A DNA stretch of 64,000 nucleotides from a virus. The stretch lies in IMG/VR virus record IMGVR_UViG_3300036800_000031, positions 1 through 64,000 of that record. One strand, 5' to 3'. Positions 1 through 64,000 of this stretch are shown here, in pieces. Numbering within the stretch: the first letter of the stretch is position 1; each line of letters starts with the position of its first letter. Below the pieces are notes generated by a model. It was given only the letters and a program-made list of their open reading frames with translations. It was not told the origin of the DNA and did no database searches. The position numbers and the translations under genes are program-made.

Positions 1-115
1 GGATGCGCTCCACCTTGCTCATCGCCTCGATGTCCTTGACGGTGGTGGTGTTGGCGGCTGCCTTCACGGCCGGGGCCTTTTTGGCGGTGGTCTTCTTCGT
101 TGGTGCAACTGTCAT
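1..115 (-). CDS. hypothetical protein, Lys/Ala-rich N-terminus, runs off the left window edge
   Basis: ATG at 115 preceded by AAGGAG; reads MTVAPTKKTTAKKAPAVKAA... and stays open to the edge. Confidence 0.6.
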   Translation of the reverse strand, partial: MTVAPTKKTTAKKAPAVKAAANTTTVKDIEAMSKVERI

Positions 116-208
116 GTTGTGCTCCTTGTAGGTGCTCACCTTTCGGTGCCGTTGGTCACTTGCCATCGGGAAGGGCATCCGAGTTTCCCCGGCTGCCCTG
201 CTCGACGT

Positions 209-403
209 CTAGTTGTCCTCCTCCTCCTCGATGTCACCGATCTCCACGTCGGCGCTGTATTGACGGTCGCCGTCGAACTCCAGATAGGTGTTGTTCTCGA
301 CGTAGTTCCGGGCCTCATCCTCATTCGCCATGTCCAACACCGTGACGGCGTAGGTGATGGTGACTTCCACCGAGTAGTTCATGGTCTTCCGGGGAAGGCC
401 CAA
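209..403 (-). CDS. small acidic hypothetical protein
   Basis: 64-aa ORF co-directional with its neighbours; start uncertain. Confidence 0.55.
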   Translation of the reverse strand: MGLPRKTMNYSVEVTITYAVTVLDMANEDEARNYVENNTYLEFDGDRQYSADVEIGDIEEEEDN

Positions 404-505
404 CTCCTCCAGCCGTTGGTTCAGGCCGGAGTCGCACCAGCTCTACTGTTCCGGGCTATCCGGGACCGGCACCCGGTGAGGGGTGCCCGGCTCGGGCAGT
501 ACGGG

Positions 506-940
506 TCAAAGGGCTGCCAACTCGGCGTTCAGCCTTTCGGCTTTGGCCCTTAACGTCGCCGATTGAACTCGGGCGTTCGGTACCCAGTCCGGATGGTCCT
601 TGTAGAAGTTCAAGTCGCTTCCGGGGATGTGAGGTCCGTCACCCAACATTGAATCCATCCAGTCGGCAACCTTCGTTGCATCTCGGATGGCATTTTCCAG
701 CGGCTCTCTCAACGCTGCTTTGAAGCGGGCCAGCGGCTCTCCGTAGCCGTAATCCGGCATGGCCTGTTGGTCAGCCAACCTTTCAATCACTTTCACCGCC
801 TCGGCCAACAGCGTTGGGAAGTCCGCCCGAACCAGCGGACCCGGCGGGTCACCCGGCCCCCGGTCGGCACAATCGCCGCAGAGGGTGAGGTCGTTCTCCG
901 TCCTCACATCTTCTTCGCTACCGCATAGTTCACAACTCAT
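506..940 (-). CDS. hypothetical protein with N-terminal CxxC...CxxC zinc ribbon
   Basis: MSCELC...LCGDC; ATGA overlap with the upstream stop at 937-940. Confidence 0.6.
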   Translation of the reverse strand: MSCELCGSEEDVRTENDLTLCGDCADRGPGDPPGPLVRADFPTLLAEAVKVIERLADQQAMPDYGYGEPLARFKAALREPLENAIRDATKVADWMDSMLGDGPHIPGSDLNFYKDHPDWVPNARVQSATLRAKAERLNAELAAL

Positions 941-1392
941 CCGTTGGCCTCCAGCCACTCGTTGGTTTCGGCGTAGGTCCATCCCAGCGAACACCGGAAG
1001 ACCTCAGCGGCGATCCCAAACTTGATCACGTTCCGCCGTGCCCCGATCACTTCGACCGAAACGTAGGACTGGGTTACTTCACTGGCGATTGACTCCTCAT
1101 CTATCCCGGAGTCGAGGGCGGCTTCCGCTACCCAATGTTCGGCTTCGGTGATGGCCTTTGTCACGGCCGTCGGTGAAGCTCGATGTGCCAACCGTTCTAG
1201 CGCGTCAACTCCTTGTGCTTTCCGGGTGGCGGTGGCGAGGTCGCGGCGGGCCTTCTTGGTGGCCTTGGCCGCTTCTTCACCGCGGGTTTTCCAACTGGGA
1301 TCAGCCCGGAGAGCGTGAATCCGCTCTCGCCTTTCTTCCTGATCCGTGGGGAAAAAGTAAGTCGTCATGTTTTCCTCCTTCACCTGTCTCAT
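937..1392 (-). CDS. hypothetical protein
   Basis: 151-aa ORF; AAGGAGG before the alternative ATG at 1368. Confidence 0.6.
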   Translation of the reverse strand: MRQVKEENMTTYFFPTDQEERRERIHALRADPSWKTRGEEAAKATKKARRDLATATRKAQGVDALERLAHRASPTAVTKAITEAEHWVAEAALDSGIDEESIASEVTQSYVSVEVIGARRNVIKFGIAAEVFRCSLGWTYAETNEWLEANG

Positions 1393-1612
1393 CAGTACCG
1401 GGTGGTGAACCCCGGCAGACGCCTCGCGGCGTTATCGACTTTTGTTCGTTGACCAAGTGAACCGTTCTTGTCATTGACGGATCTCCCCCGACCCTTCCGT
1501 CCTTGCGGAAAGGCGTCACTGGTTGGTTAGTGACTCACCGGCTACCGCCCCCGCCTCCCGCCGCCGTAATGGCTTGACGTTCACTGGCTCATGCGCTACC
1601 TACTGAGCACAA

Positions 1613-1626
1613 GTATAGGGGGCTAT
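1613..1626 (-). promoter_or_regulatory. intergenic motif ATAGCCCCCTATAC overlapping a -10-like TATACT
   Basis: 13/14 identical to the motif at 6425-6438; both lie upstream of minus-strand gene blocks. Confidence 0.35.
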
Positions 1627-1684
1627 GCGATACGGGGCGGAGAAAACTGCCCAACCTGCGTCGCCCCAACCAGCGAGTTTGAGA

Positions 1685-2491
1685 TTATTTCGAGATTGGT
1701 TTGCGCTGGGGCCGCAAAACGACATGAGAGCCGAGGGGCCAACCGGCCTTCGCCTTGAAGGCGATCAGGTCCGGGTACGTCGCTACCAGGTACTCAGCTT
1801 CCTTCAACTTCTGAGGGAGCCGGTCTTCAATCGAACCGTAGGCCCCGGACGTGTACCGCTTGCAATCCGGGAGTACCCATCGGTCCACCACGACGACGCC
1901 GTAGTGCTTGATGTTCAGCGCCGTCCAACAGAGGTCGTCAATCATCTGGACGTTGGTGTCGAAGCGGAGATCACCCTTCTTCACGATCCAGGCCCGGCCG
2001 TCGGCCAGGATGTTGAAGCCCCAATGGGACTTCCGGTACATCGGATTGTCGATCCCGCCCCATCCTCCAAGGTGAGCGCCGTACCGTTCGCACTTCAATC
2101 GGAGTTGGTCGGCCCGGTGGAGAAACCCCTTCATGGTGATTGGGTGCTTGAACCGCTCGGCGTAGCTCCGCTGGTTCGCGTTGGTCATGGGAAGGGGGTC
2201 AGGAGCCGTGTCATAGTTCCGTAGCTCCGTGACCCCCTTCAAGTCATCCACGAGGAACACGGCCCACTCGCCGTCTTCCATCATGTCCAGCGCAAAGTTC
2301 CGGTTGTTCGCTAGGCCCTTCGGCTGACCGGTGACCACGATGGAATCGGGACGTACCAGTCCGCCTTTGACGAACCCGTTGAACGCCTCCTCCGTGTGGC
2401 AGAGGACGGTGTGGTCGAGTCCCTCCGCCTCCAACATGGCCGACGTACTAATGGAGTCGTATCGGTCATAGGTGAAGACGAAGATCCTCAT
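1685..2491 (-). CDS. TET/JBP-associated glycosyltransferase (TAGT/GREB1-like, GT-A fold)
   Basis: RIFVFTYDR N-terminus, LANNRNFALD, acidic FLVDD motif, IDD..WT and SGAYG motifs; same operon as the TET/JBP-like oxygenase. Confidence 0.65.
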   Translation of the reverse strand: MRIFVFTYDRYDSISTSAMLEAEGLDHTVLCHTEEAFNGFVKGGLVRPDSIVVTGQPKGLANNRNFALDMMEDGEWAVFLVDDLKGVTELRNYDTAPDPLPMTNANQRSYAERFKHPITMKGFLHRADQLRLKCERYGAHLGGWGGIDNPMYRKSHWGFNILADGRAWIVKKGDLRFDTNVQMIDDLCWTALNIKHYGVVVVDRWVLPDCKRYTSGAYGSIEDRLPQKLKEAEYLVATYPDLIAFKAKAGWPLGSHVVLRPQRKPISK

Positions 2492-2497
2492 GGGCTG

Positions 2498-3205
2498 CTA
2501 GTGGCCGGTGCCGTGGCTGCCGATGGTGGACCCTCCAACCGACCCTCCGGAACCGCCGGGCTTGGCCGCTTCCCGTTGGGACTCGTCATACTCGGGAGCG
2601 AGTCCGGTCGTTCGGGTCTGTCCGATCACCGACGACATCCCGGCGTAAGCCGCTTCAACTCCACCGCTGTCGGCGGCAAAGTTAATCGAAGACATCCGGG
2701 CAATGCCCATGTCCCGAGCCACCGTGATCGCGTCCTGGTTGGCCCCGAGGTAGGTGAAGTGCCACCCCTCCGCCGTCTTGGTTTCGATCAGCGCCTTCAC
2801 CTTGCCGATGTCCCATTCACGGGATGAGTTTTCCTCACCATCCGTGATGATGGCGACGATGACTTCGGAGGGCTTGTAGGCCGTGGCCTGCTGGGCTTCT
2901 CCCACTGCGACGACGGTACGCCCGATGGCGTCCAGGAGGGCCGTACCTCCACGGGGGATCAACTCGTAGCTGTCGATGCTTTCGATGTTCAAGACGTTCG
3001 CCAGTAGCTCGTACTCGGTGTCGAACTGCACCATCGTGACAAAGCACTTTCCGGGCAGCTTGGCCTGGTCCTCGAACAGCCGCTTGATGCCGCCTTCCAT
3101 GTCCTGCTTAATCGGCATCATGGAGCCGGAGCGGTCAACGATGAGGACGAGCCAGGTTCCGGCGGTCCTCCCGAGGCCTTTGGCGGGCTTCAGTTTCAGG
3201 GTCAT
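2498..3205 (-). CDS. von Willebrand factor A (vWA) domain protein
   Basis: MIDAS motifs DRSGSM, GGTALLDAI and ITDGEENSS. Confidence 0.85.
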   Translation of the reverse strand: MTLKLKPAKGLGRTAGTWLVLIVDRSGSMMPIKQDMEGGIKRLFEDQAKLPGKCFVTMVQFDTEYELLANVLNIESIDSYELIPRGGTALLDAIGRTVVAVGEAQQATAYKPSEVIVAIITDGEENSSREWDIGKVKALIETKTAEGWHFTYLGANQDAITVARDMGIARMSSINFAADSGGVEAAYAGMSSVIGQTRTTGLAPEYDESQREAAKPGGSGGSVGGSTIGSHGTGH

Positions 3206-3426
3206 GGTGTTCCTTTCGGTTGGTTTTTTCGGGCAAGACAGCGTTCATTTTTGTCCGTCCCGTAGAAGACGAGGAGTTTCTTCTTCTCCCGGCCTTCGGG
3301 GGCGAACCGGCCGTGGCCGTCGTCCGCCGGTATGTCGGTCTCACGCTCTTCCCGGGTAGCCCCGCAGAAACAGCAAGTGCTGTCGATGTCCGGAGGAGTG
3401 CCCACGTCATGCCAGCAGTGGTTCAC
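3202..3426 (-). CDS. small Cys/His-rich hypothetical protein
   Basis: HCWH...CCFCG...HG; 4-nt overlaps with both neighbours. Confidence 0.5.
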   Translation of the reverse strand: MNHCWHDVGTPPDIDSTCCFCGATREERETDIPADDGHGRFAPEGREKKKLLVFYGTDKNERCLARKNQPKGTP

Positions 3427-4235
3427 TTCGTGGCCTTCACCGCTGCCCGTTGGGCTTCGTCCGCCGCCGCTCCACACTGCATGAGTCCCCGCTTCGCATA
3501 CCAAACGAGGGTAAACCGGTGCCCACCTTCCCGGTGGGCGAAGGGCGTCACCCCGTGCCAGGTGGCCTGGCCGTTGAAGATCGTCACGCTGGCGTGGGGG
3601 ATGTCGAGTGTGATGCCGTACTCGGGGAGGTGGAGGTGCCCGCCGTCCACCCCTTTGCGGATCGCCAACATGGCGCTCCAGGTGTCTTTCACGTTCCCGG
3701 CGTCCCGGTGGTAGGGGAGGATCGACCGGTTGTTGATGATCCCCCCGGTCCAGGGGCTTCCGGCGAAGTGCCAGTCCTGGTGGATGTTCCCGTCTACCAG
3801 TAGCTCGTGCTCGGCGGCTTGGAAGGGAGAGACTCGCTCAAACAGTTCCCAAAGGGCGGGGGTCACCGCTTCCAGGTAGCCGGTCATGGCCGGGTGCTGA
3901 CGGTGGATAGCGGCCGCGCTGGCCCCGTACCGGCGGCGGAGGGGCTTTGGCTCGGTGAACCCGAACACTCGGCTCACGGTCCGGATGCCGGAGAGTCGGC
4001 TTTGGCTGCTCGATCCGATCCCGTCGTCCCAGTCCATACGCAGCCGGAGGTACCGGCCCATGTCGCCCAGGAGTTCGTCCATGCCTTCCAGCCGTACCGA
4101 CGCCCCAAGGACTTGATCGGTGTAGGCATCCACCAAGATGACGTCCCCTTCGATCAGTTCGTCCGGGGCCGGGGCGAACGTCTTAGGAGCGGGCTTCTCG
4201 TAGTCCTCAATCCTTTTGATCGGTAGCCGGAGCAC
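3423..4235 (-). CDS. TET/JBP-family 2-oxoglutarate/Fe(II) 5-methylpyrimidine dioxygenase
   Basis: HxD (YHRDAGN), GGHLHLPEYG, distal His (WHGVTP) and 2OG-binding Arg (RFTLVWY). Confidence 0.8.
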   Translation of the reverse strand: MLRLPIKRIEDYEKPAPKTFAPAPDELIEGDVILVDAYTDQVLGASVRLEGMDELLGDMGRYLRLRMDWDDGIGSSSQSRLSGIRTVSRVFGFTEPKPLRRRYGASAAAIHRQHPAMTGYLEAVTPALWELFERVSPFQAAEHELLVDGNIHQDWHFAGSPWTGGIINNRSILPYHRDAGNVKDTWSAMLAIRKGVDGGHLHLPEYGITLDIPHASVTIFNGQATWHGVTPFAHREGGHRFTLVWYAKRGLMQCGAAADEAQRAAVKATK

Positions 4236-4872
4236 AGACTTCCTCCAATAAGCAGTAGATGGCTTCGCTGTTGGTGGTGCGCCCGTACTTCACCCGGACC
4301 AGTTCCAACCACCGGACCACCTTCTCATGGTCCTTCTCCGGGTAGGGCAGCACGACCGACCGAATCCCCGCCGCCTCGTACAACTCGGACCGCTCCCCGG
4401 CGCTGGTACCGGTAATCGGGATCTTCTCCAGCTGGAACAGCAAGTCCTTGATGTCGTCGTCGGAGTAGCTCGATGCGCTGAGCAGCCCTTCGTCTTCCTC
4501 GATCTGCCGGAGCATCGCCAGGAGAGCTTCGTCGTCGTAGGTGCCGAGGTCGCCGGTCCGGTTGTCAGCCAAGGCCCAAGCCGCTTGGGTGGCCGGGTCG
4601 TGGTCGGTCTTCACCACCGCCAACCGTTCCCAGCCGAGTTCCGTCGCGGCTAGGAGTTGGTGGTTACCGGCCGACACCGTGCCCCTCTCTCCGGCTTCAT
4701 CGAACTGAGCGGTTACCGGCTTCAACTGACCGAACCGGGTGTAGCTCCGCTTGATGGCTTCGACGTCACCCCGGCGCGGGTTGCCGGGCAGCCCGTCCAA
4801 GGTGTCAATCGGCACCGCCAACGGCCACAAATCCTTTGCGATCTGTGTCTTCCATTTGACCAGCACCATCAC
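4207..4872 (-). CDS. ParB/Srx-like N-terminal domain protein
   Basis: NPRRGDVEAIKRSY..FGQLKP...AGNHQLLAA...LADNRT pattern of ParB-N proteins found with DNA-modification enzymes. Confidence 0.8.
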   Translation of the reverse strand: MMVLVKWKTQIAKDLWPLAVPIDTLDGLPGNPRRGDVEAIKRSYTRFGQLKPVTAQFDEAGERGTVSAGNHQLLAATELGWERLAVVKTDHDPATQAAWALADNRTGDLGTYDDEALLAMLRQIEEDEGLLSASSYSDDDIKDLLFQLEKIPITGTSAGERSELYEAAGIRSVVLPYPEKDHEKVVRWLELVRVKYGRTTNSEAIYCLLEEVCAPATDQKD

Positions 4873-5213
4873 TTACTCCCAGGTTTCTCGATCAGTCCCA
4901 ACATGCGCCTTCCGGAGAAGGTGATTCGACATACTTGCTGCTCGGCCCCGGCGGAGGAAGTCCTCGTTGCCCCGGTGGGGCGGATCATCCCGAGGTTCCG
5001 TAGCTCGCTACAGCGTTTCCATGCCCCCGAGTAGACCTTGATCTCATCGGCGGCTTCTTCATCGGTCAGCCCCTCAGCTTCGCCGTAAGCGATCAGGAGC
5101 CGGTGACGCAGACTTCCCCGCCGGTACGGTTTCGCCGCCGCAGCGTGGCTTGTAGCGGGGTCTGTGGACCGGGCACCGGCCGGGAGGTCGAAGAAGCCGG
5201 GCTGGTCGGTCAC
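4869..5213 (-). CDS. putative winged-helix DNA-binding protein
   Basis: ARSTDPATSHAAA...GLTDEE...WKRCSELRNLGMI...TR pattern; GTGA overlap with the upstream gene. Confidence 0.55.
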   Translation of the reverse strand: MTDQPGFFDLPAGARSTDPATSHAAAAKPYRRGSLRHRLLIAYGEAEGLTDEEAADEIKVYSGAWKRCSELRNLGMIRPTGATRTSSAGAEQQVCRITFSGRRMLGLIEKPGSK

Positions 5214-5761
5214 TTCTTCGGGGCTTCCGGGTTCAGGGCCGCTTCCAACTCGGCCAACCGGGTCGAGGGAACCAACTGGCTCACGGTGGGGATCGTGGAC
5301 AAGAACGCCTTGGCATCTTCGCTTTCCAGCGCCCCGAGGGCCAGTTCCCGAAGGAGGTCCGCCTCTTGCCGCTGGATATGGGTGAGGGCGTGCTTCACCG
5401 TCTCGGCGATGTCGGCCCGGGTTTGCATTTCCAGCCGGTCCTTGTCCGTCCCGCCGCCGGAGTATTTGTTGCCCCAAAGCATGGGCTGTTCAACCCACAT
5501 GCGTTCGGTGGTTCCTCGGACTTCGAATCCTTGCTCCCGCAGCGTGTCGTTGATCTTCCGGTTGCATTCCAGAACATGCTGATTGACCATGAACTCGGTC
5601 TCTCCCCGGATTCGGTCTTCTTCGGTCTCCCGTTCCGTGAGCAGCCGCCGGGCGTCGGCGATCAGTTCCGCTTCCCGCTGGGTGACTTCACTCCGGAGCA
5701 CCTTGAACTGGTTTCTCACGACCGACTTCAACTCCGCCCGTTCTCCCTTGGTCATGGTCAT
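5210..5761 (-). CDS. hypothetical helical protein
   Basis: 183-aa ORF overlapping both neighbours. Confidence 0.65.
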   Translation of the reverse strand: MTMTKGERAELKSVVRNQFKVLRSEVTQREAELIADARRLLTERETEEDRIRGETEFMVNQHVLECNRKINDTLREQGFEVRGTTERMWVEQPMLWGNKYSGGGTDKDRLEMQTRADIAETVKHALTHIQRQEADLLRELALGALESEDAKAFLSTIPTVSQLVPSTRLAELEAALNPEAPKK

Positions 5762-5985
5762 GGGAGTTCCTTCCTCCGCTTGCCCATCGTGAGCTTCACC
5801 GCCGCTACCGTCACCTTCGACGCCTTGGCAATCTCGGTCAGCGAGGCTCCGGCTTCCTGGGCTTTGAAGTAGAGGGCGTCACGCTTCCGGTACAGCTTGC
5901 GTGATTCCTTGGTGACCAGGTTGAGTTGGCCGGTGACTTCGGCCATCTGCCTGAGTAGGCGGTCCTTGGGCTTCTCCGCCATCAA
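5758..5985 (-). CDS. small HTH protein
   Basis: GASLTEIAKASKVTVAAV helix-turn-helix. Confidence 0.6.
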   Translation of the reverse strand: MMAEKPKDRLLRQMAEVTGQLNLVTKESRKLYRKRDALYFKAQEAGASLTEIAKASKVTVAAVKLTMGKRRKELP

Positions 5986-6398
5986 CCTTCCTCAGCCGCC
6001 GGTTCTCCGTCCCGGCCGAACAGGTGGGAGATGCCTTGGGCCTTCTCGGCTTCCTCGTGCAGTTGAGCGAGCCGGTCGGACTGGTCCTGCAACGCGTCCA
6101 CCGCCCACTGCGAGTCCACCATCGTCGCATCGGTGCAGCGGAAGATGGGGACGTACTTCAATGCCCCCTCGTCGCCCTTCACCGGCTGGTAGCGGACCTT
6201 GGTGCAGTCGGCCCGGAGAAGGAAGAACCGGGTGTCACCGATGGTGACCTTGGCGACTTCGCCAATCATGGCGGGGTCGATGTCCAGCGGGTCTTGCAAT
6301 CCGCCGGAAGCGTTGGTGATCTCAACTCCGACGGTCTTGATGGCTTGGCCCTGAAAGGAGGGCAGACCGAGGGGATTTTCTTTCGTCTGACGTGGCAT
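5982..6398 (-). CDS. hypothetical protein
   Basis: 138-aa ORF with AGGAG RBS. Confidence 0.65.
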   Translation of the reverse strand: MPRQTKENPLGLPSFQGQAIKTVGVEITNASGGLQDPLDIDPAMIGEVAKVTIGDTRFFLLRADCTKVRYQPVKGDEGALKYVPIFRCTDATMVDSQWAVDALQDQSDRLAQLHEEAEKAQGISHLFGRDGEPAAEEG

Positions 6399-6424
6399 TG
6401 AGCTACTCCTGGATAGGTGAATGG

Positions 6425-6438
6425 GTATAGGGGACTAT
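6425..6438 (-). promoter_or_regulatory. second copy of the intergenic motif, ATAGTCCCCTATAC
   Basis: 13/14 match to 1613-1626. Confidence 0.35.
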
Positions 6439-6451
6439 CGGCTAGGTCACT

Positions 6452-6928
6452 CTACCGCACCCGAGTTGCGGCTTTGCGGATTTGGCTGAGCTCTTTTTCT
6501 TCCTCCCCGCTGACCTCCAGAGAAATCGTCGCTCCCGGCCTTTGATTCCCTTTGACGTAGAGCTTCGTGGCGCTCACCCGCCATATCCGGCTGTCGTTCA
6601 CGATCAGCCCTGAGTCGGTAAGGGCGTCGAAGGTGGACCGGAGCAACTTGTCAATGTCGGGGGTAGTGGTCATCCGGGTACGGAAGGGTTCCGAGGGTAC
6701 CGGGGGGAACCGGAAGGTGATCCAGACCGCTATCGGTTCATCCAGGGGGGCTACCGGGTAGACGGCGAGATGATCCATTGCCGCCGCTGTCACTGCCTTC
6801 CGCCAAACCTTCGTGGCCTTCCGGCCTTCCTTGGAAGTACCTGGCACCAAGACGGCCCGATTGCCGATCAGCATGGCGGTGGCCGATCCTTGCGGAGCCG
6901 GTAGCCCGATGACTTCCAACTCGATCAT
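6452..6928 (-). CDS. rusA: RusA-family Holliday junction resolvase
   Basis: GLPAPQGS N-terminus and PDIDKLLRSTFDALTDSGLIVNDSRI catalytic motif. Confidence 0.9.
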   Translation of the reverse strand: MIELEVIGLPAPQGSATAMLIGNRAVLVPGTSKEGRKATKVWRKAVTAAAMDHLAVYPVAPLDEPIAVWITFRFPPVPSEPFRTRMTTTPDIDKLLRSTFDALTDSGLIVNDSRIWRVSATKLYVKGNQRPGATISLEVSGEEEKELSQIRKAATRVR

Positions 6929-7230
6929 GGCTCTTGCTCAATGGTGAGAATCCGTCGCCTGTCCTCCTGGATGAGGGCTTTACGTTTGGCCTCCCGTTTC
7001 GTGACAGGCAAAGTCGAACGACGGCGAGGAAGGCTCTTATTGGGAGGGGGGGGGATCGTGTCCGAACTTTTCGATGGGCGCGTCTGGATGCGCTCGCACT
7101 TCCGACAGTCTCTCCTCTCGGTAGCGTCTAGAACGCCTGCTCGCCGCCAGGGTGTCCATTGGTGTTTGCACTTCTGCCCGACCCGGACCACTCTCGCCGG
7201 TGTCCCCATCGAACCTTTAGGGTGGCTCAC
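6925..7230 (-). CDS. hypothetical protein (CxHxW...CxxC)
   Basis: GTGA-coupled ORF; zinc-ribbon-like residues. Confidence 0.5.
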   Translation of the reverse strand: MSHPKGSMGTPARVVRVGQKCKHQWTPWRRAGVLDATERRDCRKCERIQTRPSKSSDTIPPPPNKSLPRRRSTLPVTKREAKRKALIQEDRRRILTIEQEP

Positions 7231-7643
7231 TGTTTCAGCCACGGCATGAGGTCCCACCTCACCGGGGTCTTCGCCGGGTCTTCGCCCATCACCAGGAGCA
7301 GCTTCAGTTCCTTGGCCCGGTCCCGATGGCTTTCGATCCACCCGTGGCACCCGGTAGTTCCACTGCCGCAAAGATGGACAAGATTCTCCGGGGTGTCGGC
7401 GGCCTTGGTGCCCCCCATGCCCCTTGGATCGCGGTGGTGGTAGTTAGTGGCCCGACCTTCGCATACGGTCGGCAGGCGGGCCTCACAGACGCCTTGGGAG
7501 CGCATAGCCACAACGATGCGGGCGTCCCGGTTCTGCGCCACCTTCTGCCGGGTTTGGCGCTTCGGCTTTCGTTGGTACTCGCCGCCCTTCAATGCTCCTC
7601 CTGACTTCAGCGGCGTTTTGCGCTTCAGTTCGCTTCGCTTCAC
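7227..7643 (-). CDS. HNH endonuclease
   Basis: CE..C...HHRDPRGMGG...NLVHLCGSGTTGCHGWIE. Confidence 0.85.
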   Translation of the reverse strand: MKRSELKRKTPLKSGGALKGGEYQRKPKRQTRQKVAQNRDARIVVAMRSQGVCEARLPTVCEGRATNYHHRDPRGMGGTKAADTPENLVHLCGSGTTGCHGWIESHRDRAKELKLLLVMGEDPAKTPVRWDLMPWLKQ

Positions 7644-7846
7644 TTGGCCCTGCCGTGGTGCCAGAACTTGCACCGGGGGCAGCGGTAGACCATCTGATCG
7701 GTCCACCCGTTGTCGTCTATCTTTTTCTGCGCACTCTCCGCCGAGAAGAAGCTCACCTTCGGCAACCCTCCGGGTCCGTAGTGCTCACTGCCCCTCATCC
7801 TCCGCTTCCGAGACATACGGGCCGGATCCGGCTTCCGACCTACCAC
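7640..7846 (-). CDS. small zinc-finger protein
   Basis: YRCPRCKFWHHG. Confidence 0.5.
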   Translation of the reverse strand: MVGRKPDPARMSRKRRMRGSEHYGPGGLPKVSFFSAESAQKKIDDNGWTDQMVYRCPRCKFWHHGRAK

Positions 7847-8007
7847 CGGCCACCCCGCTTCGCCTTCCACGCCATCTTGATCTTGCGCGGATAGTTGAAG
7901 TACCAGCCCGGCTTCGGCTCGGTGATGATGACCGCCTCATCACCGGTCTCTAGGTTCCAGGCTTGGAGGGCAACGGTCCCCCGGAACACCGCGTGGATCA
8001 CTCTCAT
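7840..8007 (-). CDS. small hypothetical protein
   Basis: ATGA-coupled ORF filling the gap between neighbours. Confidence 0.45.
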   Translation of the reverse strand: MRVIHAVFRGTVALQAWNLETGDEAVIITEPKPGWYFNYPRKIKMAWKAKRGGRW

Positions 8008-8432
8008 GGTTGGTAAGCCTCGATCTCCCGGTCGCATTCTTCGCACCCGCTGGAATCCTCGTCGGAGTTGCATCCCCAACATGATCCGTGTTCACAGCGG
8101 GTAAGCCGGGCGGTCAAGCCCTTGAACGGTGGAACCCCGTCCCCCCGTTGCATCGTGACCCACTCGGAGAAGTCCTTGTCCTGGACGGCCAGCTTCTTCG
8201 CCTCGGCGGCGTTGTGAACGAAATACATCCCCCAAGCTACCGATGGCTCCGGAGGTTCCCCGTAGCTGAACGACGTCATCACTTCCGAGAACACTTCGTA
8301 GTGAAACCGCCGGGCCGGAATCGTTCCCTCTGCGTTGCAGGCGGAGCAGGAGAAGTTGGCATCCGGTACCTCCCCAGCCCCGTTGCACTCCGGGCAGTAG
8401 TCCCAATCGGCACAGGGAACCGGTCGCTTCAT
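8004..8432 (-). CDS. Cys-rich hypothetical protein (DnaJ-type CxxCxGxG repeats)
   Basis: CPECNGAG...CSACNAEG plus C-terminal CxxC pairs. Confidence 0.6.
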   Translation of the reverse strand: MKRPVPCADWDYCPECNGAGEVPDANFSCSACNAEGTIPARRFHYEVFSEVMTSFSYGEPPEPSVAWGMYFVHNAAEAKKLAVQDKDFSEWVTMQRGDGVPPFKGLTARLTRCEHGSCWGCNSDEDSSGCEECDREIEAYQP

Positions 8433-8764
8433 TGTCGCCTCAGCAATCCACTAGGGGGGAACTTCGGCCCGTCGGGGTCTTGGCAGTTCCCGTTGGCGCA
8501 TTCAATCGCGCCCGCGGTGGTTTGGTTATTGAAGCATGACCAGCAACTCAGCGGCCCGTAAGCCAACCGGCAAGCCGCCCACCAAACCGCAATCGGAACG
8601 TGAACAAAGGTGACCCTGAAACACGGTCCCGGGTCACCGTCGTATTGCGGGTCGTAGGTGAGAGGGACGTTCGGCCACCCGGCTTCACACAGCGCCATAT
8701 CCAACCGTCGCCGCATCGCTTCGATCTCCTCCGGGGAGAAGGTCAGTGTTTGTGACAGAGACAT
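8429..8764 (-). CDS. hypothetical Cys-containing protein, paralog of 9766-10092
   Basis: shared EAG(W/Y)P.V, AVWWAAC..AY, CW.C and GNC..P.GP motifs. Confidence 0.65.
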   Translation of the reverse strand: MSLSQTLTFSPEEIEAMRRRLDMALCEAGWPNVPLTYDPQYDGDPGPCFRVTFVHVPIAVWWAACRLAYGPLSCWSCFNNQTTAGAIECANGNCQDPDGPKFPPSGLLRRQ

Positions 8765-9063
8765 TCGCACTCCTCTCGCCAACCGGCCCCGAACTCGTCG
8801 TCGTAGATGCCCCAACAAGGGCAGTGACTTTCGTCCTCCAACAACATCTGGTGAACGACGGTCCCGCAACTTCCGCACTCCACAGTCAGAGCCGAGGTCA
8901 CCATGTCGAAGATGTCCGAGAAGTACCGGATGATGTTCGACAACTCCTCCGTCGCCGTTGCCCGCTCCTCCGGGGTGAGAGAGTCGAAGGCAGCTTCGGG
9001 GGTGAACCCGGCCGAGAGTTTCTGCCGGAGCCGGTTGCTCACCGGGTAGTCGGGGAGGTTCAT
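8743..9063 (-). CDS. hypothetical protein
   Basis: ATGA-coupled ORF with C-terminal Cys clusters. Confidence 0.5.
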   Translation of the reverse strand: MNLPDYPVSNRLRQKLSAGFTPEAAFDSLTPEERATATEELSNIIRYFSDIFDMVTSALTVECGSCGTVVHQMLLEDESHCPCWGIYDDEFGAGWREECECLCHKH

Positions 9064-9527
9064 TCCCCGGTCCCTAGCGCCGGGAGCATGGTCGGCATCT
9101 TGCCGGTCTTGTAGACCTCCGTGATCTGCGGTTGCATCCACTCTCCGGCGGTGCGCCCGTCAGGGAGGACGGTGTGGGCGAGGAACTCGTCCTCAAAGGT
9201 GCTGATCTCGCTCTCTACGGCTTCCAGCTTCGCTTTGATGCAGAGGGCCAATGCCCTCCACTTCTGGCGACACGCCTGTTCCCAGGCTTTCAGCGCGGCT
9301 TCATTGGTCCGCTGACCGCGAGAGTGGAACATGAACTCGTCATCGCCCCGGCCGGGGAGGGTGAGAGTGAACCGGATGCGCCGGTCGCTAGCGGCGAACT
9401 CGATAACCGCCATGCTCCCGCTCCACCCGTACATGAACTGGTCGGCTCCGTAGCGTTGCAGGGTGCGTTCGATCTCCCCCCGGCTCGACTCGGTACTGAC
9501 GGTCGTGTTGGCAGCGTACTTAGTCAC
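9060..9527 (-). CDS. conserved phage hypothetical protein
   Basis: YA..T.VS.E.SR.EIERTL.RYGA...WRAL.L.IKAKLEAVE..I.TFE.EFLAH pattern, common in phage replication regions. Confidence 0.75.
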   Translation of the reverse strand: MTKYAANTTVSTESSRGEIERTLQRYGADQFMYGWSGSMAVIEFAASDRRIRFTLTLPGRGDDEFMFHSRGQRTNEAALKAWEQACRQKWRALALCIKAKLEAVESEISTFEDEFLAHTVLPDGRTAGEWMQPQITEVYKTGKMPTMLPALGTGE

Positions 9528-9769
9528 TTCTTCCAGTCCTTTGCATCGACACAGGTTTGGAAGTGGCTGGTGTAGAGCGGCGAAGTGTTCGCTTCCAACT
9601 CACTGTCCTTGACAAAGTGAACGAGCTTGTCCCCGTTCGGTAGTAGCCGTTCCTTGCGGAGTCGGCCGGTTCCATCCCCCGGCGGAACAGGGTCGAGCGG
9701 CATCTTCTTCCCGTTCTCGGTCACCACCCAAATCACCGGCTCGTGGCAGCTTCGACACTCCTCACTCAC
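9524..9769 (-). CDS. small zinc-binding phage protein
   Basis: CRSCHEPVIWVVTENGKKMPLD...SHFQTC. Confidence 0.7.
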   Translation of the reverse strand: MSEECRSCHEPVIWVVTENGKKMPLDPVPPGDGTGRLRKERLLPNGDKLVHFVKDSELEANTSPLYTSHFQTCVDAKDWKK

Positions 9770-10092
9770 GACGCTCTCCGGAGCAGTTCTTTCGGGGGCC
9801 GGGCCGGTCCTTCGGGGTTGGCACAGTTCCCCGCCATGCAGGCGCTGTGGATGTCAGGCTCCATCGTTGACCAGCAAGTCCAACAGGCCCCGGTCCCTTC
9901 GTAGGCAATGTCACAAGCCGCCCACCAAACCGCACCGGGGATTTGCCGACGGTTTCCGATGTTCGGCCACCCGTTGCTAGCGGTACCCGACTGGAAAAGT
10001 TCAACGTCCGGGTAGCCCGCCTCCGACATCGCCATCTTCAACCGCTCCATGACCAACTCGGCCGGTGGTGGAATGACTCGGGTGTCGCTCAC
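9766..10092 (-). CDS. hypothetical Cys-containing protein, paralog of 8429-8764
   Basis: same motif set as 8429-8764. Confidence 0.65.
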   Translation of the reverse strand: MSDTRVIPPPAELVMERLKMAMSEAGYPDVELFQSGTASNGWPNIGNRRQIPGAVWWAACDIAYEGTGACWTCWSTMEPDIHSACMAGNCANPEGPARPPKELLRRAS

Positions 10093-10295
10093 CGCTTCGG
10101 CTTCGGATTGAACCCCGCCGCTTCCAATATCTTCGGCTCTACCAACCCGAACCGGCGACACCGGCAGACTGCCTGCTGGATCGTCCGGGCTGTGTAGGGA
10201 GTACCCATCTGCTTCCGGTAGGCCCCTCGGTTGGCCGCAGCCAAGATGGTTACTCGGGCGATTGCCCGGTCCATAGTTCGCTTCATTCTCTCCAT
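10089..10295 (-). CDS. small basic hypothetical protein
   Basis: coupled ORF. Confidence 0.4.
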   Translation of the reverse strand: MERMKRTMDRAIARVTILAAANRGAYRKQMGTPYTARTIQQAVCRCRRFGLVEPKILEAAGFNPKPKR

Positions 10296-10492
10296 CCTTC
10301 CTCGATACGTCTGATGATTTTGTTGATCTCATTGGTGGTCAACTCTCGGTGCTCGGCCCGCGGCCAGAACGTGGTGATCGTCTTCCCGTTGATAAACCGC
10401 TGGACGTAGTGGTCGCCGGGGTGGTCGAGCGTTCCCTGGCACATCGGTTCGGCGCAATAGCCAAGAGCGATGGACACGGCGAGGTCTCTCAT
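10283..10492 (-). CDS. small hypothetical protein
   Basis: TGATG coupling to the helicase stop. Confidence 0.45.
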   Translation of the reverse strand: MRDLAVSIALGYCAEPMCQGTLDHPGDHYVQRFINGKTITTFWPRAEHRELTTNEINKIIRRIEEGWRE

Positions 10493-11739
10493 CAAAAGTC
10501 CCCCTGTGGTGAGGGAGCGGGAGTAACTTTCTTCTTCCAAGCCCCTACCCAAGGCCAGACGTCGCCGTGGCTCAGCGCCACCGGCCAGTCGGTCACCATC
10601 CGGTCTCCTCGGAAGCGTTCCAGCTTCCAGTTGTTGATGGAGGTTTTGTCCGGGCGAAGGCTGATGCCGATTTCCGGCCAGGCCTGCCACTGCTGGCTTC
10701 CATAGGGGCGGAGGTCACGTTGCCCGGCGTAACCGTTCGGGGCGTGGCTTTCGATCAGCAGGCCGAAGCCGTAGCGGGTACGGAGGTCATCCAGAACGGC
10801 CAAGAGTGGGGACGTCGCCTCCTCGTGGCTTTCGGTTCCGCCCCGTTGGCTACGACGGTGAACCATCTTGTAGATCGGGCCGATGCAAACCAGGTCCGGA
10901 CGTTGAAGGGTTATCTCCCGTTCCAACTCCGTCTTGCCGTGACGGGTGCGGGGGTCCATCCCGCCCGGCCGCTCAAAGATTCGGCACCGGGTCGGGTCGT
11001 AGTCGGGGATGTCACGGAGAAGCCGCTGGGCCATCCGGCCTCCGGTTTCAGCGATGGAAGCCGCCGGGTTCTCCAGGTCCACCACGAGGGTGCGAATCTT
11101 CGGGATGGTTTGGAACTTGAACGGGTGAAGCCCGTTCGCTGCCAGCATGGCGATCTGCCGGAGGATCACGCTCTTGCCCTGACCCTCCGAAGCGACGATG
11201 AGCGCCCGCCAGTCGCGGCGGATCATCCCGTCGATAATCCAAGGACTCATGTCGTCGGCGGTAGCGACGATTTCCTCCACGGTCCGCGCCCGTTGCTTGG
11301 ACGTGTCCGCCGGGGAGTCGATCATTCCGAGTTCCGCCGAGAGCCGGTCAGCCACTTCGTAGGGATCGTTGAGTTCCATTGCCGCCGCCGTCGCCTCAGC
11401 ACAAACCATCAACACCCTCCGCGCTGCGGCGTGCCGAGTGACAATACGGGCATACTCCCCGACGTTCCGTACTGACGGGACGCTCGACATATATCCGAGC
11501 ATCGTTGACCGGGCTTCCCCCGACATCTTCGCGGCGTCCCCCACGGTTTGGAGATCGACCGGTTGACCGGTTCCGTGGAGCTTCCTCATGGCAGCAAAGA
11601 GACTGGAGTTGGTCGGGACGTAGAAGTCCTCAGCCTCCACGATGTCGAGAGCGGCCTTCACTGCGTCCCCCGACAAGAGCATCGCCCCGATGAGGTCGCC
11701 TTCCGCTTCGGCGTTGAAGGGAATCGTTCGGATTGTCAC
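10492..11739 (-). CDS. dnaB: DnaB-like replicative helicase
   Basis: DnaB N-domain (PFNAEAE..LIGAMLL...EDFY), Walker A ASEGQGKS, RecA-like core. Confidence 0.85.
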   Translation of the reverse strand: MTIRTIPFNAEAEGDLIGAMLLSGDAVKAALDIVEAEDFYVPTNSSLFAAMRKLHGTGQPVDLQTVGDAAKMSGEARSTMLGYMSSVPSVRNVGEYARIVTRHAAARRVLMVCAEATAAAMELNDPYEVADRLSAELGMIDSPADTSKQRARTVEEIVATADDMSPWIIDGMIRRDWRALIVASEGQGKSVILRQIAMLAANGLHPFKFQTIPKIRTLVVDLENPAASIAETGGRMAQRLLRDIPDYDPTRCRIFERPGGMDPRTRHGKTELEREITLQRPDLVCIGPIYKMVHRRSQRGGTESHEEATSPLLAVLDDLRTRYGFGLLIESHAPNGYAGQRDLRPYGSQQWQAWPEIGISLRPDKTSINNWKLERFRGDRMVTDWPVALSHGDVWPWVGAWKKKVTPAPSPQGDF

Positions 11740-12476
11740 AACGCGATCCGGTTTCCGCTGGCGTCGATGAAGAAGTGCTCATCCCCATCGGGAGTACCCC
11801 GCTCAGCGTTCCACTTCACCTGGTTCCGAATCCAGGTTTGCCAGGCCCGGTCCCACTTCACGAACTTCGTTCCGCGGGCCGCGTGGTAGTCGAGAAACTG
11901 CTGGGTTTCCCGGTCGAGATCGAGAGCTTCACCGCCGTTGCCTTTGGCCCAAGAACGCATGGAAGGGGTGATGGGGAAGGTGTCCGGCGCAGCCGTCTTT
12001 CGAGCCGTTTTGGTAAAGGACGGTTCTAAGGACGAGTCAAAGGACAAGTCGGGCGGTGTCAGACCGCCCCTGACCGGTACCGTAGACCGCCCCTGGATGT
12101 CCTGTAGACCGCCCCTGAGAGGCGGTGTCAGACCGCCCCTGTCAGGCGTGGCTAGACCGCCCCTGGCCGCGTCGCCTTCGGCCATCAACCAATGGGTAAG
12201 GGGGATCGAATACCGATGGGTTCGGTACCGGTCATCACGTTCCAAAGGCCCGCCCATGTGTTCTTCGACTTGAAGCTCTCCCAGGGAAACCAACCCCTTG
12301 ATCTCCCGCTGGACGGTGCGCCGGTTGGTAGCTGACCTTGATGCGATTGTTTCGTGGCTGGGCCAGGCGTTGGTGCCATCGTCATCGGCGCAATCGGCAA
12401 TGACGACCATCACGAGCCTCCCGGCCCCGGTTGACTTTGAGTGACGGAGAACCAGCCCCGTAACGAAACCGCTCAC
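11736..12476 (-). CDS. phage replication initiator (N-terminal wHTH)
   Basis: RLVMVVIADCADDDG..AWPSHETIA...RRTVQREIKGL; C-terminal FLDYH...KWDRAWQTWIRN; internal iterons; adjacent to the helicase. Confidence 0.85.
   Translation of the reverse strand: MSGFVTGLVLRHSKSTGAGRLVMVVIADCADDDGTNAWPSHETIASRSATNRRTVQREIKGLVSLGELQVEEHMGGPLERDDRYRTHRYSIPLTHWLMAEGDAARGGLATPDRGGLTPPLRGGLQDIQGRSTVPVRGGLTPPDLSFDSSLEPSFTKTARKTAAPDTFPITPSMRSWAKGNGGEALDLDRETQQFLDYHAARGTKFVKWDRAWQTWIRNQVKWNAERGTPDGDEHFFIDASGNRIAL
12051..12165. repeat. five AGACCGCCCCTG iterons, probable replication origin
   Basis: copies start at 12061, 12084, 12106, 12130 and 12154; two sit in a GGCGGT-GTCAG-ACCGCC palindrome. Confidence 0.75.
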
Positions 12477-12642
12477 GGCCGTCCTCGGCCGCTCGGTGAA
12501 GGTGTTACTGCGTACATCGAACCTCCTACTGCTCTAGATCGCGTGTCGGGGTCGGGAGTCGGGAGCGGTAGGAAAAAACACCGACCCCGACCCACGATCA
12601 CGCTTGACACACATCGGGAGCAACCCCGATGCCGTTGATACT

Positions 12643-12945
12643 TTACCCCCGGCGGTCGAGAACCTTAACCGACCGGTCCTGCGGAAGTGGGGTTCGTAAA
12701 AACCGCACCCGCCGCGCACTCGCACCGAACGCTCCGACTCCGAACAGCCACAAGAAACTCGCGGCGTAAATCCCCACGGAGAGGAGGTCCGGCCACAGTG
12801 ACAACGCCGTGACCACTCCGATGCCGAAGCCAACCCAAGCGGTCGTCTTTGCCCATTTGCGGCCGCTGTAGTCACTCCTAAGCCCTTGGAAGGGGCACCC
12901 CGGTCCGTTGGTCCGGGGGACTCGTTCCATCCGGTAGGCGGTCAC
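12643..12945 (-). CDS. putative membrane protein
   Basis: two hydrophobic stretches; GTGA coupling. Confidence 0.5.
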   Translation of the reverse strand: MTAYRMERVPRTNGPGCPFQGLRSDYSGRKWAKTTAWVGFGIGVVTALSLWPDLLSVGIYAASFLWLFGVGAFGASARRVRFLRTPLPQDRSVKVLDRRG

Positions 12946-13730
12946 GACGGACTCGGGAGGGGTTCGACCCTCGCCTTGTCGATAGCGATGGAAGCCTCGG
13001 CAGCCGTCAGGTCGTTGAGCGAAGTGATTTCTCTCCCGACGTAGGCGGAAACGACATCGTGGACTTCTTCGTTGTCCACGATTTTCCGGTCGTTCCTCAA
13101 CCGAAGGCGGAGCATGTTCTTCTGCCCCTGGTTGGCGAGGACTTCCCCCTTCTCGTTCACCGGCTCGCTTCCATCAGCCGAAGCGGCTGCTTCCGGTGCG
13201 GGTGCCGCCGTGTCAGTGGCCTTGGCTTTGGTGCGCCGGGTGGAGCTTCGCCGGGTAGTGGTCTGAGCTTCTCCGCTATCGGTAGCGTGAGATTCCTTGT
13301 CCCCGTCGTCCTTCGGGTCCGAAATGCAGAGCAACTCCAACAGGAGGTACTTGTAAGCCGCGGTCTGCGCCTTGTTCGCCCCCTTGTCCGAGTTGTCCCG
13401 GCCGATGCCGAACGTCGTGGCCTTGATGCAGTCGGTGATGCCGCCGGGACCGTAGATTCGCCAGTCCACTTCCAGGAAGGTGTCGGTCCAGGGGTTGGAG
13501 TTGACCACGATGTCCTTCGTCTCTCGGGACCGGGTTAGGGGAACCGTGACGACGCCGTACTTGGCGAACAACTCCTGACACTCAGCCGTGATGTTCTCGA
13601 TGCCCCGGAAGGCGTACTTCACCCCGGCGTTCGGGTCTCGGGTCTTGCCGATGGCGGGGAGTTCTTCCATCACTCGGGCCAACGCTTGGATCACGTTGGT
13701 GGGCATTGGTCGTTCAGCGGATTCAGTCAT
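12942..13730 (-). CDS. erf: ERF-family single-strand annealing protein
   Basis: YAFRGIENI...G.G.DNSDKGANKAQTAAYKYLLLELLCI...DGD. Confidence 0.85.
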   Translation of the reverse strand: MTESAERPMPTNVIQALARVMEELPAIGKTRDPNAGVKYAFRGIENITAECQELFAKYGVVTVPLTRSRETKDIVVNSNPWTDTFLEVDWRIYGPGGITDCIKATTFGIGRDNSDKGANKAQTAAYKYLLLELLCISDPKDDGDKESHATDSGEAQTTTRRSSTRRTKAKATDTAAPAPEAAASADGSEPVNEKGEVLANQGQKNMLRLRLRNDRKIVDNEEVHDVVSAYVGREITSLNDLTAAEASIAIDKARVEPLPSPS

Positions 13731-14488
13731 GCCGTCACCGTTGCCTTCCATGCGTTTTTCGCTGCCTTGTCCAGGGCCTTCATTGTGTCGCTCCTTGCAT
13801 AGTTGTATATGTCCAGCAGCCGGAGGAACATCCCCCAAGCTGTTTCATCGGCGGGGTACTCCTGAAAGTGGAATGTCCCGTCGTCACGCGTGTAGAGACA
13901 CGCTGCGAAGTCAATGTGAGGCAGGGGTTTGAGGTCGATGAGGTCGCCGTTGGCCCCGTAGATGGCCGTCCCGTCGGCGTAGCGGTAGGCGCTGAGTTGG
14001 AGGGTGTGCTCAAAGGGGTTCCGTCGGCCCGTCTTCAAGTCGATCAAACCGATCTTCCCCTTGAACTCCCCGGCTTCCATATGGCTGATGAGGTCGAACC
14101 GACCGCCGTAGCCCATCCGGCTCAGGGCAACCTCCTCCTGACCGATCAACGTCGGGTCGTTCTCCACCATCCACTTGTCCAGCGCATCGACGTGACCGGC
14201 TTCATCGTGGCGCTGGTCGATCTCCTCATCCCGCATGAAGGCTTCCATGTGAGCGTGGATTCGGGAACCCCGTTCGGCCTTCTCATCCCAAACCTGCCGG
14301 TAGTTGAAGCCCTGTCGGGTGAGCTTCACCGCCGCCCCAGCAAACGCTCCCGCCTTACCGTCGTCAAACGCTCCGCTGATGGCGGTGACGTTGACCACCG
14401 GTTTCCCACCGTGCTCCACGACGTACTTGTGATCGTGATGCGCTCGATAGCGGTCGGTCAGTTGCCAGGCCGCTTTTCTCGTTGCCAT
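13727..14488 (-). CDS. PD-(D/E)xK exonuclease (Cas4/RecB-like)
   Basis: VT.I, ERGSRIH, EE, YGGRFD, IDLKTG and LQLSAY motifs; next to ERF. Confidence 0.8.
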   Translation of the reverse strand: MATRKAAWQLTDRYRAHHDHKYVVEHGGKPVVNVTAISGAFDDGKAGAFAGAAVKLTRQGFNYRQVWDEKAERGSRIHAHMEAFMRDEEIDQRHDEAGHVDALDKWMVENDPTLIGQEEVALSRMGYGGRFDLISHMEAGEFKGKIGLIDLKTGRRNPFEHTLQLSAYRYADGTAIYGANGDLIDLKPLPHIDFAACLYTRDDGTFHFQEYPADETAWGMFLRLLDIYNYARSDTMKALDKAAKNAWKATVTA

Positions 14489-14499
14489 GTACCCTCCTT

Positions 14500-14780
14500 G
14501 GGCTTCTACCAGTATACCTACCTATACCTTACTAGGGGGGTATATCAGGGGTCAGTACCAGGGGAGATGTGGCGAGGGGGAGGCCGGGACCCCCGAAGGT
14601 CTACCGACCTCCCCGCTCGCAACAAGGAGGGAACATGACTTCCCTTTGTCAGCCCGCCGGGGGGATGGGTAGACCGGGGGGCGACGGGTTCACTCTACCG
14701 CAAACGCCTTCCCCCCGAGGCTTCGCCTTCTGACCCGGCGTTAGTAGAAAAGTATTCACCCTTATACCTTCGGAGTTACC
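14500..14780. promoter_or_regulatory. divergent control region between the early operon and the single plus-strand gene
   Basis: non-coding; clustered TATACC/GGTATA elements (14513-14545, 14763); AAGGAGG RBS before 14488. Confidence 0.4.
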
Positions 14781-14788
14781 CTTGGCTC

Positions 14789-15070
14789 ATGGTCACGAGA
14801 GAGGAAGCCCAAGCAGCCGGGAGGCGAGTGTTCGCCCCCATTGACGGGATGAGCGAACTGCTCCACCCCCGCCGCCGGACACGGGTCTACTTCTTCGGTG
14901 GCCCGCTGGGCTGGCTGGTGATCGGCTTCGTCATGTTCACCTACATGCTTTTCAAGATGGCGGTGGTCTTCACCATCTTCGCCGTCGTGATTCTCTACCG
15001 GGTGGCGGTGTGGATCACCTACCTCATCCGGGCTAGAACAGGCAACTCACCATCACCCATAGGACGATGA
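14789..15070 (+). CDS. small membrane protein, the only plausible plus-strand gene
   Basis: long hydrophobic stretch; fills the gap between minus-strand blocks. Confidence 0.6.
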   Translation: MVTREEAQAAGRRVFAPIDGMSELLHPRRRTRVYFFGGPLGWLVIGFVMFTYMLFKMAVVFTIFAVVILYRVAVWITYLIRARTGNSPSPIGR

Positions 15071-15368
15071 CTTCCGTGGTCCCTGTCGGGGTGAAGCCGA
15101 TCTTCAACCGGTACTGACGGTCCACCGACAACGCTGCCCCGTTCAGGAGCACTTCCACTACCGTCCCGCTCGCCATTATTGGAGAGAGAGTCTCGGGGAT
15201 CACCTGGTTGGTCTTCACGTCCACCAGTACCGCCGTCGGGTTGATAGCCGCCGCCGCCCCGAGGGATGTCAGGGCCGCGCTGAGGTCGAAGCTCAGCGTC
15301 TCCACTGTGTCCGTCGTGAAGTCGATAGCCGGGGGATCGAACAGGAGCAAGCTAGGGGCGATGTTCAT
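15033..15368 (-). CDS. small beta-rich putative structural protein (cassette B)
   Basis: ATGA coupling; same position in its cassette as 18160-18459. Confidence 0.6.
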   Translation of the reverse strand: MNIAPSLLLFDPPAIDFTTDTVETLSFDLSAALTSLGAAAAINPTAVLVDVKTNQVIPETLSPIMASGTVVEVLLNGAALSVDRQYRLKIGFTPTGTTEVIVLWVMVSCLF

Positions 15369-17347
15369 GGGGTGACCTCCGTGGTCAATGGTTGAGCGGT
15401 GAGAGTGGCCGAGACTGGCTGGCTAGAGAAGAAAGTCACGAGCGGCTGGCTGGAGAGCGTGCTGGAGAGGGCGTGGCTGGTGAACCCGATAGCCCCGTTG
15501 ATGAAGGGTTGCCCGGTGGCCCCCGCTATCACCGAGACGAAACCGGAAGCGGACTCCCGAGCGAAGACGTCCCCGCTGATGCTGACTTGGGCAGTGAGAC
15601 CGCCCGCGATGGCCGGGGTTCCGTCGCCCGCCGCCGTAACCGTGACGAACCCGGCCCCCGTCCCGGTCCAGCCCGCCTGGCCCGACAGCGAAGCGAAGAC
15701 CGTCAGGTTCGCCGTAGCGCCCCCGGAGAAGTCCGGTGCCCCGGTAGCCCCGGCAAACACGCTCAGGGCCGCAGAAGCGATTGCAGAGGCCGGTGGGGGG
15801 TTCCCAAGGACGCTTACGGAAGCCGACGCCGAACCGGTAAGGCCCGGCGACCCGGTAACCGGCGAAGCCACCACCGTGACAAAGCCGACCTGGCCTTGGG
15901 GCGGGACGTTACCAATCGCCAGAACCTCCACCGAAGCGGAAGGGGCGATGGCGACGGTCGGAGTCCCCGAGGAGGAGGCGACGACTGCCATTGCTGCGTT
16001 GGCCGAGCCGGGGATGGCCGGAGTCCCTGAAGCTGAAGCCACCACCCCTACCGCCGCCGTGCCCGTTCCGGGGTAGTTGAGGGTTCCGGCTCCGGAAGCG
16101 ACAACGGAGACCAGGGCCGGTGGAGTCCCGGAGATAGCCGGGGTTCCCGTCGCAGAGGCTATGACGCTGACCGTTCCAGAAGCGGTGCCGGAGAGGGCCG
16201 GGTTGGGTATCGCCGAAGCCACAACGCTGACCGCGGCCGTACCGGCTCCGGGGTAGTTCAGCGTTCCCCCGCCCGCCGCCACAATGCTGACCGCGGCCGA
16301 CGCCGTACCCGTCAGGGCCGGGGAACCGGCAGCCGCCGCCACCACTGAGACTGAAGCGGACGCCGCCGCTGAAGCCGGGATAGCTCCAGCATTGACCGTG
16401 ACCGCCGCCGAAGGGGCGACCGCTATCGCCGGGGTGCCGGAGGCTGCTGCCACCACGCCAACCGAAGCTGAAGGGGCCGCGCTGATCGCCGGAGTTCCGG
16501 CAGCCGAACCGACGACAGAAACCACCGCCGAAGCTCCTCCTGATGCCGGGGGCGGATTGGCAAGGAGGGAGATGGACGCCGAAGCCGTGCCGCTCAGGGC
16601 CGGGTTGGGAGTGGCTGCCGCCAGCAGCGACACCGCCGCTGGTGGAGTCCCGGCGATGGCCGGAGTACCCGAAGCCGCCGCAACGACGCTGACCGCCGCA
16701 GAGCCGCTTCCGGTGACGGACGCCGTGTAAGTGAGGACGACGACGCCCGGCGCTCCTGCGGGGGATGTCGCATTGTTCCACGACCCGCCGCCCCCGCCGC
16801 CGTAGTTGGCTCCGGGGTTACCTACCCCGGCTCCGGACAGCCCCGCCCCGCCCGCTCCCGCCTGCCCGCCGCCCGCCGCTCCCGCCGTACCGGGGAACCC
16901 GGCCGTCGAGTTGCCGCCTGCTCCCGTCGTACCCGCCCCACCACCACCACCACCGCTACCTCCAGCGGAGGCACTACCGCTTCCACCCGCTCGGACGGTA
17001 TCGCCGATGCCCCCAGTGGACGATCCTGCCCCCTGGGTCGATCCAGAGCCGTTGGTGGCTGACGTTCCTCCCTTGGCCAGCGCCCCGTGCGTCGAGGTCG
17101 TAGGGGCCGAGCCGGTGTCGCTCATCCATGAGTCACCCGCCGCCCCTCCCACGGTGAGGGTGTAGGTGTTCCCAGGAACGACGGTGAGGGAGGTCTTCTT
17201 CGCGTACTGCCCACCGGCCCCGCCAGCGCACAGCCCGAGGCTGTAGCCGCCGCCGTTACCCCCGCCGCCGTAAGCCTCGATCTGGACAGAGGTGACGCCC
17301 GCCGGGCACGTCCAGGTTGTCGAGGAGGTATGAGTCTCGGTGGTCAC
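15365..17347 (-). CDS. Gly-rich and Ala/Val-repeat putative virion fibre protein
   Basis: WTCPAGVTSVQIEAYGGGG Gly-rich domain followed by many approximately 20-aa AAVSVVA.ASGTPAI repeats. Confidence 0.75.
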   Translation of the reverse strand: MTTETHTSSTTWTCPAGVTSVQIEAYGGGGNGGGYSLGLCAGGAGGQYAKKTSLTVVPGNTYTLTVGGAAGDSWMSDTGSAPTTSTHGALAKGGTSATNGSGSTQGAGSSTGGIGDTVRAGGSGSASAGGSGGGGGGAGTTGAGGNSTAGFPGTAGAAGGGQAGAGGAGLSGAGVGNPGANYGGGGGGSWNNATSPAGAPGVVVLTYTASVTGSGSAAVSVVAAASGTPAIAGTPPAAVSLLAAATPNPALSGTASASISLLANPPPASGGASAVVSVVGSAAGTPAISAAPSASVGVVAAASGTPAIAVAPSAAVTVNAGAIPASAAASASVSVVAAAAGSPALTGTASAAVSIVAAGGGTLNYPGAGTAAVSVVASAIPNPALSGTASGTVSVIASATGTPAISGTPPALVSVVASGAGTLNYPGTGTAAVGVVASASGTPAIPGSANAAMAVVASSSGTPTVAIAPSASVEVLAIGNVPPQGQVGFVTVVASPVTGSPGLTGSASASVSVLGNPPPASAIASAALSVFAGATGAPDFSGGATANLTVFASLSGQAGWTGTGAGFVTVTAAGDGTPAIAGGLTAQVSISGDVFARESASGFVSVIAGATGQPFINGAIGFTSHALSSTLSSQPLVTFFSSQPVSATLTAQPLTTEVTP

Positions 17348-17390
17348 GCTGGCACCTGTTGTTCGGGCACGTCAGGTGCCCCCTTACCGA

Positions 17391-17702
17391 TCAGGCGATG
17401 CCGTGTGAAGTTTCGTCGCCGGTCACGGTCAGGGCCGGACCGTCGTAGTCCTCGCCGTGGACGAGCTTGCCCAACCGACCCGATGCCTCGTGGGTCTTGG
17501 CGATGTGGAAGGCGACGGCCGGGCCGTGCTCGGCCTTGTCCACTTGGATGTGCTCGGGGGTGACGTCGTAGACGGTCCCGTCGGCGAGGATGACCGAACC
17601 GGTCACCGGGCCGGTCTGGATGACATGAATCTGTCCGTCCGGGCCGGGTGTCCACACGTTCTCGACGGTGCCGTCCGGGTGGTTGACCTTTGTGAGTCCC
17701 AT
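17391..17702 (-). CDS. hypothetical protein
   Basis: AAAGGA RBS; MGLTKVNHPDG... Confidence 0.6.
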   Translation of the reverse strand: MGLTKVNHPDGTVENVWTPGPDGQIHVIQTGPVTGSVILADGTVYDVTPEHIQVDKAEHGPAVAFHIAKTHEASGRLGKLVHGEDYDGPALTVTGDETSHGIA

Positions 17703-17712
17703 CTTCGTCCTT

Positions 17713-18081
17713 TCAGGAAGCCGCGATAGTAAGAGCGCCGATGGCGACGGTGAACGTCCCCGCCGTGGCGAACGTCTGACTGGCCGACAGCGCCCCGCCG
17801 ACTGCGTAGCCGGTGGTGCCGCTGACGGTGGCCGTGTTCCACAGCGAGAAGTGGGTGATGGTGGTGCTGGTCGGGATGTTGCTGACCAGCGAGCCGGTGT
17901 TCGCCATCGAACCGGAGGAAGGTGAACCCCAAGCGACGGCCACTCGGGCGTAGGAGCCTCCCGAGACTTCATTGCTGCCGACGGTGGTCGGGTCGGCGGT
18001 GTTGTAGCCGATGTCGAGGGCTACTCCGTCCAGCCCCCCGTGGAGGCAGGCGTTCTCGCCGATAGCTGATGCTCGTGCCAT
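17713..18081 (-). CDS. small fibre-associated structural protein, paralog of 22224-22589
   Basis: TADP...NEVSGGSYAR motif. Confidence 0.7.
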   Translation of the reverse strand: MARASAIGENACLHGGLDGVALDIGYNTADPTTVGSNEVSGGSYARVAVAWGSPSSGSMANTGSLVSNIPTSTTITHFSLWNTATVSGTTGYAVGGALSASQTFATAGTFTVAIGALTIAAS

Positions 18082-18159
18082 GCCCTGCTCCTTCTAGTCA
18101 GCCGCGTTCTCCGCCCATATGACCACACCGGAGGGCGGTGGTCCGGGGATGGAAGGGGT

Positions 18160-18459
18160 TTACAGGGGGGCGAGAAGGATTTGGAAGGGCTTGGCGTCGA
18201 TGGCCTGGCAGTTCTCAGTCCCGGCCCACAGGTAGTACCAAACACCCGGAGCGAAGGAAGTTGTGTCGATGTCGGCGTGGTAGTTCCCGGTGGCATCACG
18301 GATGATCATGGCCCCGACTCCATAGGTGTAGACCGTCTCGTTCATCGGTCCGGTCCCGATCTTCAACGTCACCACGGTCGGATCAGTGGGCGTCCGAGTC
18401 ACATTGTCGATGAACGCCGCCGTGACGGTGATCAGGGAGTCTTGGAGGTACTGGTTCAT
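18160..18459 (-). CDS. small Ig-like putative structural protein (cassette A)
   Basis: DPTVVTL...TGNYHADIDT...PGVWYYLWAG. Confidence 0.65.
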   Translation of the reverse strand: MNQYLQDSLITVTAAFIDNVTRTPTDPTVVTLKIGTGPMNETVYTYGVGAMIIRDATGNYHADIDTTSFAPGVWYYLWAGTENCQAIDAKPFQILLAPL

Positions 18460-19670
18460 GATTCTCCTATCGTGGCAAAGAATATGGCCGAGTCGGTGGT
18501 ATCCACCGAGAACCGAGGAGCGTCCAAAAGGGACACGGAGTTTTTGAGCCGGTCCGTGATCGTGACCTTGCCGGGGATCGGGCTGACCAACGGCTGGAGG
18601 TGACCGGCGAGCGTGGTGGTAGAGACCAACACTCCCGCCGCCGCCACAACGAGGTGAATCGCTCCATGAAAGACGGGAGAAGTGGTGACCTTCCCTGTCC
18701 CGTTCTGGACGATGATCCCCGCCCCTCGGAATACGGGTGAGGAGGCCAAAGGGTTCGGCGGATCGTACTTTGTGGTAATGCCAGAGCCGTACTGGGTGAA
18801 GCCGTAGCCGTGGCTGCTGTATTCCTTCGGCTTGTAGACCACCGTCCCATGAGGGACTCGTACAATCGTCCCTGCGCCCCGCAACACCGTTGAAGCCCGG
18901 AAGGTAGCCGAAGCGACCGCCGTGAGCGTTCCAGCGGCCCGGAAGACTCCCGCTGCAACCGTTGAGCCGGAAGCCGGGAGGGTGGCCGTAGCTCCCCCCC
19001 GGAAGACGGGAGAGGTAGTGACCTTGCCGGTGTCATTGACCGCATAGGTGAGGACGACCAGGCCCGGTGCCCCGGCGAGACCGGTGGCGTTGGCCCCGGC
19101 CCCGCCGCCGCCGTAGTTGGCTCCTGCTGCCGCCGTTCCACCGTTCCCACCGTCCGTAGCGTGCCCGGTACCGCCCGTCGCCCCCGACCCGGCTCCACCG
19201 GCTCCACCGTCACCGGCTCCACCGCCGCCACCGCCGTTGACCGACCCTCCCGAAGAAGCCCCGGCCCCGCCGTTGAAAAGGACATCGCCAGTTCCGGCGG
19301 TTCCCCCCGGCCCCCCGGTCGTGCTGCCAGACGGCTTCCCGCCGCCCTGACCGCCCTTGGCGATGCACACCGCCGCTGCTTCGGCCGCGCTCGCCCCCGG
19401 AGCGAACCAGCTATCGCCGCCGTCGGTTCCGGGGTGGCCCGCGGTCGCCCCTCCGGTCCCACCCGCTCCGACCGTGATGGTGTAGCTGTTGCCGGGAGTC
19501 GTGGCGTAGCTGGTCTTCTGAGCGAACTCCCCACCACCACCGCCCGCACCGAAGCTGAGCGAGACCGTTCCCCCGCCGCCGCCCGCCCCGGTCGCCTGGA
19601 TCTCCACGGAAAGAACCCCGACCGGGCATACCCAGTTCGTGTTGGTCGTTGTGATCCGCTCGACGGTCAT
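18456..19670 (-). CDS. Gly-rich putative virion fibre protein
   Basis: WVCPVGVLSVEIQATGAGGGG domain paralogous to 15365-17347; TTSPVFRG repeats. Confidence 0.75.
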   Translation of the reverse strand: MTVERITTTNTNWVCPVGVLSVEIQATGAGGGGGTVSLSFGAGGGGGEFAQKTSYATTPGNSYTITVGAGGTGGATAGHPGTDGGDSWFAPGASAAEAAAVCIAKGGQGGGKPSGSTTGGPGGTAGTGDVLFNGGAGASSGGSVNGGGGGGAGDGGAGGAGSGATGGTGHATDGGNGGTAAAGANYGGGGAGANATGLAGAPGLVVLTYAVNDTGKVTTSPVFRGGATATLPASGSTVAAGVFRAAGTLTAVASATFRASTVLRGAGTIVRVPHGTVVYKPKEYSSHGYGFTQYGSGITTKYDPPNPLASSPVFRGAGIIVQNGTGKVTTSPVFHGAIHLVVAAAGVLVSTTTLAGHLQPLVSPIPGKVTITDRLKNSVSLLDAPRFSVDTTDSAIFFATIGES

Positions 19671-21592
19671 TACGAAACCTGTTCTTGCAGCGCCCTACAC
19701 ATCCCGTGGGCGTAGAACGCCGAGCCGGTTTCGAGCGGGTGGACAAAGTCCCCGCTGGAGTGGTTGAGCATCATGGTCGGGTTCCATGCCCCGGTGTAGG
19801 GACCGGCCCCGACCGTGGCTCCGCCCATTCCGACAACATCGAAAAGGACCACGGCCCCTGGCGGGAACCGCCCCTGGATTGACTTCGCCAAGGCGCTGTA
19901 GGTGTCGGCGACTGCGTTGATCCCCGTATCCCCGGAAGCCGCTTCATCCAGGTGCTCGATGGTGTTGAGCAACACGATAGGCGGGGTGGCGGAGACGATG
20001 AGGTACCCGTCGAGGCAGAGGATTTGCCCGGCGCTCCCGGTGTGAGTGATGACGATGGTGTGCGTCCCGGAACCCATGTTGTAGATGGGAACGCACATCT
20101 GGACGGAGGGAGCTTGGGCGAAGTTGGTGCTGGTCGATTTGAGCATCTGGTCGCTGGTGGTTCCAGTGGCGAAGGCAACGCCGTCCACCGTCACAGAGAA
20201 GGGTGCTCCGGTTGTGCCGAGGGCGGAGTTGTCAATCGCCAAGAGCACGAGGTCGATGCTCGGGTGTGTCGTGGTGATCGTGAAGGTGTCTCCGGGCGTC
20301 GTCGTGGAGGTGATCGAACCTCCTGAATAGATGCTGGCGGAGGAGGTGGTCGGGTGGGCCGGAGGAGTTACCGAAGCGTCGGTCTGTTCGACTACTGAAC
20401 TGGCCCGGAACAGCCTGATCATGGCATCAGTGGCGTTCACGGCTCCCGCCCGGCACTTGGCCGAGTTCCCTCCCAGGTATTCCGCCAGGGCGTCGTCGCC
20501 GAGACAGTCGAGAACGACCAGGCCCGACCGGTTCGACTTTCCCATCCAGGTGATAGCCCGCTGGATGGCGAAGTTGGTGTCGAGGCTGGAGGCCCGGCTG
20601 TAGTAGACAGCCGAGCCGTAGACCCCGCCGCAAATGTCAGAAGCGGTGCCACCGCCGTAGCCGTCGAAGTCGAATGGCCCGTTCATAATCGAAGCCAGCC
20701 GATGGATGAACAACGACTCGGAAAAGTGGGTTGAGGTAGACCCGCCCCCGGCCGGAGAGCTTCCCGCCGGAGGACTCACCCACGTCAAGTAGGAGTTCCC
20801 GTACCCGTGGAGGCTGGCCCCTTGGAGGGAGGGCGGAACTTGGTCGGTCGGCCGGTGGAGAGCCGGGCTGATCGACAGCGCACACCCCCCGCCGATGATG
20901 TCCGACCCGGAGGTGGAAGACGTGGTGGACACGTTCGTGGCGCTCACCGCCGGGCCACTACACAAGTAGGCGGCACAGACTGGGCTGAGGTTGGGGAAGG
21001 ACTGGGCGGCGATGTTCTTCAAGAGGGTGAACCCCGTCGGGGCCGAAACCAGGAGGGGGTCAGTAGCCCCGTCGGAGAGAGCCGCCTTGGCCGCTCCAGC
21101 GAAGATCACCAAGTCCTGCGGGCCGGGGATGATAGCGGGCCAGGTGATGAAGTCGCTGATTGCCCCGACGTTGGCATCGACATTGTTGGAGCAGAAGGCC
21201 GGGCCGACCGCCACGTCCGACCCCCCCTGGACGACGGTACCAACCCCCACGATCACGTCGGAGGTCGAGCAGACGATAGTGACCGCCGCCCCGGCGTCGG
21301 CTCCCCTGGTCAGCTTCTTCTTGTAGACCGAATAGCAGGACGGGCTGGACGACTGAAGGTTGCTGGAGAACTTGGTTCCGAGCAAGGTCCACCCGGTCGG
21401 GGTGGTGAGGTTGTTGGTGGCGGTAATCATCGAGGCACAGATGATCCCGATGTCTCCATCTTGGATTGTGCTCGGCAGAGTCAACACGACCGAAGTGGCG
21501 TTGGCCGTGTTGTGGAACGAATCCCGGATAGAAGGAGGGGTCCCTTCCCCCCTACGGGGAGCCGCTCCAGCGATGGATGCAGGAGAGAGCAT
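19670..21592 (-). CDS. putative structural protein with an SGNH-hydrolase-like domain
   Basis: N-terminal TTPTGWTLL beta domain; YGNSY block I and C-terminal DFVHP...G...YA (DxxH). Confidence 0.55.
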   Translation of the reverse strand: MLSPASIAGAAPRRGEGTPPSIRDSFHNTANATSVVLTLPSTIQDGDIGIICASMITATNNLTTPTGWTLLGTKFSSNLQSSSPSCYSVYKKKLTRGADAGAAVTIVCSTSDVIVGVGTVVQGGSDVAVGPAFCSNNVDANVGAISDFITWPAIIPGPQDLVIFAGAAKAALSDGATDPLLVSAPTGFTLLKNIAAQSFPNLSPVCAAYLCSGPAVSATNVSTTSSTSGSDIIGGGCALSISPALHRPTDQVPPSLQGASLHGYGNSYLTWVSPPAGSSPAGGGSTSTHFSESLFIHRLASIMNGPFDFDGYGGGTASDICGGVYGSAVYYSRASSLDTNFAIQRAITWMGKSNRSGLVVLDCLGDDALAEYLGGNSAKCRAGAVNATDAMIRLFRASSVVEQTDASVTPPAHPTTSSASIYSGGSITSTTTPGDTFTITTTHPSIDLVLLAIDNSALGTTGAPFSVTVDGVAFATGTTSDQMLKSTSTNFAQAPSVQMCVPIYNMGSGTHTIVITHTGSAGQILCLDGYLIVSATPPIVLLNTIEHLDEAASGDTGINAVADTYSALAKSIQGRFPPGAVVLFDVVGMGGATVGAGPYTGAWNPTMMLNHSSGDFVHPLETGSAFYAHGMCRALQEQVS

Positions 21593-22215
21593 TAGGTCGC
21601 GTCTCCACCTATGACCCATTCATCAAAGGCACGCTGCCGCAAGGTGAGAGTTGACCACTGGGCACGGGTCGTGTTCGAGGAGGCCATTCTTCGGGTTACC
21701 CCGCCCGAACCCGTGACCGATACCTGGCCGGTCCCTTTCTGGCAAACCTGGATGACCTCCCCAATCGGGAACGGCACCGAAGCGTTCGTCGGAATGATGA
21801 GGTTCACGGGAGTCGTGGAGTCCATCTCTATAACCGAACCTCGGTCGGCCAAGGTGAGGGTGTAGCTGGTGGTCTGGACGGTGCCGGGGATGATGTCCGG
21901 GCCAGAGAGGCTCGGAACGTAGTCAGCGATGGTCGGGCCGTGTGCCCACCGGCCGGGGCCGGGGTGCGCTACAGCGGGCCAGTTTCCGGCGTCTTCTGCC
22001 GCTCGGATGACCGTGGCCGTCGTGGCTCCAACCGTGTAGGCCGTCACCCACACAATCTCGAACAGGTTGGAGCCGGAGTCGAGGATGAGCGGGATGACGT
22101 CGGGAGAGACCAGCGTGGCGAAGTCCGGGGCCGAATCGAACGAAAGTGCTGTACCCGAAACGCCGGGGTCTCCCCCGAGTAGACCGGCCTGGTTGTTATA
22201 GCGGAGCCGCGACAC
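21592..22215 (-). CDS. putative minor structural protein
   Basis: FEIVWVTAY...TVIRAAE N-part; SYTLTLADRG...IPTNASVPFPIG...WVIGGD C-part typical of fibre modules. Confidence 0.65.
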   Translation of the reverse strand: MSRLRYNNQAGLLGGDPGVSGTALSFDSAPDFATLVSPDVIPLILDSGSNLFEIVWVTAYTVGATTATVIRAAEDAGNWPAVAHPGPGRWAHGPTIADYVPSLSGPDIIPGTVQTTSYTLTLADRGSVIEMDSTTPVNLIIPTNASVPFPIGEVIQVCQKGTGQVSVTGSGGVTRRMASSNTTRAQWSTLTLRQRAFDEWVIGGDAT

Positions 22216-22223
22216 TTAGCGGC

Positions 22224-22589
22224 CTACGACTCAGTAGCGGTGACCGCCCCGATAGCGAAGTTCACGGTCGAACCGGCCGGGATGGTGAGGGCCGTGTCCA
22301 AAGCGCCGCCCCATACCGGGTTAGCTCCGGTGGAACCAGTGAACAGGCAGAGGAAGCCAACCGAAACCGCTGGCATCCCCGTAAAGGACTGGGCGGTGGT
22401 GGAAGCCTTGCTCCCGGCCGAAGCCGCCACACCGAAGACGATGGCCTGGCGGGCGTAGGAACCACCCGTGACTTCGTTGGCTCCGGTAATGCCGGGGTCA
22501 GCGGTACAAAGGCCCAAGTAGTACGTGGTGCCCGTGGTGATCTTGGCGTCGATCCCGGCGTTGGCCGCTGCGACTGTTTCTCTTGCCAC
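22224..22589 (-). CDS. small fibre-associated structural protein, paralog of 17713-18081
   Basis: TADPGITGANEVTGGSYARQA. Confidence 0.7.
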   Translation of the reverse strand: MARETVAAANAGIDAKITTGTTYYLGLCTADPGITGANEVTGGSYARQAIVFGVAASAGSKASTTAQSFTGMPAVSVGFLCLFTGSTGANPVWGGALDTALTIPAGSTVNFAIGAVTATES

Positions 22590-22661
22590 AGTTGGGCACC
22601 TTTCGGTAGAGGGGAGGAGGGGGCCGGGATGTCACTCCACCGACCCCCTCCGGGGGGTAGA

Positions 22662-23192
22662 TCAGGCAGGGACCGGCTGGGTTGCTCCGGTCCATTCGGC
22701 CCAGTCGGTGCCGGTGGTGGCTTCGCCGCTCCCGGTCCATGTGTAGAGCGGCAGGCCGGTGTCGGTCTGGACGTCCGCCTTGGCCCACAAGGTGGTGTCG
22801 ATGGAGGCCGGGTCGCCGGAGAACGTGAACAGGACCGGGGCCGGAGCCGGGGCCGGGGCTGCCTCGATGGGCGTGGAGGTGATGGACACCGAGACCACCG
22901 GGCCGGGGACCACTTCGCCCACCCAAGCCGCTGACAAAGTGCCGGAGTCGGCGCTGGCGGCGAAGCTCACCGTGGCCTTACCAACCTTGCCGGTCGGGAC
23001 CAGGGTGGCCGACAGCTGATCGTCAGCCGGGTTGAACGTGAAAACGCCGTCCGGGTCGGCAATGGTCAACGACGGACTGATCATCCCGGTGGTAGAGGCT
23101 TCCCCATTTCCATCGACGCCTACGACATCGAGCTTGACCCCGAGAGGGGCGACGGTTTCGGCTGGGGCTTCTTGGGTTGCGGTATCGCTCAT
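22662..23192 (-). CDS. acidic Ig-like hypothetical protein
   Basis: AAAGGA RBS; beta-rich sequence with an APAPAP linker. Confidence 0.65.
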   Translation of the reverse strand: MSDTATQEAPAETVAPLGVKLDVVGVDGNGEASTTGMISPSLTIADPDGVFTFNPADDQLSATLVPTGKVGKATVSFAASADSGTLSAAWVGEVVPGPVVSVSITSTPIEAAPAPAPAPVLFTFSGDPASIDTTLWAKADVQTDTGLPLYTWTGSGEATTGTDWAEWTGATQPVPA

Positions 23193-23204
23193 TGGTGTGT
23201 CCTT

Positions 23205-23360
23205 TCAGACAATCGGGGTGGAGATGATGGTGACGCTGGTGACTGGCCCTGGTGCGGGGTGCTCCAGAGAGTGAACTTCATCGGCGAGATCCTCAACCTC
23301 ATCGAGGAGAATCTCGTCAATCTCGGCAAGCTGTTCGATCTCTTGGCGCTCCCCTTCCAT
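23205..23360 (-). CDS. 51-aa acidic protein (absent from the ORF track)
   Basis: TGATG-coupled; MEGERQEIEQLAEIDE...PGPVTSVTIISTPIV. Confidence 0.55.
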   Translation of the reverse strand: MEGERQEIEQLAEIDEILLDEVEDLADEVHSLEHPAPGPVTSVTIISTPIV

Positions 23361-23785
23361 CAGGTCGGGATAGGTGGGGGTGGTTCGGTATTGACCATCT
23401 GAGGGTTTGCGCCACCGCCACCTCCGCCAGCGCCTCCGGAGACAACGCCCAATGAGCTAACCCCCGCTGCCGCGCCGCCGCTGCCCAAATGGAGATCACC
23501 GGATACCTGGACACTGCCGATGGTCGGGGCTGCCGGTGCGGCCGGAGTGACCGGCGGAACGTACCGAAGCATGGCCGGGATGGTTCCAGAGCTTTCCAGG
23601 GCATTGTGGACGGCGGAGACGAACACGTAGATCGCCCCGACAATCCCAATGACCTTGGCGTCCTGGGTGGCAGAGAGGGGAGAAGCCGCGAGCAGGGCAG
23701 CGAACGCCGCCGGACTAGCAATGGCCGCTTGAAAGAGGGACCGGATGACCCGCTCGATAGAACCCGTGGCTGTGGAGGACTTCAT
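23360..23785 (-). CDS. holin-like membrane protein
   Basis: ERVIRSLFQA N-terminus and two transmembrane segments, near the endolysin. Confidence 0.55.
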   Translation of the reverse strand: MKSSTATGSIERVIRSLFQAAIASPAAFAALLAASPLSATQDAKVIGIVGAIYVFVSAVHNALESSGTIPAMLRYVPPVTPAAPAAPTIGSVQVSGDLHLGSGGAAAGVSSLGVVSGGAGGGGGGANPQMVNTEPPPPIPT

Positions 23786-23830
23786 GGGGCCGAGAGTAAT
23801 GGCCGTCCCCGTCTAGGTCAGGGGATGGTC

Positions 23831-24139
23831 CTAGCGCCGGGTGCGATTTCGATACGCCTCAGCGATGTGCTCGGCGGTGGCCCGGCTCGGGATAGCGGGG
23901 TGGTGCTTCTTGCAGACAATGAACGGGGTTCCTTCCACCGGGTGGAGTCCCATCCTCCAACATCCCTTGGTGTGACAGTTGTGTTTTCGGGCCAGTTGGA
24001 TCACCCCGGCCAGGATGGCTATCTCCCCGATGTCCGAGCCGAACCCGCTCCAGAAGTTGTACCAGGGGTTGTTCCCACCGGTTCCGGTGTAGTGGTAGAG
24101 CCAGTTCCCGATCTGCCCGATCACCGAATCGCCGAGCAA
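23831..24139 (-). CDS. hypothetical membrane-associated protein
   Basis: WYNFWSGFGSD...CH..GCWR.G.H...CKKHHP. Confidence 0.6.
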   Translation of the reverse strand: MLGDSVIGQIGNWLYHYTGTGGNNPWYNFWSGFGSDIGEIAILAGVIQLARKHNCHTKGCWRMGLHPVEGTPFIVCKKHHPAIPSRATAEHIAEAYRNRTRR

Positions 24140-24651
24140 TCACGAGGGGCGTAGGTGGAGTCCACCTTGGCCTGGAAGGCCGTGTAGGCGGCGGATTGGG
24201 TGGGGGTGGGGTTGGCGGGCTTGATAGCCGGGATCACCGTGTTGTCCCAAAAGTCGCGGGTGCCCTTCCGGGCATCGTTGTTCGACTGGCACGCTGCCAC
24301 CTGAGCCACGAGGCTCGTGTTCGCCTGGTTGTTGGCGCTGATGGCCGTCCTCAGCCCGACCCCGAGGCCGATAGTGAGCAGGAGGTCGAAGGCGATGATG
24401 GTGATGGCGAAGATGGTCCTGCGCCGGACGTCGGTCTTCAAGTCGGAGAGGGTGATGTTCAACCGCTCCAGGGCGGCAGTGAGTCCCCCCGCCGAAGCCA
24501 ACAGGTTGATGGAGGCAGCATCGGCGGCATCCCCAAGAACCTTCCGGGCCGCTGACGCCGCATCGTCTATCTTCCCGCGGGCGGTTACCTCGGCGTCCCC
24601 AAGAACCCCACGGGCCTGATCCTCTGGTGAGTCGTTCTCAGCTTTCGCCAT
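24121..24651 (-). CDS. single-transmembrane protein
   Basis: transmembrane segment plus ACQSNN..R...RDC pattern. Confidence 0.6.
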   Translation of the reverse strand: MAKAENDSPEDQARGVLGDAEVTARGKIDDAASAARKVLGDAADAASINLLASAGGLTAALERLNITLSDLKTDVRRRTIFAITIIAFDLLLTIGLGVGLRTAISANNQANTSLVAQVAACQSNNDARKGTRDFWDNTVIPAIKPANPTPTQSAAYTAFQAKVDSTYAPRDCSAIR

Positions 24652-24805
24652 TTCCATTCCTGTTCTCTTTGTCCAACGCTTCGGCAAGGGAACTCACCGA
24701 CAGGGCCAACTCTCCCACCACATCCACCAACTCCGGGAGGATGGAGTCGATTTCTCCCAGGGCAGCATCCAGGCGTCGTTCCTGTAGCCGGGTGGCTCTG
24801 CTCAT
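24638..24805 (-). CDS. small hypothetical protein
   Basis: ATGA-coupled 55-aa ORF, MSRATRLQERRLDAAL... Confidence 0.45.
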   Translation of the reverse strand: MSRATRLQERRLDAALGEIDSILPELVDVVGELALSVSSLAEALDKENRNGNGES

Positions 24806-25191
24806 TTCGTCGTCTTTGGCTTTGTCCCCGGCAACGGTCCGAAGTTCGGGAGCGGCTCACAAGGGATACCGACTATCCCCAGCTTGGAGTCGATCAGCAC
24901 CATGTTCTGGCAAAGCTGAGAGTCGATGGTGGCGAGATAGAGGGCGAACTTTTCCTGTTCAACTCCGGCCGCAGCGAGGTTCGCCTGTTCGGTGACGTAG
25001 GTGGTTAGCAGGCTCCGGTTCGACTCGCCAAGCATCCGGTTCGCCACCGTGAGCACCGCCGTGGACAGCACCGCAGCGACCACGACTACCGCCACCACGA
25101 CCGTGAGCACGACTTTGATGAAGTCCACCCGGTCTTCATGCTTGGAAGTGAGAAGGAGGTCTTCTTTACGTCGGCCTAGCGTTTCAGACAC
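24802..25191 (-). CDS. membrane protein
   Basis: Val-rich transmembrane helix. Confidence 0.6.
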   Translation of the reverse strand: MSETLGRRKEDLLLTSKHEDRVDFIKVVLTVVVAVVVVAAVLSTAVLTVANRMLGESNRSLLTTYVTEQANLAAAGVEQEKFALYLATIDSQLCQNMVLIDSKLGIVGIPCEPLPNFGPLPGTKPKTTK

Positions 25192-25540
25192 GGTGATCTC
25201 CCTCTATCAAACCGTCCACGTCCACCCGTAGGCGGCTGACCTTCGTGCTGAGGCCGTCAGGCCCCAAAAGCACCATGTCCAGCGTTTCTTTGATGTGCCC
25301 GACGTCTGTCTGTACCAAACCCAGCTTCTCTTTCAACTGACGGTGGTCCTTTAGCAGTCCAGGCTCCTCATCAAACCCAGGTTCGGCCGGGCGACCGAGA
25401 ATCGCCTCGTCCAACCTCAGCCGACGCCGCCGCTTCTTGAAGAAGTTACGCGCCCACTTCGCCGCCAGCACCCCGACCGTGATGACCACGGCGAGACTGG
25501 CGGCTCCTGCGGAGATAGCTTCACTACTCACAGCCCACAC
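25184..25540 (-). CDS. membrane protein next to the endolysin (start uncertain)
   Basis: N-terminal transmembrane segment then coiled coil with ILGRPAEPG. Confidence 0.55.
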   Translation of the reverse strand: MWAVSSEAISAGAASLAVVITVGVLAAKWARNFFKKRRRRLRLDEAILGRPAEPGFDEEPGLLKDHRQLKEKLGLVQTDVGHIKETLDMVLLGPDGLSTKVSRLRVDVDGLIEGDHRV

Positions 25541-25571
25541 TGAGTGGCTCTCATGTCCCTGAAGGACCGAG

Positions 25572-26429
25572 TCAGACTGCCCCGGCGTAGTTCGGCCGGA
25601 GATGTCCCGTGGAAGAAGCATCGTCAATCACCCAGGCCAGGGCGGTGTCGGGGTCGCCGCCCCATCCAGGCTTGCCCCAGGCGGTCTGGTCCTTCGGGAG
25701 CTTCCAGAAGTAGTCGAAGAACGGGGGAGCGCCGGGAGGCATCGGATCACTGCGGATCGTTGCCCACCAGAAGCGCATCTGAGCCTGGACGGCTCCGGAG
25801 TCGGTACAACCGGTCGGGATCATGAACACACTTCCTTGGATGGTTGGAGCGGGAACAGCGAAGACGGCTTCGAACTGAGCCTCCGAGCCGCAAAAGATGT
25901 TCATGTCGAACACCCCTGCTGCGCCAGGGATAACCCCGTCACTCGCGTATTGGTGGATGATGCTGGGGAAAGCAACATTGCCGGGCTGGCCGTTATATTC
26001 GGCGAGCCAGAGGCCGATGGACTGGTCGTAGCCTTCGGCCGCTTCCGACTGGTTGAGGTACTGGATTGCCGGGTGTTGGGCGATCAGGCCCTTCAAGTGT
26101 TGGATGTAGGCCGCTTCGCTCAGCCCGTCCGGAAGCTCATCGTCATCGAACTGAGGCACCCCGGAGACGACGTTGTTGTAGGTGCCCTCCTCGCCTCCAG
26201 GGTCCGCTGTCCCCTCATCCATCAGGTATCCGCCGACAGCGAACCCGGCAGCCTTAAAGGCCATGATGTCGCTGACTGCGTAGGGGTTCACATAGCCGGT
26301 GCCCTGGTTCACCTTGACGATGGCGAAGGGCTGACCTCCGCCCCCCAGCCTCTCTAGCTCCGCCTTGATCGCGTCGATGTTGAGGGGGTGGGCGTTGTTG
26401 CTGGAAACGTCCACGCCGTAGTGACTCAT
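25572..26429 (-). CDS. GH25 muramidase endolysin
   Basis: GVDVSSNN, FAIVKVNQGTGYVNP, DDE, LWLAEY, HQYASDG and DMN motifs. Confidence 0.85.
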   Translation of the reverse strand: MSHYGVDVSSNNAHPLNIDAIKAELERLGGGGQPFAIVKVNQGTGYVNPYAVSDIMAFKAAGFAVGGYLMDEGTADPGGEEGTYNNVVSGVPQFDDDELPDGLSEAAYIQHLKGLIAQHPAIQYLNQSEAAEGYDQSIGLWLAEYNGQPGNVAFPSIIHQYASDGVIPGAAGVFDMNIFCGSEAQFEAVFAVPAPTIQGSVFMIPTGCTDSGAVQAQMRFWWATIRSDPMPPGAPPFFDYFWKLPKDQTAWGKPGWGGDPDTALAWVIDDASSTGHLRPNYAGAV

Positions 26430-26477
26430 GAGCCTGAGACTATTCGGCGGAGGGGTAGAGGCCTTGGGATAGGGGAC

Positions 26478-27335
26478 TTACAGCGCCCGGATAATCCACT
26501 GAGCGGCCAGGTAGGGGGTCATGTTGTTCATGGCCGTTCCCCTTCCGACCGCCGAGACTGTCACGCTGTGGACGTGGAGAGCTGTCTCATTGTCGGTAAC
26601 GGCTTCGGCGACCCGGAAAGTGCTGCTCAGGGCACCAAGAGCGAAGTTGCCCCCTCCGGTACCGGGAGCGGCCTGGTACACGTCGTCACGGGTGTCGGCG
26701 GTGTGAGCGTGGGCCTGGCTCTCCGTCCCCGTCGAAGCGGGGTGGGAGTGGGTAGGCATTTCCCCGGTGACCATCGTGTGGTTCTGCTCACCGCCTACCG
26801 ACCCGAGCGGCAAGTTCGGCTGGGTGTTGCTGCCGCCTATGCCGCCGGTTCCAGCGATCATCCGGCCCCGAGCGTCGGGGAGAGTGGTCCCACCGAGTGA
26901 GGCCATCAAGTCGGGATAGGTGGTGCCGCTGAAGGTGCTGCCGTCCATGAGGAGCCAGTTGGTCGGGACCGTTGACCCGTGGAAGGGGACACTGGCCCCG
27001 ATAGGCACCAGTCCGAACGTCCCTCCCGCAATCGAAGTCGCCAAGGCTCCGTCCACCACCATGCGAGTCCCGAACAGGTGGAGCTCAACAACCGAGTCCA
27101 CCGAAACGACGACGTGAGCCAGGCGGTCACAAGTGACGGCCGTCGTAGCACCGTTTATTTCCACCTGGAGGGTTCCATCGGCGTTGAGGGCGGTAACTAC
27201 CCCTCGGGCGAACTGAACGTCTGTAGGGGTCGGTGGGACCGGCGTAGGGGCCGCTGGGGCACCAGCGATGATCTTCGCCAAGGCACTCGTAGCCGCGCTG
27301 GGAGCGTTCGAGGGAGTAACGGGGGGCATGGTCAT
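26478..27335 (-). CDS. tail fibre with collar domain
   Basis: VPIGASVPF.G..VP..WLLMDGS...YPDL...LPDARGR...GGE..H...EMP.HSH. Confidence 0.85.
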   Translation of the reverse strand: MTMPPVTPSNAPSAATSALAKIIAGAPAAPTPVPPTPTDVQFARGVVTALNADGTLQVEINGATTAVTCDRLAHVVVSVDSVVELHLFGTRMVVDGALATSIAGGTFGLVPIGASVPFHGSTVPTNWLLMDGSTFSGTTYPDLMASLGGTTLPDARGRMIAGTGGIGGSNTQPNLPLGSVGGEQNHTMVTGEMPTHSHPASTGTESQAHAHTADTRDDVYQAAPGTGGGNFALGALSSTFRVAEAVTDNETALHVHSVTVSAVGRGTAMNNMTPYLAAQWIIRAL

Positions 27336-28633
27336 ACGAAGACCGATCCAGTGATCTGCCGACGGGGCTTGCAGGTCACCTGCATAGCGGAACTGACATC
27401 CAAGGGGATTGTGTATTTCTGAATGATGTAGGTGCCGCCAATACCCATTCTCTCTCGGAGGAGTTCGACAATGTCACCTTCCCAAAGGGCCGGGTTCGGG
27501 ACACACTGAAATGTCGGTGTGTCGAAGGCGGTGAGGATGAGTTGGAGTTGGGCGTAGGCAGCAGAGTCGATCTTCGCCTGGGCTTGGAGGGCCGTATCCG
27601 GCAGGGCCGTCACCCCGGTGCTACTGAAGCCGGGAATGGCCTGAGTCTCGAAGATGTAGGGGACCGGGCCGATGGTGCTCAGCGTCGGGTGAGCCGGGTC
27701 GTAGTAGCTGGGACTGGTCGGATCGGTATTCCAAACTTCCCCTTGGACGGGTGGAGCGTTCCCCCCGGCTCCGGTGCCGATGGCGATAACCCCGCTGTAG
27801 GTTTGGGTCTCGTCCAGGGTGTTGTCCATTTCTACAACCGTGCAGTTCTGCCCTTCTTCGTAGGACAGCGGGAAGACGGTCTTTGTGAAGGTCGGATTGC
27901 CCAGTTGGTCGGTGGTGGCGAGCGGTTGCATCACCACTTGGCCTTGCGTCCCGAAGAACAGTTCCATCCCTCCGGCAGCGGCGAGAGTTTGAGCATCGGC
28001 CCACGGGTCGTTACTGCTCGAAAGTGCAGCCCCGAAGGTAGTCGTGGGAACCACAACTGATTGGCCTGAGTTGATGTATCCGGGGGGAATCGGATTGGTC
28101 GGGGTAACGGAGAAGTTGAGAACCTCAGCAGGAAGCCAACGATTCGACAGCAAGGATTCTACCGCTTGGGCGAGGTCAGTCCCCGAAACAATCTGGTAGG
28201 GGGCCGTCCATTTGAGCCGACTAATCTCGGCTGCCCGGTCACTCCCTTTGATGTCAATGGTGATTTGGTCACCCGTGTCAGTGACCTTCGGCTGAGACAT
28301 CCTGAACACACCAAGGCTGCACATATCCGAAGACCCGTCGGAGTATTGGAAACCCCGGAAGACGTGAAGCTCATTCCCCGACAACGGGTGGAGAAGGTCG
28401 GTCGGGTCTTTTGGAATGTAGCTGTCCAACGACCTTCCCCGGCTGACCAGTTGAAGCGTCAGGGTGGCGCGGGTGGACGCGGTGGAATCCCTCGTGACCG
28501 ATCCGCTCAGGACGTTGGGAAGCGACTGGAGGAAGGTGGTGCCGTGATATACGTCCACCCGCACCACTCGGGTCTGGTTGGTGTCAGAGAGGGCAGCAAG
28601 GTATCGAGGGGTAAGCCCTAGCGGATCGGGCAT
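27332..28633 (-). CDS. minor tail (hub-type) protein
   Basis: SGSVT.D.T...R, P..GNEL.VFRG, LGVF and PNPAL..GD motifs of actinophage minor tail proteins. Confidence 0.75.
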   Translation of the reverse strand: MPDPLGLTPRYLAALSDTNQTRVVRVDVYHGTTFLQSLPNVLSGSVTRDSTASTRATLTLQLVSRGRSLDSYIPKDPTDLLHPLSGNELHVFRGFQYSDGSSDMCSLGVFRMSQPKVTDTGDQITIDIKGSDRAAEISRLKWTAPYQIVSGTDLAQAVESLLSNRWLPAEVLNFSVTPTNPIPPGYINSGQSVVVPTTTFGAALSSSNDPWADAQTLAAAGGMELFFGTQGQVVMQPLATTDQLGNPTFTKTVFPLSYEEGQNCTVVEMDNTLDETQTYSGVIAIGTGAGGNAPPVQGEVWNTDPTSPSYYDPAHPTLSTIGPVPYIFETQAIPGFSSTGVTALPDTALQAQAKIDSAAYAQLQLILTAFDTPTFQCVPNPALWEGDIVELLRERMGIGGTYIIQKYTIPLDVSSAMQVTCKPRRQITGSVFV

Positions 28634-28634
28634 C

Positions 28635-31600
28635 TCAGGGCTTGTCCTGCGGGATGCACACCACGATCACTTCAGTCATCGACTGAGGGGTGGTCCGGTC
28701 AGCCCCGGTGTACATGTCTCGCGGACGGTTCGGCCCGAGGGCGATGTAGTAAAGCTCTCCCGGCATGTCCGAGCGGAAACACAAAGTGACCCGCCGCTTG
28801 CGGAGAGCGTCGAAGGCTTCCCAATCTGCAAGGCTCCCGAACCACAATGCGAGATCGAAACTCGGGGAGTAAAGGTCTCCTCTGACCAACACGGTGCTCA
28901 CCCGGCCGAACGGCTGGAACGAACCTTGTTGTTCGATCTGGTCAATCTCATGGCTCAACCGGATACCACTTGCCGTAGATCCCACTCGGCTTGACGTCCG
29001 ATAGAGGGGGATAGCCCCAGGGTTTCCGTCAGCGTCGAGTCCGGGGCTTAGCGGGTCTACCAACCAAGGCCGGTCGGTCTCCAGAGAGTTTGCCTTCACG
29101 ATTGACCAGTTGGAAGCGACCGACTGACCGAACTCCTGGCCTATCGTCCGGCATCGGTAGTAACGCTGGATGGCGAACGGCCCTTCGTAATCGGTCCCGT
29201 AGGTGGTCTGATCCGGCTCATTGATCAATCCAACATCTCGGATGTCGGCCCACGTGATGAGGTCGGCGCTGCCCTGCATTTCGACGGTCGTGGCCTGATT
29301 GGCGAAGCCGCCTATGGACCACCGTTGAACCTGTGAAGTCTTAGAGTCCTTCGCTGCCTTGTAGTGGTCGAACACCTGGGTGTCGGTGAGGACCGTCGGG
29401 TAGATTGCGATGTTCCCCAGCGTCCCCTTTTGGAAGCCGATATGGCTAACCCCGATTCGGGCGTTGAACGTAGCCCCGCCCACGGTTCCAGAGAACGTAG
29501 CCGCCGCCGCTTGAACCCCGTCGATGTAGAGAATCTGGTGGCCGCTGGTATGGGTAGCAACGATGTGGTGACGTCCGAGGGTGATGGGCGCAGAGACCTG
29601 AGAAGAAGTAGAAATCCCCACCAAGAACAGTATTTCGTCAGCGTTTTGGAGGAGCCACCAACCGGCTTCGCCAGCACCCCCGGCCGGGTTACCGGTGCTG
29701 ATGATCGTTTGGAAGTTAGATCCGCTGATGTCTTCGATGTCCACCCAAGCCTCAAAGGAGATCACCTGTTGGCCCAGCGGCAGTGCGGTCTGGATGAAGC
29801 CGCTAGTTCCATCGAACTTCGCTCCGGTTTCGCCGGGGAAGGCTTCGATAAACCCCTGCTTCCCGAAAGTGATCCCGCCCATGACCGCACCGGCCCCGGC
29901 CGAGCCACAAAGATCGGTCACCGTTGTTGAGAAGGGAACGTCGTCCAGGGGCCAGTAGTTGGAAGGCCCATCGTTGAGGATCGTCAGGTCGTAGCCCAAC
30001 GTGCCGGGGAAGATTCCACAGGTGTCAGTGTTGTGGATTTCACCTCCCGAGACAGAAACGTCGTCAATCTGGATCAACAAGCGGGCAAAAGCCGCCCCGC
30101 CCGGAGCTTCGGCTTCCAAGAAGGGAAATACCCAATCAACCAGCCCGTCGGTGTACCCGTCCCCGTTGTTGATAGAGAGCAGCGTGAAGGAACTGTCGTA
30201 CCAGTAGATATTGACGTGGACCACGCGGGCAATGGTCGCCGCCAGCATCGCCGCCATAGCCGTGTACATCTGCCCGGGGACGACGGCGTACTCACCAGCG
30301 ATGGCGTAGGCAGCACCGTCAACCCCTCCAATGATCTCCATTGAAGCGGTCCCATCGAGAGACACCGTGGTCGAAGGGGCGAGCGTGCAACCGATGTACG
30401 GTGCCCAACTCCCCAGCCCCAACTCGAAGGTGGAATCTTCGGCACTCATGATGTTGTCGATACCGATGGAAGTCAGGGCGGTGATAGGGCACCCGGTCGA
30501 TGAATCCGTCTCGGCTGCGGTGAGGAGTGAGGGAGTGGCCGGAGAATCGAACTTCACTGTGAAGATTCGGCTTCCGAACAGCGAAGAAATCCCACCCGTC
30601 TCGGTGACCCTCACATAGACGACGTAGGTAATGTCGGTTTGGAGGTTCACTGATGAAAGAACCGCAGAGTTGGCCGCAGTGGTCCCGGCGAAGTCGGTGA
30701 TCAACCCCGCAGATTGTTGAGGGTTGAACCCTGTTTTCAGAGTGGTTGACAGTTCGTAGACGTACCCGTCGTATCCGATCTGGCTCAGCCCGGCCCCCAA
30801 ACTCGCCGCCCAAGTCACCGTCGGGTTGCTGGTGCGGACGGGGGAGGGGGGACCCGTCACGTTCACGACGGGTCGGGGAACGGCGAAGAAGATGGAGTCG
30901 GAGGCGAAGGGGCCTTGAAGGTCGTGGTAGCTCTCCTGGGTGGCTACCGACCAGTTGTAGGTCACTCCGTCGGCCAGGAGGCCAGCCGGGATCGTGAAGT
31001 GGTAGATGCTGCCGAGGTCATCCACCGGCATCGGCCACGTCCCCGGCGGTGAACTGACAAAGCTCGTTCCGTTCCAGTAGAGGTAACTGCCACCCGCTTG
31101 TTTGATTCGCAACAGGGCACCGTTGAGAAGGCCGGAGTCGGTGCCCTTCTGAGCAGTGAACTGAAAGCTCATCCCGAGGTTGGAGTCCTCGTAGGTACCG
31201 CTGGCCGGTGCGTTGAGAACGGGGGCAAAGGGAGCGTCGGCCGTGACGTAGGTGATGATGATGTAGGGGGAGATGGCGTTCGATCCGTCGAAGGAACCTT
31301 CCAGCGTTACGGAGCCGTGAACGAACGACCATCCACCACCACCGCCACCGGCCGCGCTTCCCGGGGTTCCACCACCACCACCGCCTCCGCCGCCATACCA
31401 ACCGCCGCCACCGCCGCCGCCGCCACCGCCGCCGGTCGTGCCCGAAGCTCCGGCTCCCCCGCCGCCACCGCCACTGACTCCAGCCGCTCCGGCCGTAGCC
31501 CCACCGCTGGTTACCCCGCCCGCTCCGTTCGCCGGGTGACCGCCCGCCCCACCGCCTCCACCGAAGTTGCTGACGCCTTGGCCGTTGGTTCCCGGCTGAC

Positions 31601-32045
31601 TCCCGATCTGCCCGCCCCCACCGCCGAAGCCCCCCTGATACCCCGGAGACCCGGCGAACGGCCGCGAGGCCCCACCGCCTCCTCCTCCTCCTCCTCCGGC
31701 CGCTTCGATCAGGATGACCGCCGTTGAGCTTATGCAAGCCGCAGAAGCCCCCCCAATGCCCCCGTATCCCCCGTTAGCCGTCCCGCCGCCGGTTCCGGTG
31801 CCAGGGGTGCCTCCCGCCCCCCCGGCCCAGTGGGCGACGTTACAGGTGATGAAGTCACCGATGGAGAGCGGGATGAACCCGACGAGGGTGCTTCCGTTGC
31901 CGGGGGGTGCGGCTGCATCGGCGGTGGTTGGTTGGCCCGGTTGACCCACCCCCCCGCGCACGCTCGCCAGAACCCCTCCGTCGATCATGTTGGCGGGGGC
32001 AGTGAAGGTGCCGTCGGCGATGAAGGTTCGGTTGTTGGTGGTCAT
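28635..32045 (-). CDS. large minor tail protein (Gly-rich, carbohydrate-binding-like and LamG domains)
   Basis: follows the tape measure; YWPLDD...FDGTSG...SFEAWV...HHIVAT...LYIDG LamG signature. Confidence 0.8.
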   Translation of the reverse strand: MTTNNRTFIADGTFTAPANMIDGGVLASVRGGVGQPGQPTTADAAAPPGNGSTLVGFIPLSIGDFITCNVAHWAGGAGGTPGTGTGGGTANGGYGGIGGASAACISSTAVILIEAAGGGGGGGGGASRPFAGSPGYQGGFGGGGGQIGSQPGTNGQGVSNFGGGGGAGGHPANGAGGVTSGGATAGAAGVSGGGGGGAGASGTTGGGGGGGGGGGWYGGGGGGGGGTPGSAAGGGGGGWSFVHGSVTLEGSFDGSNAISPYIIITYVTADAPFAPVLNAPASGTYEDSNLGMSFQFTAQKGTDSGLLNGALLRIKQAGGSYLYWNGTSFVSSPPGTWPMPVDDLGSIYHFTIPAGLLADGVTYNWSVATQESYHDLQGPFASDSIFFAVPRPVVNVTGPPSPVRTSNPTVTWAASLGAGLSQIGYDGYVYELSTTLKTGFNPQQSAGLITDFAGTTAANSAVLSSVNLQTDITYVVYVRVTETGGISSLFGSRIFTVKFDSPATPSLLTAAETDSSTGCPITALTSIGIDNIMSAEDSTFELGLGSWAPYIGCTLAPSTTVSLDGTASMEIIGGVDGAAYAIAGEYAVVPGQMYTAMAAMLAATIARVVHVNIYWYDSSFTLLSINNGDGYTDGLVDWVFPFLEAEAPGGAAFARLLIQIDDVSVSGGEIHNTDTCGIFPGTLGYDLTILNDGPSNYWPLDDVPFSTTVTDLCGSAGAGAVMGGITFGKQGFIEAFPGETGAKFDGTSGFIQTALPLGQQVISFEAWVDIEDISGSNFQTIISTGNPAGGAGEAGWWLLQNADEILFLVGISTSSQVSAPITLGRHHIVATHTSGHQILYIDGVQAAAATFSGTVGGATFNARIGVSHIGFQKGTLGNIAIYPTVLTDTQVFDHYKAAKDSKTSQVQRWSIGGFANQATTVEMQGSADLITWADIRDVGLINEPDQTTYGTDYEGPFAIQRYYRCRTIGQEFGQSVASNWSIVKANSLETDRPWLVDPLSPGLDADGNPGAIPLYRTSSRVGSTASGIRLSHEIDQIEQQGSFQPFGRVSTVLVRGDLYSPSFDLALWFGSLADWEAFDALRKRRVTLCFRSDMPGELYYIALGPNRPRDMYTGADRTTPQSMTEVIVVCIPQDKP

Positions 32046-35008
32046 CAGCTGTTACCTGTCGAGTGTTGCCCTACGAGTTGGAGAAGCGTTGCGTCGTGCT
32101 GGGAAACTGCCGTGTTCAGGGCAGCGGTCAACTCGGCCTGGTTCAGGCCCGAGCCGTTGATCGTGAATGAGTAGACCGGCTGGTAGTTGAACCCGCTGCT
32201 GCCGACTCCCGTAACCGGCGTCCCGAGCACTCCGTCTCCCAAGCGGGGAAGGGCCGAGTTGGGGATGATCGTCCCGGCGTTCGGGCTAAGGAACAGTTCC
32301 GGCCCGTTCTCCCCGACGATGTAGGGCGTGTTCGCATCGACCGGGCCACCGCCAGCGCGGTGCGGGGCCGGGGCGTCCGGAGCGTTGTTTTGTGCGGGTC
32401 CAGGGCCACCGATGGTGGGGATGTCGCTGATGTGCTCGGCGAAGGGAATCTTGTCGTAGGCGTTGATCAGGGTGTTGATCACTCCGATTACATCGTTGAT
32501 CAGACTCTTAATGACGTCGATGGCCCCGGAGATCAGAGTCCCGGCGACCGATACCGCCGTAGCCATAGCCGACCAAATCTGGTTCCACACGTCCCCGACG
32601 TCCTTGATTGCCGCCTTGATTATGTCGAGGCCAAGCGTCTTGATAAATCCAAAAATGGGACCCATGATCCCCCACGCGATATTGAGGGCTCCGGAGATCA
32701 CCGGCCACACGGCATTCCAGACATCGCGCAGGAACCCGATCTCGTCCTTGATGATGTCGATGCCCAAGGTCTTGATAAACCCGAACACCGGGGCCATGAT
32801 CGCCCAGGTCGCCGACAGGATCGTGCTGATTACCGACCAGGCCACGTTCCACAAGTCACGGAAAATCCCGAGAGCCTCTTTCACTACGTCGAAGCCCAAG
32901 GTGACGAAGAAGTTGAAAATGGGCTTCATGAATGACCAGGCGGCATTCAACACCGAACTGATCACCGGCCATATTGCCGACCACACTGCCTGGAAGGCGA
33001 TAATCGCCAACTCCACCGGGAGCAACGCGATGATCCGGATGGCATCGAAGATCACCTTGATGATGTCCCAGGCGATAGTCAGGGTTGTGGTTATCACCGG
33101 CCAGATAGCACTCCAGACCGACTTGAAGACATCGAGCACCGGAGGGATCACGGCCGAGAAAAACCGCTCCAACGGGTGAAATACGTCGTTGTCGATGGCG
33201 TGCCAGACGTCATTGGTAATCGAGCGGATTGCCGACCACGCTGCCTGCCAGTGGACCGCCAGGAGAGCTATCCAGCCGATAGGACCCAACAGCATGAGGA
33301 CGATTGACCCGAAGCCCGAACGCAGGAACGTGACCGCCTCATCGAACACCTGCTTGATTTCCGACCACACCTGACGCCAGTGAGTAACCAACTCGGTGAT
33401 GCCGACCACGAGCAAAGCGATGGCCGTGATAATCAACCCGACCGGGTTGGAATCCATAAGACCAACCAGGACGATAGCCAATGCCCCCAACCCAGCCGTC
33501 AGGCCACCCAAGAGAGCCGGTGAACCCGCCAGAAAGGCCATGAGCCGACCGAGTACCCCTATGAAGTTGAGCAACACCATCCCGACCGGGGCGAGAGCGA
33601 CGGCCAGCTTGCCCACCCCGTCGATCAGCGATACCACGTCCTTCACGATGGTCGGGCCGTTGGCGATGAACCAGTTGACAAACTTCTGGAATCCGCCGTC
33701 GTCAACCCAGTTAAGGAAGATGGCAGTGAGACCTTCAAACCCCTTCTCGAACATGGCAATAAGCGGGCCTGACTTCTGCAACATATCCGCGAAGCCCTGA
33801 CCAAACTGCTCCACCGCCGCCAGGATGGTGTTGATTGCAGGACCGGCTTGGGCAGCCAGGAAGGAGATGAAGCTCTTGAAGTCCGGCTGTTGAGCGATCA
33901 AACCGATCTGCTCGAAAATGTCATGGAACTCCGCCGCCCCGGCTTTGACCAGGGGGGTGATGTCGTTGAGCAGCGGCATCATGTCGGAGATGGCCGCAGA
34001 GAACACCGAGATGATTTCGGGCTGGAACTGCTGGTCCCACTGCATGAAGGCGCTCTTGGCCTGCATGATCAATCCCACTAGTGAGGCGATTCCGGGGCTG
34101 AGGTTCTGAACGTCGCTGGCGAGTTGGGTGATGGCGGTGTTCTTGGCGGTGGTAGTCGTGGCTCTGGTGATGGCTTGTTGGTCGGCGGTGATCTGCTGCA
34201 TGGCGGTAGACACCTGAGTGAACACCGGCAACGCCGCCAACCCGAACGCGCCGATACCGGCCCCGGCGGCAGTAGCCATTCCTGCGAATCCGATACCGAT
34301 ACCGGCCACGGCCCCGGCCAGCGGAACCAGGGCGGTAGCGAGCAACCCGACCAGCGGGATCATGGGACTTATCGACCCCGCGCTTTCCTCCAGTGAGGAG
34401 GACAATCCACCTGCTCCGCTAGAGGCTCCGTCGAGGGACGAGGTGAGCTTCCCCAACTCGGAAGATGCGGCTTCAGCGTCCATGACCACGGAGCCGATGT
34501 TGGAGTGCTTCTTCAGGTTGTCGAGTCGGGAGGCGAGGTCGTCAACCGTCCTACGAGCGTCGGACTCGGTGATGTCTACGTTGATTACCTGGTGGCTCAG
34601 CGCCTCCATCTCAGCCTTGATCTCGGCGAGCTTTACCTCATCCTCGGTGGTGTCCATCCCCACCTTGATGTCAGGAAGGTCTTTGAGTGCAGCGTCCAGG
34701 TGGAGCTTGAAGGCGTCGGCGAACTTGCCCCCGGTGGAGCTTCCCTTTTCGGCGGTAGTGGTGTCGTCCGGGCCTACGGTGGTGTTCTTGGTGGACTCAG
34801 CCACCGCCGTCTTGAAGGGGTCAGCGAACTTCTTTCCAGCCTCATCCCCGGTCGCGGCGACTTGGGTGTCGTCAACGGTGGTGCCGACTTGGACGTTTTC
34901 CTCGCCGGTCTGCTCAATGGCCTGGCCCAGCTTTGCCTTCAAGTCCTCCTCGAAGTAGGACATATCCGGCGTGATGGTGATTGACGCTGATCCAACTTCA
35001 TCAGCCAT
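32045..35008 (-). CDS. tape measure protein
   Basis: 987 aa, Trp/Phe periodic repeats, C-terminal RAGGGPV...YIVGENGPELF motif. Confidence 0.9.
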   Translation of the reverse strand: MADEVGSASITITPDMSYFEEDLKAKLGQAIEQTGEENVQVGTTVDDTQVAATGDEAGKKFADPFKTAVAESTKNTTVGPDDTTTAEKGSSTGGKFADAFKLHLDAALKDLPDIKVGMDTTEDEVKLAEIKAEMEALSHQVINVDITESDARRTVDDLASRLDNLKKHSNIGSVVMDAEAASSELGKLTSSLDGASSGAGGLSSSLEESAGSISPMIPLVGLLATALVPLAGAVAGIGIGFAGMATAAGAGIGAFGLAALPVFTQVSTAMQQITADQQAITRATTTTAKNTAITQLASDVQNLSPGIASLVGLIMQAKSAFMQWDQQFQPEIISVFSAAISDMMPLLNDITPLVKAGAAEFHDIFEQIGLIAQQPDFKSFISFLAAQAGPAINTILAAVEQFGQGFADMLQKSGPLIAMFEKGFEGLTAIFLNWVDDGGFQKFVNWFIANGPTIVKDVVSLIDGVGKLAVALAPVGMVLLNFIGVLGRLMAFLAGSPALLGGLTAGLGALAIVLVGLMDSNPVGLIITAIALLVVGITELVTHWRQVWSEIKQVFDEAVTFLRSGFGSIVLMLLGPIGWIALLAVHWQAAWSAIRSITNDVWHAIDNDVFHPLERFFSAVIPPVLDVFKSVWSAIWPVITTTLTIAWDIIKVIFDAIRIIALLPVELAIIAFQAVWSAIWPVISSVLNAAWSFMKPIFNFFVTLGFDVVKEALGIFRDLWNVAWSVISTILSATWAIMAPVFGFIKTLGIDIIKDEIGFLRDVWNAVWPVISGALNIAWGIMGPIFGFIKTLGLDIIKAAIKDVGDVWNQIWSAMATAVSVAGTLISGAIDVIKSLINDVIGVINTLINAYDKIPFAEHISDIPTIGGPGPAQNNAPDAPAPHRAGGGPVDANTPYIVGENGPELFLSPNAGTIIPNSALPRLGDGVLGTPVTGVGSSGFNYQPVYSFTINGSGLNQAELTAALNTAVSQHDATLLQLVGQHSTGNS

Positions 35009-35250
35009 TACTCACCACCTCCCATTTTGCTGTTGACGTTGGCGACGAAGGCCGCTATGTCCGTGACGGTGGCGAGGTCGCCTTCTTCCAGTTCGCCTTC
35101 GTCCTCGTCCGGCTGGCCCTGGTGCATGTCCAGGGCGTCGTAGAAGTCATCCAGGAAGTGAGGCTGGGGAACACCCTCCCCCCGGTTCTCCATGAGGAGA
35201 ACGTCGGCCCGCTCAGCCCGGTCGGCCAAGAGCGCATAGGCGGCGGACAA
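35008..35250 (-). CDS. pre-tape-measure small protein (tail assembly chaperone C-part)
   Basis: position between the chaperone and tape measure genes. Confidence 0.5.
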   Translation of the reverse strand: MSAAYALLADRAERADVLLMENRGEGVPQPHFLDDFYDALDMHQGQPDEDEGELEEGDLATVTDIAAFVANVNSKMGGGE

Positions 35251-35264
35251 GACCGCCTCCGCGC

Positions 35265-35696
35265 TTAGCTTGCTCGGCGGGAGCGTTTGGCCTGAGAGGA
35301 CGAGCCGCCCCCGGAAGTACGTGCGCTCGGTCGCCGCCCAGTGGGTGAGATACCAGGCGGCTCGGTAGGGACCCCGAACACTTCCTCAGCGACCGTTTTC
35401 GCCAACTCCGAGAACCGCTTGTAGGTCATGGGGCCTTGCTTGTCCTGCTTCATCGCCATGAAGTCTTCGACTTCATCGGGGAACAGGACCGCCTCGAACA
35501 AGGTGTCCACGTTCATCACGACGGCGGAAACGTCACCGCTTCCTTGGGCCTTGAAGAACTCCTCGATGATCGGCCAGGGGATTTCGTCACTGCCCTTGCA
35601 GTGCCAAGTTCGGCCCCCGATGTTGAAGGTCATGGAAGGCTCGTCCGAAGCCTCAATGGCGTCAAGGTCGAGATGGGGAATCGAGTTCACGCTCAT
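35265..35696 (-). CDS. tail assembly chaperone
   Basis: follows the major tail gene; ends ...FGVPT plus a low-complexity tail. Confidence 0.7.
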   Translation of the reverse strand: MSVNSIPHLDLDAIEASDEPSMTFNIGGRTWHCKGSDEIPWPIIEEFFKAQGSGDVSAVVMNVDTLFEAVLFPDEVEDFMAMKQDKQGPMTYKRFSELAKTVAEEVFGVPTEPPGISPTGRRPSARTSGGGSSSQAKRSRRAS

Positions 35697-36289
35697 GCTG
35701 CCAGGTTGGGTTCGAGGATGAACCGGAAGGGCTGTGCGCCGTAGGGCTTCTCCAGCTTGAAGCTGGCCGCGTACATGCTCTTGTTCGCGCCCTTCTTGGC
35801 GGTGCGCTTCACCGTGCCGGTCTGAAGCGTCTGGCGGACGATCAACCGGCTGTTCGGGTCGGCAGCGGTGGTGGCTGCGAGGGGGATCGAGTCCCACCCG
35901 AGCATGACCCGGACCTCAGACCCGGCGGAGGGCGTCTCCTGCCAGAGCGAGCCGTCCCCGTTGGTGCCCTGGGACGAGGCGATGGTCGAAGCGCCGATTC
36001 CGGCGTTCAGCACCAGGGCCAGGTTCTGACGGGTGACTTCGGCGAGGACGAACGTCATGGTGCCCGTGTAGCCGGTGATGGCCTGACGGATTTCCCACAG
36101 TTCTTCCTCGACGCTGATCGGAGAAGTGGTAGGGCCGAAGTCGAACTCCGAACCGGCGTCGGTGTACCCGAGGGCTGTCCAGCCAGCAGGCCACGCTCCG
36201 GTAACGGAAACGGGTTCAGCGGTGCCGAGCGGGGCCGCATAGAGCGTGCCGGGGCCGACCTTGATGTTGTTCGGGTTGTAAGTACCCAT
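35693..36289 (-). CDS. major tail protein
   Basis: NI.VGPGTLYAAPLGTAEP...W..LGYT..G. Confidence 0.85.
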   Translation of the reverse strand: MGTYNPNNIKVGPGTLYAAPLGTAEPVSVTGAWPAGWTALGYTDAGSEFDFGPTTSPISVEEELWEIRQAITGYTGTMTFVLAEVTRQNLALVLNAGIGASTIASSQGTNGDGSLWQETPSAGSEVRVMLGWDSIPLAATTAADPNSRLIVRQTLQTGTVKRTAKKGANKSMYAASFKLEKPYGAQPFRFILEPNLAA

Positions 36290-36388
36290 TGGTGCTCCTT
36301 GTCTGCCGGAGTGGCGGGTGAACTCCGCCTTGGCTTACAAGGCGACAAGGTGATCGAACCACACAGACCCCCGGAGGTTCGGGGATAC

Positions 36389-36823
36389 TCAGAGCGCCAC
36401 AGTGAAAATAATGTCCATCATCATCCGCGGCCAACCGGTGTCCGGGTCCGGAGAATCGAAGGAAGTGGTCACGTTGACGTTGAGGCCACGGGTGCCCCCG
36501 TCGCCCAGGATCGTGCCGGGCTGGAGGACGAGAGCGGCCTGCTCGATGGCCAGTACCGCCGCCCGAACTTTGTCGTAGTCCTTCCCCGCCATCCCCCAAA
36601 CTTCCACGGCAACTCGGATGTCGGAGACCGGGGCTTCGCTGTTGCTCTGGACCCCTCCGCCTGACCGGGAGACCCGGATGAAGGGCACCTTGTTGGGATT
36701 GGGATTCACCGGGAGTCGGAAGAAGGCCCGCCCGGCGATGTGGGGAGTGATCCACTCGTTGGTACGGAACCAGTTGCGGATGTCCGGCATGGCGTCCGGG
36801 ATGACCAGCGGGGGCAGGCTCAC
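36389..36823 (-). CDS. tail terminator
   Basis: PFIRVSRSGG...VEVWG...PDPDTGWPR; synteny. Confidence 0.75.
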   Translation of the reverse strand: MSLPPLVIPDAMPDIRNWFRTNEWITPHIAGRAFFRLPVNPNPNKVPFIRVSRSGGGVQSNSEAPVSDIRVAVEVWGMAGKDYDKVRAAVLAIEQAALVLQPGTILGDGGTRGLNVNVTTSFDSPDPDTGWPRMMMDIIFTVAL

Positions 36824-37245
36824 GAGTTCACCACCGCATCCATAGCGGGCTTCAAAAACGGCCGGGGCTTCATCAGAGACGTTCCGACTTCCAGGTAGTG
36901 GGCGTACTTGGTGTTCGCCGTGACCCTGGCGATCACCACCTCACCGCCGAGTTCCACCCGGTGGCCGATCTGATTGAGCAAGAAGCCGGTGTTCGACGCC
37001 GGGGGCTGACCGGGGGCCGAAGCGCGGTGGGCCGGGCCGGTCTGGACCCAGTGGTAGAGCTTCCCGTTGTGCTTCATGAAGTACGAACCCGGTTCGTACA
37101 ACCGGCCGGAGCCGGGGATGGTCAAGAATGTCTTGGCGAGGGTCTCGATCTGGAACGCCTTTTGCAAGAGAATCTTGGCGACCGGCCCTTCCAAGTCGGC
37201 GAACAGGGCGTGGATTCCCTCGGTGTCGGTGTCGTAGGTGGACAT
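36820..37245 (-). CDS. HK97 gp10-like neck protein
   Basis: ASAPGQPPASNTG.L...YAHYLEVGT..M.PRPFLKPA. Confidence 0.85.
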   Translation of the reverse strand: MSTYDTDTEGIHALFADLEGPVAKILLQKAFQIETLAKTFLTIPGSGRLYEPGSYFMKHNGKLYHWVQTGPAHRASAPGQPPASNTGFLLNQIGHRVELGGEVVIARVTANTKYAHYLEVGTSLMKPRPFLKPAMDAVVNS

Positions 37246-37583
37246 CAGCTGGCCCCCGTCACTTCACGGAGCGAAGCCACCGTGTGATCGAGTCCTAGCC
37301 CGATTGACTGTCGTGCCCAAAGGCAAACCCAGGTGGTCCCTTCGATGTCGTCGGTCACGAGATCGTTGGCTTGAAGGTCCACCGGGTCACAGGTCAGCCG
37401 GGTGTTGTAGACGATGCGGTCACCGCCGACCAGTACCGGCGCTCCGCCGGGGAGGCTAACGACGGCCGGGACGCCTTCCTTGACCAAAGCCGGACCAGCC
37501 GGGTTGGGGTCGTAGCCGTCGGTGTCAGCCGGAACGGATGACCGGGTGATGGTGACTGTGGTGGTGGCGAGGGGGATCGACAC
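37245..37583 (-). CDS. head-to-tail stopper
   Basis: synteny and size; TTTVTITR...D.YD. Confidence 0.65.
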   Translation of the reverse strand: MSIPLATTTVTITRSSVPADTDGYDPNPAGPALVKEGVPAVVSLPGGAPVLVGGDRIVYNTRLTCDPVDLQANDLVTDDIEGTTWVCLWARQSIGLGLDHTVASLREVTGAS

Positions 37584-38243
37584 TTAGGTCTCCCAAGCGT
37601 GAGCCTGCGCCCGGCGGAAGCGGAGGATGTCCCGCTTCAACTGCGGGTCGGCCAGCATGAAGGAGGACAAGTCTCCCGAGATCGATACTCCGCCGATGGA
37701 GATGGACTTCTGCCCCATCGCCTGGACGACGGCCGGGTGCTGGGAGTAGTAGGCGATCCGGGCGATCACCCGAGCCAGCTTCGGAGGGAGTCCGGGGGTG
37801 GTCCCGTCCTTGACGCCGTAGGGGTGATAGCCGCCCATGTAGGTCACGTTCGTCTGCGGGGGGATGACCCCCTGCCAAACCGGCATCCACGGCAAGGGAG
37901 TGAACCAGCCCACCCATACCCCGAACCCCTGAATGATCGAGCCGGGGGCGTTGTCGGTGGCCGGGTTGTAAAGCGCCTCCCCGGAACTGATCGGCTTGGT
38001 CGGGTCGATGGGGACGGCCGAGGGATAGACCTTCCCGTCAGCGTAGAGATACAGGTTCTCGGTGTATTGGCCGTACCCGAGAGTTCGGACGCACTCCACC
38101 TCGACCATCGTCACCGCTTCGTCCAGGGCGCGGGCGACGTCATCGGGATCGTTCGCCCGGTCGTTGGTGATCCAGCCGTAGTCATCCACCGACACCAACG
38201 GCTGCGTAAGGCCCGTACCACTGGCGGGGGTACTAGGTATCAC
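37584..38243 (-). CDS. head-to-tail adaptor
   Basis: VTYMGGY...PPKL...SISIGGVSIS; synteny. Confidence 0.7.
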   Translation of the reverse strand: MIPSTPASGTGLTQPLVSVDDYGWITNDRANDPDDVARALDEAVTMVEVECVRTLGYGQYTENLYLYADGKVYPSAVPIDPTKPISSGEALYNPATDNAPGSIIQGFGVWVGWFTPLPWMPVWQGVIPPQTNVTYMGGYHPYGVKDGTTPGLPPKLARVIARIAYYSQHPAVVQAMGQKSISIGGVSISGDLSSFMLADPQLKRDILRFRRAQAHAWET

Positions 38244-38515
38244 TTCTGACCTTTCCGGGGCTTAGACGGCCGTAGAGAGGCTGGGGTGTGGTCCCTGGAG
38301 AGCCATTCAGCCTCGGTAGTCAGCAACGGGCCAGCTTCCGCCGGGTACTCCTTGCCGACCGCCGCCGCCAAGCTCCCGTCCCGCTTCCAGAGCATCCGTT
38401 CGGTGGCGACCACCATCGGCCGCTCGTCCTTCGGCTTCGGGTACGGGTACGACTTCAAATCCCAGTCAGCCGAATCCAGCGCCGATACTTCTCTCTCGCA
38501 GAACATCTTTGCCAC
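38240..38515 (-). CDS. small protein downstream of the capsid gene
   Basis: GTGA coupling. Confidence 0.55.
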   Translation of the reverse strand: MAKMFCEREVSALDSADWDLKSYPYPKPKDERPMVVATERMLWKRDGSLAAAVGKEYPAEAGPLLTTEAEWLSRDHTPASLRPSKPRKGQK

Positions 38516-38561
38516 GGGCTGATCCTAACTGTGGGTGTACACGAAACCTCGGGATAGACGC

Positions 38562-38593
38562 GGAGCGACCCCGGCCGAAGCCGGGGCCACTCC
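38562..38593 (-). terminator. GC-rich hairpin after the major capsid gene
   Basis: CCCCGGC/GCCGGGG inverted repeat; no U-tract. Confidence 0.35.
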
Positions 38594-38622
38594 ACCCGTA
38601 GCTCAATACGAACTGCTGCTGG

Positions 38623-39861
38623 TCAGACCGTGGTGACGTTGCAGAACAGGTCGGGACGGAAGATCATCAGTCCGACCCGCTCTTCGCAGACCATGAGGAT
38701 CTGGTTCAGCTCGGCGTACCGCTCCTTGTAGGTCTCCACGTTGACCTGCTCGCGGTCGGCGATCATGCCGCCCAGCTGGAAGTCGCCGACCAGCGAGGTG
38801 TTCAGCGCCATCGCACGGGTCCGGTAGGTCGGAACACCCCAAACCGTCAGCGGAAGGTCGCTGAAGGGGGTTCCGGCGTCGAACGTGCCCGAGCCGCCCG
38901 CTGCCCGCTTGGTGAACATGTTCCAAGCGTTGGTCGGGTTGAGGACAACCGCCGTCGGGGTGCCGTCGTGGTTCTCCACCTGAGCGAACGCAGCCCCGAA
39001 GGTCTGAGCGTTGTCGGTGTTGACCGCACCCTGCGTCAGCACGCCGTTGGCTCCCAGGACGCCCTGGAGGTCAGGCCAGGTGCCCGAACCGTTCAGGAAC
39101 TCCCAGTCCTCCTTGAAACGGACCAGGTACGGCAGCCGCTGGTTGATGTATTGGATCACGGCCTGGGCGTCCTCGAACAGCTGCTTCGAGATCACCAACG
39201 TGGCGGCGATGACGGTCGGGTCGGCCTTGGCAGCCTGGAAGCTCAGCGTGGCGTTGGGCTTCACTCCACCCTCGGGGACGGCGGATGCCGACTCGTAGTT
39301 GGTGGGGTTGAGTTCCTGGACGTAGGGAATCTGCGCCAGGGTGGTCGTCATCTTCGGGAACAGGTCCCGGAGGAACAACCGTGCCTGCCTCGGCACCGGG
39401 GCGATGGGCTGACCGACCGGGAGCAGGTAGCCCGCTCCAGAGGGGTCAACGCCGGGGGGGCCGGACGAACCAAAGTCCTGCACCGCACGGGTGAGCATCT
39501 GGTCCAGCGTGCCCTTGCCTTCGTAGGCTTCCTCGAAGGGGGCGTTGCGGGTGCCCGAGAGCGCCCACTTCACCATGTCCTCGGAGATGAACATTTCCCC
39601 GAGCGACCGGCGCTCGATGTCATCTTCGGTGCTGCGTGCCCCGCCACCAGCCGTTGCGGCCAGCTTTGCGTTGGCCCGGCGCTCCTCCAACTCGCCCAGC
39701 GTGATCTGAGCGTCAAGCTCATTCACCTTGGCGAACATGGACTGGAGGCGAGCGGAATCCTCATCGGAGCGCACGCCTTCGGGCAGGTCGGCGAACTCAC
39801 GACGGAGGTTTGCGCACTCCTCGTAAAGCTCGTCCAGGTTCAGGGTTGCTGCTTCAGCCAT
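38623..39861 (-). CDS. HK97-fold major capsid protein
   Basis: coiled-coil delta domain, VPEGGVKP, FLNGSG, GDF and EERVGLMIFRP motifs. Confidence 0.95.
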   Translation of the reverse strand: MAEAATLNLDELYEECANLRREFADLPEGVRSDEDSARLQSMFAKVNELDAQITLGELEERRANAKLAATAGGGARSTEDDIERRSLGEMFISEDMVKWALSGTRNAPFEEAYEGKGTLDQMLTRAVQDFGSSGPPGVDPSGAGYLLPVGQPIAPVPRQARLFLRDLFPKMTTTLAQIPYVQELNPTNYESASAVPEGGVKPNATLSFQAAKADPTVIAATLVISKQLFEDAQAVIQYINQRLPYLVRFKEDWEFLNGSGTWPDLQGVLGANGVLTQGAVNTDNAQTFGAAFAQVENHDGTPTAVVLNPTNAWNMFTKRAAGGSGTFDAGTPFSDLPLTVWGVPTYRTRAMALNTSLVGDFQLGGMIADREQVNVETYKERYAELNQILMVCEERVGLMIFRPDLFCNVTTV

Positions 39862-40059
39862 GACAGACCTCTTTCGATTGAATCAGGGAACGGACGCCCG
39901 GATAGGCGATCCAACGCTCTCCCGACGGTCAATCGGACCTGTCGTGGGGTGCTGAGGAGAAAGGTAGCGCAAGGAAGGGAGGAGGGTATGGGATACCCCC
40001 GAACGCGAAACGACCGGAGCCTTTTGGACCCCGGCCGAATCGCCTTCACAGTACCTACG

Positions 40060-40131
40060 TGGCGGAGGGGAGACTCGAACTCCCGACTTCCTGGTTATGA
40101 GCCAGACGGGCTGCCGCTGCCCTACTCCGCT
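40060..40131 (-). tRNA. tRNA-Met(CAT), initiator-like
   Basis: cloverleaf; loop CTCATAA; A1xC72 mismatch. Confidence 0.85.
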
Positions 40132-40661
40132 GTGCTCATAGAAGCTACCAGGGTGGGCCTACCGATAGCAAGGTATGGCTCCCAAGCGGGGTCTGGCCGG
40201 ATTTTCAGGAGGTGGGCAGCGACGCCCTTGGGCCGGAAAGGGGTGTTGTGAAGTTCCCATCCCAGCGAGTCCAGGGTCTGGTGGCCCTTCTTCTGATTGC
40301 ATCTCCGGCAACAAGCGGTGACGTTCTCCCAGGTGTGCTTTCCACCGAGCGCCCTGGGGACGATGTGGTCGATGGTGCCGTCCTGGCGGACGTCCTTCTG
40401 GCAGTAGCCACACCGGTACCCATCTCGGGCACAGACGTTGGAAGTGATGAGCATGATGCTCCGGTGCTTCTCGGGCATCACGACGTACTTCCGAAGGACG
40501 AGGACCGAGGGGACCATGACCTGAGTAGACGGAGAGCGGAAGACTTCACCGCTGTATTCGATGGGGTCGGCAAGCTCCTCCAGGTAAAGCTCGACAGCAT
40601 CCCGGTCGCGAATGATCGCGAGGGGTTCTCTGCTGGCGTTCAGGAGGAGCGCCCTGTTCAT
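40122..40661 (-). CDS. HNH endonuclease (McrA-like)
   Basis: RDGYRCGYC...TIDHIVPRALGG...WENVTACCRRCNQKKG. Confidence 0.9.
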   Translation of the reverse strand: MNRALLLNASREPLAIIRDRDAVELYLEELADPIEYSGEVFRSPSTQVMVPSVLVLRKYVVMPEKHRSIMLITSNVCARDGYRCGYCQKDVRQDGTIDHIVPRALGGKHTWENVTACCRRCNQKKGHQTLDSLGWELHNTPFRPKGVAAHLLKIRPDPAWEPYLAIGRPTLVASMSTAE

Positions 40662-40707
40662 CTGATTCTCGGTCTCTTTGTCATCGTCACTGCTTTCTGG
40701 TTGATTC

Positions 40708-40794
40708 TGGTCTCAGCGGCGGGAGTCGAACCCGCATGGCCGTTCAGGCCAGCCCGTTTTGAGCGGGGTGCGTATTCCGTTCCGCCACGCTGAG
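40708..40794 (-). tRNA. tRNA-Leu(CAA)
   Basis: type II cloverleaf, loop CTCAAAA, CCA encoded. Confidence 0.9.
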
Positions 40795-40812
40795 GTGATC
40801 TGAATAGTCCAA

Positions 40813-40899
40813 TGGTGCGAACGGGGAGAGTCGAACTCCCACTGGGCCGAGCCCACCACAGTCTCAGTGTGGCCTGTCTACCGATTCCAGCACGCTCGC
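40813..40899 (-). tRNA. tRNA-Leu(GAG)
   Basis: type II, loop CTGAGAC, CCA encoded. Confidence 0.9.
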
Positions 40900-40900
40900 A

Positions 40901-40972
40901 TGGTGCCCCCGCCCGGAATCGAACCGGGATCGGCCTGATTAGAAGTCAGAGGACGGATTCCATCCCGAGGGC
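40901..40972 (-). tRNA. tRNA-Arg(TCT), atypical D arm
   Basis: loop CTTCTAA, canonical T arm, CCA encoded. Confidence 0.75.
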
Positions 40973-40973
40973 T

Positions 40974-41043
40974 TGGTACCGGAGCCGAGAATCGAACTCG
41001 GTCGCCACGATTATGAGCCGTGGGCCTGCCCAGCAAATCCGGC
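40974..41043 (-). tRNA. tRNA-Met/Ile2(CAT), short D arm
   Basis: loop CTCATAA, T arm, CCA encoded. Confidence 0.7.
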
Positions 41044-41193
41044 AAGATCAGATCGAATCTCCCGTGTGGCCTCTCGCTTCTCCTGGGCACGGGTAATGCG
41101 CTCGGGGCGTAGCCAGGAGTTGACCTCGCACATCCGATGCCCGTGGACAGGGCAGTGTGCGTTGATACCGATGTGCCCACGCATTTTCGCCAT
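41011..41193 (-). CDS. small basic protein inside the tRNA array
   Basis: MAKMRGHIG..CPVHGH..C...RAQEKREA; fills the gap between tRNAs. Confidence 0.5.
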   Translation of the reverse strand: MAKMRGHIGINAHCPVHGHRMCEVNSWLRPERITRAQEKREATREIRSDLAGFAGQAHGS

Positions 41194-41207
41194 GAGCACA
41201 TCGTAGG

Positions 41208-41283
41208 TGGGGTGGATGAGGGGAATCGAACCCCCTAACAGACACGGTCACAGCGTGCTCCCTCGCCATTTGGGTTCATCCAC
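41208..41283 (-). tRNA. tRNA-His(GTG)
   Basis: loop CTGTGAC, C73, CCA encoded. Confidence 0.85.
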
Positions 41284-41285
41284 AG

Positions 41286-41357
41286 TCCACCAGGTAGGGA
41301 TCGAACCTACGACCTTCACTTTGTAAGAGTGCTGCGCTCCCGCTGCGCCACTGGTGG
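41286..41357 (-). tRNA. tRNA-Val(TAC)
   Basis: loop CTTACAA. Confidence 0.9.
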
Positions 41358-41414
41358 TTGATGCTGGGGCCGGAGGATCGTAGGCAGGCCCTTACCTCCC
41401 CTCCGGCCTTAGCG

Positions 41415-41487
41415 TGCCCCCGGCAGGAATCGAACCCGCTCATCCTCCGATTAAAAGTCGGCTGACCTCCCACTGGCCTACAAGGGC
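41415..41487 (-). tRNA. tRNA-Lys(TTT)
   Basis: loop CTTTTAA. Confidence 0.85.
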
Positions 41488-41488
41488 A

Positions 41489-41564
41489 TGGTCCCCACCC
41501 TGGGTGTCGAACCCAGTGTCTTCCGAGTATCAGTCGGACGCCTTCACCGTCTGGCCCGATGGGG
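41489..41564 (-). tRNA. tRNA-Ile(GAT)
   Basis: loop CTGATAC, CCA encoded. Confidence 0.9.
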
Positions 41565-41608
41565 ATAAGTCAGGGCGGGATGGCAGCGAACCACCATCAC
41601 CGCCCCGG

Positions 41609-41681
41609 TGCCCGCAGAGGGTCTCGATCCCCCGGCCTTCGGCGTGTCGTGCCGACGCTCTCCCAACTGAGCTATGCGAGC
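41609..41681 (-). tRNA. tRNA-Val(GAC)
   Basis: loop ACGACAC (C33), otherwise canonical. Confidence 0.8.
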
Positions 41682-41682
41682 T

Positions 41683-41830
41683 TGGTGGAAACTCTCTCCC
41701 GGTCACGTCTGGCGACCGAACGGCACCGAGAGGGATGAACTCCGATGCTTCACGGTCGGCGGCTTCAGCCACGTTCATCAGCGCGTGACGCCACCCAGCG
41801 ACGTTCCTGAGAAGGAGGAGACAGGCTCCC
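41683..41830 (-). ncRNA. 148-nt structured RNA ending ACCA with an Ala-type acceptor stem
   Basis: 5' GGGAGC pairs with 3' GTTTCC-ACCA; internal GTCACG/CGTGAC and GATGAAC/GTTCATC helices. Confidence 0.55.
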
Positions 41831-41837
41831 CCTTCGG

Positions 41838-41910
41838 TGGTTCCCGCCGGGATCGAACCGACGCCTTCCGGGCTTCAACCGGACGCTGCTGCCAACTAAG
41901 CTAGAGAACC
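41838..41910 (-). tRNA. tRNA-Phe(GAA)
   Basis: loop TTGAAGC; 5' end overlaps the HNH stop codon. Confidence 0.85.
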
Positions 41911-42368
41911 TTGTTTTTTCTCCCCCGCCAGGTCGGCGTAAGGGCATGGCAGTTGGGGCATAGGATCGCCAGGTTCTCGATCCGGTGATCGTCCTTCACC
42001 CCGTTCATATGGTCAACCTCCAGTGGTATTGGCTGACCCATCCACTGGACCCGCTTGCACTCTTTACATTGACGCTTCCGCCCCTGCGCCAAGAGAATGG
42101 GCAGGAGGTGATAGGTCGGGTAGGTCGAGTTCTCGCAAAAGATTTCCTCCAGCGTGCGCCGACGAAGGGGCGCTCCACGGGTACCAACCCAGGACTGCCC
42201 GGTGAAGTGGCTGACATCGGCCCCAAGCCGCTTTGCATGTCTCTGGACCGAGCCGTAGTTGCCTCCGGCGAGATTAAGGCCGACTCCCCTGACTACCTGC
42301 GCCCAACTGGTCGAGGCGACGATGGCCTCCAGTAGCTCGGAATCGGTCCATGACCTCGGCTTGCCCAT
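41901..42368 (-). CDS. HNH homing endonuclease
   Basis: CKEC...W.GQPIPLEVDHMNGVKDDHRIENLAILCPNCH. Confidence 0.9.
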   Translation of the reverse strand: MGKPRSWTDSELLEAIVASTSWAQVVRGVGLNLAGGNYGSVQRHAKRLGADVSHFTGQSWVGTRGAPLRRRTLEEIFCENSTYPTYHLLPILLAQGRKRQCKECKRVQWMGQPIPLEVDHMNGVKDDHRIENLAILCPNCHALTPTWRGRKNKVL

Positions 42369-42385
42369 GCCGTAGTCTACCGTTA

Positions 42386-42416
42386 CGGACGCTCTCCCTG
42401 ACTGAGCTAGGGAACC
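42386..42416 (-). pseudogene. orphan 5' half of tRNA-Phe
   Basis: GGTTCCC-TAGCTCAGTCAGGGAGAGC-GTCCG, breaks off in the anticodon stem. Confidence 0.8.
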
Positions 42417-42417
42417 T

Positions 42418-42492
42418 TGGTGCGGCCCGGAGGAATCGAACCCCATCCGAGAGGGCATAAGCCTCTCTGCGGCCACCAGCCGCACGAGCCGC
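42418..42492 (-). tRNA. tRNA-Ile(TAT)
   Basis: loop CTTATGC, A73, CCA encoded. Confidence 0.75.
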
Positions 42493-42493
42493 A

Positions 42494-42566
42494 TGGAGCC
42501 GTCGCTGGGGGTCAAACCCAGCCGGGCGTCGTTACAAAGGACACCTCCGCATCGGGCGGCGACGGC
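42494..42566 (-). tRNA. tRNA-Thr(TGT), atypical
   Basis: loop TTTGTAA, GCC...GGC-TCCA acceptor, degenerate D arm. Confidence 0.65.
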
Positions 42567-42567
42567 A

Positions 42568-42646
42568 TGGCTGGGGAGGAGGGCCTCGAACCCCCAAGGA
42601 ATCCTGTTTCAAAGACAGGCGACTTTGCCACTTTGTCTACTCCCCA
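42568..42646 (-). tRNA. tRNA-Gln(TTG)
   Basis: loop CTTTGAA, CCA encoded. Confidence 0.9.
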
Positions 42647-42647
42647 A

Positions 42648-42721
42648 TGGAACGGACGAAGGGAATCGAACCCTCATAGTCAGATTGGAAGTCTGACGTT
42701 CTACCGTTGAACTACGTCCGC
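42648..42721 (-). tRNA. tRNA-Gly(TCC)
   Basis: loop CTTCCAA, CCA encoded. Confidence 0.9.
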
Positions 42722-42722
42722 A

Positions 42723-42824
42723 TGGTGGACAGAGAGAAGATGCTCTCGACGTATTACCGCCGTAAGTGTGACCCTCCCCTTTCCCAAGACCGTGGCATTG
42801 CCAGCTTGGGTTAGGCGTCTGCCC
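42723..42824 (-). ncRNA. 102-nt structured RNA ending ACCA with an Ala-type acceptor stem
   Basis: GGGCAGA/TCTGTCC-ACCA 7-bp stem with G3:U70; no TTC loop and no anticodon arm. Confidence 0.6.
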
Positions 42825-42835
42825 AGCGCCATCGG

Positions 42836-42907
42836 AGCGAATGACGGGGGTCGAACCCGCGACCTTCTCGTTGGCAACGAGACGCTCTACCACTGAGCCA
42901 CATTCGC
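42836..42907 (-). tRNA. tRNA-Gly(GCC)
   Basis: loop TTGCCAA. Confidence 0.9.
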
Positions 42908-42909
42908 AT

Positions 42910-42983
42910 TGGAGGCTGGACCCGGAATCGAACCGGGCTGACGCGGGTTGCAACCGCGCACCTCACCACTCGGCCATCCAGCC
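42910..42983 (-). tRNA. tRNA-Cys(GCA)
   Basis: loop TTGCAAC, U73, CCA encoded. Confidence 0.9.
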
Positions 42984-42987
42984 AAAG

Positions 42988-43058
42988 CCCCCTCGCTAGG
43001 TAACGATCCCAGTTCTTCCGATTAACAGTCGGACGTGTGGCCTTCACACCGCAAGGGG
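42988..43058 (-). tRNA. tRNA-Asn(GTT), divergent D and T loops
   Basis: loop CTGTTAA. Confidence 0.75.
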
Positions 43059-43062
43059 AAAA

Positions 43063-43479
43063 TCAAGCCACCACCTGCCGGTTGGCGCACCCACCCATTC
43101 GGTAGATCCGTTTGGCCTCCCTGCATCGGGAACACCGGCAGCCGTTTGGCATGTTGTACCGAGCACCTGTTCCGTGAGGTGGTACCGGCAACTTGTTGTG
43201 TCCACCACCAGAAGCCATATCTCCGGCTTCTTTCCCTTTCTCTATGTGGAGGGCATGGCAAAGAAGTTGACATTTCTCCAACTCGACCAAGAGGTTCTCC
43301 ATCGAGTGAGAGAGCATGTTCGCTATCCCCTCGACCTTTGTAGTCCGGTCGATGTGGTCTATTTCTAGGCGGTCTGTCGTACCGCAACGGACGCATTCAC
43401 CTCCGAGGAAGTCGATAACGAACTCTCGTCGCTTCTTCCGACGTTCGACCATGTAGGTGTTCATATCTGCCATCGGCAT
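43063..43479 (-). CDS. HNH endonuclease
   Basis: LGGECVRCG...LEIDHID...ELEKCQLLCHALH; C-terminal HGT...GCRCSRC. Confidence 0.85.
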   Translation of the reverse strand: MPMADMNTYMVERRKKRREFVIDFLGGECVRCGTTDRLEIDHIDRTTKVEGIANMLSHSMENLLVELEKCQLLCHALHIEKGKEAGDMASGGGHNKLPVPPHGTGARYNMPNGCRCSRCREAKRIYRMGGCANRQVVA

Positions 43480-43539
43480 AGGGGTTAACCGTACTACCGA
43501 CGCCGACTGAGCACCCCCGCCAAGAGGGTCCGGTCAGGA

Positions 43540-43590
43540 TGGTGCCAGGCTTTCCGCCCCACTCGATCCCCGAAGGGTTACGAACCTGGC
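43540..43590 (-). ncRNA. 51-nt mini-RNA ending ACCA
   Basis: GCCAGGTT/AGCCTGGC-ACCA stem enclosing a CCC-TTCG-GGG hairpin. Confidence 0.4.
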
Positions 43591-43602
43591 TGGTGGTCTT
43601 CG

Positions 43603-43674
43603 TAGCGCGTGCGGGTGTTGATCCCGCGGCCTCCTGACTGAGAATCAGGCGTTCTCCCGTTGAACTAACGCGCC
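43603..43674 (-). tRNA. tRNA-Glu(CTC)
   Basis: loop TTCTCAG. Confidence 0.85.
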
Positions 43675-43675
43675 T

Positions 43676-43750
43676 TGGTACAGCGACGGAGAATCGAACT
43701 CCGATTACCAGGGTGAAAACCTGGCCTCTTCGCCGTTAGAGGATCGCTGC
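43676..43750 (-). tRNA. tRNA-Glu(TTC)
   Basis: loop TTTTCAC, CCA encoded. Confidence 0.9.
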
Positions 43751-43816
43751 ATGAAGCTGAGTAGCCGCCACCCCAGGTACCCAGGTGACCAGTGAAGCCC
43801 CGGCGGACTGCCCCGG

Positions 43817-43900
43817 CGGAGAGTACAGGTGTCGATCCCGCGGACTTTCATCCGTATCCCTGCTTTCAAGGCAGGTTCCCAGGCCGCTGGGATACTCTCC
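43817..43900 (-). tRNA. tRNA-Ser(TGA)
   Basis: type II, loop CTTGAAA, G73. Confidence 0.8.
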
Positions 43901-44301
43901 CTGCTCGGGCTCGAACGGTGTTCTTGCCCTTGTAGGTTTCCGTCTGAGCGTGACAGTTCGCGCAGAGCAGACGGAGATTCTCGATGCGGTGGTCATCGTT
44001 GATCCATCTCCAACGGAGCTGGCTCGCCGTTCCATTCGGTCAGGCCACACCGATCACACTTCGGCTGCTTGATCCCCTCTCGGAGAAGCCGCCGTTTCAC
44101 GTTGCCGGTGCTGTAGGTGGAGTGCTCCACTAGCACCGACTCCAGGGACCTCTGGTTGCCCCGTGGGGTCGCCCACGGCCTCGTGTGGGAGGTCGAGCAA
44201 CTGATGGAGCAGTAGGCCCGCTGGGTCTGAGACAGGAAGTTGTGACAGGAGCCATTCCCGCAAACATGCTGGCTGCGACCAGCGATCGGGAGCCAACTCA
44301 T
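43866..44301 (-). pseudogene. frameshifted HNH endonuclease
   Basis: one frame ends ...WNGEPAPLEMD and another continues NDDHRIENLRLLCANCHAQTETYKGKN; the HING segment is missing. Confidence 0.8.
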
Positions 44302-44346
44302 GACGACAGCTTACTATCCTGTTCGGGCGACCGAATGGCCGTCCAG

Positions 44347-44429
44347 CGGAAGTGGTCGGGGTCGAACCGACAGGGGCTTTCACCCGTAGACGCTTAGCGG
44401 GCGTCCTGCTCACCATTCGCATCACTTCC
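44347..44429 (-). tRNA. tRNA-Ser(GCT)
   Basis: type II, loop CCGCTAA (C33), G73. Confidence 0.8.
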
Positions 44430-44433
44430 AAAG

Positions 44434-44501
44434 AACCCCCGCTGGGAATCGAACCCAGCCAGCCGGTTTAGGAAACCAGCGCCCCTTCCACGGGCGAGGG
44501 C
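44434..44501 (-). tRNA. tRNA-Arg(CCT), reduced D arm
   Basis: loop TTCCTAA. Confidence 0.7.
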
Positions 44502-44502
44502 A

Positions 44503-44578
44503 TGGAGCCGACAGCCGGGATCGAACCGGCCACCTACGCGTTACGAGTGCGTCGCTCTCCCTACTGAGCTATGTCGGC
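44503..44578 (-). tRNA. tRNA-Thr(CGT)
   Basis: loop CTCGTAA, CCA encoded. Confidence 0.9.
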
Positions 44579-44579
44579 A

Positions 44580-44656
44580 TGGAGCCACGACGGGGGATCG
44601 AACCCCGGACCTCCTACTTACCAAGCAGGCGCTCTCCCTGACTGAGCTATCGCGGC
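44580..44656 (-). tRNA. tRNA-Thr(GGT)
   Basis: loop TTGGTAA, CCA encoded. Confidence 0.9.
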
Positions 44657-44730
44657 CGGACCGGCTAGACCATCAGCGCCCTTCCGGGTTGATTACGTCA
44701 GGGACGTTGTACACCGTCCTTTTCGCCGAG

Positions 44731-44799
44731 TGGCCAAGGTGGGACTCGAACCCACAGGGCGTTCCTTCGGAGGGATCGCTGCATTCCATCGCCTTGGCC
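44731..44799 (-). tRNA. tRNA-Arg(CCG)-like, degenerate D arm
   Basis: perfect acceptor and T arms; loop CTCCGAA on an extended, mismatched stem. Confidence 0.55.
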
Positions 44800-44800
44800 C

Positions 44801-44876
44801 TGGTACCCCCATCCAGGGTCGAACTGAAATCTTCGGTTCCGTAGACCGACGCTCTGATCCATTGAGCTATGAGGGC
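44801..44876 (-). tRNA. tRNA-Arg(ACG)
   Basis: loop CTACGGA, CCA encoded. Confidence 0.9.
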
Positions 44877-44882
44877 AAGAAA

Positions 44883-44993
44883 AAAGCGGACCTCCCACTC
44901 GCAGGCCGGTATGCCTTCCGACCCCGTACACTCGGCTCGGGCACCACCCCTTCGCCACGTCGCAATCATGCTGGTGGTAAGACGGTCCGCTTT
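44883..44993 (-). ncRNA. 111-nt rod-shaped structured RNA
   Basis: AAAGCGGACC/GGTCCGCTTT terminal helix extended by three further helices; 3' U-tract. Confidence 0.5.
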
Positions 44994-45048
44994 CGGGACA
45001 GCCGCCCTGTGGCGGCTTTTCATCGCAGGATTGCCTGCGCATCCCGAG

Positions 45049-45121
45049 CGGTCGTGACCGGTTTTGATCCGGCTACCTCCACCTTGACAGGGTGGCGCTC
45101 TCCCGAGTGAGCTACACGACC
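45049..45121 (-). tRNA. tRNA-Asp(GTC)
   Basis: loop CTGTCAA, G73. Confidence 0.9.
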
Positions 45122-45122
45122 T

Positions 45123-45199
45123 TGGTCCGCTAGACAGGATTTGAACCTGCGACCTCATCGTCCCGAACGATGCGCGCTCCCTAGCTGCGCTACTAGCGG
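45123..45199 (-). tRNA. tRNA-Pro(CGG)
   Basis: loop TTCGGGA, CCA encoded. Confidence 0.9.
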
Positions 45200-45200
45200 T

Positions 45201-45274
45201 TGGCTCCCCAGCCAAGGGTCGAACTTGGATACCGAGATTCAGAATCTCGTGTGCTGCCATTACACCACCGGGGA
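45201..45274 (-). tRNA. tRNA-Gln(CTG)
   Basis: loop TTCTGAA, CCA encoded. Confidence 0.9.
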
Positions 45275-45347
45275 AGGCTGCGGACTCTGCCGCGGGTCAC
45301 GCCTAGTTAGGGTCGGCGTTCACCCATGCCCGGTGATCAGTCGGGAG

Positions 45348-45419
45348 TCGGATACCGGAGAGTCGAACTCCGCTGGGCCTGGCCCCAAACCAGGTGCCTA
45401 ACCGATCGGCATGTATCCG
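45348..45419 (-). tRNA. tRNA-Pro(TGG)
   Basis: loop TTTGGGG. Confidence 0.8.
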
Positions 45420-45493
45420 GTGTCGCTGTCTCTCCAGCAGCAACGTCTGGTATCCCCAGGTCTAAGTAGGGGTTCGGGACGACGTTCTCCCGG

Positions 45494-45565
45494 TCGGACT
45501 GGAGGGGATCGAACCCTCGACTTCTCGGCCCCCAGCCGAGCGCTCTACCTCTGAGCCACAGTCCG
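45494..45565 (-). tRNA. tRNA-Pro(GGG)
   Basis: loop CTGGGGG. Confidence 0.9.
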
Positions 45566-45669
45566 GTGAAACCTGACCCGCTGCCAGTAGACAGTTGCCC
45601 CGGAGGGCTTCACATGCGTGTGCACCTCGCATGAACGACGGAATGGATTATCACCGTCCCGAGTCATTG

Positions 45670-45742
45670 TGCGCCCGGTGGGGTTTGAACCCACGACCTT
45701 GGGATTAAGAATCCCCTGCTCTCCCGGCTGAGCTACAAGCGC
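45670..45742 (-). tRNA. tRNA-Lys(CTT)
   Basis: loop TTCTTAA. Confidence 0.9.
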
Positions 45743-45743
45743 C

Positions 45744-45828
45744 TGGTGCGTGTGGAGGGAGTCGAACCCTCAGCCCCGAAGGGCACCGCTTCTGGGGCGG
45801 CTGCGTATACCAGTTCCGCCACGAACGC
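45744..45828 (-). tRNA. tRNA-Leu(CAG)
   Basis: type II, loop CCCAGAA (C33), CCA encoded. Confidence 0.8.
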
Positions 45829-45863
45829 AGGATGGGCAGTTTTCAGACTTGGCCCAGGTCGCG

Positions 45864-45936
45864 TGGAGCCTACGAGGATCGAACTCGTTACCTCCTGTTT
45901 GCAAAACAGGCGCTCTCCCGGATGAGCTAAGGCCCC
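45864..45936 (-). tRNA. tRNA-Ala(TGC)
   Basis: G3:U70, loop TTTGCAA. Confidence 0.9.
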
Positions 45937-45942
45937 AAAGCT

Positions 45943-46044
45943 AGGATGCGGGCTGCCATTACACCACCGCAGCCCCCGAGGGGGTGAAAGTTCCCTTGCG
46001 GTTGCTCTCTTACGCGACGTGGAATCGAACCACGACCTCATCCT
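45943..46044 (-). ncRNA. circularly permuted tRNA-like RNA (YrlA/Y-RNA-like)
   Basis: T arm CGTGG-TTCGATT-CCACG lies 5' of the D-arm sequence TGGTGTAATGGCAGC; ends closed by AGGATG/CATCCT. Confidence 0.65.
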
Positions 46045-46046
46045 CG

Positions 46047-46125
46047 TCCGCCGCCTCAGAATCGAACTGAGCGTGCTTGCGCGGCTGGTTTACAGCCAGC
46101 CTGGCCCCCTTGGCGCGTGCGACGG
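46047..46125 (-). tRNA. tRNA-Tyr(GTA)
   Basis: loop CTGTAAA, variable arm, C1:G72. Confidence 0.75.
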
Positions 46126-46265
46126 ATGCGGGACGGTCGGTACCCGGGCAACTGCCCGGCCCGTCCCATTTGGACTATTCAGCGTGACGGGTTTTGTTCG
46201 GTACCGTCACTATCGCCTGCTACCTCCCTCACTCGCCATGACGGACGAGGTACTGAGGTTTGAAG

Positions 46266-46297
46266 CATGGGTGGAGGGAGTCGAACCCCCCTTCACC
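46266..46297 (-). pseudogene. orphan 3' remnant of the resident tRNA-Trp
   Basis: T arm plus CACCCAT-G, exactly complementary to ATGGGTG at 46756-46762. Confidence 0.8.
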
Positions 46298-46300
46298 TCG

Positions 46301-46371
46301 CATGGGCGTCAGGAATCGAACCTGATCGGCGAGAGTTTTGGAGACTCTCCGGCTACCTCAGCCTCGCCCAT
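46301..46371 (-). tRNA. tRNA-Trp(CCA), replacement copy overlapping the HNH gene
   Basis: ATGGGCG/CGCCCAT-G acceptor, loop CTCCAAA. Confidence 0.8.
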
Positions 46372-46707
46372 ATGCGCTCGGAAGTAGGTGCGATCCCCGT
46401 GGCACAGGGCACACACCACTTCACACTTGGCTATCTCGGCCAGCAGCCGGGCAACCGAAGCCGGAGAATGAGCCATCCGGTTGATACATCGGTCTTTCTC
46501 CTCGTCCCCGAGGTGGTCGAAGTGCATGTTCCAGAACCCGTACTGGATTCCACAATCTGCACAGGGCCGGTTTTTGTGCTCTCGGACTATCGACCGATTG
46601 CGCTCCCGGTACTCGACTACTCGCTGCCGATACTGAGCCTTGTTGTTTCGATAATGCTTCCTCTTGCTCTCCTTCAGTCGTGGATCTTCTAGGTCGAGAT
46701 AGGCCAT
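46309..46707 (-). CDS. HNH homing endonuclease
   Basis: PCADCG...MHFDHL...EIAKCEVVCALCHGDRT. Confidence 0.85.
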   Translation of the reverse strand: MAYLDLEDPRLKESKRKHYRNNKAQYRQRVVEYRERNRSIVREHKNRPCADCGIQYGFWNMHFDHLGDEEKDRCINRMAHSPASVARLLAEIAKCEVVCALCHGDRTYFRAHMGEAEVAGESPKLSPIRFDS

Positions 46708-46726
46708 GCCCTCAGCGTAGGTCCAG

Positions 46727-46762
46727 TGGAAGCCGCTGCTCTGCCCACTGAGCTACACCCAT
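46727..46762 (-). pseudogene. orphan 5' half of the resident tRNA-Trp, ending at the anticodon
   Basis: ATGGGTG-TAGCTCAGTGGGCAGAGC-A-GCGGC-TTCCA, then unrelated sequence. Confidence 0.85.
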
Positions 46763-46763
46763 A

Positions 46764-46793
46764 AGAAAAGGCCACCCCTATTGGGATGGCCTC
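46764..46793 (-). terminator. intrinsic terminator-like hairpin at the head of the tRNA array
   Basis: AGGCCATCCC-AATA-GGGGTGGCCT followed by TTTCTT. Confidence 0.6.
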
Positions 46794-46955
46794 TGGATTC
46801 TCCGCTTCTACTTCAGATGCGGTTACGAGAGGCTCACCCCTGGCTTGGCTTCGGTGGATGTATTCCACTGATAGCCGGGCACGAGGATCGACAGGCACGG
46901 CAACGCCGTCCCTCGATCTTCATAGCTCGGAAACAGTTGGAACCTCATGACGTTC

Positions 46956-46983
46956 ATAGTACCCCGATTTCGAGGGGGGTCAA
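46956..46983 (-). promoter_or_regulatory. sigma70/SigA-like promoter for the tRNA array
   Basis: TTGACC-N16-TACTAT. Confidence 0.55.
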
Positions 46984-47621
46984 GTACCCTGTGCTGCCCG
47001 GCGGCTTGGAAGGCCCATCGTGTTGCCGATCTGCCCGCCGTTCATCCAGTGGTGCCAGGTCCAGGTGCGCTCCGGAAGGTGAGCGATTTTGTACCCGGAG
47101 CGGGCGAGCTTGATGGCGAAGTGGAACTCCTCCCCAGCCCGATTTCCGTCCTCATCCTGACCCGGATCGAGAGGGTCGGTCCCGTCTTCCCAAAGGAACC
47201 CGTTGACCGCCAATGCCGCTTCGGTACGCACGAGGACGGTCACGGTGGTCTGGTGGGGATCGGCCAGATCGAACTCCCGTCCGAAGTTGTCAGGGAAGGG
47301 GTCCGAGCCGCCCATGACGTAGAACCAAGGGAACACCATGTCCGCCCCGGTCTCAATCTGCTTCTCCATCAGCCGTTGGAGGTGGTGCTCCCCGAACTCG
47401 TCGTCGTCATCCAGAAAGGCAACCCACTCGGTGTCCACCATTTCCAAGCCACGGGTGCGGGTGATGGCCGCTCCTACTCCGAAAACGTCGCTGGCGACGA
47501 TCAGCGTATGGGGGAGAACGGTGCCCTTCTGGACGGAAGTAACCGCCCGGCCTAGAAGCTGTGCCCGCTCGGGGATGGTGGTGACGACGACGGTGATCCC
47601 CGGCCTTAGCTGGCTCGACAC
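46980..47621 (-). CDS. glycosyltransferase family 2
   Basis: ITVVVTTIPER...AITRTRGL...WVAFLDDDDEF. Confidence 0.85.
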   Translation of the reverse strand: MSSQLRPGITVVVTTIPERAQLLGRAVTSVQKGTVLPHTLIVASDVFGVGAAITRTRGLEMVDTEWVAFLDDDDEFGEHHLQRLMEKQIETGADMVFPWFYVMGGSDPFPDNFGREFDLADPHQTTVTVLVRTEAALAVNGFLWEDGTDPLDPGQDEDGNRAGEEFHFAIKLARSGYKIAHLPERTWTWHHWMNGGQIGNTMGLPSRRAAQGT

Positions 47622-48247
47622 AGTGATCCCTCCTTGGTCCGTTGGAAATGACGACGGTGCCGCTCGTCAGTTGGGAAAGACCTTCCGCAGGCATCACAAT
47701 AAAACTCCCCCCTGGCTCTATCAGAGCGTTTTCGGGCTGCGTACTTTCGGCTGCTGACATTCCTGCACGTTCTACATGTTCGGTTTCCGTTCGCCCGGAT
47801 AATCGTGTTGCTAAGGGTGAACCTATGACCCCGATTACAACAATCGAGAGCCTTGCGCCTTACTGCTATAGGCGAATGGGGAGCAGGGATAGGGCCTAGC
47901 TCCATGTGTCCAGGGTTCACACAGTGACGCAACCCGCACAAGTGAAGGGGCATTTGTTCGTCGGGTATTGGGCCAACTAAAAGTTGGTAGGCATACTTGT
48001 CAGCCCTGACTGTCTTTGTCGGCCTCCCCTGTCCGGCTCCGAAGATCCCATATCCTGTCCCTGGGTGTACAGCTGCCATCCAGACCCAACAACCGCCTTC
48101 CAGCTGTATATCGACTTTCTCCCAAAACCGTTCCACCGCATCCCTTCGTCGGATCAGATTCCAACACTGGGGGTTACAAAATCTTTGACCACGACGACCC
48201 TGGAACTCATCCCCGCACTGTTCACAGATCAGACTTCGGTCAGTCAT
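47606..48247 (-). CDS. HNH endonuclease with zinc fingers
   Basis: RFWEKVD...CWVW...GYG...GPIP...LHLCG...CVNPGH. Confidence 0.8.
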   Translation of the reverse strand: MTDRSLICEQCGDEFQGRRGQRFCNPQCWNLIRRRDAVERFWEKVDIQLEGGCWVWMAAVHPGTGYGIFGAGQGRPTKTVRADKYAYQLLVGPIPDEQMPLHLCGLRHCVNPGHMELGPIPAPHSPIAVRRKALDCCNRGHRFTLSNTIIRANGNRTCRTCRNVSSRKYAARKRSDRARGEFYCDACGRSFPTDERHRRHFQRTKEGSLCRAS

Positions 48248-48426
48248 CGTCCGGCGATCTTCTCGGTGAGCTTGTTGCCCGGCTCACAGTCGCGCCCGTC
48301 GTAGTAGTGGGTCATCCCATCGCCAGGCTGGCAGGCGGAGTCGCCCTTCTGCGGACCGTCCAGTTGGTCTGGAACGAACTGCTCGGTTATGCCGCATTGG
48401 CACTTTCTCGGTTTGGCATACCTCAC
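48244..48426 (-). CDS. small hypothetical protein
   Basis: coupled ORF. Confidence 0.45.
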   Translation of the reverse strand: MRYAKPRKCQCGITEQFVPDQLDGPQKGDSACQPGDGMTHYYDGRDCEPGNKLTEKIAGR

Positions 48427-48800
48427 TTACCCAGTTCCTTCCACGCCTCCAGCGCACCGTCAGCGGCTCGGTCAATCCACTCGTCGTAGTTGACGATTTC
48501 ACATTCCGGGTTGGTGCAATGAGCCAGGTGCTCCGAGGTGATGAAGCACAACGGGCATCGGTCACTCCCGTCTTCGTTCTGGAACATCACCGACATCCCG
48601 ACCGGGCTTTTCATCACGTTTCCGATGATCGCCCAGTGAGCCGACATCAGCGGATCGAAGTTGTCGACGTTAGAGCCGTCTTGGGCCTCCGAGACTAGGT
48701 TCTTCACCGCTTGTTCCCCTCCCTCTGCTACCAGAGAGGAAAGTCCACGAGCGTCAATCGCCGCCCGCAATGCTGACCAGTGGTCGGTGCAGAACTTCAT
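48423..48800 (-). CDS. hypothetical protein
   Basis: MKFCTDHW..LRAAI..RGL...FDPLM...CPLC; coupled to neighbours. Confidence 0.65.
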   Translation of the reverse strand: MKFCTDHWSALRAAIDARGLSSLVAEGGEQAVKNLVSEAQDGSNVDNFDPLMSAHWAIIGNVMKSPVGMSVMFQNEDGSDRCPLCFITSEHLAHCTNPECEIVNYDEWIDRAADGALEAWKELGK

Positions 48801-49684
48801 GCTTTCATCGCCCTTCGGATGCCTTCCTCCAGGGTGACCTTCGGCTGGTAGTAGCGGAACATGAGGTCCGGGTTGGCGCAGCGGTAGAAGGCCCCGGTGG
48901 GCTTCTCAGATCGGGTCTGCATCTTCGGCTTGTATCCGAAGGCGGTGGTGACCATCTCGGCCAAGGTGAGGAGGGAAGTCGGGACGCCCGTCCCCAAGTT
49001 GACCGGGCCTTGGAAGTTGGCCTCCAACATGGCCATCACCGCAGCCACGATGTCGTCAATGTGGATGAAGTCCCGCACTTGGTCCCCGGTTCCCCATACC
49101 GGAAAGGGGTCGGTCTTCTTCATCGCCCGGTCCAGGAAGGCGGTGAAGGGGTAGTCCACGCTTTGGTCGGTGCCGTAGCCGCTGAACGGCCGGAGGACCA
49201 AGATGTCGAGACCTTGGCGCTTCGCCTCACGGGCTTGGACTTCCCCGGTGAGCTTGGTCAAGCCATACATAGCGTCGGGGCAGGCGAGATTGTCCAGGTC
49301 GATTGAGTCCTCCCCGAGCCGCCGGGCCGCTGGGTACCGCTGAATGCTGATCGGGTAGGCGGCGGAGGAGGAGAAGTAGACGATCTTGGTCGGGGGGTTG
49401 CGCAGCGCCCACTGGAAGAACATCGAGTCGATGGCAAAGTCCTGAGCGACCGGCATGTCGTTGTGCTTCCGCTGGTCGATAGGGGGGATGGTGGCGGCGC
49501 AGTGAATGGCGAGGTCGAACTTCACCTCCACCGTCTGGAAGAACTTGATCGCGTCGATGGGTAGCGGCCCCCGGATGTCGAAACCGTAAGCGTCCCACCC
49601 GGTTTTTTCTAGGTAGGACTGGAAATGCCGCCCGACGAATCCGAGGTTCCCGGTGATCAGCGCCGTCTTCCGCTTCCGCCTCAC
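48797..49684 (-). CDS. NAD-dependent nucleotide-sugar epimerase/dehydratase
   Basis: TGNLGFVG, SSSAAY, YGLTK and GTGDQVRDFIHIDD motifs. Confidence 0.9.
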   Translation of the reverse strand: MRRKRKTALITGNLGFVGRHFQSYLEKTGWDAYGFDIRGPLPIDAIKFFQTVEVKFDLAIHCAATIPPIDQRKHNDMPVAQDFAIDSMFFQWALRNPPTKIVYFSSSAAYPISIQRYPAARRLGEDSIDLDNLACPDAMYGLTKLTGEVQAREAKRQGLDILVLRPFSGYGTDQSVDYPFTAFLDRAMKKTDPFPVWGTGDQVRDFIHIDDIVAAVMAMLEANFQGPVNLGTGVPTSLLTLAEMVTTAFGYKPKMQTRSEKPTGAFYRCANPDLMFRYYQPKVTLEEGIRRAMKA

Positions 49685-50286
49685 GGTTGGACTCCGACGA
49701 TGACCTGGAAGCCGTAACCGTCCGGGTCACTGAGGGCGTGGTGGATCACCTGGAATCCGCCTTGTTCGATCAGCGCCCGGTAGCCGTCCAAATCCCAGGC
49801 CCAAGCGTGGCAGGCGTCGTGGCTCTCGTAAGTCTCAAAGGCCGGGCTGCTGGCGACGATGAACCGGGAGTGGCGACTGATCCGGCGCACGGCGGCGTGC
49901 GGGTCGGGCAGGTGCTCCAGGCACTCGGTGATAATGGTGAGCACGCCCCACTGAATCTCCTCGTGCTCGAAGTCCCGGTGGTGGACGGTGACCCCCCTCG
50001 TATTTTGAGCGTAAGCCACGTTGGCCGGGCTGAGGTCGTAACCCCACCTTTCGACATCCAAGCCGCTTAGAAGGGACAGCAGGCCCCCGTCACCGGCCCC
50101 TAGATCACTAATGGTGGTGATGTCGGGGTAGTGGGCTACCAGGGAGTGAACTTCGACCGCGACGTCCTTCAAGCGGGTGACGTGCGCCCCTTGCTCCAGA
50201 TGAGGAGCGTGCTCACGGGTGTCATACCAAGAGGGGATGAAGAAGTCCGGCGGGTCGGCCGGGTCGTACAGCTGGTGCTCGGTCAT
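49681..50286 (-). CDS. class I SAM-dependent methyltransferase
   Basis: DLGAGDG, GYDLS and ECLEHLPDP motifs. Confidence 0.85.
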   Translation of the reverse strand: MTEHQLYDPADPPDFFIPSWYDTREHAPHLEQGAHVTRLKDVAVEVHSLVAHYPDITTISDLGAGDGGLLSLLSGLDVERWGYDLSPANVAYAQNTRGVTVHHRDFEHEEIQWGVLTIITECLEHLPDPHAAVRRISRHSRFIVASSPAFETYESHDACHAWAWDLDGYRALIEQGGFQVIHHALSDPDGYGFQVIVGVQP

Positions 50287-50516
50287 GGTCCTGCGATCAG
50301 ATCGGCGGAGACCATGAGTTCGTTCCCGCTCATGGGGTCGATCCGGTACTTCCAGGTGCCGTTGTCGGCGACGATGGTAATGACCCCGTTGACGACGCTG
50401 ACCCCGCTCAGGGCGTCGTGGCTCATCAGCCCGATCAACTCCCGGCTGAAAAGCTCCCGCGGCCCGGCGTCGTGGACGAGGGTGGCCCCGGTGGGGTCCC
50501 GCTCAATGGTGATCAC
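50283..50516 (-). CDS. small hypothetical protein
   Basis: GTGA-coupled ORF. Confidence 0.5.
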   Translation of the reverse strand: MITIERDPTGATLVHDAGPRELFSRELIGLMSHDALSGVSVVNGVITIVADNGTWKYRIDPMSGNELMVSADLIAGP

Positions 50517-51205
50517 GACAGTTCTCGCAGCTTCTGGACGTCGAGCACCATCTGGCCGAGTTGGTACCGGTTCCAGGCTTCCAGGTCGTGGCTGTACATC
50601 TCGGGGCTGTTGACTTCTTCGTAGCGAGAATCCCAATCGCTCTTGCCGTTGGCGTGGGGGTGGAGGTGTTCGATCACCACTTCGGGGAGGTAGCGGAGCC
50701 GTTGGGTTTGCTCTCCCCAGGACTTCCAGGCGTTGTCGAGGTAGAGGTGAGTCTGCTCCGGCGGGCACATATAGCCGAGGGTCTGGATGATCCGGCTGTC
50801 CATGAACACTGCCGTCGGCAGGTTGATCCCTTGGAAAAGGTCGTTCCCGTAGACGATGCCCGGTCCCTGAATCGACTCCAGCGCATCGCAGATCAGCCGG
50901 TCCCAACCTTCGGTACGGGGAAGGTGGTCATCCCCCATGAAACCGACGTAGGGGAAGCCGCTGGCCCAAACCAGGGCCTCTCGGTTGAGAGTAGGGCCGA
51001 GCCGGATGCGGGGGCCACAGCTGAGACCGACGAACCCGCCGCTCCCCATAATGGCGTCGATGTCATCCTCCAGGAAGGAGTCGTCGTCGTTGTCGAGAAC
51101 GATCTCCAAACTGGCGGTGGCTCCGGTGGTTCCCCAAGAATCGCAAAGTCTCTTGACGTTCTCCGGGCGTCCACGGGAGGGGACGATGACGCAGAGGTCG
51201 TTCAC
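50513..51205 (-). CDS. GT-A fold glycosyltransferase
   Basis: VIVPSRGRP...FMGDDH...HLYLD...IEHLHP. Confidence 0.8.
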   Translation of the reverse strand: MNDLCVIVPSRGRPENVKRLCDSWGTTGATASLEIVLDNDDDSFLEDDIDAIMGSGGFVGLSCGPRIRLGPTLNREALVWASGFPYVGFMGDDHLPRTEGWDRLICDALESIQGPGIVYGNDLFQGINLPTAVFMDSRIIQTLGYMCPPEQTHLYLDNAWKSWGEQTQRLRYLPEVVIEHLHPHANGKSDWDSRYEEVNSPEMYSHDLEAWNRYQLGQMVLDVQKLRELS

Positions 51206-51453
51206 TGGTCCCTCACGATGCGGGGGTCGCCGTCGGGTTTGAAGATTTCCGGCCCTTGTTCCCCCACGATGTAGAGCTTGTCCTTCACTACTCCGCCAGT
51301 AGCAAGCTCACTGAACCCTTGGAACTCCAAAGCGGTCTTGTGCGCCGGGCAGAGCCAGACCGGCACCGTGAAGGTCCGACTCACCACCACGGTTCCACCT
51401 TCCCCACATCCGTCCACGGCGCAGGGGTTGAGGGGGTTATCTTCGTCCATCAC
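51202..51453 (-). CDS. small zinc-finger protein carrying a tape-measure-type motif
   Basis: CAVDGC...CPAH plus ATGGVV...YIVGEQGPEIFKP. Confidence 0.55.
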   Translation of the reverse strand: MMDEDNPLNPCAVDGCGEGGTVVVSRTFTVPVWLCPAHKTALEFQGFSELATGGVVKDKLYIVGEQGPEIFKPDGDPRIVRDQ

Positions 51454-51478
51454 GGCTCTCTGTCTAGTTGATATGCGG

Positions 51479-51556
51479 TAGCGGGGGTGGGATTCGAACC
51501 CACGACCTCCGACCCGAAAGTGAGTCGGCGAGCTAACCGGGCTGCTCTACCCCGCG
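51479..51556 (-). tRNA. initiator-tRNA-like RNA with an aberrant anticodon arm
   Basis: CGCGGGG-TAGAGCAGCCCGGTTAGCTCG fMet-type body, C1xU72; CCGAC-TCACTTTCGG-GTCGG arm. Confidence 0.65.
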
Positions 51557-52635
51557 CTGGAAGCCATTACGTGGAGCGAAGTTTGACGCCGGGTACCGGT
51601 CCACGCCTCCCACCATTCGTCGGCGTGGCGCTCGTAGGTCAACCCGGCCATGACTTCTCGACCGCGCCCGGCCACGTCCGCCCGGAAGTCAGGATTCAGG
51701 GCCAGCGCCCGGAGCCACTTCTTCCACCGTTGAGGGTTGGACGCTTCCAGACCGACCCCGAGGGCATGGAGCCGGTGGTTGTCCCAAGTGGGCGAGGCAA
51801 CGACCGGAACCCCGACAGCGGCCATCTCCCCCATTTTCAGGGCGCTCTTGGCAGCGTTGAAGGCGGTAGCCGCAAGGGGAACGACCCCGACTTCCATCTT
51901 CGCCAGTTCGGCCGGGTACTGGTCAAAAGGCACCCACCCCCGGCTCGTAGAAGGCTCCTCAGCCAGCCCCAGGGCCTCCCTAACGCCTTCGCCGGTCCCC
52001 ACGGTATGGAAGCCCCACCCGGTAGCTCGCATGACGTCAGCGACCGTCCCGCCGGTTACTTGCAAATCGACCGGGTGGGTAGCGACGCTTCCAGCCCAAC
52101 CGAATGTCTCCGGCCGGTCCCCGGTCACCTGGAGGTAGCTCTCGGGGACGTAGTTAGGCAGGAGTACCCCGTGACCGAACCCGTAGCGTTTGAGGAGGGC
52201 GGGGGTTGTGCAGGTCACAACGTCTGAAATCATGCAGGCTTCGTTGATCCAATGGTGGCTACTGAGCGAGTCCCGGCCCGTGGCGTAGGCAGCTTTGGCG
52301 ATGTTCCCGTCGTCAATCTGATCGAAGCGGTCATCCACGTCACAGACCACCTTGATCCCCCGTGCTTGGAGATGAGGGATCAAGTCACTCCACCACCGCC
52401 GACTCGGCCGTTGGACAACCACGACGTCGGCGTTCGGCCTCCGGGCCAACCCCATCACGTTCACCCAGGGAGGAGGTTCTCCCCCGGACCACTTCTGGTC
52501 CCACTGAACGGTCGGGCCTATCCGGTCGATCACGACCTCAGCGCCTTGGGCGGCGAGGATGCGGGCCGGGAGTAGGAGTCGGTATTGGCTGGTGGCGTCG
52601 TTGTCGTCGCCAGCAGGCCAGACAAGAACCCTCAC
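51547..52635 (-). CDS. GT-B fold (GT4-like) glycosyltransferase
   Basis: YRL..P, VVVQRP, DVDD, GWAGS..H..DL and FN.AKSALKMGE..A.GVPVVASP motifs. Confidence 0.85.
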   Translation of the reverse strand: MRVLVWPAGDDNDATSQYRLLLPARILAAQGAEVVIDRIGPTVQWDQKWSGGEPPPWVNVMGLARRPNADVVVVQRPSRRWWSDLIPHLQARGIKVVCDVDDRFDQIDDGNIAKAAYATGRDSLSSHHWINEACMISDVVTCTTPALLKRYGFGHGVLLPNYVPESYLQVTGDRPETFGWAGSVATHPVDLQVTGGTVADVMRATGWGFHTVGTGEGVREALGLAEEPSTSRGWVPFDQYPAELAKMEVGVVPLAATAFNAAKSALKMGEMAAVGVPVVASPTWDNHRLHALGVGLEASNPQRWKKWLRALALNPDFRADVAGRGREVMAGLTYERHADEWWEAWTGTRRQTSLHVMASSAG

Positions 52636-52642
52636 CGGGTCA

Positions 52643-52870
52643 TCAGGAAGTCACGATCAGGCACCAGTGACCCGGCAGCCGAAGGCAGACGCCGGTTCGC
52701 CAGGTCAGGTCTTCCCGCTCGACGTTGCACCCGGCCTTCTGGATTCGGCAGGTGATGTCCGGCTTGCGGATCAGGTTCAGGTGTCGGTACATCCACTTGC
52801 GACCGTACTGATTCCACAACTGCCGACACCGCAGCGGCAGGGGAATCTGCGGGTGCTTGCGGAGAGACAT
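52643..52870 (-). CDS. small hypothetical protein
   Basis: TGATG-coupled to the protease gene. Confidence 0.35.
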   Translation of the reverse strand: MSLRKHPQIPLPLRCRQLWNQYGRKWMYRHLNLIRKPDITCRIQKAGCNVEREDLTWRTGVCLRLPGHWCLIVTS

Positions 52871-54588
52871 CAGGCGGCGGGGGACTGGCGACGGTTCAGC
52901 CGGGTGTCCAACTTCGCCAGCGCAGCGTCACGTTCAGCGGCCAGTTCTTCTTCCCGGTTGCCCGCTCCGGCGACTTTGAGCACATTCGGCGGAACCGGCT
53001 TCTTCATCTTGCCGTGGAGGCTCATCAGCTTCTTGGCTGCGGCCGTCTTGGCCTCGTCCGGAGCGTCCACCTGGTTGATCCGGCTGGAAGCGGCGGCGAT
53101 GGCGTGGGTGTTGTAGGTGCCGTCAGGCTCCTTCACCGGAAGGTGGTGGGCGTCCTTGTTGTCGCCTTCACCCTTGATCAGCGCAGCTTCCTTCCACTGC
53201 TCCGGGGTGTAGTCGGCCTGGCTGAAGTCGCTCCAGGGCTTGTCGCTGAAGGTGGTGTCGCCACGGTTGCCGTCTTCGCCTTCATCCGGGTCATCCGGGT
53301 CGTCCACGCCCATTGCGTCGAGCAGGGCATCCACGCTGACCGAAGCCGCCTGAACCAGCGCCAACGACTGCTGGACATCATCCGGCAGGGCCGCAATGTC
53401 CACGTCCCGGAGGTACTCCACCGCCGAGTCGAGGGCGGCGTCGGTAGCGGCGGCGAGGCTGGCGGCGACTGAGTTGTCGTTCCCGCCGGTATCCGTGCCG
53501 GTAGCGACGTGGGGAGCGATGGCGATGGCCGCTTCCCGCAGGATCAGGCCGAGAGCCGGGTGAGCCTGCTCGATCACCGACCGAACGTAGTCGGCGTCGA
53601 TGTCGTCGGGGTCGTCCGGAAGCTCGAACTCAAACGGCTCGCTGCGTTGGCCCTTGCTGTGGACGGCCTTCGCGGCGGCGCTCTTGGCGCTGGCCGGGCT
53701 GTCGCTCTCGGTGGTGCCGTTGCCTACCGGCTCACCTTCGTCGTCGGTGACTGACCAGGAGTGGCCGGTCACGGTGTCGCCGTCCTTCACGGGCTTCACC
53801 CTCATGGCTTCGCCGTTCGGGCCGGTAGCCGTGTGGGTGCCGCTGTCGAGGGCTGTCCACTCCACCGGGGCAGTGTCATCTTCGTCTGCACCTTCGGGAG
53901 CGGCGGCTCCATCGCCTGCGGAAGCGGTACGGACGCCCGGATCGGTGAGCACGATCTTCTCCAGCAACTCGGGGTGATGCTCCTCGACCAAAGCCCGGAA
54001 GCCGTCGAAGGTGACCAGGCCGCTATCGCGAAGCTGGAGAATCTCTGCCATTTCCATGATGATGAGTCCTTGCTCTCGTAGCCCGACCGCCTTAGCGCCA
54101 GGGATCGAACCGATTGTGACTGGGGAGAACTCTGCCATGAAGGCGGAGGTGATGCGTGACACGCCGCGAGTGCCGGTGGGCTGGAACTTGGCATTCTTGA
54201 AGCCGAAGCTGAAGTCGGTGATCGTCCCGTCTTGGATTTGGCTGAAGGCCCGCTTGGCATTCGGGACCGCATCCGGGTCGCTGAACTTGCCCCGGATCTC
54301 GTTCACCTTCGGGGTCACCTGGGCGGTGAGTGCCCGGCCGATGGGGTCGCGGAGGTCGTGCTGCCAGCACATGGTGGGGAGCCGCTGCTCAAAGCTCTCG
54401 GCGAAGGCCCGGTCCCCGAACATCGTCTTGTAGGAGTCCACGGTGTCGTGGGGGAACTCGACCAAGACCTGGTGGGTCTTGTCGTCTACGTCCTTGAAGT
54501 GACCCTGGAGCGAGTCGATTGAACGCAGTTCCAGACCGCCGATAACGGGGCCACCGAGGTCTCCAGGGTTTGCTTCGCGTGTGTCCAC
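52870..54588 (-). CDS. HK97-family prohead protease with a long C-terminal extension
   Basis: DSY...AF...WQHD...PIG, FSFGF and EFSPVTIGSIPGA motifs. Confidence 0.9.
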   Translation of the reverse strand: MDTREANPGDLGGPVIGGLELRSIDSLQGHFKDVDDKTHQVLVEFPHDTVDSYKTMFGDRAFAESFEQRLPTMCWQHDLRDPIGRALTAQVTPKVNEIRGKFSDPDAVPNAKRAFSQIQDGTITDFSFGFKNAKFQPTGTRGVSRITSAFMAEFSPVTIGSIPGAKAVGLREQGLIIMEMAEILQLRDSGLVTFDGFRALVEEHHPELLEKIVLTDPGVRTASAGDGAAAPEGADEDDTAPVEWTALDSGTHTATGPNGEAMRVKPVKDGDTVTGHSWSVTDDEGEPVGNGTTESDSPASAKSAAAKAVHSKGQRSEPFEFELPDDPDDIDADYVRSVIEQAHPALGLILREAAIAIAPHVATGTDTGGNDNSVAASLAAATDAALDSAVEYLRDVDIAALPDDVQQSLALVQAASVSVDALLDAMGVDDPDDPDEGEDGNRGDTTFSDKPWSDFSQADYTPEQWKEAALIKGEGDNKDAHHLPVKEPDGTYNTHAIAAASSRINQVDAPDEAKTAAAKKLMSLHGKMKKPVPPNVLKVAGAGNREEELAAERDAALAKLDTRLNRRQSPAA

Positions 54589-54636
54589 GGGTGACAGTTT
54601 GGCCCGAAACTCGTCGGAGGCGTGGGGATACTGCGG

Positions 54637-54855
54637 TTAGAGGACGATGGCTTTGACCGACGGGTACGCAAACGGAGGTCGGTGGGAGTAGAGAACCAAG
54701 CGGAACTTCTCCGTCCAGGTCTCGTTGAGAACTTCGGTCTCGGGGTGCTTCCGGGTCTCGGTGATGGCCGAGAACTCCTCCGGGGTCATCCGCATGGGGA
54801 TGTCTTCGGACTGGGCCTTCCAAGCCGCTTCTGCCAGTTCGTCCAGCGTCCTCAT
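54637..54855 (-). CDS. small hypothetical protein
   Basis: ATGA coupling. Confidence 0.45.
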   Translation of the reverse strand: MRTLDELAEAAWKAQSEDIPMRMTPEEFSAITETRKHPETEVLNETWTEKFRLVLYSHRPPFAYPSVKAIVL

Positions 54856-55058
54856 TGCTGGGGAGGGGAGGTGGAAGGCTTGACGTTCGGCCGGTCCGGA
54901 GCGTCTTCGTCCGGCTGGTGGAGGGCTTCTACGAGGTCAGGGTCTGGATGGAAGTCGTCGTCTGGCCCGAAGATCATCCACGGTGGCTTACCTTGCGCCG
55001 CCCGATCTGGCCTCTTGAACTTTGCCATTGCTTCCTCGTAGTCGGATTTATCGCTCAC
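54852..55058 (-). CDS. small acidic protein after the polyvalent gene
   Basis: GTGA coupling; Asp/Pro-rich. Confidence 0.55.
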   Translation of the reverse strand: MSDKSDYEEAMAKFKRPDRAAQGKPPWMIFGPDDDFHPDPDLVEALHQPDEDAPDRPNVKPSTSPPQQ

Positions 55059-58000
55059 TTGGCAAAAGCCTCCAACTGCTTCAAGTATACGTGGGTGATA
55101 GCGCCGACCTTCTTGACGCTCTCGACTTGGAACTTACCGGCAGAAATCGTTTCCACTTCGCTGTCGTAGTTGACGACTCTCCCGACGTCCAACGACACGG
55201 TTCCAGCCGGAGCGTGAATCCAAAAATCGCGGGGCGGGTTGCTACCGGACCAGGCATTCGGGTCAGTAGACCAAGACGTCAACGGGATGTCAACCTTGTT
55301 GCCGACCGTCGTGAGGGAAGCGATAACCGAAGCGGGCATTCCACTCTTGTACAGCTTCCGCTGGAAGGCTTGCTTGTTCGGTTCTCCCTTTTCAATGTAC
55401 ATCTGAGCGATCTGTTTCGCCGCCTTCGCTGCCTGCCCGTTGCCAGGGTCATGTCCTTGGGCCATCTTGTCGAGCGCAGTGTTCATGGCGGAATGGCTAT
55501 AGCGGTAGTTGGCCTTCCACATCCCCACCGACCCAAGCTCCGAGGAGGTGAAGGACAGCTGAGTGTCGCTCTGGTTGTTCTTGTACGGGTTCCCGCTCTG
55601 TACCGACGTATAGGCACCGTGACCGCTCTTGTCGGCGAGCACCCCTTGGTGGATGATCGACTTAGAGGAGGCATTCGGGTGTTGGTCGGGGTTCTTCTTC
55701 AAGTCAACCGCGGCCTTACCGGCTCCCTGAGCCAGACCGGCAAGGTGAGCCTGGTCGATGATCCCGGATTCGTCACTGGGCTGGCCGAGGGCCGTCGCTT
55801 GGTCGAGATACCCCTGGGCGGCTCCGTTGATCTGTTCCGGCGTCTTCCCTTGGAGATGTGCCGCTATTGCTTGGTCATAACCCTGAGCGATGGCTTGGTT
55901 GTAGCCGACTTCGGAGGCTGTGGTGGCGTGAGCGGGCTTCGTCCCGTGGGGGATCGTGTCGGGGACGGTCTTCGGGGTCTGTGTGTCCTTTACTTCAAAC
56001 GGAGTTTTAGACGTGTAGAAGGAGTTGACCTTCTCGATGAACTCCTTCTCCTGGGCCTTCTTCGCTTCACTCTTGTGGGTCTTCGCCCATTCCTGCTGAC
56101 TTGCCATCGCCCCGGCGAACTTGCCCTTGGCGATTGCAGCTTCTTCGGTCCCAGGCTGGGAATCCTTCTGAGCCTTGTCCAACTTTGCCATTTCGGTGTT
56201 ATCAGGCGGCGCTGTCGTAGATGCAGATGAGTAGGCAGCGTCGTAGGCGTCGTTGTGGTAGCCGGGGTGCTGGTGGAAGGGTTCCCCGTTGCTGGCCGTG
56301 TCCCCGGTGAAGTGGATCGGTTGAGCCTTTGCCTTCAATGAAGAAGGCATCCCGCTGGTGGAGGGGGAATATCCCGGCCCGGCCGCTGCCTTCGCCGCGC
56401 TGGCCTGAGCGGACCCGGTAGAGAACTGGGCGTGCCCCGGCTTGATCTTCGTCACCTTGGTGGTCGAAAGGCCAGGCTTGAAATCACTCTCTCCGGCGTT
56501 CGGGTTCCCGTTCTCCTTGACGTAGAAGTGAGTGCCCATCGAGTTTGTGGCGGTGATGGTGTGGCCGACGTTGCCGATCAGGATTTGGTCCCCGGCCTTC
56601 AAGTTCTTCGCCATCACCTGGCTCTTGGTCGGCCCCTTCGGCTTCGGAGTAGATCGTCCACCGACAACCTTGGAAACCAGTAGGTTCGGATTGGTGCTGA
56701 TGTGTTGGAACGGGCTTCCAATGGTCTTCCCGGTACTGTTCATCTTTTGGAGAGTGAAAGCCCCCGACGGGCTGACCGCCATCACCTTGTACTTAGTACC
56801 GCCCTTGGTCTTCCAGACGTCGCCGGGCTTCAAGTCCTTCTTCGCTACCTCGACGGTGCCCGGTGACAGTGAAACCTGTGGTGATGCCTGTGGCGATGGA
56901 GTGCTGACCGACGCCTTCACCCCGCCCTTCTGGTTGGGACCGCCCAGCGGGCCTCCTGCGGCCTTGTGCTCGGCTGCTGCGGCTTTGATGCCGTGGTTCA
57001 TGCCGGAAGACTGGGCGAAGCCGCTCATCTCCCCGGCCTTCTTCGACTTCTTCCCCTTGTTGTAGTGGCTGAACGCTGCCAACTGCATCTCGTGGACGGT
57101 GGAACCGTTCGCCGCCATCTGCTTGCCGAGGAGGTACCCCTGGTTGAAGCCTTCTTGGTAGTGGGGCTTGTTCTCGGCGGGGATTTCGGGAGGCAGAGAC
57201 TTCGGGAAGGGGACAGCCGGAGCTTCGACCGGCTTCCCACCCGGACCTTCGTTTTTGACGGTGAAGCCTGGCCCGTAGTTGGAAACGGGCGGAGGGTTGC
57301 TGAACGAGTCGCTGACGTGACCCGGCTGGACGGTGGACTTGTAAACCGTCGCGGCCAAGAGATGAGCTTGGATGTCTGCCTGGCGGGAAGCCAGAGTGTT
57401 GAGAACTTCTTCCCGGTGAGCCTTCGGGATTCCGGCGTCCTGCATCTTCTGATCGACGTTTTCCAAGTTGAGGTTCGCCGCTACCTGGAGACTGCCCTTC
57501 ACCTGGAGCGGGTCCGGGTTCGATCCGTAGAGGAACTTCCCCTGGTCACTGGCGAGCAATGACTTGTCCTCTACTACTTCCTTGCCCCAACTGACCTTCA
57601 CTGCGCCCATCGCCCGGAACTTGCCCGCTCCGCCGATGTCGATACGGACGACGTTGCCGTTCGCGTCCTTGAACACGTTGTCATTGGTCAGCCCGGCGAC
57701 GTCGTGATTGGCCGTGAGGACGTCGATCCCGAACCCCTGGACGCCCTTTACCTTCTCCGTCGGGAGTCCCTGGAGGGGAGTCAGTCCTTCGATTTTCTTG
57801 CTGACCACGGAGAGTGAACCGTCGCCATTCGTCAAAATCGTGGTGTGGGGAACCGTGATCCCGGCGGCTTCGTACACCTTGCCCATCGCCACTTCGTTGT
57901 AGGCGTGCTCGTTCGAGTTCGCGGGCTTCACGAGGTAGCTCGATCCGTCAGCCGCCTTGTACCACTGACCCCCGTTGCTCCCCAGCGGACCGCTGATCTT

Positions 58001-61000
58001 CTGCATAGTGGAGAGGTCGGCGGCGTTCTTCGGGGTGTGATCCATGCCGAGGGAAGCGGCGGTGCTCAGGGGCTTCGGAGCCGGACTGGCTGATGCCTTC
58101 GGAGTGACGACCGTGGTGTCGGCGGTCTCTCCGGCGGCGGTGACGTGTCCCTGGTAGCTGTAGCCGTGGGCCTTCCGGGTGTCCATCACCTTGATGTGGG
58201 CGGCGACAGCGGCGGCGGTGGATGAATATTCCTTGGAAGCGGTAGAGACATGAGCGCCGGGCTTCGTACTCCCGTAGGCCGTGTGGTGGGTGGCGGTGCC
58301 GTCGGGGTGCTGGATGACGGTGGACTCGTAGAACTTGTCGCTCGTGCCGGAGTGGTTCTCGACTCGGGTGGAGGTATAGACCTTGCCGGGTTGGATGGTG
58401 GTCGGGGCGGAGACACTCGGCTCGATGGGCTTCGGACTGACCAGCGGCTGGCTCTTGGCGGTAGCGGCGTATTCCTTCAGCCCGGCGCTGAGTCCTTCCA
58501 AGCGGGCCTTGTCTATCCCGGCGTGAGAGTTGATTGCGGCCTCATCATGCTGGCCCGCTTGGGTGAGGGCTTCTTCCTTGGTCATACCGAGCTTCGTCGC
58601 TGATTCGATGCCGACCTTGTGCCCGGCCGTGAAGGCGTCGTGCTTCGGGGAACCGGGGAGGTACTTGGTAGCGGGACTTTCGGTGTGGAGCTTCTGTTCG
58701 GCGACGTATTTGTCGAACTGATCCTTCAGTTGCTTGTCATAGTCCGCAGCCGATTGGCCCGGTGCCCGAGGGTGGGCGAGGTACGGGTGCTCCTCGTGCC
58801 ACTTCTTCCAATCCCGAGTCTCCAGTTCTTCGTCGTCCCGTCCGGCCAGAGCCGCCTTTGCCGCTTGGTGCTTCTTGTGAGCGATCATCAACTGGGTGGC
58901 TTCGTTGCCGATAGCCGGGACCATGACCGCGATCAGCCCGAGCAGGACCGGCAGAGCCAACCCTCCGGTAGCGGCGGTAAGGGCAATAGCGGCCGCGACT
59001 TCCCCGAGCTTGATGATGAAGCTGGTCTTCGCTTCCTTGTGCTTCTCGTCGGCGATCTTGGTTTCTAGCTCGGTCACCCGGCCGTGGAGATGGGCGGCTT
59101 CGGCATCACTGACGATTTGGGCGGCGTGAGCCTTGTCGATGCTGGTGCTGGCTTCACTGGCGATCTTGTGAACCTGCGCATCGGTGACCTTCGCGGCGTT
59201 CGCCGGGCTGATCTGCGGGGTGCGGGATTGCTTGGCGGCTTCGGTATAGGCGTGAGCCGCGGCCAGGTGGACGGTCTGCGCCTTGCTCTCTCCGATGGAC
59301 TTGGCGACTCCGGCGGCTCGACGGTGCTTGGCGGCTTCGCTGCGGAGGGCGGCTTCGTCTCCGGCCTTCGGACCGTGAGTGGCCTCTTGAAAGTGCTTCA
59401 CGGCGGCGTTGTTGTAGGTGGTGACGCGGGTACCGACGATGCCGTGCTTGGTGGAGAGCTTCTTGAACTCATCGCTGCTCAGCGGGCCGGTGACCTTGCC
59501 GTGCTCGTCCATCCATCCCTGGAAGCCGGACTTCAGCCGGGCGTCGTAGGCCGCTGCGCTTTCACCCTTCGCCCGAGGGTGGGGAACGTAGGGATGCTCC
59601 TCATGCCACTTTTTCCAGTCTCGGGTTTCCAAGTCGCCTATGGATCGGCTACCTCCGTGGAGGTGATCCTGCCAATCGGCGTGGCCCGCCTTGAATGCCT
59701 CGTTGATATCTTCATCCGGTTCGGAGCGGACACCGTAGCTCTGCTGACTGACGTAGGCGTGGGTGGTGCCAGCGCGGTTCTCCACCCGGTCGATGTGGAA
59801 CTTGCCGCCGGAGATAACCTCTCGTTCCTCGGCGTACTGATTGCCCGGCAGGGCGCTGATGTCCAGACCCTTAGCCCCACTGGCGGCGTGGAAAATGACC
59901 GACTCCGTGCGAGCGCCCTTCTGCTTGGTGCCGGTGGCCCCGTGAGCGAACCCGTTAGCCACCGACGCCTTTTTCGACCACGATGCGCTGTCCAAAGCGA
60001 AGGTCTTACCGGGTGTCAGGTGCTGGACCTCGGTGGGCGTCATAAACACGCCTCGGTGCAGTGTCCCCTGCCGAGCGGTCTTGTCTTGGAGCAGCCGGAG
60101 GATGTGCTGGGCCTTGGCCCGCTGGACGTCAAAGTGCTCGACGGGCAAATCTCGAACCTGGCTGCGGTGTAGCTCGTCCTCGAACGGAGTTCGGGCGGCA
60201 GCCTGGTGGTGCCGGAAGGAAGTCGTCCAAGCCGCTATCGCCTGACTGTTTCGATCTTCTTCGGTGGCACCCTCCCATTTGGCTCGGGCGTTCTTCGTCT
60301 GTCGATCATGGGACTCGTTGAACTGGATTCCTGCACTCCCCGATAGGGAGTCCTGGCTTTTCTGATCCAGACGCAGGATCTTGCGGCTTGTCGGCACGAG
60401 GTTTTGCTTGAACCCGGTCCCCGTTCCCGCCTCCGCCGTGGGGTCGGTGGTGTTGACGATCCAGCGCCCCGGCTGTTTGCCGCCGATGCTCTTGAAGGCG
60501 TTGGTCACCCGACGGTGCTGACCGCCGATGAGAATGTGATCGCCCGGCTTCAACCGCCCGACGGTGACCTTCACCCCGGTTGGCCTCGCCGCCAGATGCT
60601 CGGCGAACGCACTCTTGATCCGCTCGTCATACTGCTCGGCGGTTTCGTTCTTCGTCCTCGGGTGAACTTCATACGGGTGTTCTTCGTGCCATTTCTTCCA
60701 GTCTCGGGTTTCGAGGTCTTCGTGGTCATCGGTCTTCCCGCTGTTCTTCCAGAAGGCTTCGTCGGCTGCGGCCGTCTTGCTGCCCTTCTTCGTTAGCCAC
60801 TTCGGCAGTTGGGTTTGCTTCAGCCCCTTCAGCCCCTTCGGCTTGGAGGTGGACGGAGAGAGCTCCAACTTCGGCACCTTGGACTTCGGTGAGCTAGGAG
60901 CCTTCGGCAGGGAATCCCCCGGTCCCTTGTCGCCGGGGCTGAAACTCGTCTTGAAGTAGGGCTTCGGCTTCGGCGGCGGGGGAGGGAGGACGATCTTCGG

Positions 61001-61684
61001 GAAGGAAAGCTCGGGGTGGAGCTTCCCGTAGGCCTCATAGGCAGCTTGAAGGGTCTGGAGGTCGCGATAGCGCCCCTGGAGATTGGTGGACTGGCTGATC
61101 GAGTTGAGGGCCTCTTGCGGCGTGGCCCACTTCAGGGCGTTCGTCTCGCCGTTCGCCTCCATCGCCGTCCGGTCCACCTGACCGGCGGTGTCGGTCGCCA
61201 GATAGAAGTGGTTGGTCGAGGAGGTCGTCCCGCCCCTGAACGCTCCGGGAACGTGCCCGACGATTTGGGGAGCATGACCGGTCTCCTCCAGGGTCTCTCT
61301 AAGGGCAGTGTCAGCTGGGTGTTCACCGTTGTCCGGTCCCCCCTTGGGAAACGTCCAGGCGTACCCGTCGAAGTGGTTGGTTGGCTCCCGAAGTAGCACT
61401 CGTCCAGCAGAGTCAAATGTAATTGCGCCATAGCGGGGGTTGCCTCCCTTGGGCCATTCGCCTTCGGCGTGGAGGTCACGGCTCCCGTAACTCCCGGTGA
61501 GTGGGTTGTGGCTGACCGGCGGTTCCTTCGGATCCTTCGGGGCGGAGTGGCTCTCTTTCGGGGTGTGCCCTTCGAGCATGGCGGCGAACTCAGCGGCGTG
61601 GTGGCTGCCCTGACCTTCGTGTTCGGCGTCCCACTTCGCCCAGTCGCGCTGGCTGAGGTCAGACCGTGAAGGAGCAAGCGCCAT
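55055..61684 (-). CDS. 2209-aa polyvalent protein: NUDIX, ART-like, TM, WGR-like, kinase-like, second ART-like
   Basis: Nudix box GGPDNGEHPADTALRETLEETG; R-S-E motifs LHRG/SASWS/EEREV and LYK/TSWS/SEVET; SDKFYE...YG; GSNGG...YLVK...NEV...NHD...DN...RIDIGG. Confidence 0.8.
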   Translation of the reverse strand: MALAPSRSDLSQRDWAKWDAEHEGQGSHHAAEFAAMLEGHTPKESHSAPKDPKEPPVSHNPLTGSYGSRDLHAEGEWPKGGNPRYGAITFDSAGRVLLREPTNHFDGYAWTFPKGGPDNGEHPADTALRETLEETGHAPQIVGHVPGAFRGGTTSSTNHFYLATDTAGQVDRTAMEANGETNALKWATPQEALNSISQSTNLQGRYRDLQTLQAAYEAYGKLHPELSFPKIVLPPPPPKPKPYFKTSFSPGDKGPGDSLPKAPSSPKSKVPKLELSPSTSKPKGLKGLKQTQLPKWLTKKGSKTAAADEAFWKNSGKTDDHEDLETRDWKKWHEEHPYEVHPRTKNETAEQYDERIKSAFAEHLAARPTGVKVTVGRLKPGDHILIGGQHRRVTNAFKSIGGKQPGRWIVNTTDPTAEAGTGTGFKQNLVPTSRKILRLDQKSQDSLSGSAGIQFNESHDRQTKNARAKWEGATEEDRNSQAIAAWTTSFRHHQAAARTPFEDELHRSQVRDLPVEHFDVQRAKAQHILRLLQDKTARQGTLHRGVFMTPTEVQHLTPGKTFALDSASWSKKASVANGFAHGATGTKQKGARTESVIFHAASGAKGLDISALPGNQYAEEREVISGGKFHIDRVENRAGTTHAYVSQQSYGVRSEPDEDINEAFKAGHADWQDHLHGGSRSIGDLETRDWKKWHEEHPYVPHPRAKGESAAAYDARLKSGFQGWMDEHGKVTGPLSSDEFKKLSTKHGIVGTRVTTYNNAAVKHFQEATHGPKAGDEAALRSEAAKHRRAAGVAKSIGESKAQTVHLAAAHAYTEAAKQSRTPQISPANAAKVTDAQVHKIASEASTSIDKAHAAQIVSDAEAAHLHGRVTELETKIADEKHKEAKTSFIIKLGEVAAAIALTAATGGLALPVLLGLIAVMVPAIGNEATQLMIAHKKHQAAKAALAGRDDEELETRDWKKWHEEHPYLAHPRAPGQSAADYDKQLKDQFDKYVAEQKLHTESPATKYLPGSPKHDAFTAGHKVGIESATKLGMTKEEALTQAGQHDEAAINSHAGIDKARLEGLSAGLKEYAATAKSQPLVSPKPIEPSVSAPTTIQPGKVYTSTRVENHSGTSDKFYESTVIQHPDGTATHHTAYGSTKPGAHVSTASKEYSSTAAAVAAHIKVMDTRKAHGYSYQGHVTAAGETADTTVVTPKASASPAPKPLSTAASLGMDHTPKNAADLSTMQKISGPLGSNGGQWYKAADGSSYLVKPANSNEHAYNEVAMGKVYEAAGITVPHTTILTNGDGSLSVVSKKIEGLTPLQGLPTEKVKGVQGFGIDVLTANHDVAGLTNDNVFKDANGNVVRIDIGGAGKFRAMGAVKVSWGKEVVEDKSLLASDQGKFLYGSNPDPLQVKGSLQVAANLNLENVDQKMQDAGIPKAHREEVLNTLASRQADIQAHLLAATVYKSTVQPGHVSDSFSNPPPVSNYGPGFTVKNEGPGGKPVEAPAVPFPKSLPPEIPAENKPHYQEGFNQGYLLGKQMAANGSTVHEMQLAAFSHYNKGKKSKKAGEMSGFAQSSGMNHGIKAAAAEHKAAGGPLGGPNQKGGVKASVSTPSPQASPQVSLSPGTVEVAKKDLKPGDVWKTKGGTKYKVMAVSPSGAFTLQKMNSTGKTIGSPFQHISTNPNLLVSKVVGGRSTPKPKGPTKSQVMAKNLKAGDQILIGNVGHTITATNSMGTHFYVKENGNPNAGESDFKPGLSTTKVTKIKPGHAQFSTGSAQASAAKAAAGPGYSPSTSGMPSSLKAKAQPIHFTGDTASNGEPFHQHPGYHNDAYDAAYSSASTTAPPDNTEMAKLDKAQKDSQPGTEEAAIAKGKFAGAMASQQEWAKTHKSEAKKAQEKEFIEKVNSFYTSKTPFEVKDTQTPKTVPDTIPHGTKPAHATTASEVGYNQAIAQGYDQAIAAHLQGKTPEQINGAAQGYLDQATALGQPSDESGIIDQAHLAGLAQGAGKAAVDLKKNPDQHPNASSKSIIHQGVLADKSGHGAYTSVQSGNPYKNNQSDTQLSFTSSELGSVGMWKANYRYSHSAMNTALDKMAQGHDPGNGQAAKAAKQIAQMYIEKGEPNKQAFQRKLYKSGMPASVIASLTTVGNKVDIPLTSWSTDPNAWSGSNPPRDFWIHAPAGTVSLDVGRVVNYDSEVETISAGKFQVESVKKVGAITHVYLKQLEAFAK

Positions 61685-61726
61685 GAGGTGAGTATCGCCT
61701 ATCCAACGGGGGAGGGCTGAGTATGG

Positions 61727-64000
61727 CTACTTGCCGTGGGCGGCGTCAGCCGTCGCCCCGACCAGCGCCTTGCGGTTCGCGGCTTGCTGAGTCTGGATAG
61801 CGACCAGGGCTTTAAGGGAAGAAGCCGGGATGAGTCCGGACAGGTTCGTGGCGCTGAGCACTCCCTGGCCCATACTCATGTCGGGAGGCAGGAACGCCTG
61901 AGAACAGCGGCAGTTGATTACCTCATCCGGAGGAGCGGCCGGGTCGCCCGGAAATAGCATCGGCCACCCGCCGACGTAGAACGGTCGGCTGACGGGGACG
62001 GTCTGGCCGTCGGCAATTGCGTGGGTCGGGCGAACCCGGTCGTCATGGAGGCTGAGCCAAGCGTGGCTACCGACCGTTCCGTCGGGGAGCTTGGCGGCGT
62101 AGGCCTGGGCGGCTTGGTTCAAGCTGCCTACCGTCTCCGTCCGGGCGATCATTGCGGCCCGTACCGAGTCAGCCGTGTCGAAGATGTCGTTGATGTGCCC
62201 GGCGAGTTCGGTCGCTCCCTCACCCTCCACCACACCCTTCTGGATGGCGGCGTAGATGGCTTGGCGGGTGGTCTCGGTGATACCGGCGGCTTGGCGCTGG
62301 GCACGGACGGCCAGAATCTCGGTGACGTGGTGGAGGCTGTCCCCGTCGTCCAGGCTGACGGGGGCATTTACCTGACTCCTCACCCGGCCTCCGGCGACTT
62401 CCGCCGCCAGGGCGTAGTGCTGAGCGAGCGCCTTCTCCAGGGCGTTCTGCCAGAAGGTGGCGTCGAAAACGGCTCCAGGGTCAACCGCAGCGGCGGTAGC
62501 GCCCGCCAATACGTCAGCGTTGGCCGGATTGACCCCTGTAAGGCCACCTACGGCGCTAACGGAGCCGACCGGGGGAACGGGGCCACCGGCTTGTGCCGCC
62601 CGCTTCAGCATCGTTTTACCGCGCTTGCCGGTCAGGCGGCTGATCACGGCTTGGCGCTGCTTGGCGAAGTGGTCCTTCACCATCGCTTCCATGCCCGGCT
62701 CGATTTTCCGCTGATCGGTGGTGGATTGGCTCTTGGCGGCTTGGAGGTGACGGCGGTAGTTGCCTTTGACGTGCCCGGTGGGGACGTGCTCGTGGCCGAG
62801 CGGCCCGGCGTGGCGCTTTCCGGAGGTGGACCGGTGAACGGCGGCGGTGATCGGCTTTCCACACTGTTCACAGGAGGCCAGGTCGCTCCCGACGAACCGA
62901 TGCGTCTTCAAGACTCCGGCGATGGCGGCGTCTTCCTTTTTGTCCGGGCCGACCGGTAGGAGGGAACCGGCGTTGTCGGGGGTGGACTCGCCGATCATGT
63001 CTCGGAGGCGCAGAGCTTCCGCTTCGATTTGCTCCAAGGGGATGAACAGTTCCTGGTCTTCACGCTTGGTCAGCGTCAACGTGGGGGCACCGAACTGGTC
63101 CTTGCCCCAGGTGAACCCGGCCGGAGGCTTCTTGGCGGCGTATTGGGCACGGGCCGGAGCCGGGAGCTTGTTGATGGCGTTCGCCATTGCCTGGCTGCTC
63201 TTGGTCACCGGCATCTGAGCGGCGGCGCTGGCGGCTACCTGAGCGGCGGTAACCGTCGGAGACGGAGCGGCCGCAGAAGACGTTGAAGCCGCCGGGGCGG
63301 CGGAGGTGGAAGGGGCGGGGGTGGAGGGAGACCCGGAAGAGGATGTTGAGGGTGAGCTAGACGAGGTTGAAGCTGAGGTTGAAGTGGAGGTTGAGGAAGC
63401 CGGAGTGACCAGCGCCAACGACCAGCCCTTCGAACCACCATCGACCCACTGATGCCCGGCCGGGGGAGAAGTCGTTGACATAAGTTGCCGCTGGCTGGCC
63501 GGGAGGGCATTGATCGTGTTCGCCTTGGCTATCGACGCCTTAGACGCCGGAGTGGCCGAAGCTACCGCATGGCTGGCGGTGGCCTTTTGGGCGCTGGACA
63601 TATTTTGAGCGGTCACCTGGGTCAGTGTCGGGGAACCGTCGGCTCCCTTCCCCCAGGTGTATCCGGCGGGGGCGGCTCCGGTCGAGAGGGCCTGGCGCTG
63701 GTCAGCGGGGAGGGCATTGATCTTGATGGCTTTGGCGCTCGATCCGGCCGTGGCGGCGGAACTGGCGGTGAGAGCGGTCTGTGCTGACTTCTTGCTGGCA
63801 GCGGTCGCCTTGTTGGAGGCGGTGGTCTGAGCAGTTTGAGCCTTCTTTGCGGCGGCAGCAGCGGCCTTTTGAGCGGCGGCGGCTTTCGCAGCATTCGCCT
63901 TCACGGCGGCGGCGGCTTTCGCGGCCCCTCCGGCAGCAGCTTTGGCGGCTCCGGCCCCTAGTGCCGCCTGAACCCCGGCCAGTTGGCTCACGGTGAACTT
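61727..64000 (-). CDS. MuF (SPP1 gp7-like) minor head protein, 5' end beyond the window
   Basis: RAAMIARTET...W...DDRVRPTH...DGQ...FPGDP...INCRC; frame open to the right edge. Confidence 0.85.
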   Translation of the reverse strand, partial: KFTVSQLAGVQAALGAGAAKAAAGGAAKAAAAVKANAAKAAAAQKAAAAAAKKAQTAQTTASNKATAASKKSAQTALTASSAATAGSSAKAIKINALPADQRQALSTGAAPAGYTWGKGADGSPTLTQVTAQNMSSAQKATASHAVASATPASKASIAKANTINALPASQRQLMSTTSPPAGHQWVDGGSKGWSLALVTPASSTSTSTSASTSSSSPSTSSSGSPSTPAPSTSAAPAASTSSAAAPSPTVTAAQVAASAAAQMPVTKSSQAMANAINKLPAPARAQYAAKKPPAGFTWGKDQFGAPTLTLTKREDQELFIPLEQIEAEALRLRDMIGESTPDNAGSLLPVGPDKKEDAAIAGVLKTHRFVGSDLASCEQCGKPITAAVHRSTSGKRHAGPLGHEHVPTGHVKGNYRRHLQAAKSQSTTDQRKIEPGMEAMVKDHFAKQRQAVISRLTGKRGKTMLKRAAQAGGPVPPVGSVSAVGGLTGVNPANADVLAGATAAAVDPGAVFDATFWQNALEKALAQHYALAAEVAGGRVRSQVNAPVSLDDGDSLHHVTEILAVRAQRQAAGITETTRQAIYAAIQKGVVEGEGATELAGHINDIFDTADSVRAAMIARTETVGSLNQAAQAYAAKLPDGTVGSHAWLSLHDDRVRPTHAIADGQTVPVSRPFYVGGWPMLFPGDPAAPPDEVINCRCSQAFLPPDMSMGQGVLSATNLSGLIPASSLKALVAIQTQQAANRKALVGATADAAHGK

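Follow-up and report, generated by a model that had tools for sequence, protein, structure and literature searches.

In the 64,000-nucleotide stretch of DNA analyzed here (the window), which comes from an uncultured phage, a giant head-module gene encodes P0001, a phage-type polyvalent and probably head-packaged cargo protein whose modules carry a previously undescribed leader. Our main reading, to which we assign a probability of roughly 0.45, is that P0001 is a polyvalent cargo polyprotein that is packaged, cleaved at each leader by the S78 prohead protease, and injected in the form of the resulting products. Its gene and the head genes that bear on this reading are the following.

38623..39861, minus strand: major capsid protein of HK97 fold, delta-like in its N-terminal region
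52870..54588, minus strand: prohead protease of the S78 (HK97) type, 572 aa, with a long C-terminal extension
54852..55058, minus strand: small acidic ORF of 68 aa, conserved in relatives, that immediately follows the cargo gene
55055..61684, minus strand: giant cargo gene encoding P0001, 2209 aa, an open frame with a GC3 of 0.78
61727..64000 (on to 64459 in the full genome), minus strand: MuF-like minor head protein, 910 aa

The location of the giant gene between the MuF and prohead protease genes, as given in the original prediction, was confirmed by profile matches of the MuF neighbor (Pfam Phage_Mu_F, 1.7e-13, together with PHROG head morphogenesis families and the gene call) and of the protease (Pfam Peptidase_S78, 5.1e-8; phrog_80, 1.6e-13); two small ORFs lie in between. 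The capsid protein matched phrog_10 (1.3e-41) and HK97 gp5 chains (2e-29). The 68-aa acidic ORF matched no PHROG family; it contains a G-x-P-W-[WM] motif common to the small ORFs of the related loci L010, L013, and L015. A megablast search of the P0001 gene against phages gave no match, and in tblastn searches of 50,697 phage records, P0001 returned weak matches to its kinase and NUDIX regions and none to the leader, while the leader alone returned none.

The leader was recognized by its 16-residue core, DLETRDWKKWHEEHPY (LETRDWKKWHEEHPY), of which P0001 contains three copies, starting at aa 324, 685, and 954 (nt 60671-60718, 59588-59635, and 58781-58828). Both the three-copy repeat, which matches the translation exactly at the predicted positions, and the predicted N-terminal variant, SQRDWAKWDAEH at aa 11-22, are present. 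The complete leader units are as follows.

61613..61663, minus strand: leader copy 0, aa 8-24, the N-terminal variant SDLSQRDWAKWDAEHEG; 56-bit match to a profile that was itself built with copy 0 included
60581..60721, minus strand: leader copy 1, aa 322-368, which opens the ADP-ribosyltransferase (ART) block
59498..59638, minus strand: leader copy 2, aa 683-729, which opens the helical and transmembrane (TM) block
58691..58831, minus strand: leader copy 3, aa 952-998, which opens the long C-terminal block

When the leader copies are compared over 43 codons, 11-14 codons are identical, 13-14 differ synonymously, and 15-19 differ non-synonymously, at nucleotide identities of 63-66%. Three identical 16-mers are not explicable by chance, and because the core peptide is the same in all three copies despite synonymous divergence at about half of its codons, it is under purifying selection. 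The synonymous divergence also rules out an RNA or DNA element behind the repeat. Internal translation starts, as a substitute for proteolysis, are ruled out as well, since a start codon is possible at copy 2 only, where the L of DLETR is a potential TTG start (CTC and CTG in copies 1 and 3, respectively).

An HMM search with the repeat, which had been proposed as a check, was performed with a profile of the four leader units against 1.84 billion (1.84e9) representatives at E<=0.001, and yielded 31 matches, of which 28 were true relatives and 3 were false positives. P0001 and 27 of these matches make up a set of 28 proteins with 69 strict-pattern leader copies; the 28th true match, P0011, has a relaxed copy only. 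The conserved core of the leader reads L-E-T-R-[D/N]-W-x-x-W-x-x-E-H-P-Y. Outside P0001, an R precedes [D/N]W in 60/64 copies and a D or N stands immediately before the W in 61/64, both positions having been left free in the search pattern, so that these frequencies were not imposed by it; the pattern did force the H and allowed only E, A, or D at the Glu position. The commonest residues at positions -5, -4, and -3 are L (34/64), E (25/64), and T (34/64), and conservation is far stronger C-terminal of the junction (W, W, E, H, P, and Y) than at P4-P2. The first leader copy lies within 45 residues of the protein start in 19 of the 28 proteins. Moreover, copies within a protein are more alike (similarity 0.362) than copies from different proteins (0.308), and 5 of 2000 permutations gave a difference this large; the greater likeness fits tuning of the leader sequence to a genome-specific partner.

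Among the matches listed, a pattern scan of genome contigs gave 29 in-frame hits, none with leader character and hence none pointing to a prophage or host, and a scan of metagenome contigs gave L207 and L155 as the sole clear members. Word-index searches matched P0002, P0004, P0013, P0016, and P0021 only, and a related-locus search with the NUDIX block found one locus, L002, without the leader motif. Our literature searches, in which the motif string itself was not a text query, found no description of the motif. An atlas look-up of the leader gave a best score of 0.85, within the range reached by shuffled sequences; its scaffolding families, T4_CASP (0.82) and DUF4355 (0.79), are both leads only.

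Leaders mark module boundaries throughout the family. No Pfam domain contains any of the 56 leader copies, and of the 29 Pfam domains, 27 stand alone in the segment between leader copies. The modules concerned are NUDIX, zeta toxin, C3-type ART, WGR, ferritin, GNAT, 2H, and MuF; identical blocks occur in different orders from protein to protein, and nearly all long members carry NUDIX. The leader also heads blocks that are not enzymatic (TM, ferritin-like, and MuF). In L005, the cargo is split into three coupled genes, two of which begin with the motif at residue 34-37. In two MuF fusions (P0012 and P0016) and in the MuF gene of L015, an internal leader copy precedes every module. Homologous giant genes occupy the equivalent position in relatives: L010, L013, and L015 share the order portal, MuF, cargo, small ORF, S78 protease, and glycosyltransferase; L005 retains the cargo, small ORF, and protease part of this order; and in L008 the portal and MuF genes lie upstream of the motif genes. 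This comparative evidence supports the proposed architecture of several effector modules, each with one shared leader, in a head-module gene. The proposed count of four cargo proteins takes no account of the make-up of the last block (1,252 aa), in which at least four domains have no leader between them, a point that also counts against the main reading. Some relatives contain HExxH stretches, to which Pfam assigned no family.

The domains of P0001 are, in order along the protein:

61109..61432, minus strand: NUDIX hydrolase domain, aa 85-192 (Pfam PF00293; phrog_1198, 4.7e-9)
59720..60319, minus strand: ADP-ribosyltransferase domain 1, R-S-ExE type, aa ~456-655 (pLDDT ~90)
58895..59017, minus strand: hydrophobic stretch of ~38 aa in block C, aa ~890-930 (Kyte-Doolittle)
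58151..58357, minus strand: WGR-like domain, aa ~1110-1178 (weak in P0001)
57365..58024, minus strand: HipA/CtkA/PI3-4K-like kinase domain, aa ~1221-1440
55070..55672, minus strand: ADP-ribosyltransferase domain 2, a paralogue of domain 1, aa ~2005-2205

The block contents read from the sequence by the original prediction were largely recovered: the NUDIX domain, both ARTs, the kinase, and the TM stretch stood, the WGR-like domain was weak, and the KOW-like elements found no support (no Pfam match, a PDB sequence search at E=0.43, and a model pLDDT below 60 in that region). The NUDIX domain scored 3.1e-14 in Pfam (53.6 bits against a cut-off of 21.1), and its Nudix box, GGPDNGEHPADTALRETLEETGH, follows G-x5-E-x7-R-E-x2-E-E-x-G; against the canonical G-x5-E-x7-R-E-U-x-E-E-x-G-U, both U positions are non-aliphatic. 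Structural comparison of the predicted models by Foldseek matched the ART and kinase folds. ART domain 1 matched Vis toxin (1e-7), C3, Tre1, ExoS, and iota, with 66 matches at E<=0.001, and its profile matched Lmo0066 in the PDB (0.0027). The R, S, and E-x-E columns are invariant in all six aligned domains; these columns, with the modeled fold of domain 1, place the P0001 ARTs in the R-S-E (C3/VIP2-like) class (catalytic Arg, S-x-S motif, and E-x-E motif). Pfam ADPrib_exo_Tox was unmatched in P0001, and matched in the relatives P0003 and P0025.

The kinase region (aa 1215-1500) matched CtkA (2.5e-6), HipT (1.2e-5), and PI3K, with 334 Foldseek matches at E<=0.001, whereas its Pfam HipA_C match was weak (0.0025; 17.9 bits against a cut-off of 30.5) and an atlas look-up gave unnamed clusters and one LepB_N cluster. 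Its K, E, D, N, and D columns are invariant, and K39, D107/D114, N122, and D135, present in 4/4 sequences, would correspond to the β3 Lys, the catalytic-loop Asp and Asn, and a metal-binding Asp. The WGR match of P0001 (PF05406; E=0.07, 13.7 bits) is below the cut-off of 22, which the homologous regions of P0008 and P0010 pass (24.3 and 27.1 bits, respectively). In block C, which is conserved in P0002, P0005, P0007, and P0012 and found nothing in the PDB by sequence, the hydrophobic stretch contains the sole 19-aa windows of P0001 with a Kyte-Doolittle value above 1.6, and is probably a TM hairpin. Of the KOW-like elements, all that was seen was a short LK[PA]GD element recurring at aa 378, 1618, and 1695. 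Taken with the modules of its relatives, the NUDIX, ART, zeta-toxin-like and HipA-like kinase, 2H, and GNAT content points to host NAD+/ADP-ribose and nucleotide signaling as targets of an early attack.

For P0001, we infer packaging, injection, and cleavage (in respect of the protease responsible as well as of the bond cut) as follows. A single long polypeptide, made together with the head proteins, would carry several host-directed enzymes, namely a NUDIX hydrolase, two C3-type ARTs, and a HipA-like kinase with a WGR domain, along with a membrane-inserting helical block, each module being headed by a leader of ~45 residues with a predicted helix-loop-helix fold. The polyprotein would enter the procapsid interior, where the S78 prohead protease would cut at, or adjoining, the R↓[D/N]W junction of every leader, yielding a 13-residue N-terminal peptide and products of aa 14-327, 328-688, 689-957, and 958-2209. 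The leader shared by these products would then serve a common step, such as head retention or tail exit, and the cleaved products would reach the cell along with the DNA.

Several observations bear on the cleavage step. An R↓D cut by the S78 protease is plausible, and the leader copies in the MuF fusions argue for a release function, because MuF alone should ensure packaging. On the other hand, in the model of copy 1 (helix 324-335, loop, helix 349-366; pLDDT 70-83), the proposed scissile bond falls inside the first helix (pLDDT 70-76), which counts against cleavage, since protease sites are usually extended; likewise, the skew of conservation toward the C-terminal side typifies a folded or binding element more than it does a cleavage site alone. 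A predicted complex of the leader with the protease domain and the capsid protein, run without controls, scored 0.00 against a mark of 0.32, which speaks neither for nor against cleavage. The HExxH stretches of the relatives could be the processing enzyme instead, in line with the proposal of Iyer et al. for the polyvalent class.

Two junctions in the head proteins had been offered as parallels for cleavage at E-x-R. The capsid string IERR-SLGE is present, but its reading as the delta-domain junction is not supported, as the mature N-terminus of HK97 aligns near aa 135 and not aa 87, which places the HK97-equivalent cleavage point 48 residues downstream of IERR↓SLGE; the R↓S pair is kept in 3/4 related capsid proteins. 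The protease string LELR-S is also present, but as part of a stretch, [LM]-x-[LV]-R-[SD], found in 5/5 proteases compared, and looks more like strand 1 of the protease fold than like a site of processing. Further, [LI]E.R occurs 15 times in ~25,300 proteome residues, mostly in non-head genes; it is therefore not head-specific, which counts against the E-x-R reading, and the two strings lend that reading weak support. A stronger proposal, which we advance only tentatively, makes the leader a transferable, repeated tag for "load and release": its ~45 residues would suffice to carry whatever protein follows them into an HK97-type procapsid, and the prohead protease would cut it at R↓[D/N]W.

The T4 internal proteins and Alt carry an N-terminal capsid targeting sequence that is cut by the prohead protease gp21. 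The scheme proposed for P0001 resembles this in that enzymes bearing a signal at the N-terminus, an ADP-ribosyltransferase among them, would be processed by the prohead protease and injected. However, in T4 the signal is removed and the proteins come from separate genes, whereas in P0001 the products would retain the motif, which recurs within one polyprotein; moreover, the T4 protease family and motif are unrelated to the S78 protease and the leader. Substrates of the T4 type are defined by prohead-protease cleavage at a consensus site and by packaging that depends on the signal; what P0001 shows in this respect is motif conservation.

Among the alternatives, the one that survives best, though we consider it unlikely, is that the leader is a docking element without cleavage and that the giant protein is packaged and delivered essentially intact. 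Its binding partner would be the capsid interior, the delta region, MuF, the portal, or the small conserved ORF; otherwise, the leader would signal exit. The repeated copies would add avidity or persist from ancestral separate genes that needed one each. Such a role is consistent with (i) the predicted structure, which is a small helix-loop-helix and not an open linker, (ii) conservation centered on W-x-x-W-x-x-E-H-P-Y, which resembles a binding surface, (iii) the position of the leader near the N-terminus in the separate L005 genes, and (iv) precedents for giant virion proteins that are uncut or largely so. The latter comprise N4 vRNAP, as cited in the accessible text of PMC5512222, and gp27 of Microbacterium phage Burro, whose ~250-kDa band is largely intact according to the accessible text of PMC7302621; the Burro band counts against cleavage of P0001, though the two proteins are unrelated in sequence. 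The docking role is harder to reconcile with internal copies that are identical under purifying selection, when one signal would suffice for a fused protein, with leader copies even in MuF fusions, and with the near-invariant R (60/64) and D/N (61/64) before the first W, which would be superfluous for a helix-packing motif.

An improbable alternative is that the leader acts after injection, as an adaptor to a common host complex or membrane, or as a pro-segment silencing toxic enzymes in the producing cell. The leader does head enzymatically unrelated modules, its two Trp residues share a helix face and could engage a membrane or a protein, and copies within a genome are modestly homogenized; however, it also heads the non-enzymatic TM, ferritin-like, and MuF blocks, and the link to the head module and the N-terminal position (19/28 proteins) would go unexplained. 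More improbable again is self-processing, in which the D or N before the first Trp would be scissile via a cyclic imide, the route taken in other Asn/Asp autoproteolysis, assisted by the invariant Glu-His and with no separate protease. This idea, which is purely motif-based, draws on the D or N before W in 61/64 copies, on the near-invariance of E and H (constrained by the search pattern), and on the conserved side being the one expected to make up the catalytic unit; against it, the leader has no likeness to known autoprocessing domains in Pfam, and sub-threshold matches only in the atlas, and D328 and H336 are two helical turns apart in the model. Lastly, it is very improbable that gene fusion or recent internal duplication left the repeats behind as relics without function: fusion did happen, the L005 modules being separate genes, but the peptides are identical despite 34-37% nucleotide divergence, which contradicts this reading, and proteins of many assemblies have kept the motif.

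The packaged and cleaved cargo polyprotein that we favor has its closest parallel in the polyvalent proteins (Iyer, Burroughs, Anand, de Souza, and Aravind, 2017; PMC5512222), which, in the accessible text of that account, comprise two to fifteen functionally disparate domains per polypeptide. P0001, with its NUDIX domain, two ARTs, kinase fold, WGR-like domain, and TM block, is similarly multi-domain. Both place unrelated conflict domains (ART, kinase, NUDIX-associated, zeta-like, 2H, and GNAT) in one polypeptide, both show heavy module shuffling, and both are encoded among late or virion genes beside MuF and portal; the P0001 gene has MuF on one side and the S78 protease on the other, as in its relatives. 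ART, Nudix, and 2H domains packaged in heads have been described, and polyvalent proteins are thought to need processing (PMC5512222; PMC9503650); both DNA co-delivery and processing into units are predictions there for the class (PMC5512222). The processor proposed for the class is either an MPTase within the protein or an assemblin-like peptidase at its C-terminus, whereas for P0001 it would be encoded by a separate neighboring gene. Hub domains are common but not universal, with MPTase in 36% (PMC5512222, accessible text), and P0001 has no zincin-like MPTase, LPD, or SNF2-methylase at Pfam E<=0.1, nor per block at E<=5; ART-PolyVal was weak in the relative P0021 only (6.3e-4, below the cut-off). 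The accessible text of PMC5512222 mentions no repeated boundary motif.

In MuF polymorphic toxins, the toxin domains enter the head via the MuF module (Jamet et al., 2017; PMC5576092, as accessible). There, MuF and a single C-terminal toxin share one polypeptide, whereas P0001 has several modules and its MuF is a separate upstream gene; P0012, P0016, and the L015 MuF gene are, like the MuF toxins, true MuF fusions, with leader-headed modules. The Microbacterium phages of cluster EK and Burro resemble the present case in having a very large gene adjoining the portal gene in an actinophage (PMC7302621, accessible text). Their giant product is virion-associated and possibly processed, as is proposed for P0001; those phages, however, are podoviruses, with no repeated motif reported in the accessible part of PMC7302621, and tblastn of 50,697 phage records showed no sequence relation of P0001 or the leader to the cluster EK/Burro giants.

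Polyvalent and MuF-linked cargo is widespread, and ideas on how it is directed into heads and then split into functional units are so far conjectural. The leader family is a sharply defined peptide under strong selection, at module boundaries and at the start of stand-alone cargo genes, and leader-headed modules may reveal how phages sort or cut apart the proteins injected with their DNA. If the leader does load and release, one polyprotein would give rise, inside the head, to a set of injected effectors sharing a neo-N-terminus; this would give phages an equivalent of viral polyprotein processing and, at the same time, of the cargo-loading peptides of encapsulins, and would answer how polyvalent proteins are dismantled without an internal peptidase. 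Should the leader be sufficient for loading, it would offer a handle for placing chosen proteins in phage heads. As to the virus itself, no sign of a temperate lifestyle was seen in the parts of its genome examined, and the genome carries 35 tRNA genes.

The leader, a unit of ~45 residues, is repeated in P0001, the cargo protein of 2,209 residues encoded by ORF 55055-61684 on the minus strand. LETRDWKKWHEEHPY begins at residues 324, 685, and 954, in exact agreement with the three core repeats and the nucleotide ranges of the original prediction, and the N-terminal variant that it had also described, SQRDWAKWDAEH, occupies residues 11-22. Beyond the core, the likeness of the copies extends for ~30 residues (HPR..[GN][EQ][ST]A..YD..[LI]K..F) and then ends. 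Pairs of copies compared over 43 codons agree exactly at 11-14 codons, differ synonymously at 13-14, and carry replacements at 15-19. The codon pattern argues that the repeat is an old duplication kept by selection on the peptide, because all nucleotide differences within the 16-residue core are synonymous and the copies share 63-66% nucleotide identity over the 43 codons; this synonymous divergence excludes a recent duplication, gene conversion, or a nucleic-acid element. Among the other genes of the same genome, the leader profile has no match outside the P0001 gene.

The profile search that the original prediction had suggested, run with the four P0001 units against 1.84 billion representatives (E<=0.001), returned 31 proteins, in three of which (P0014, P0015, and P0032) the similarity is confined to the second half of the profile; these three were rejected as unrelated repeat proteins. 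P0001 and 27 search matches contain 69 strict-pattern copies; P0011 carries a relaxed copy. Outside P0001, an Arg stands two residues ahead of the first Trp in 60 of 64 copies and an Asp or Asn directly ahead of it in 61 of 64, both being free positions in the search pattern, and Leu, Glu, and Thr are the commonest residues in the three positions preceding the Arg. In 19 of 28 proteins, no more than 45 residues separate the N-terminus from the first copy. Pfam domains among the members comprise NUDIX, Zeta_toxin, ADPrib_exo_Tox, WGR, Ferritin, GNAT, LigT/2H, PARP-like ART, and MuF; none of 56 leader motifs falls inside a Pfam domain, and 27 of the 29 domains have an interval between two motifs to themselves. 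The blocks of P0001 reappear elsewhere in different orders, with the NUDIX block at residues 60-295 of P0002, 1315-1523 of P0003, and 928-1120 of P0010. On these comparisons, the leader repeat is real and more general than the original prediction could know, a family-wide module leader of head-module cargo proteins in an uncultured phage lineage. It has no Pfam family and no match among deposited phages. Similarity is slightly higher among the copies of one protein than between copies of different proteins (0.362 versus 0.308, reached in 5 of 2000 permutations), which would fit a genome-specific partner of any kind. An identical 246-residue ORF with RDWDIWNREHPEE, found in two IMG/VR contigs (L011, 365 kb, and L016, 189 kb), is probably a chance pattern match.

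In the window, as originally proposed, the cargo gene lies between a MuF-family gene (Pfam/PHROG; 910 residues in the full genome) upstream and, after two small ORFs, an S78 (HK97-type) prohead protease with a long C-terminal extension downstream. The HK97-fold capsid gene follows 13 kb beyond the protease, and the interval holds several HNH endonucleases together with glycosyltransferase, epimerase, and methyltransferase genes and 34 of the 35 tRNA genes of the window, these 34 being clustered over 6.3 kb within the head module with HNH endonuclease genes scattered among them.

Features near the cargo gene
40059-46371 and 51477-51556 (-), 35 tRNA genes for nearly all amino acids
46980-52635 (-), three glycosyltransferases, a nucleotide-sugar epimerase, and a methyltransferase, directly after the protease
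54852-55058 (-), small acidic ORF; counterparts at L010 4367-4534, L013 2364-2546, and L015 3403-3594

A degenerate DNA pattern for the leader core recovered true members on five IMG/VR contigs, and motif scans of cellular genomes and metagenomes gave at least two more. Pfam confirmed the order portal, MuF, cargo, small ORF, S78 protease, and glycosyltransferase in L010, L013 (with a portal-MuF fusion), and L015; the cargo, small ORF, and protease part of this order in L005; and portal and MuF upstream of the motif genes in L008. In L005 the cargo consists of three translationally coupled genes, with the motif at residue 37 of the second and residue 34 of the third, and in L015 the MuF gene itself has a leader at residue 310. 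The first glycosyltransferase holds the same position in L010, L013, and L015, and these genes may indicate virion glycosylation. The small acidic ORF (55-68 residues, with a G-x-P-W-[WM] motif), for which no family was found, is kept between cargo gene and protease, and its product is a candidate partner for the leader. By eye, the N-terminal half of the MuF protein (61727-64000, minus strand) appears to contain three ~40-residue units of the form N-x-L-P-x3-R-x6-8-P-P-A-G-x-x-W-x(n)-L, also seen in the MuF fusions P0012 and P0016. In three relatives the protease extensions contain zinc-finger inserts of the DnaJ type (CXXCXGXG), which are absent from the proteases of the window and L013.

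Proteases with CXXCXGXG inserts
L005, 8748-10634
L010, 2459-4315
L015, 1059-2966

Any account of the leader has to explain (i) selection on every copy, (ii) its place at module starts, whether modules are fused or free, (iii) its retention in MuF fusions, where an added packaging signal should be unnecessary, (iv) the near-invariant R-[D/N] directly ahead of a strongly conserved, Trp-rich predicted helix, and (v) cargo genes that always neighbor a prohead protease. If the leader were purely a packaging signal, the internal copies would be unexplained; if it were purely a cleavage site, so would be the N-terminal copies and the strong conservation on the downstream side of the bond. We favor processing at each leader, after which every product would start with the same peptide and use it in a common later step, because this reading, the one originally proposed, covers both sets of observations; we give it a probability of roughly 45%, and polyprotein processing is a good hypothesis. 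Against processing, the proposed bond lies within a predicted helix, and [LI]E.R occurs 15 times across the proteome. The two analogies originally offered for cleavage at E-x-R by the prohead protease fared poorly: HK97 SLGSD aligns with GPPGVD at residue ~135 of the capsid protein and not with the supposed delta-domain junction SLGE at residue 87, the R-S of the capsid protein being kept in only three of four related capsid proteins, and the protease LELR-S lies within a segment that is conserved across the five proteases examined and looks like a structural strand.

In the portions of the sources considered here, P0001 fits the concepts of phage-type polyvalent proteins (PMC5512222) and of head-packaged NAD+/ADP-ribose enzymes (PMC9503650), but it is without the hub domains of the polyvalent class, notably the metallopeptidase proposed there as processor (PMC5512222). 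In those portions, neither paper mentions the repeated leader. Packaging of such giants is illustrated by a polyvalent protein of 2,811 residues that, according to part of a 2026 phi24B preprint, was detected in virions and proposed as an ejection protein, and by Burro gp27, a virion protein of ~250 kDa (PMC7302621). As far as these accounts extend, a boundary motif is reported for neither.

Most domains originally assigned to P0001 held up. NUDIX is solid by Pfam, with an intact Nudix box. The model of block B, built on a thin alignment, has a mean pLDDT of 69. It includes a confidently modeled domain at residues 456-655, which Foldseek assigns to the R-S-E ADP-ribosyltransferases, with 66 matches at E<=0.001 (Vis at 1e-7, C3, Tre1, ExoS, and iota). 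The R, S, and E-x-E of this domain are invariant across six related ART domains from the window and three relatives, whose profile weakly matches Listeria ART Lmo0066 (0.0027) and Tre1 (0.09) in the PDB, and the C-terminal ART is its paralogue. The model of residues 1215-1500 is a kinase similar to CtkA, HipT, and PI3/4-kinases, in which K, E, D, N, and D columns are conserved, and residues ~890-930 are the sole strongly hydrophobic stretch, at the TM segment expected in block C. WGR is below the Pfam threshold in P0001 and above it in two homologues, and the supposed KOW-like parts show a recurrent LK[PA]GD element in place of a verifiable KOW domain. Helical segments A-x-x-[EQ]-G-x-A-A-G-[YF]-x-x-H-A, for which no family was found, recur between recognizable domains at residues ~1500-2000 (window ~55685-57187) and in P0009, P0024, and P0031. 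P0001 and its homologues also contain another short linker, [P/A]-S-[V/T]-S-[A/K]-P, often directly preceding a domain in long leaderless C-terminal blocks; it is enriched in the leader family (10 versus 0.27 expected from shuffles, shuffle maximum 2) and could be a further processing or glycosylation site.

Linkers of P0001
~60834-60854, linker at residue 277
~58398-58418, linker at residue 1089
~56892-56912, linker at residue 1591

The complete virus record is 89,253 bp with direct terminal repeats, the window being its first 64 kb (GC ~62%, almost all genes on the minus strand). No close relative was found among 50,697 deposited phage genomes, and the motif scans gave no host clue among the matches listed. 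Identity between the capsid protein and its matches in cultured phages stays below 30%. The host is likely an actinobacterium, because most of the 615 records matching the capsid protein are actinophages (Arthrobacter 140, Microbacterium 94, Mycobacterium 78, and Gordonia 55), and the lineage carrying the leader proteins is probably actinobacterial as well.
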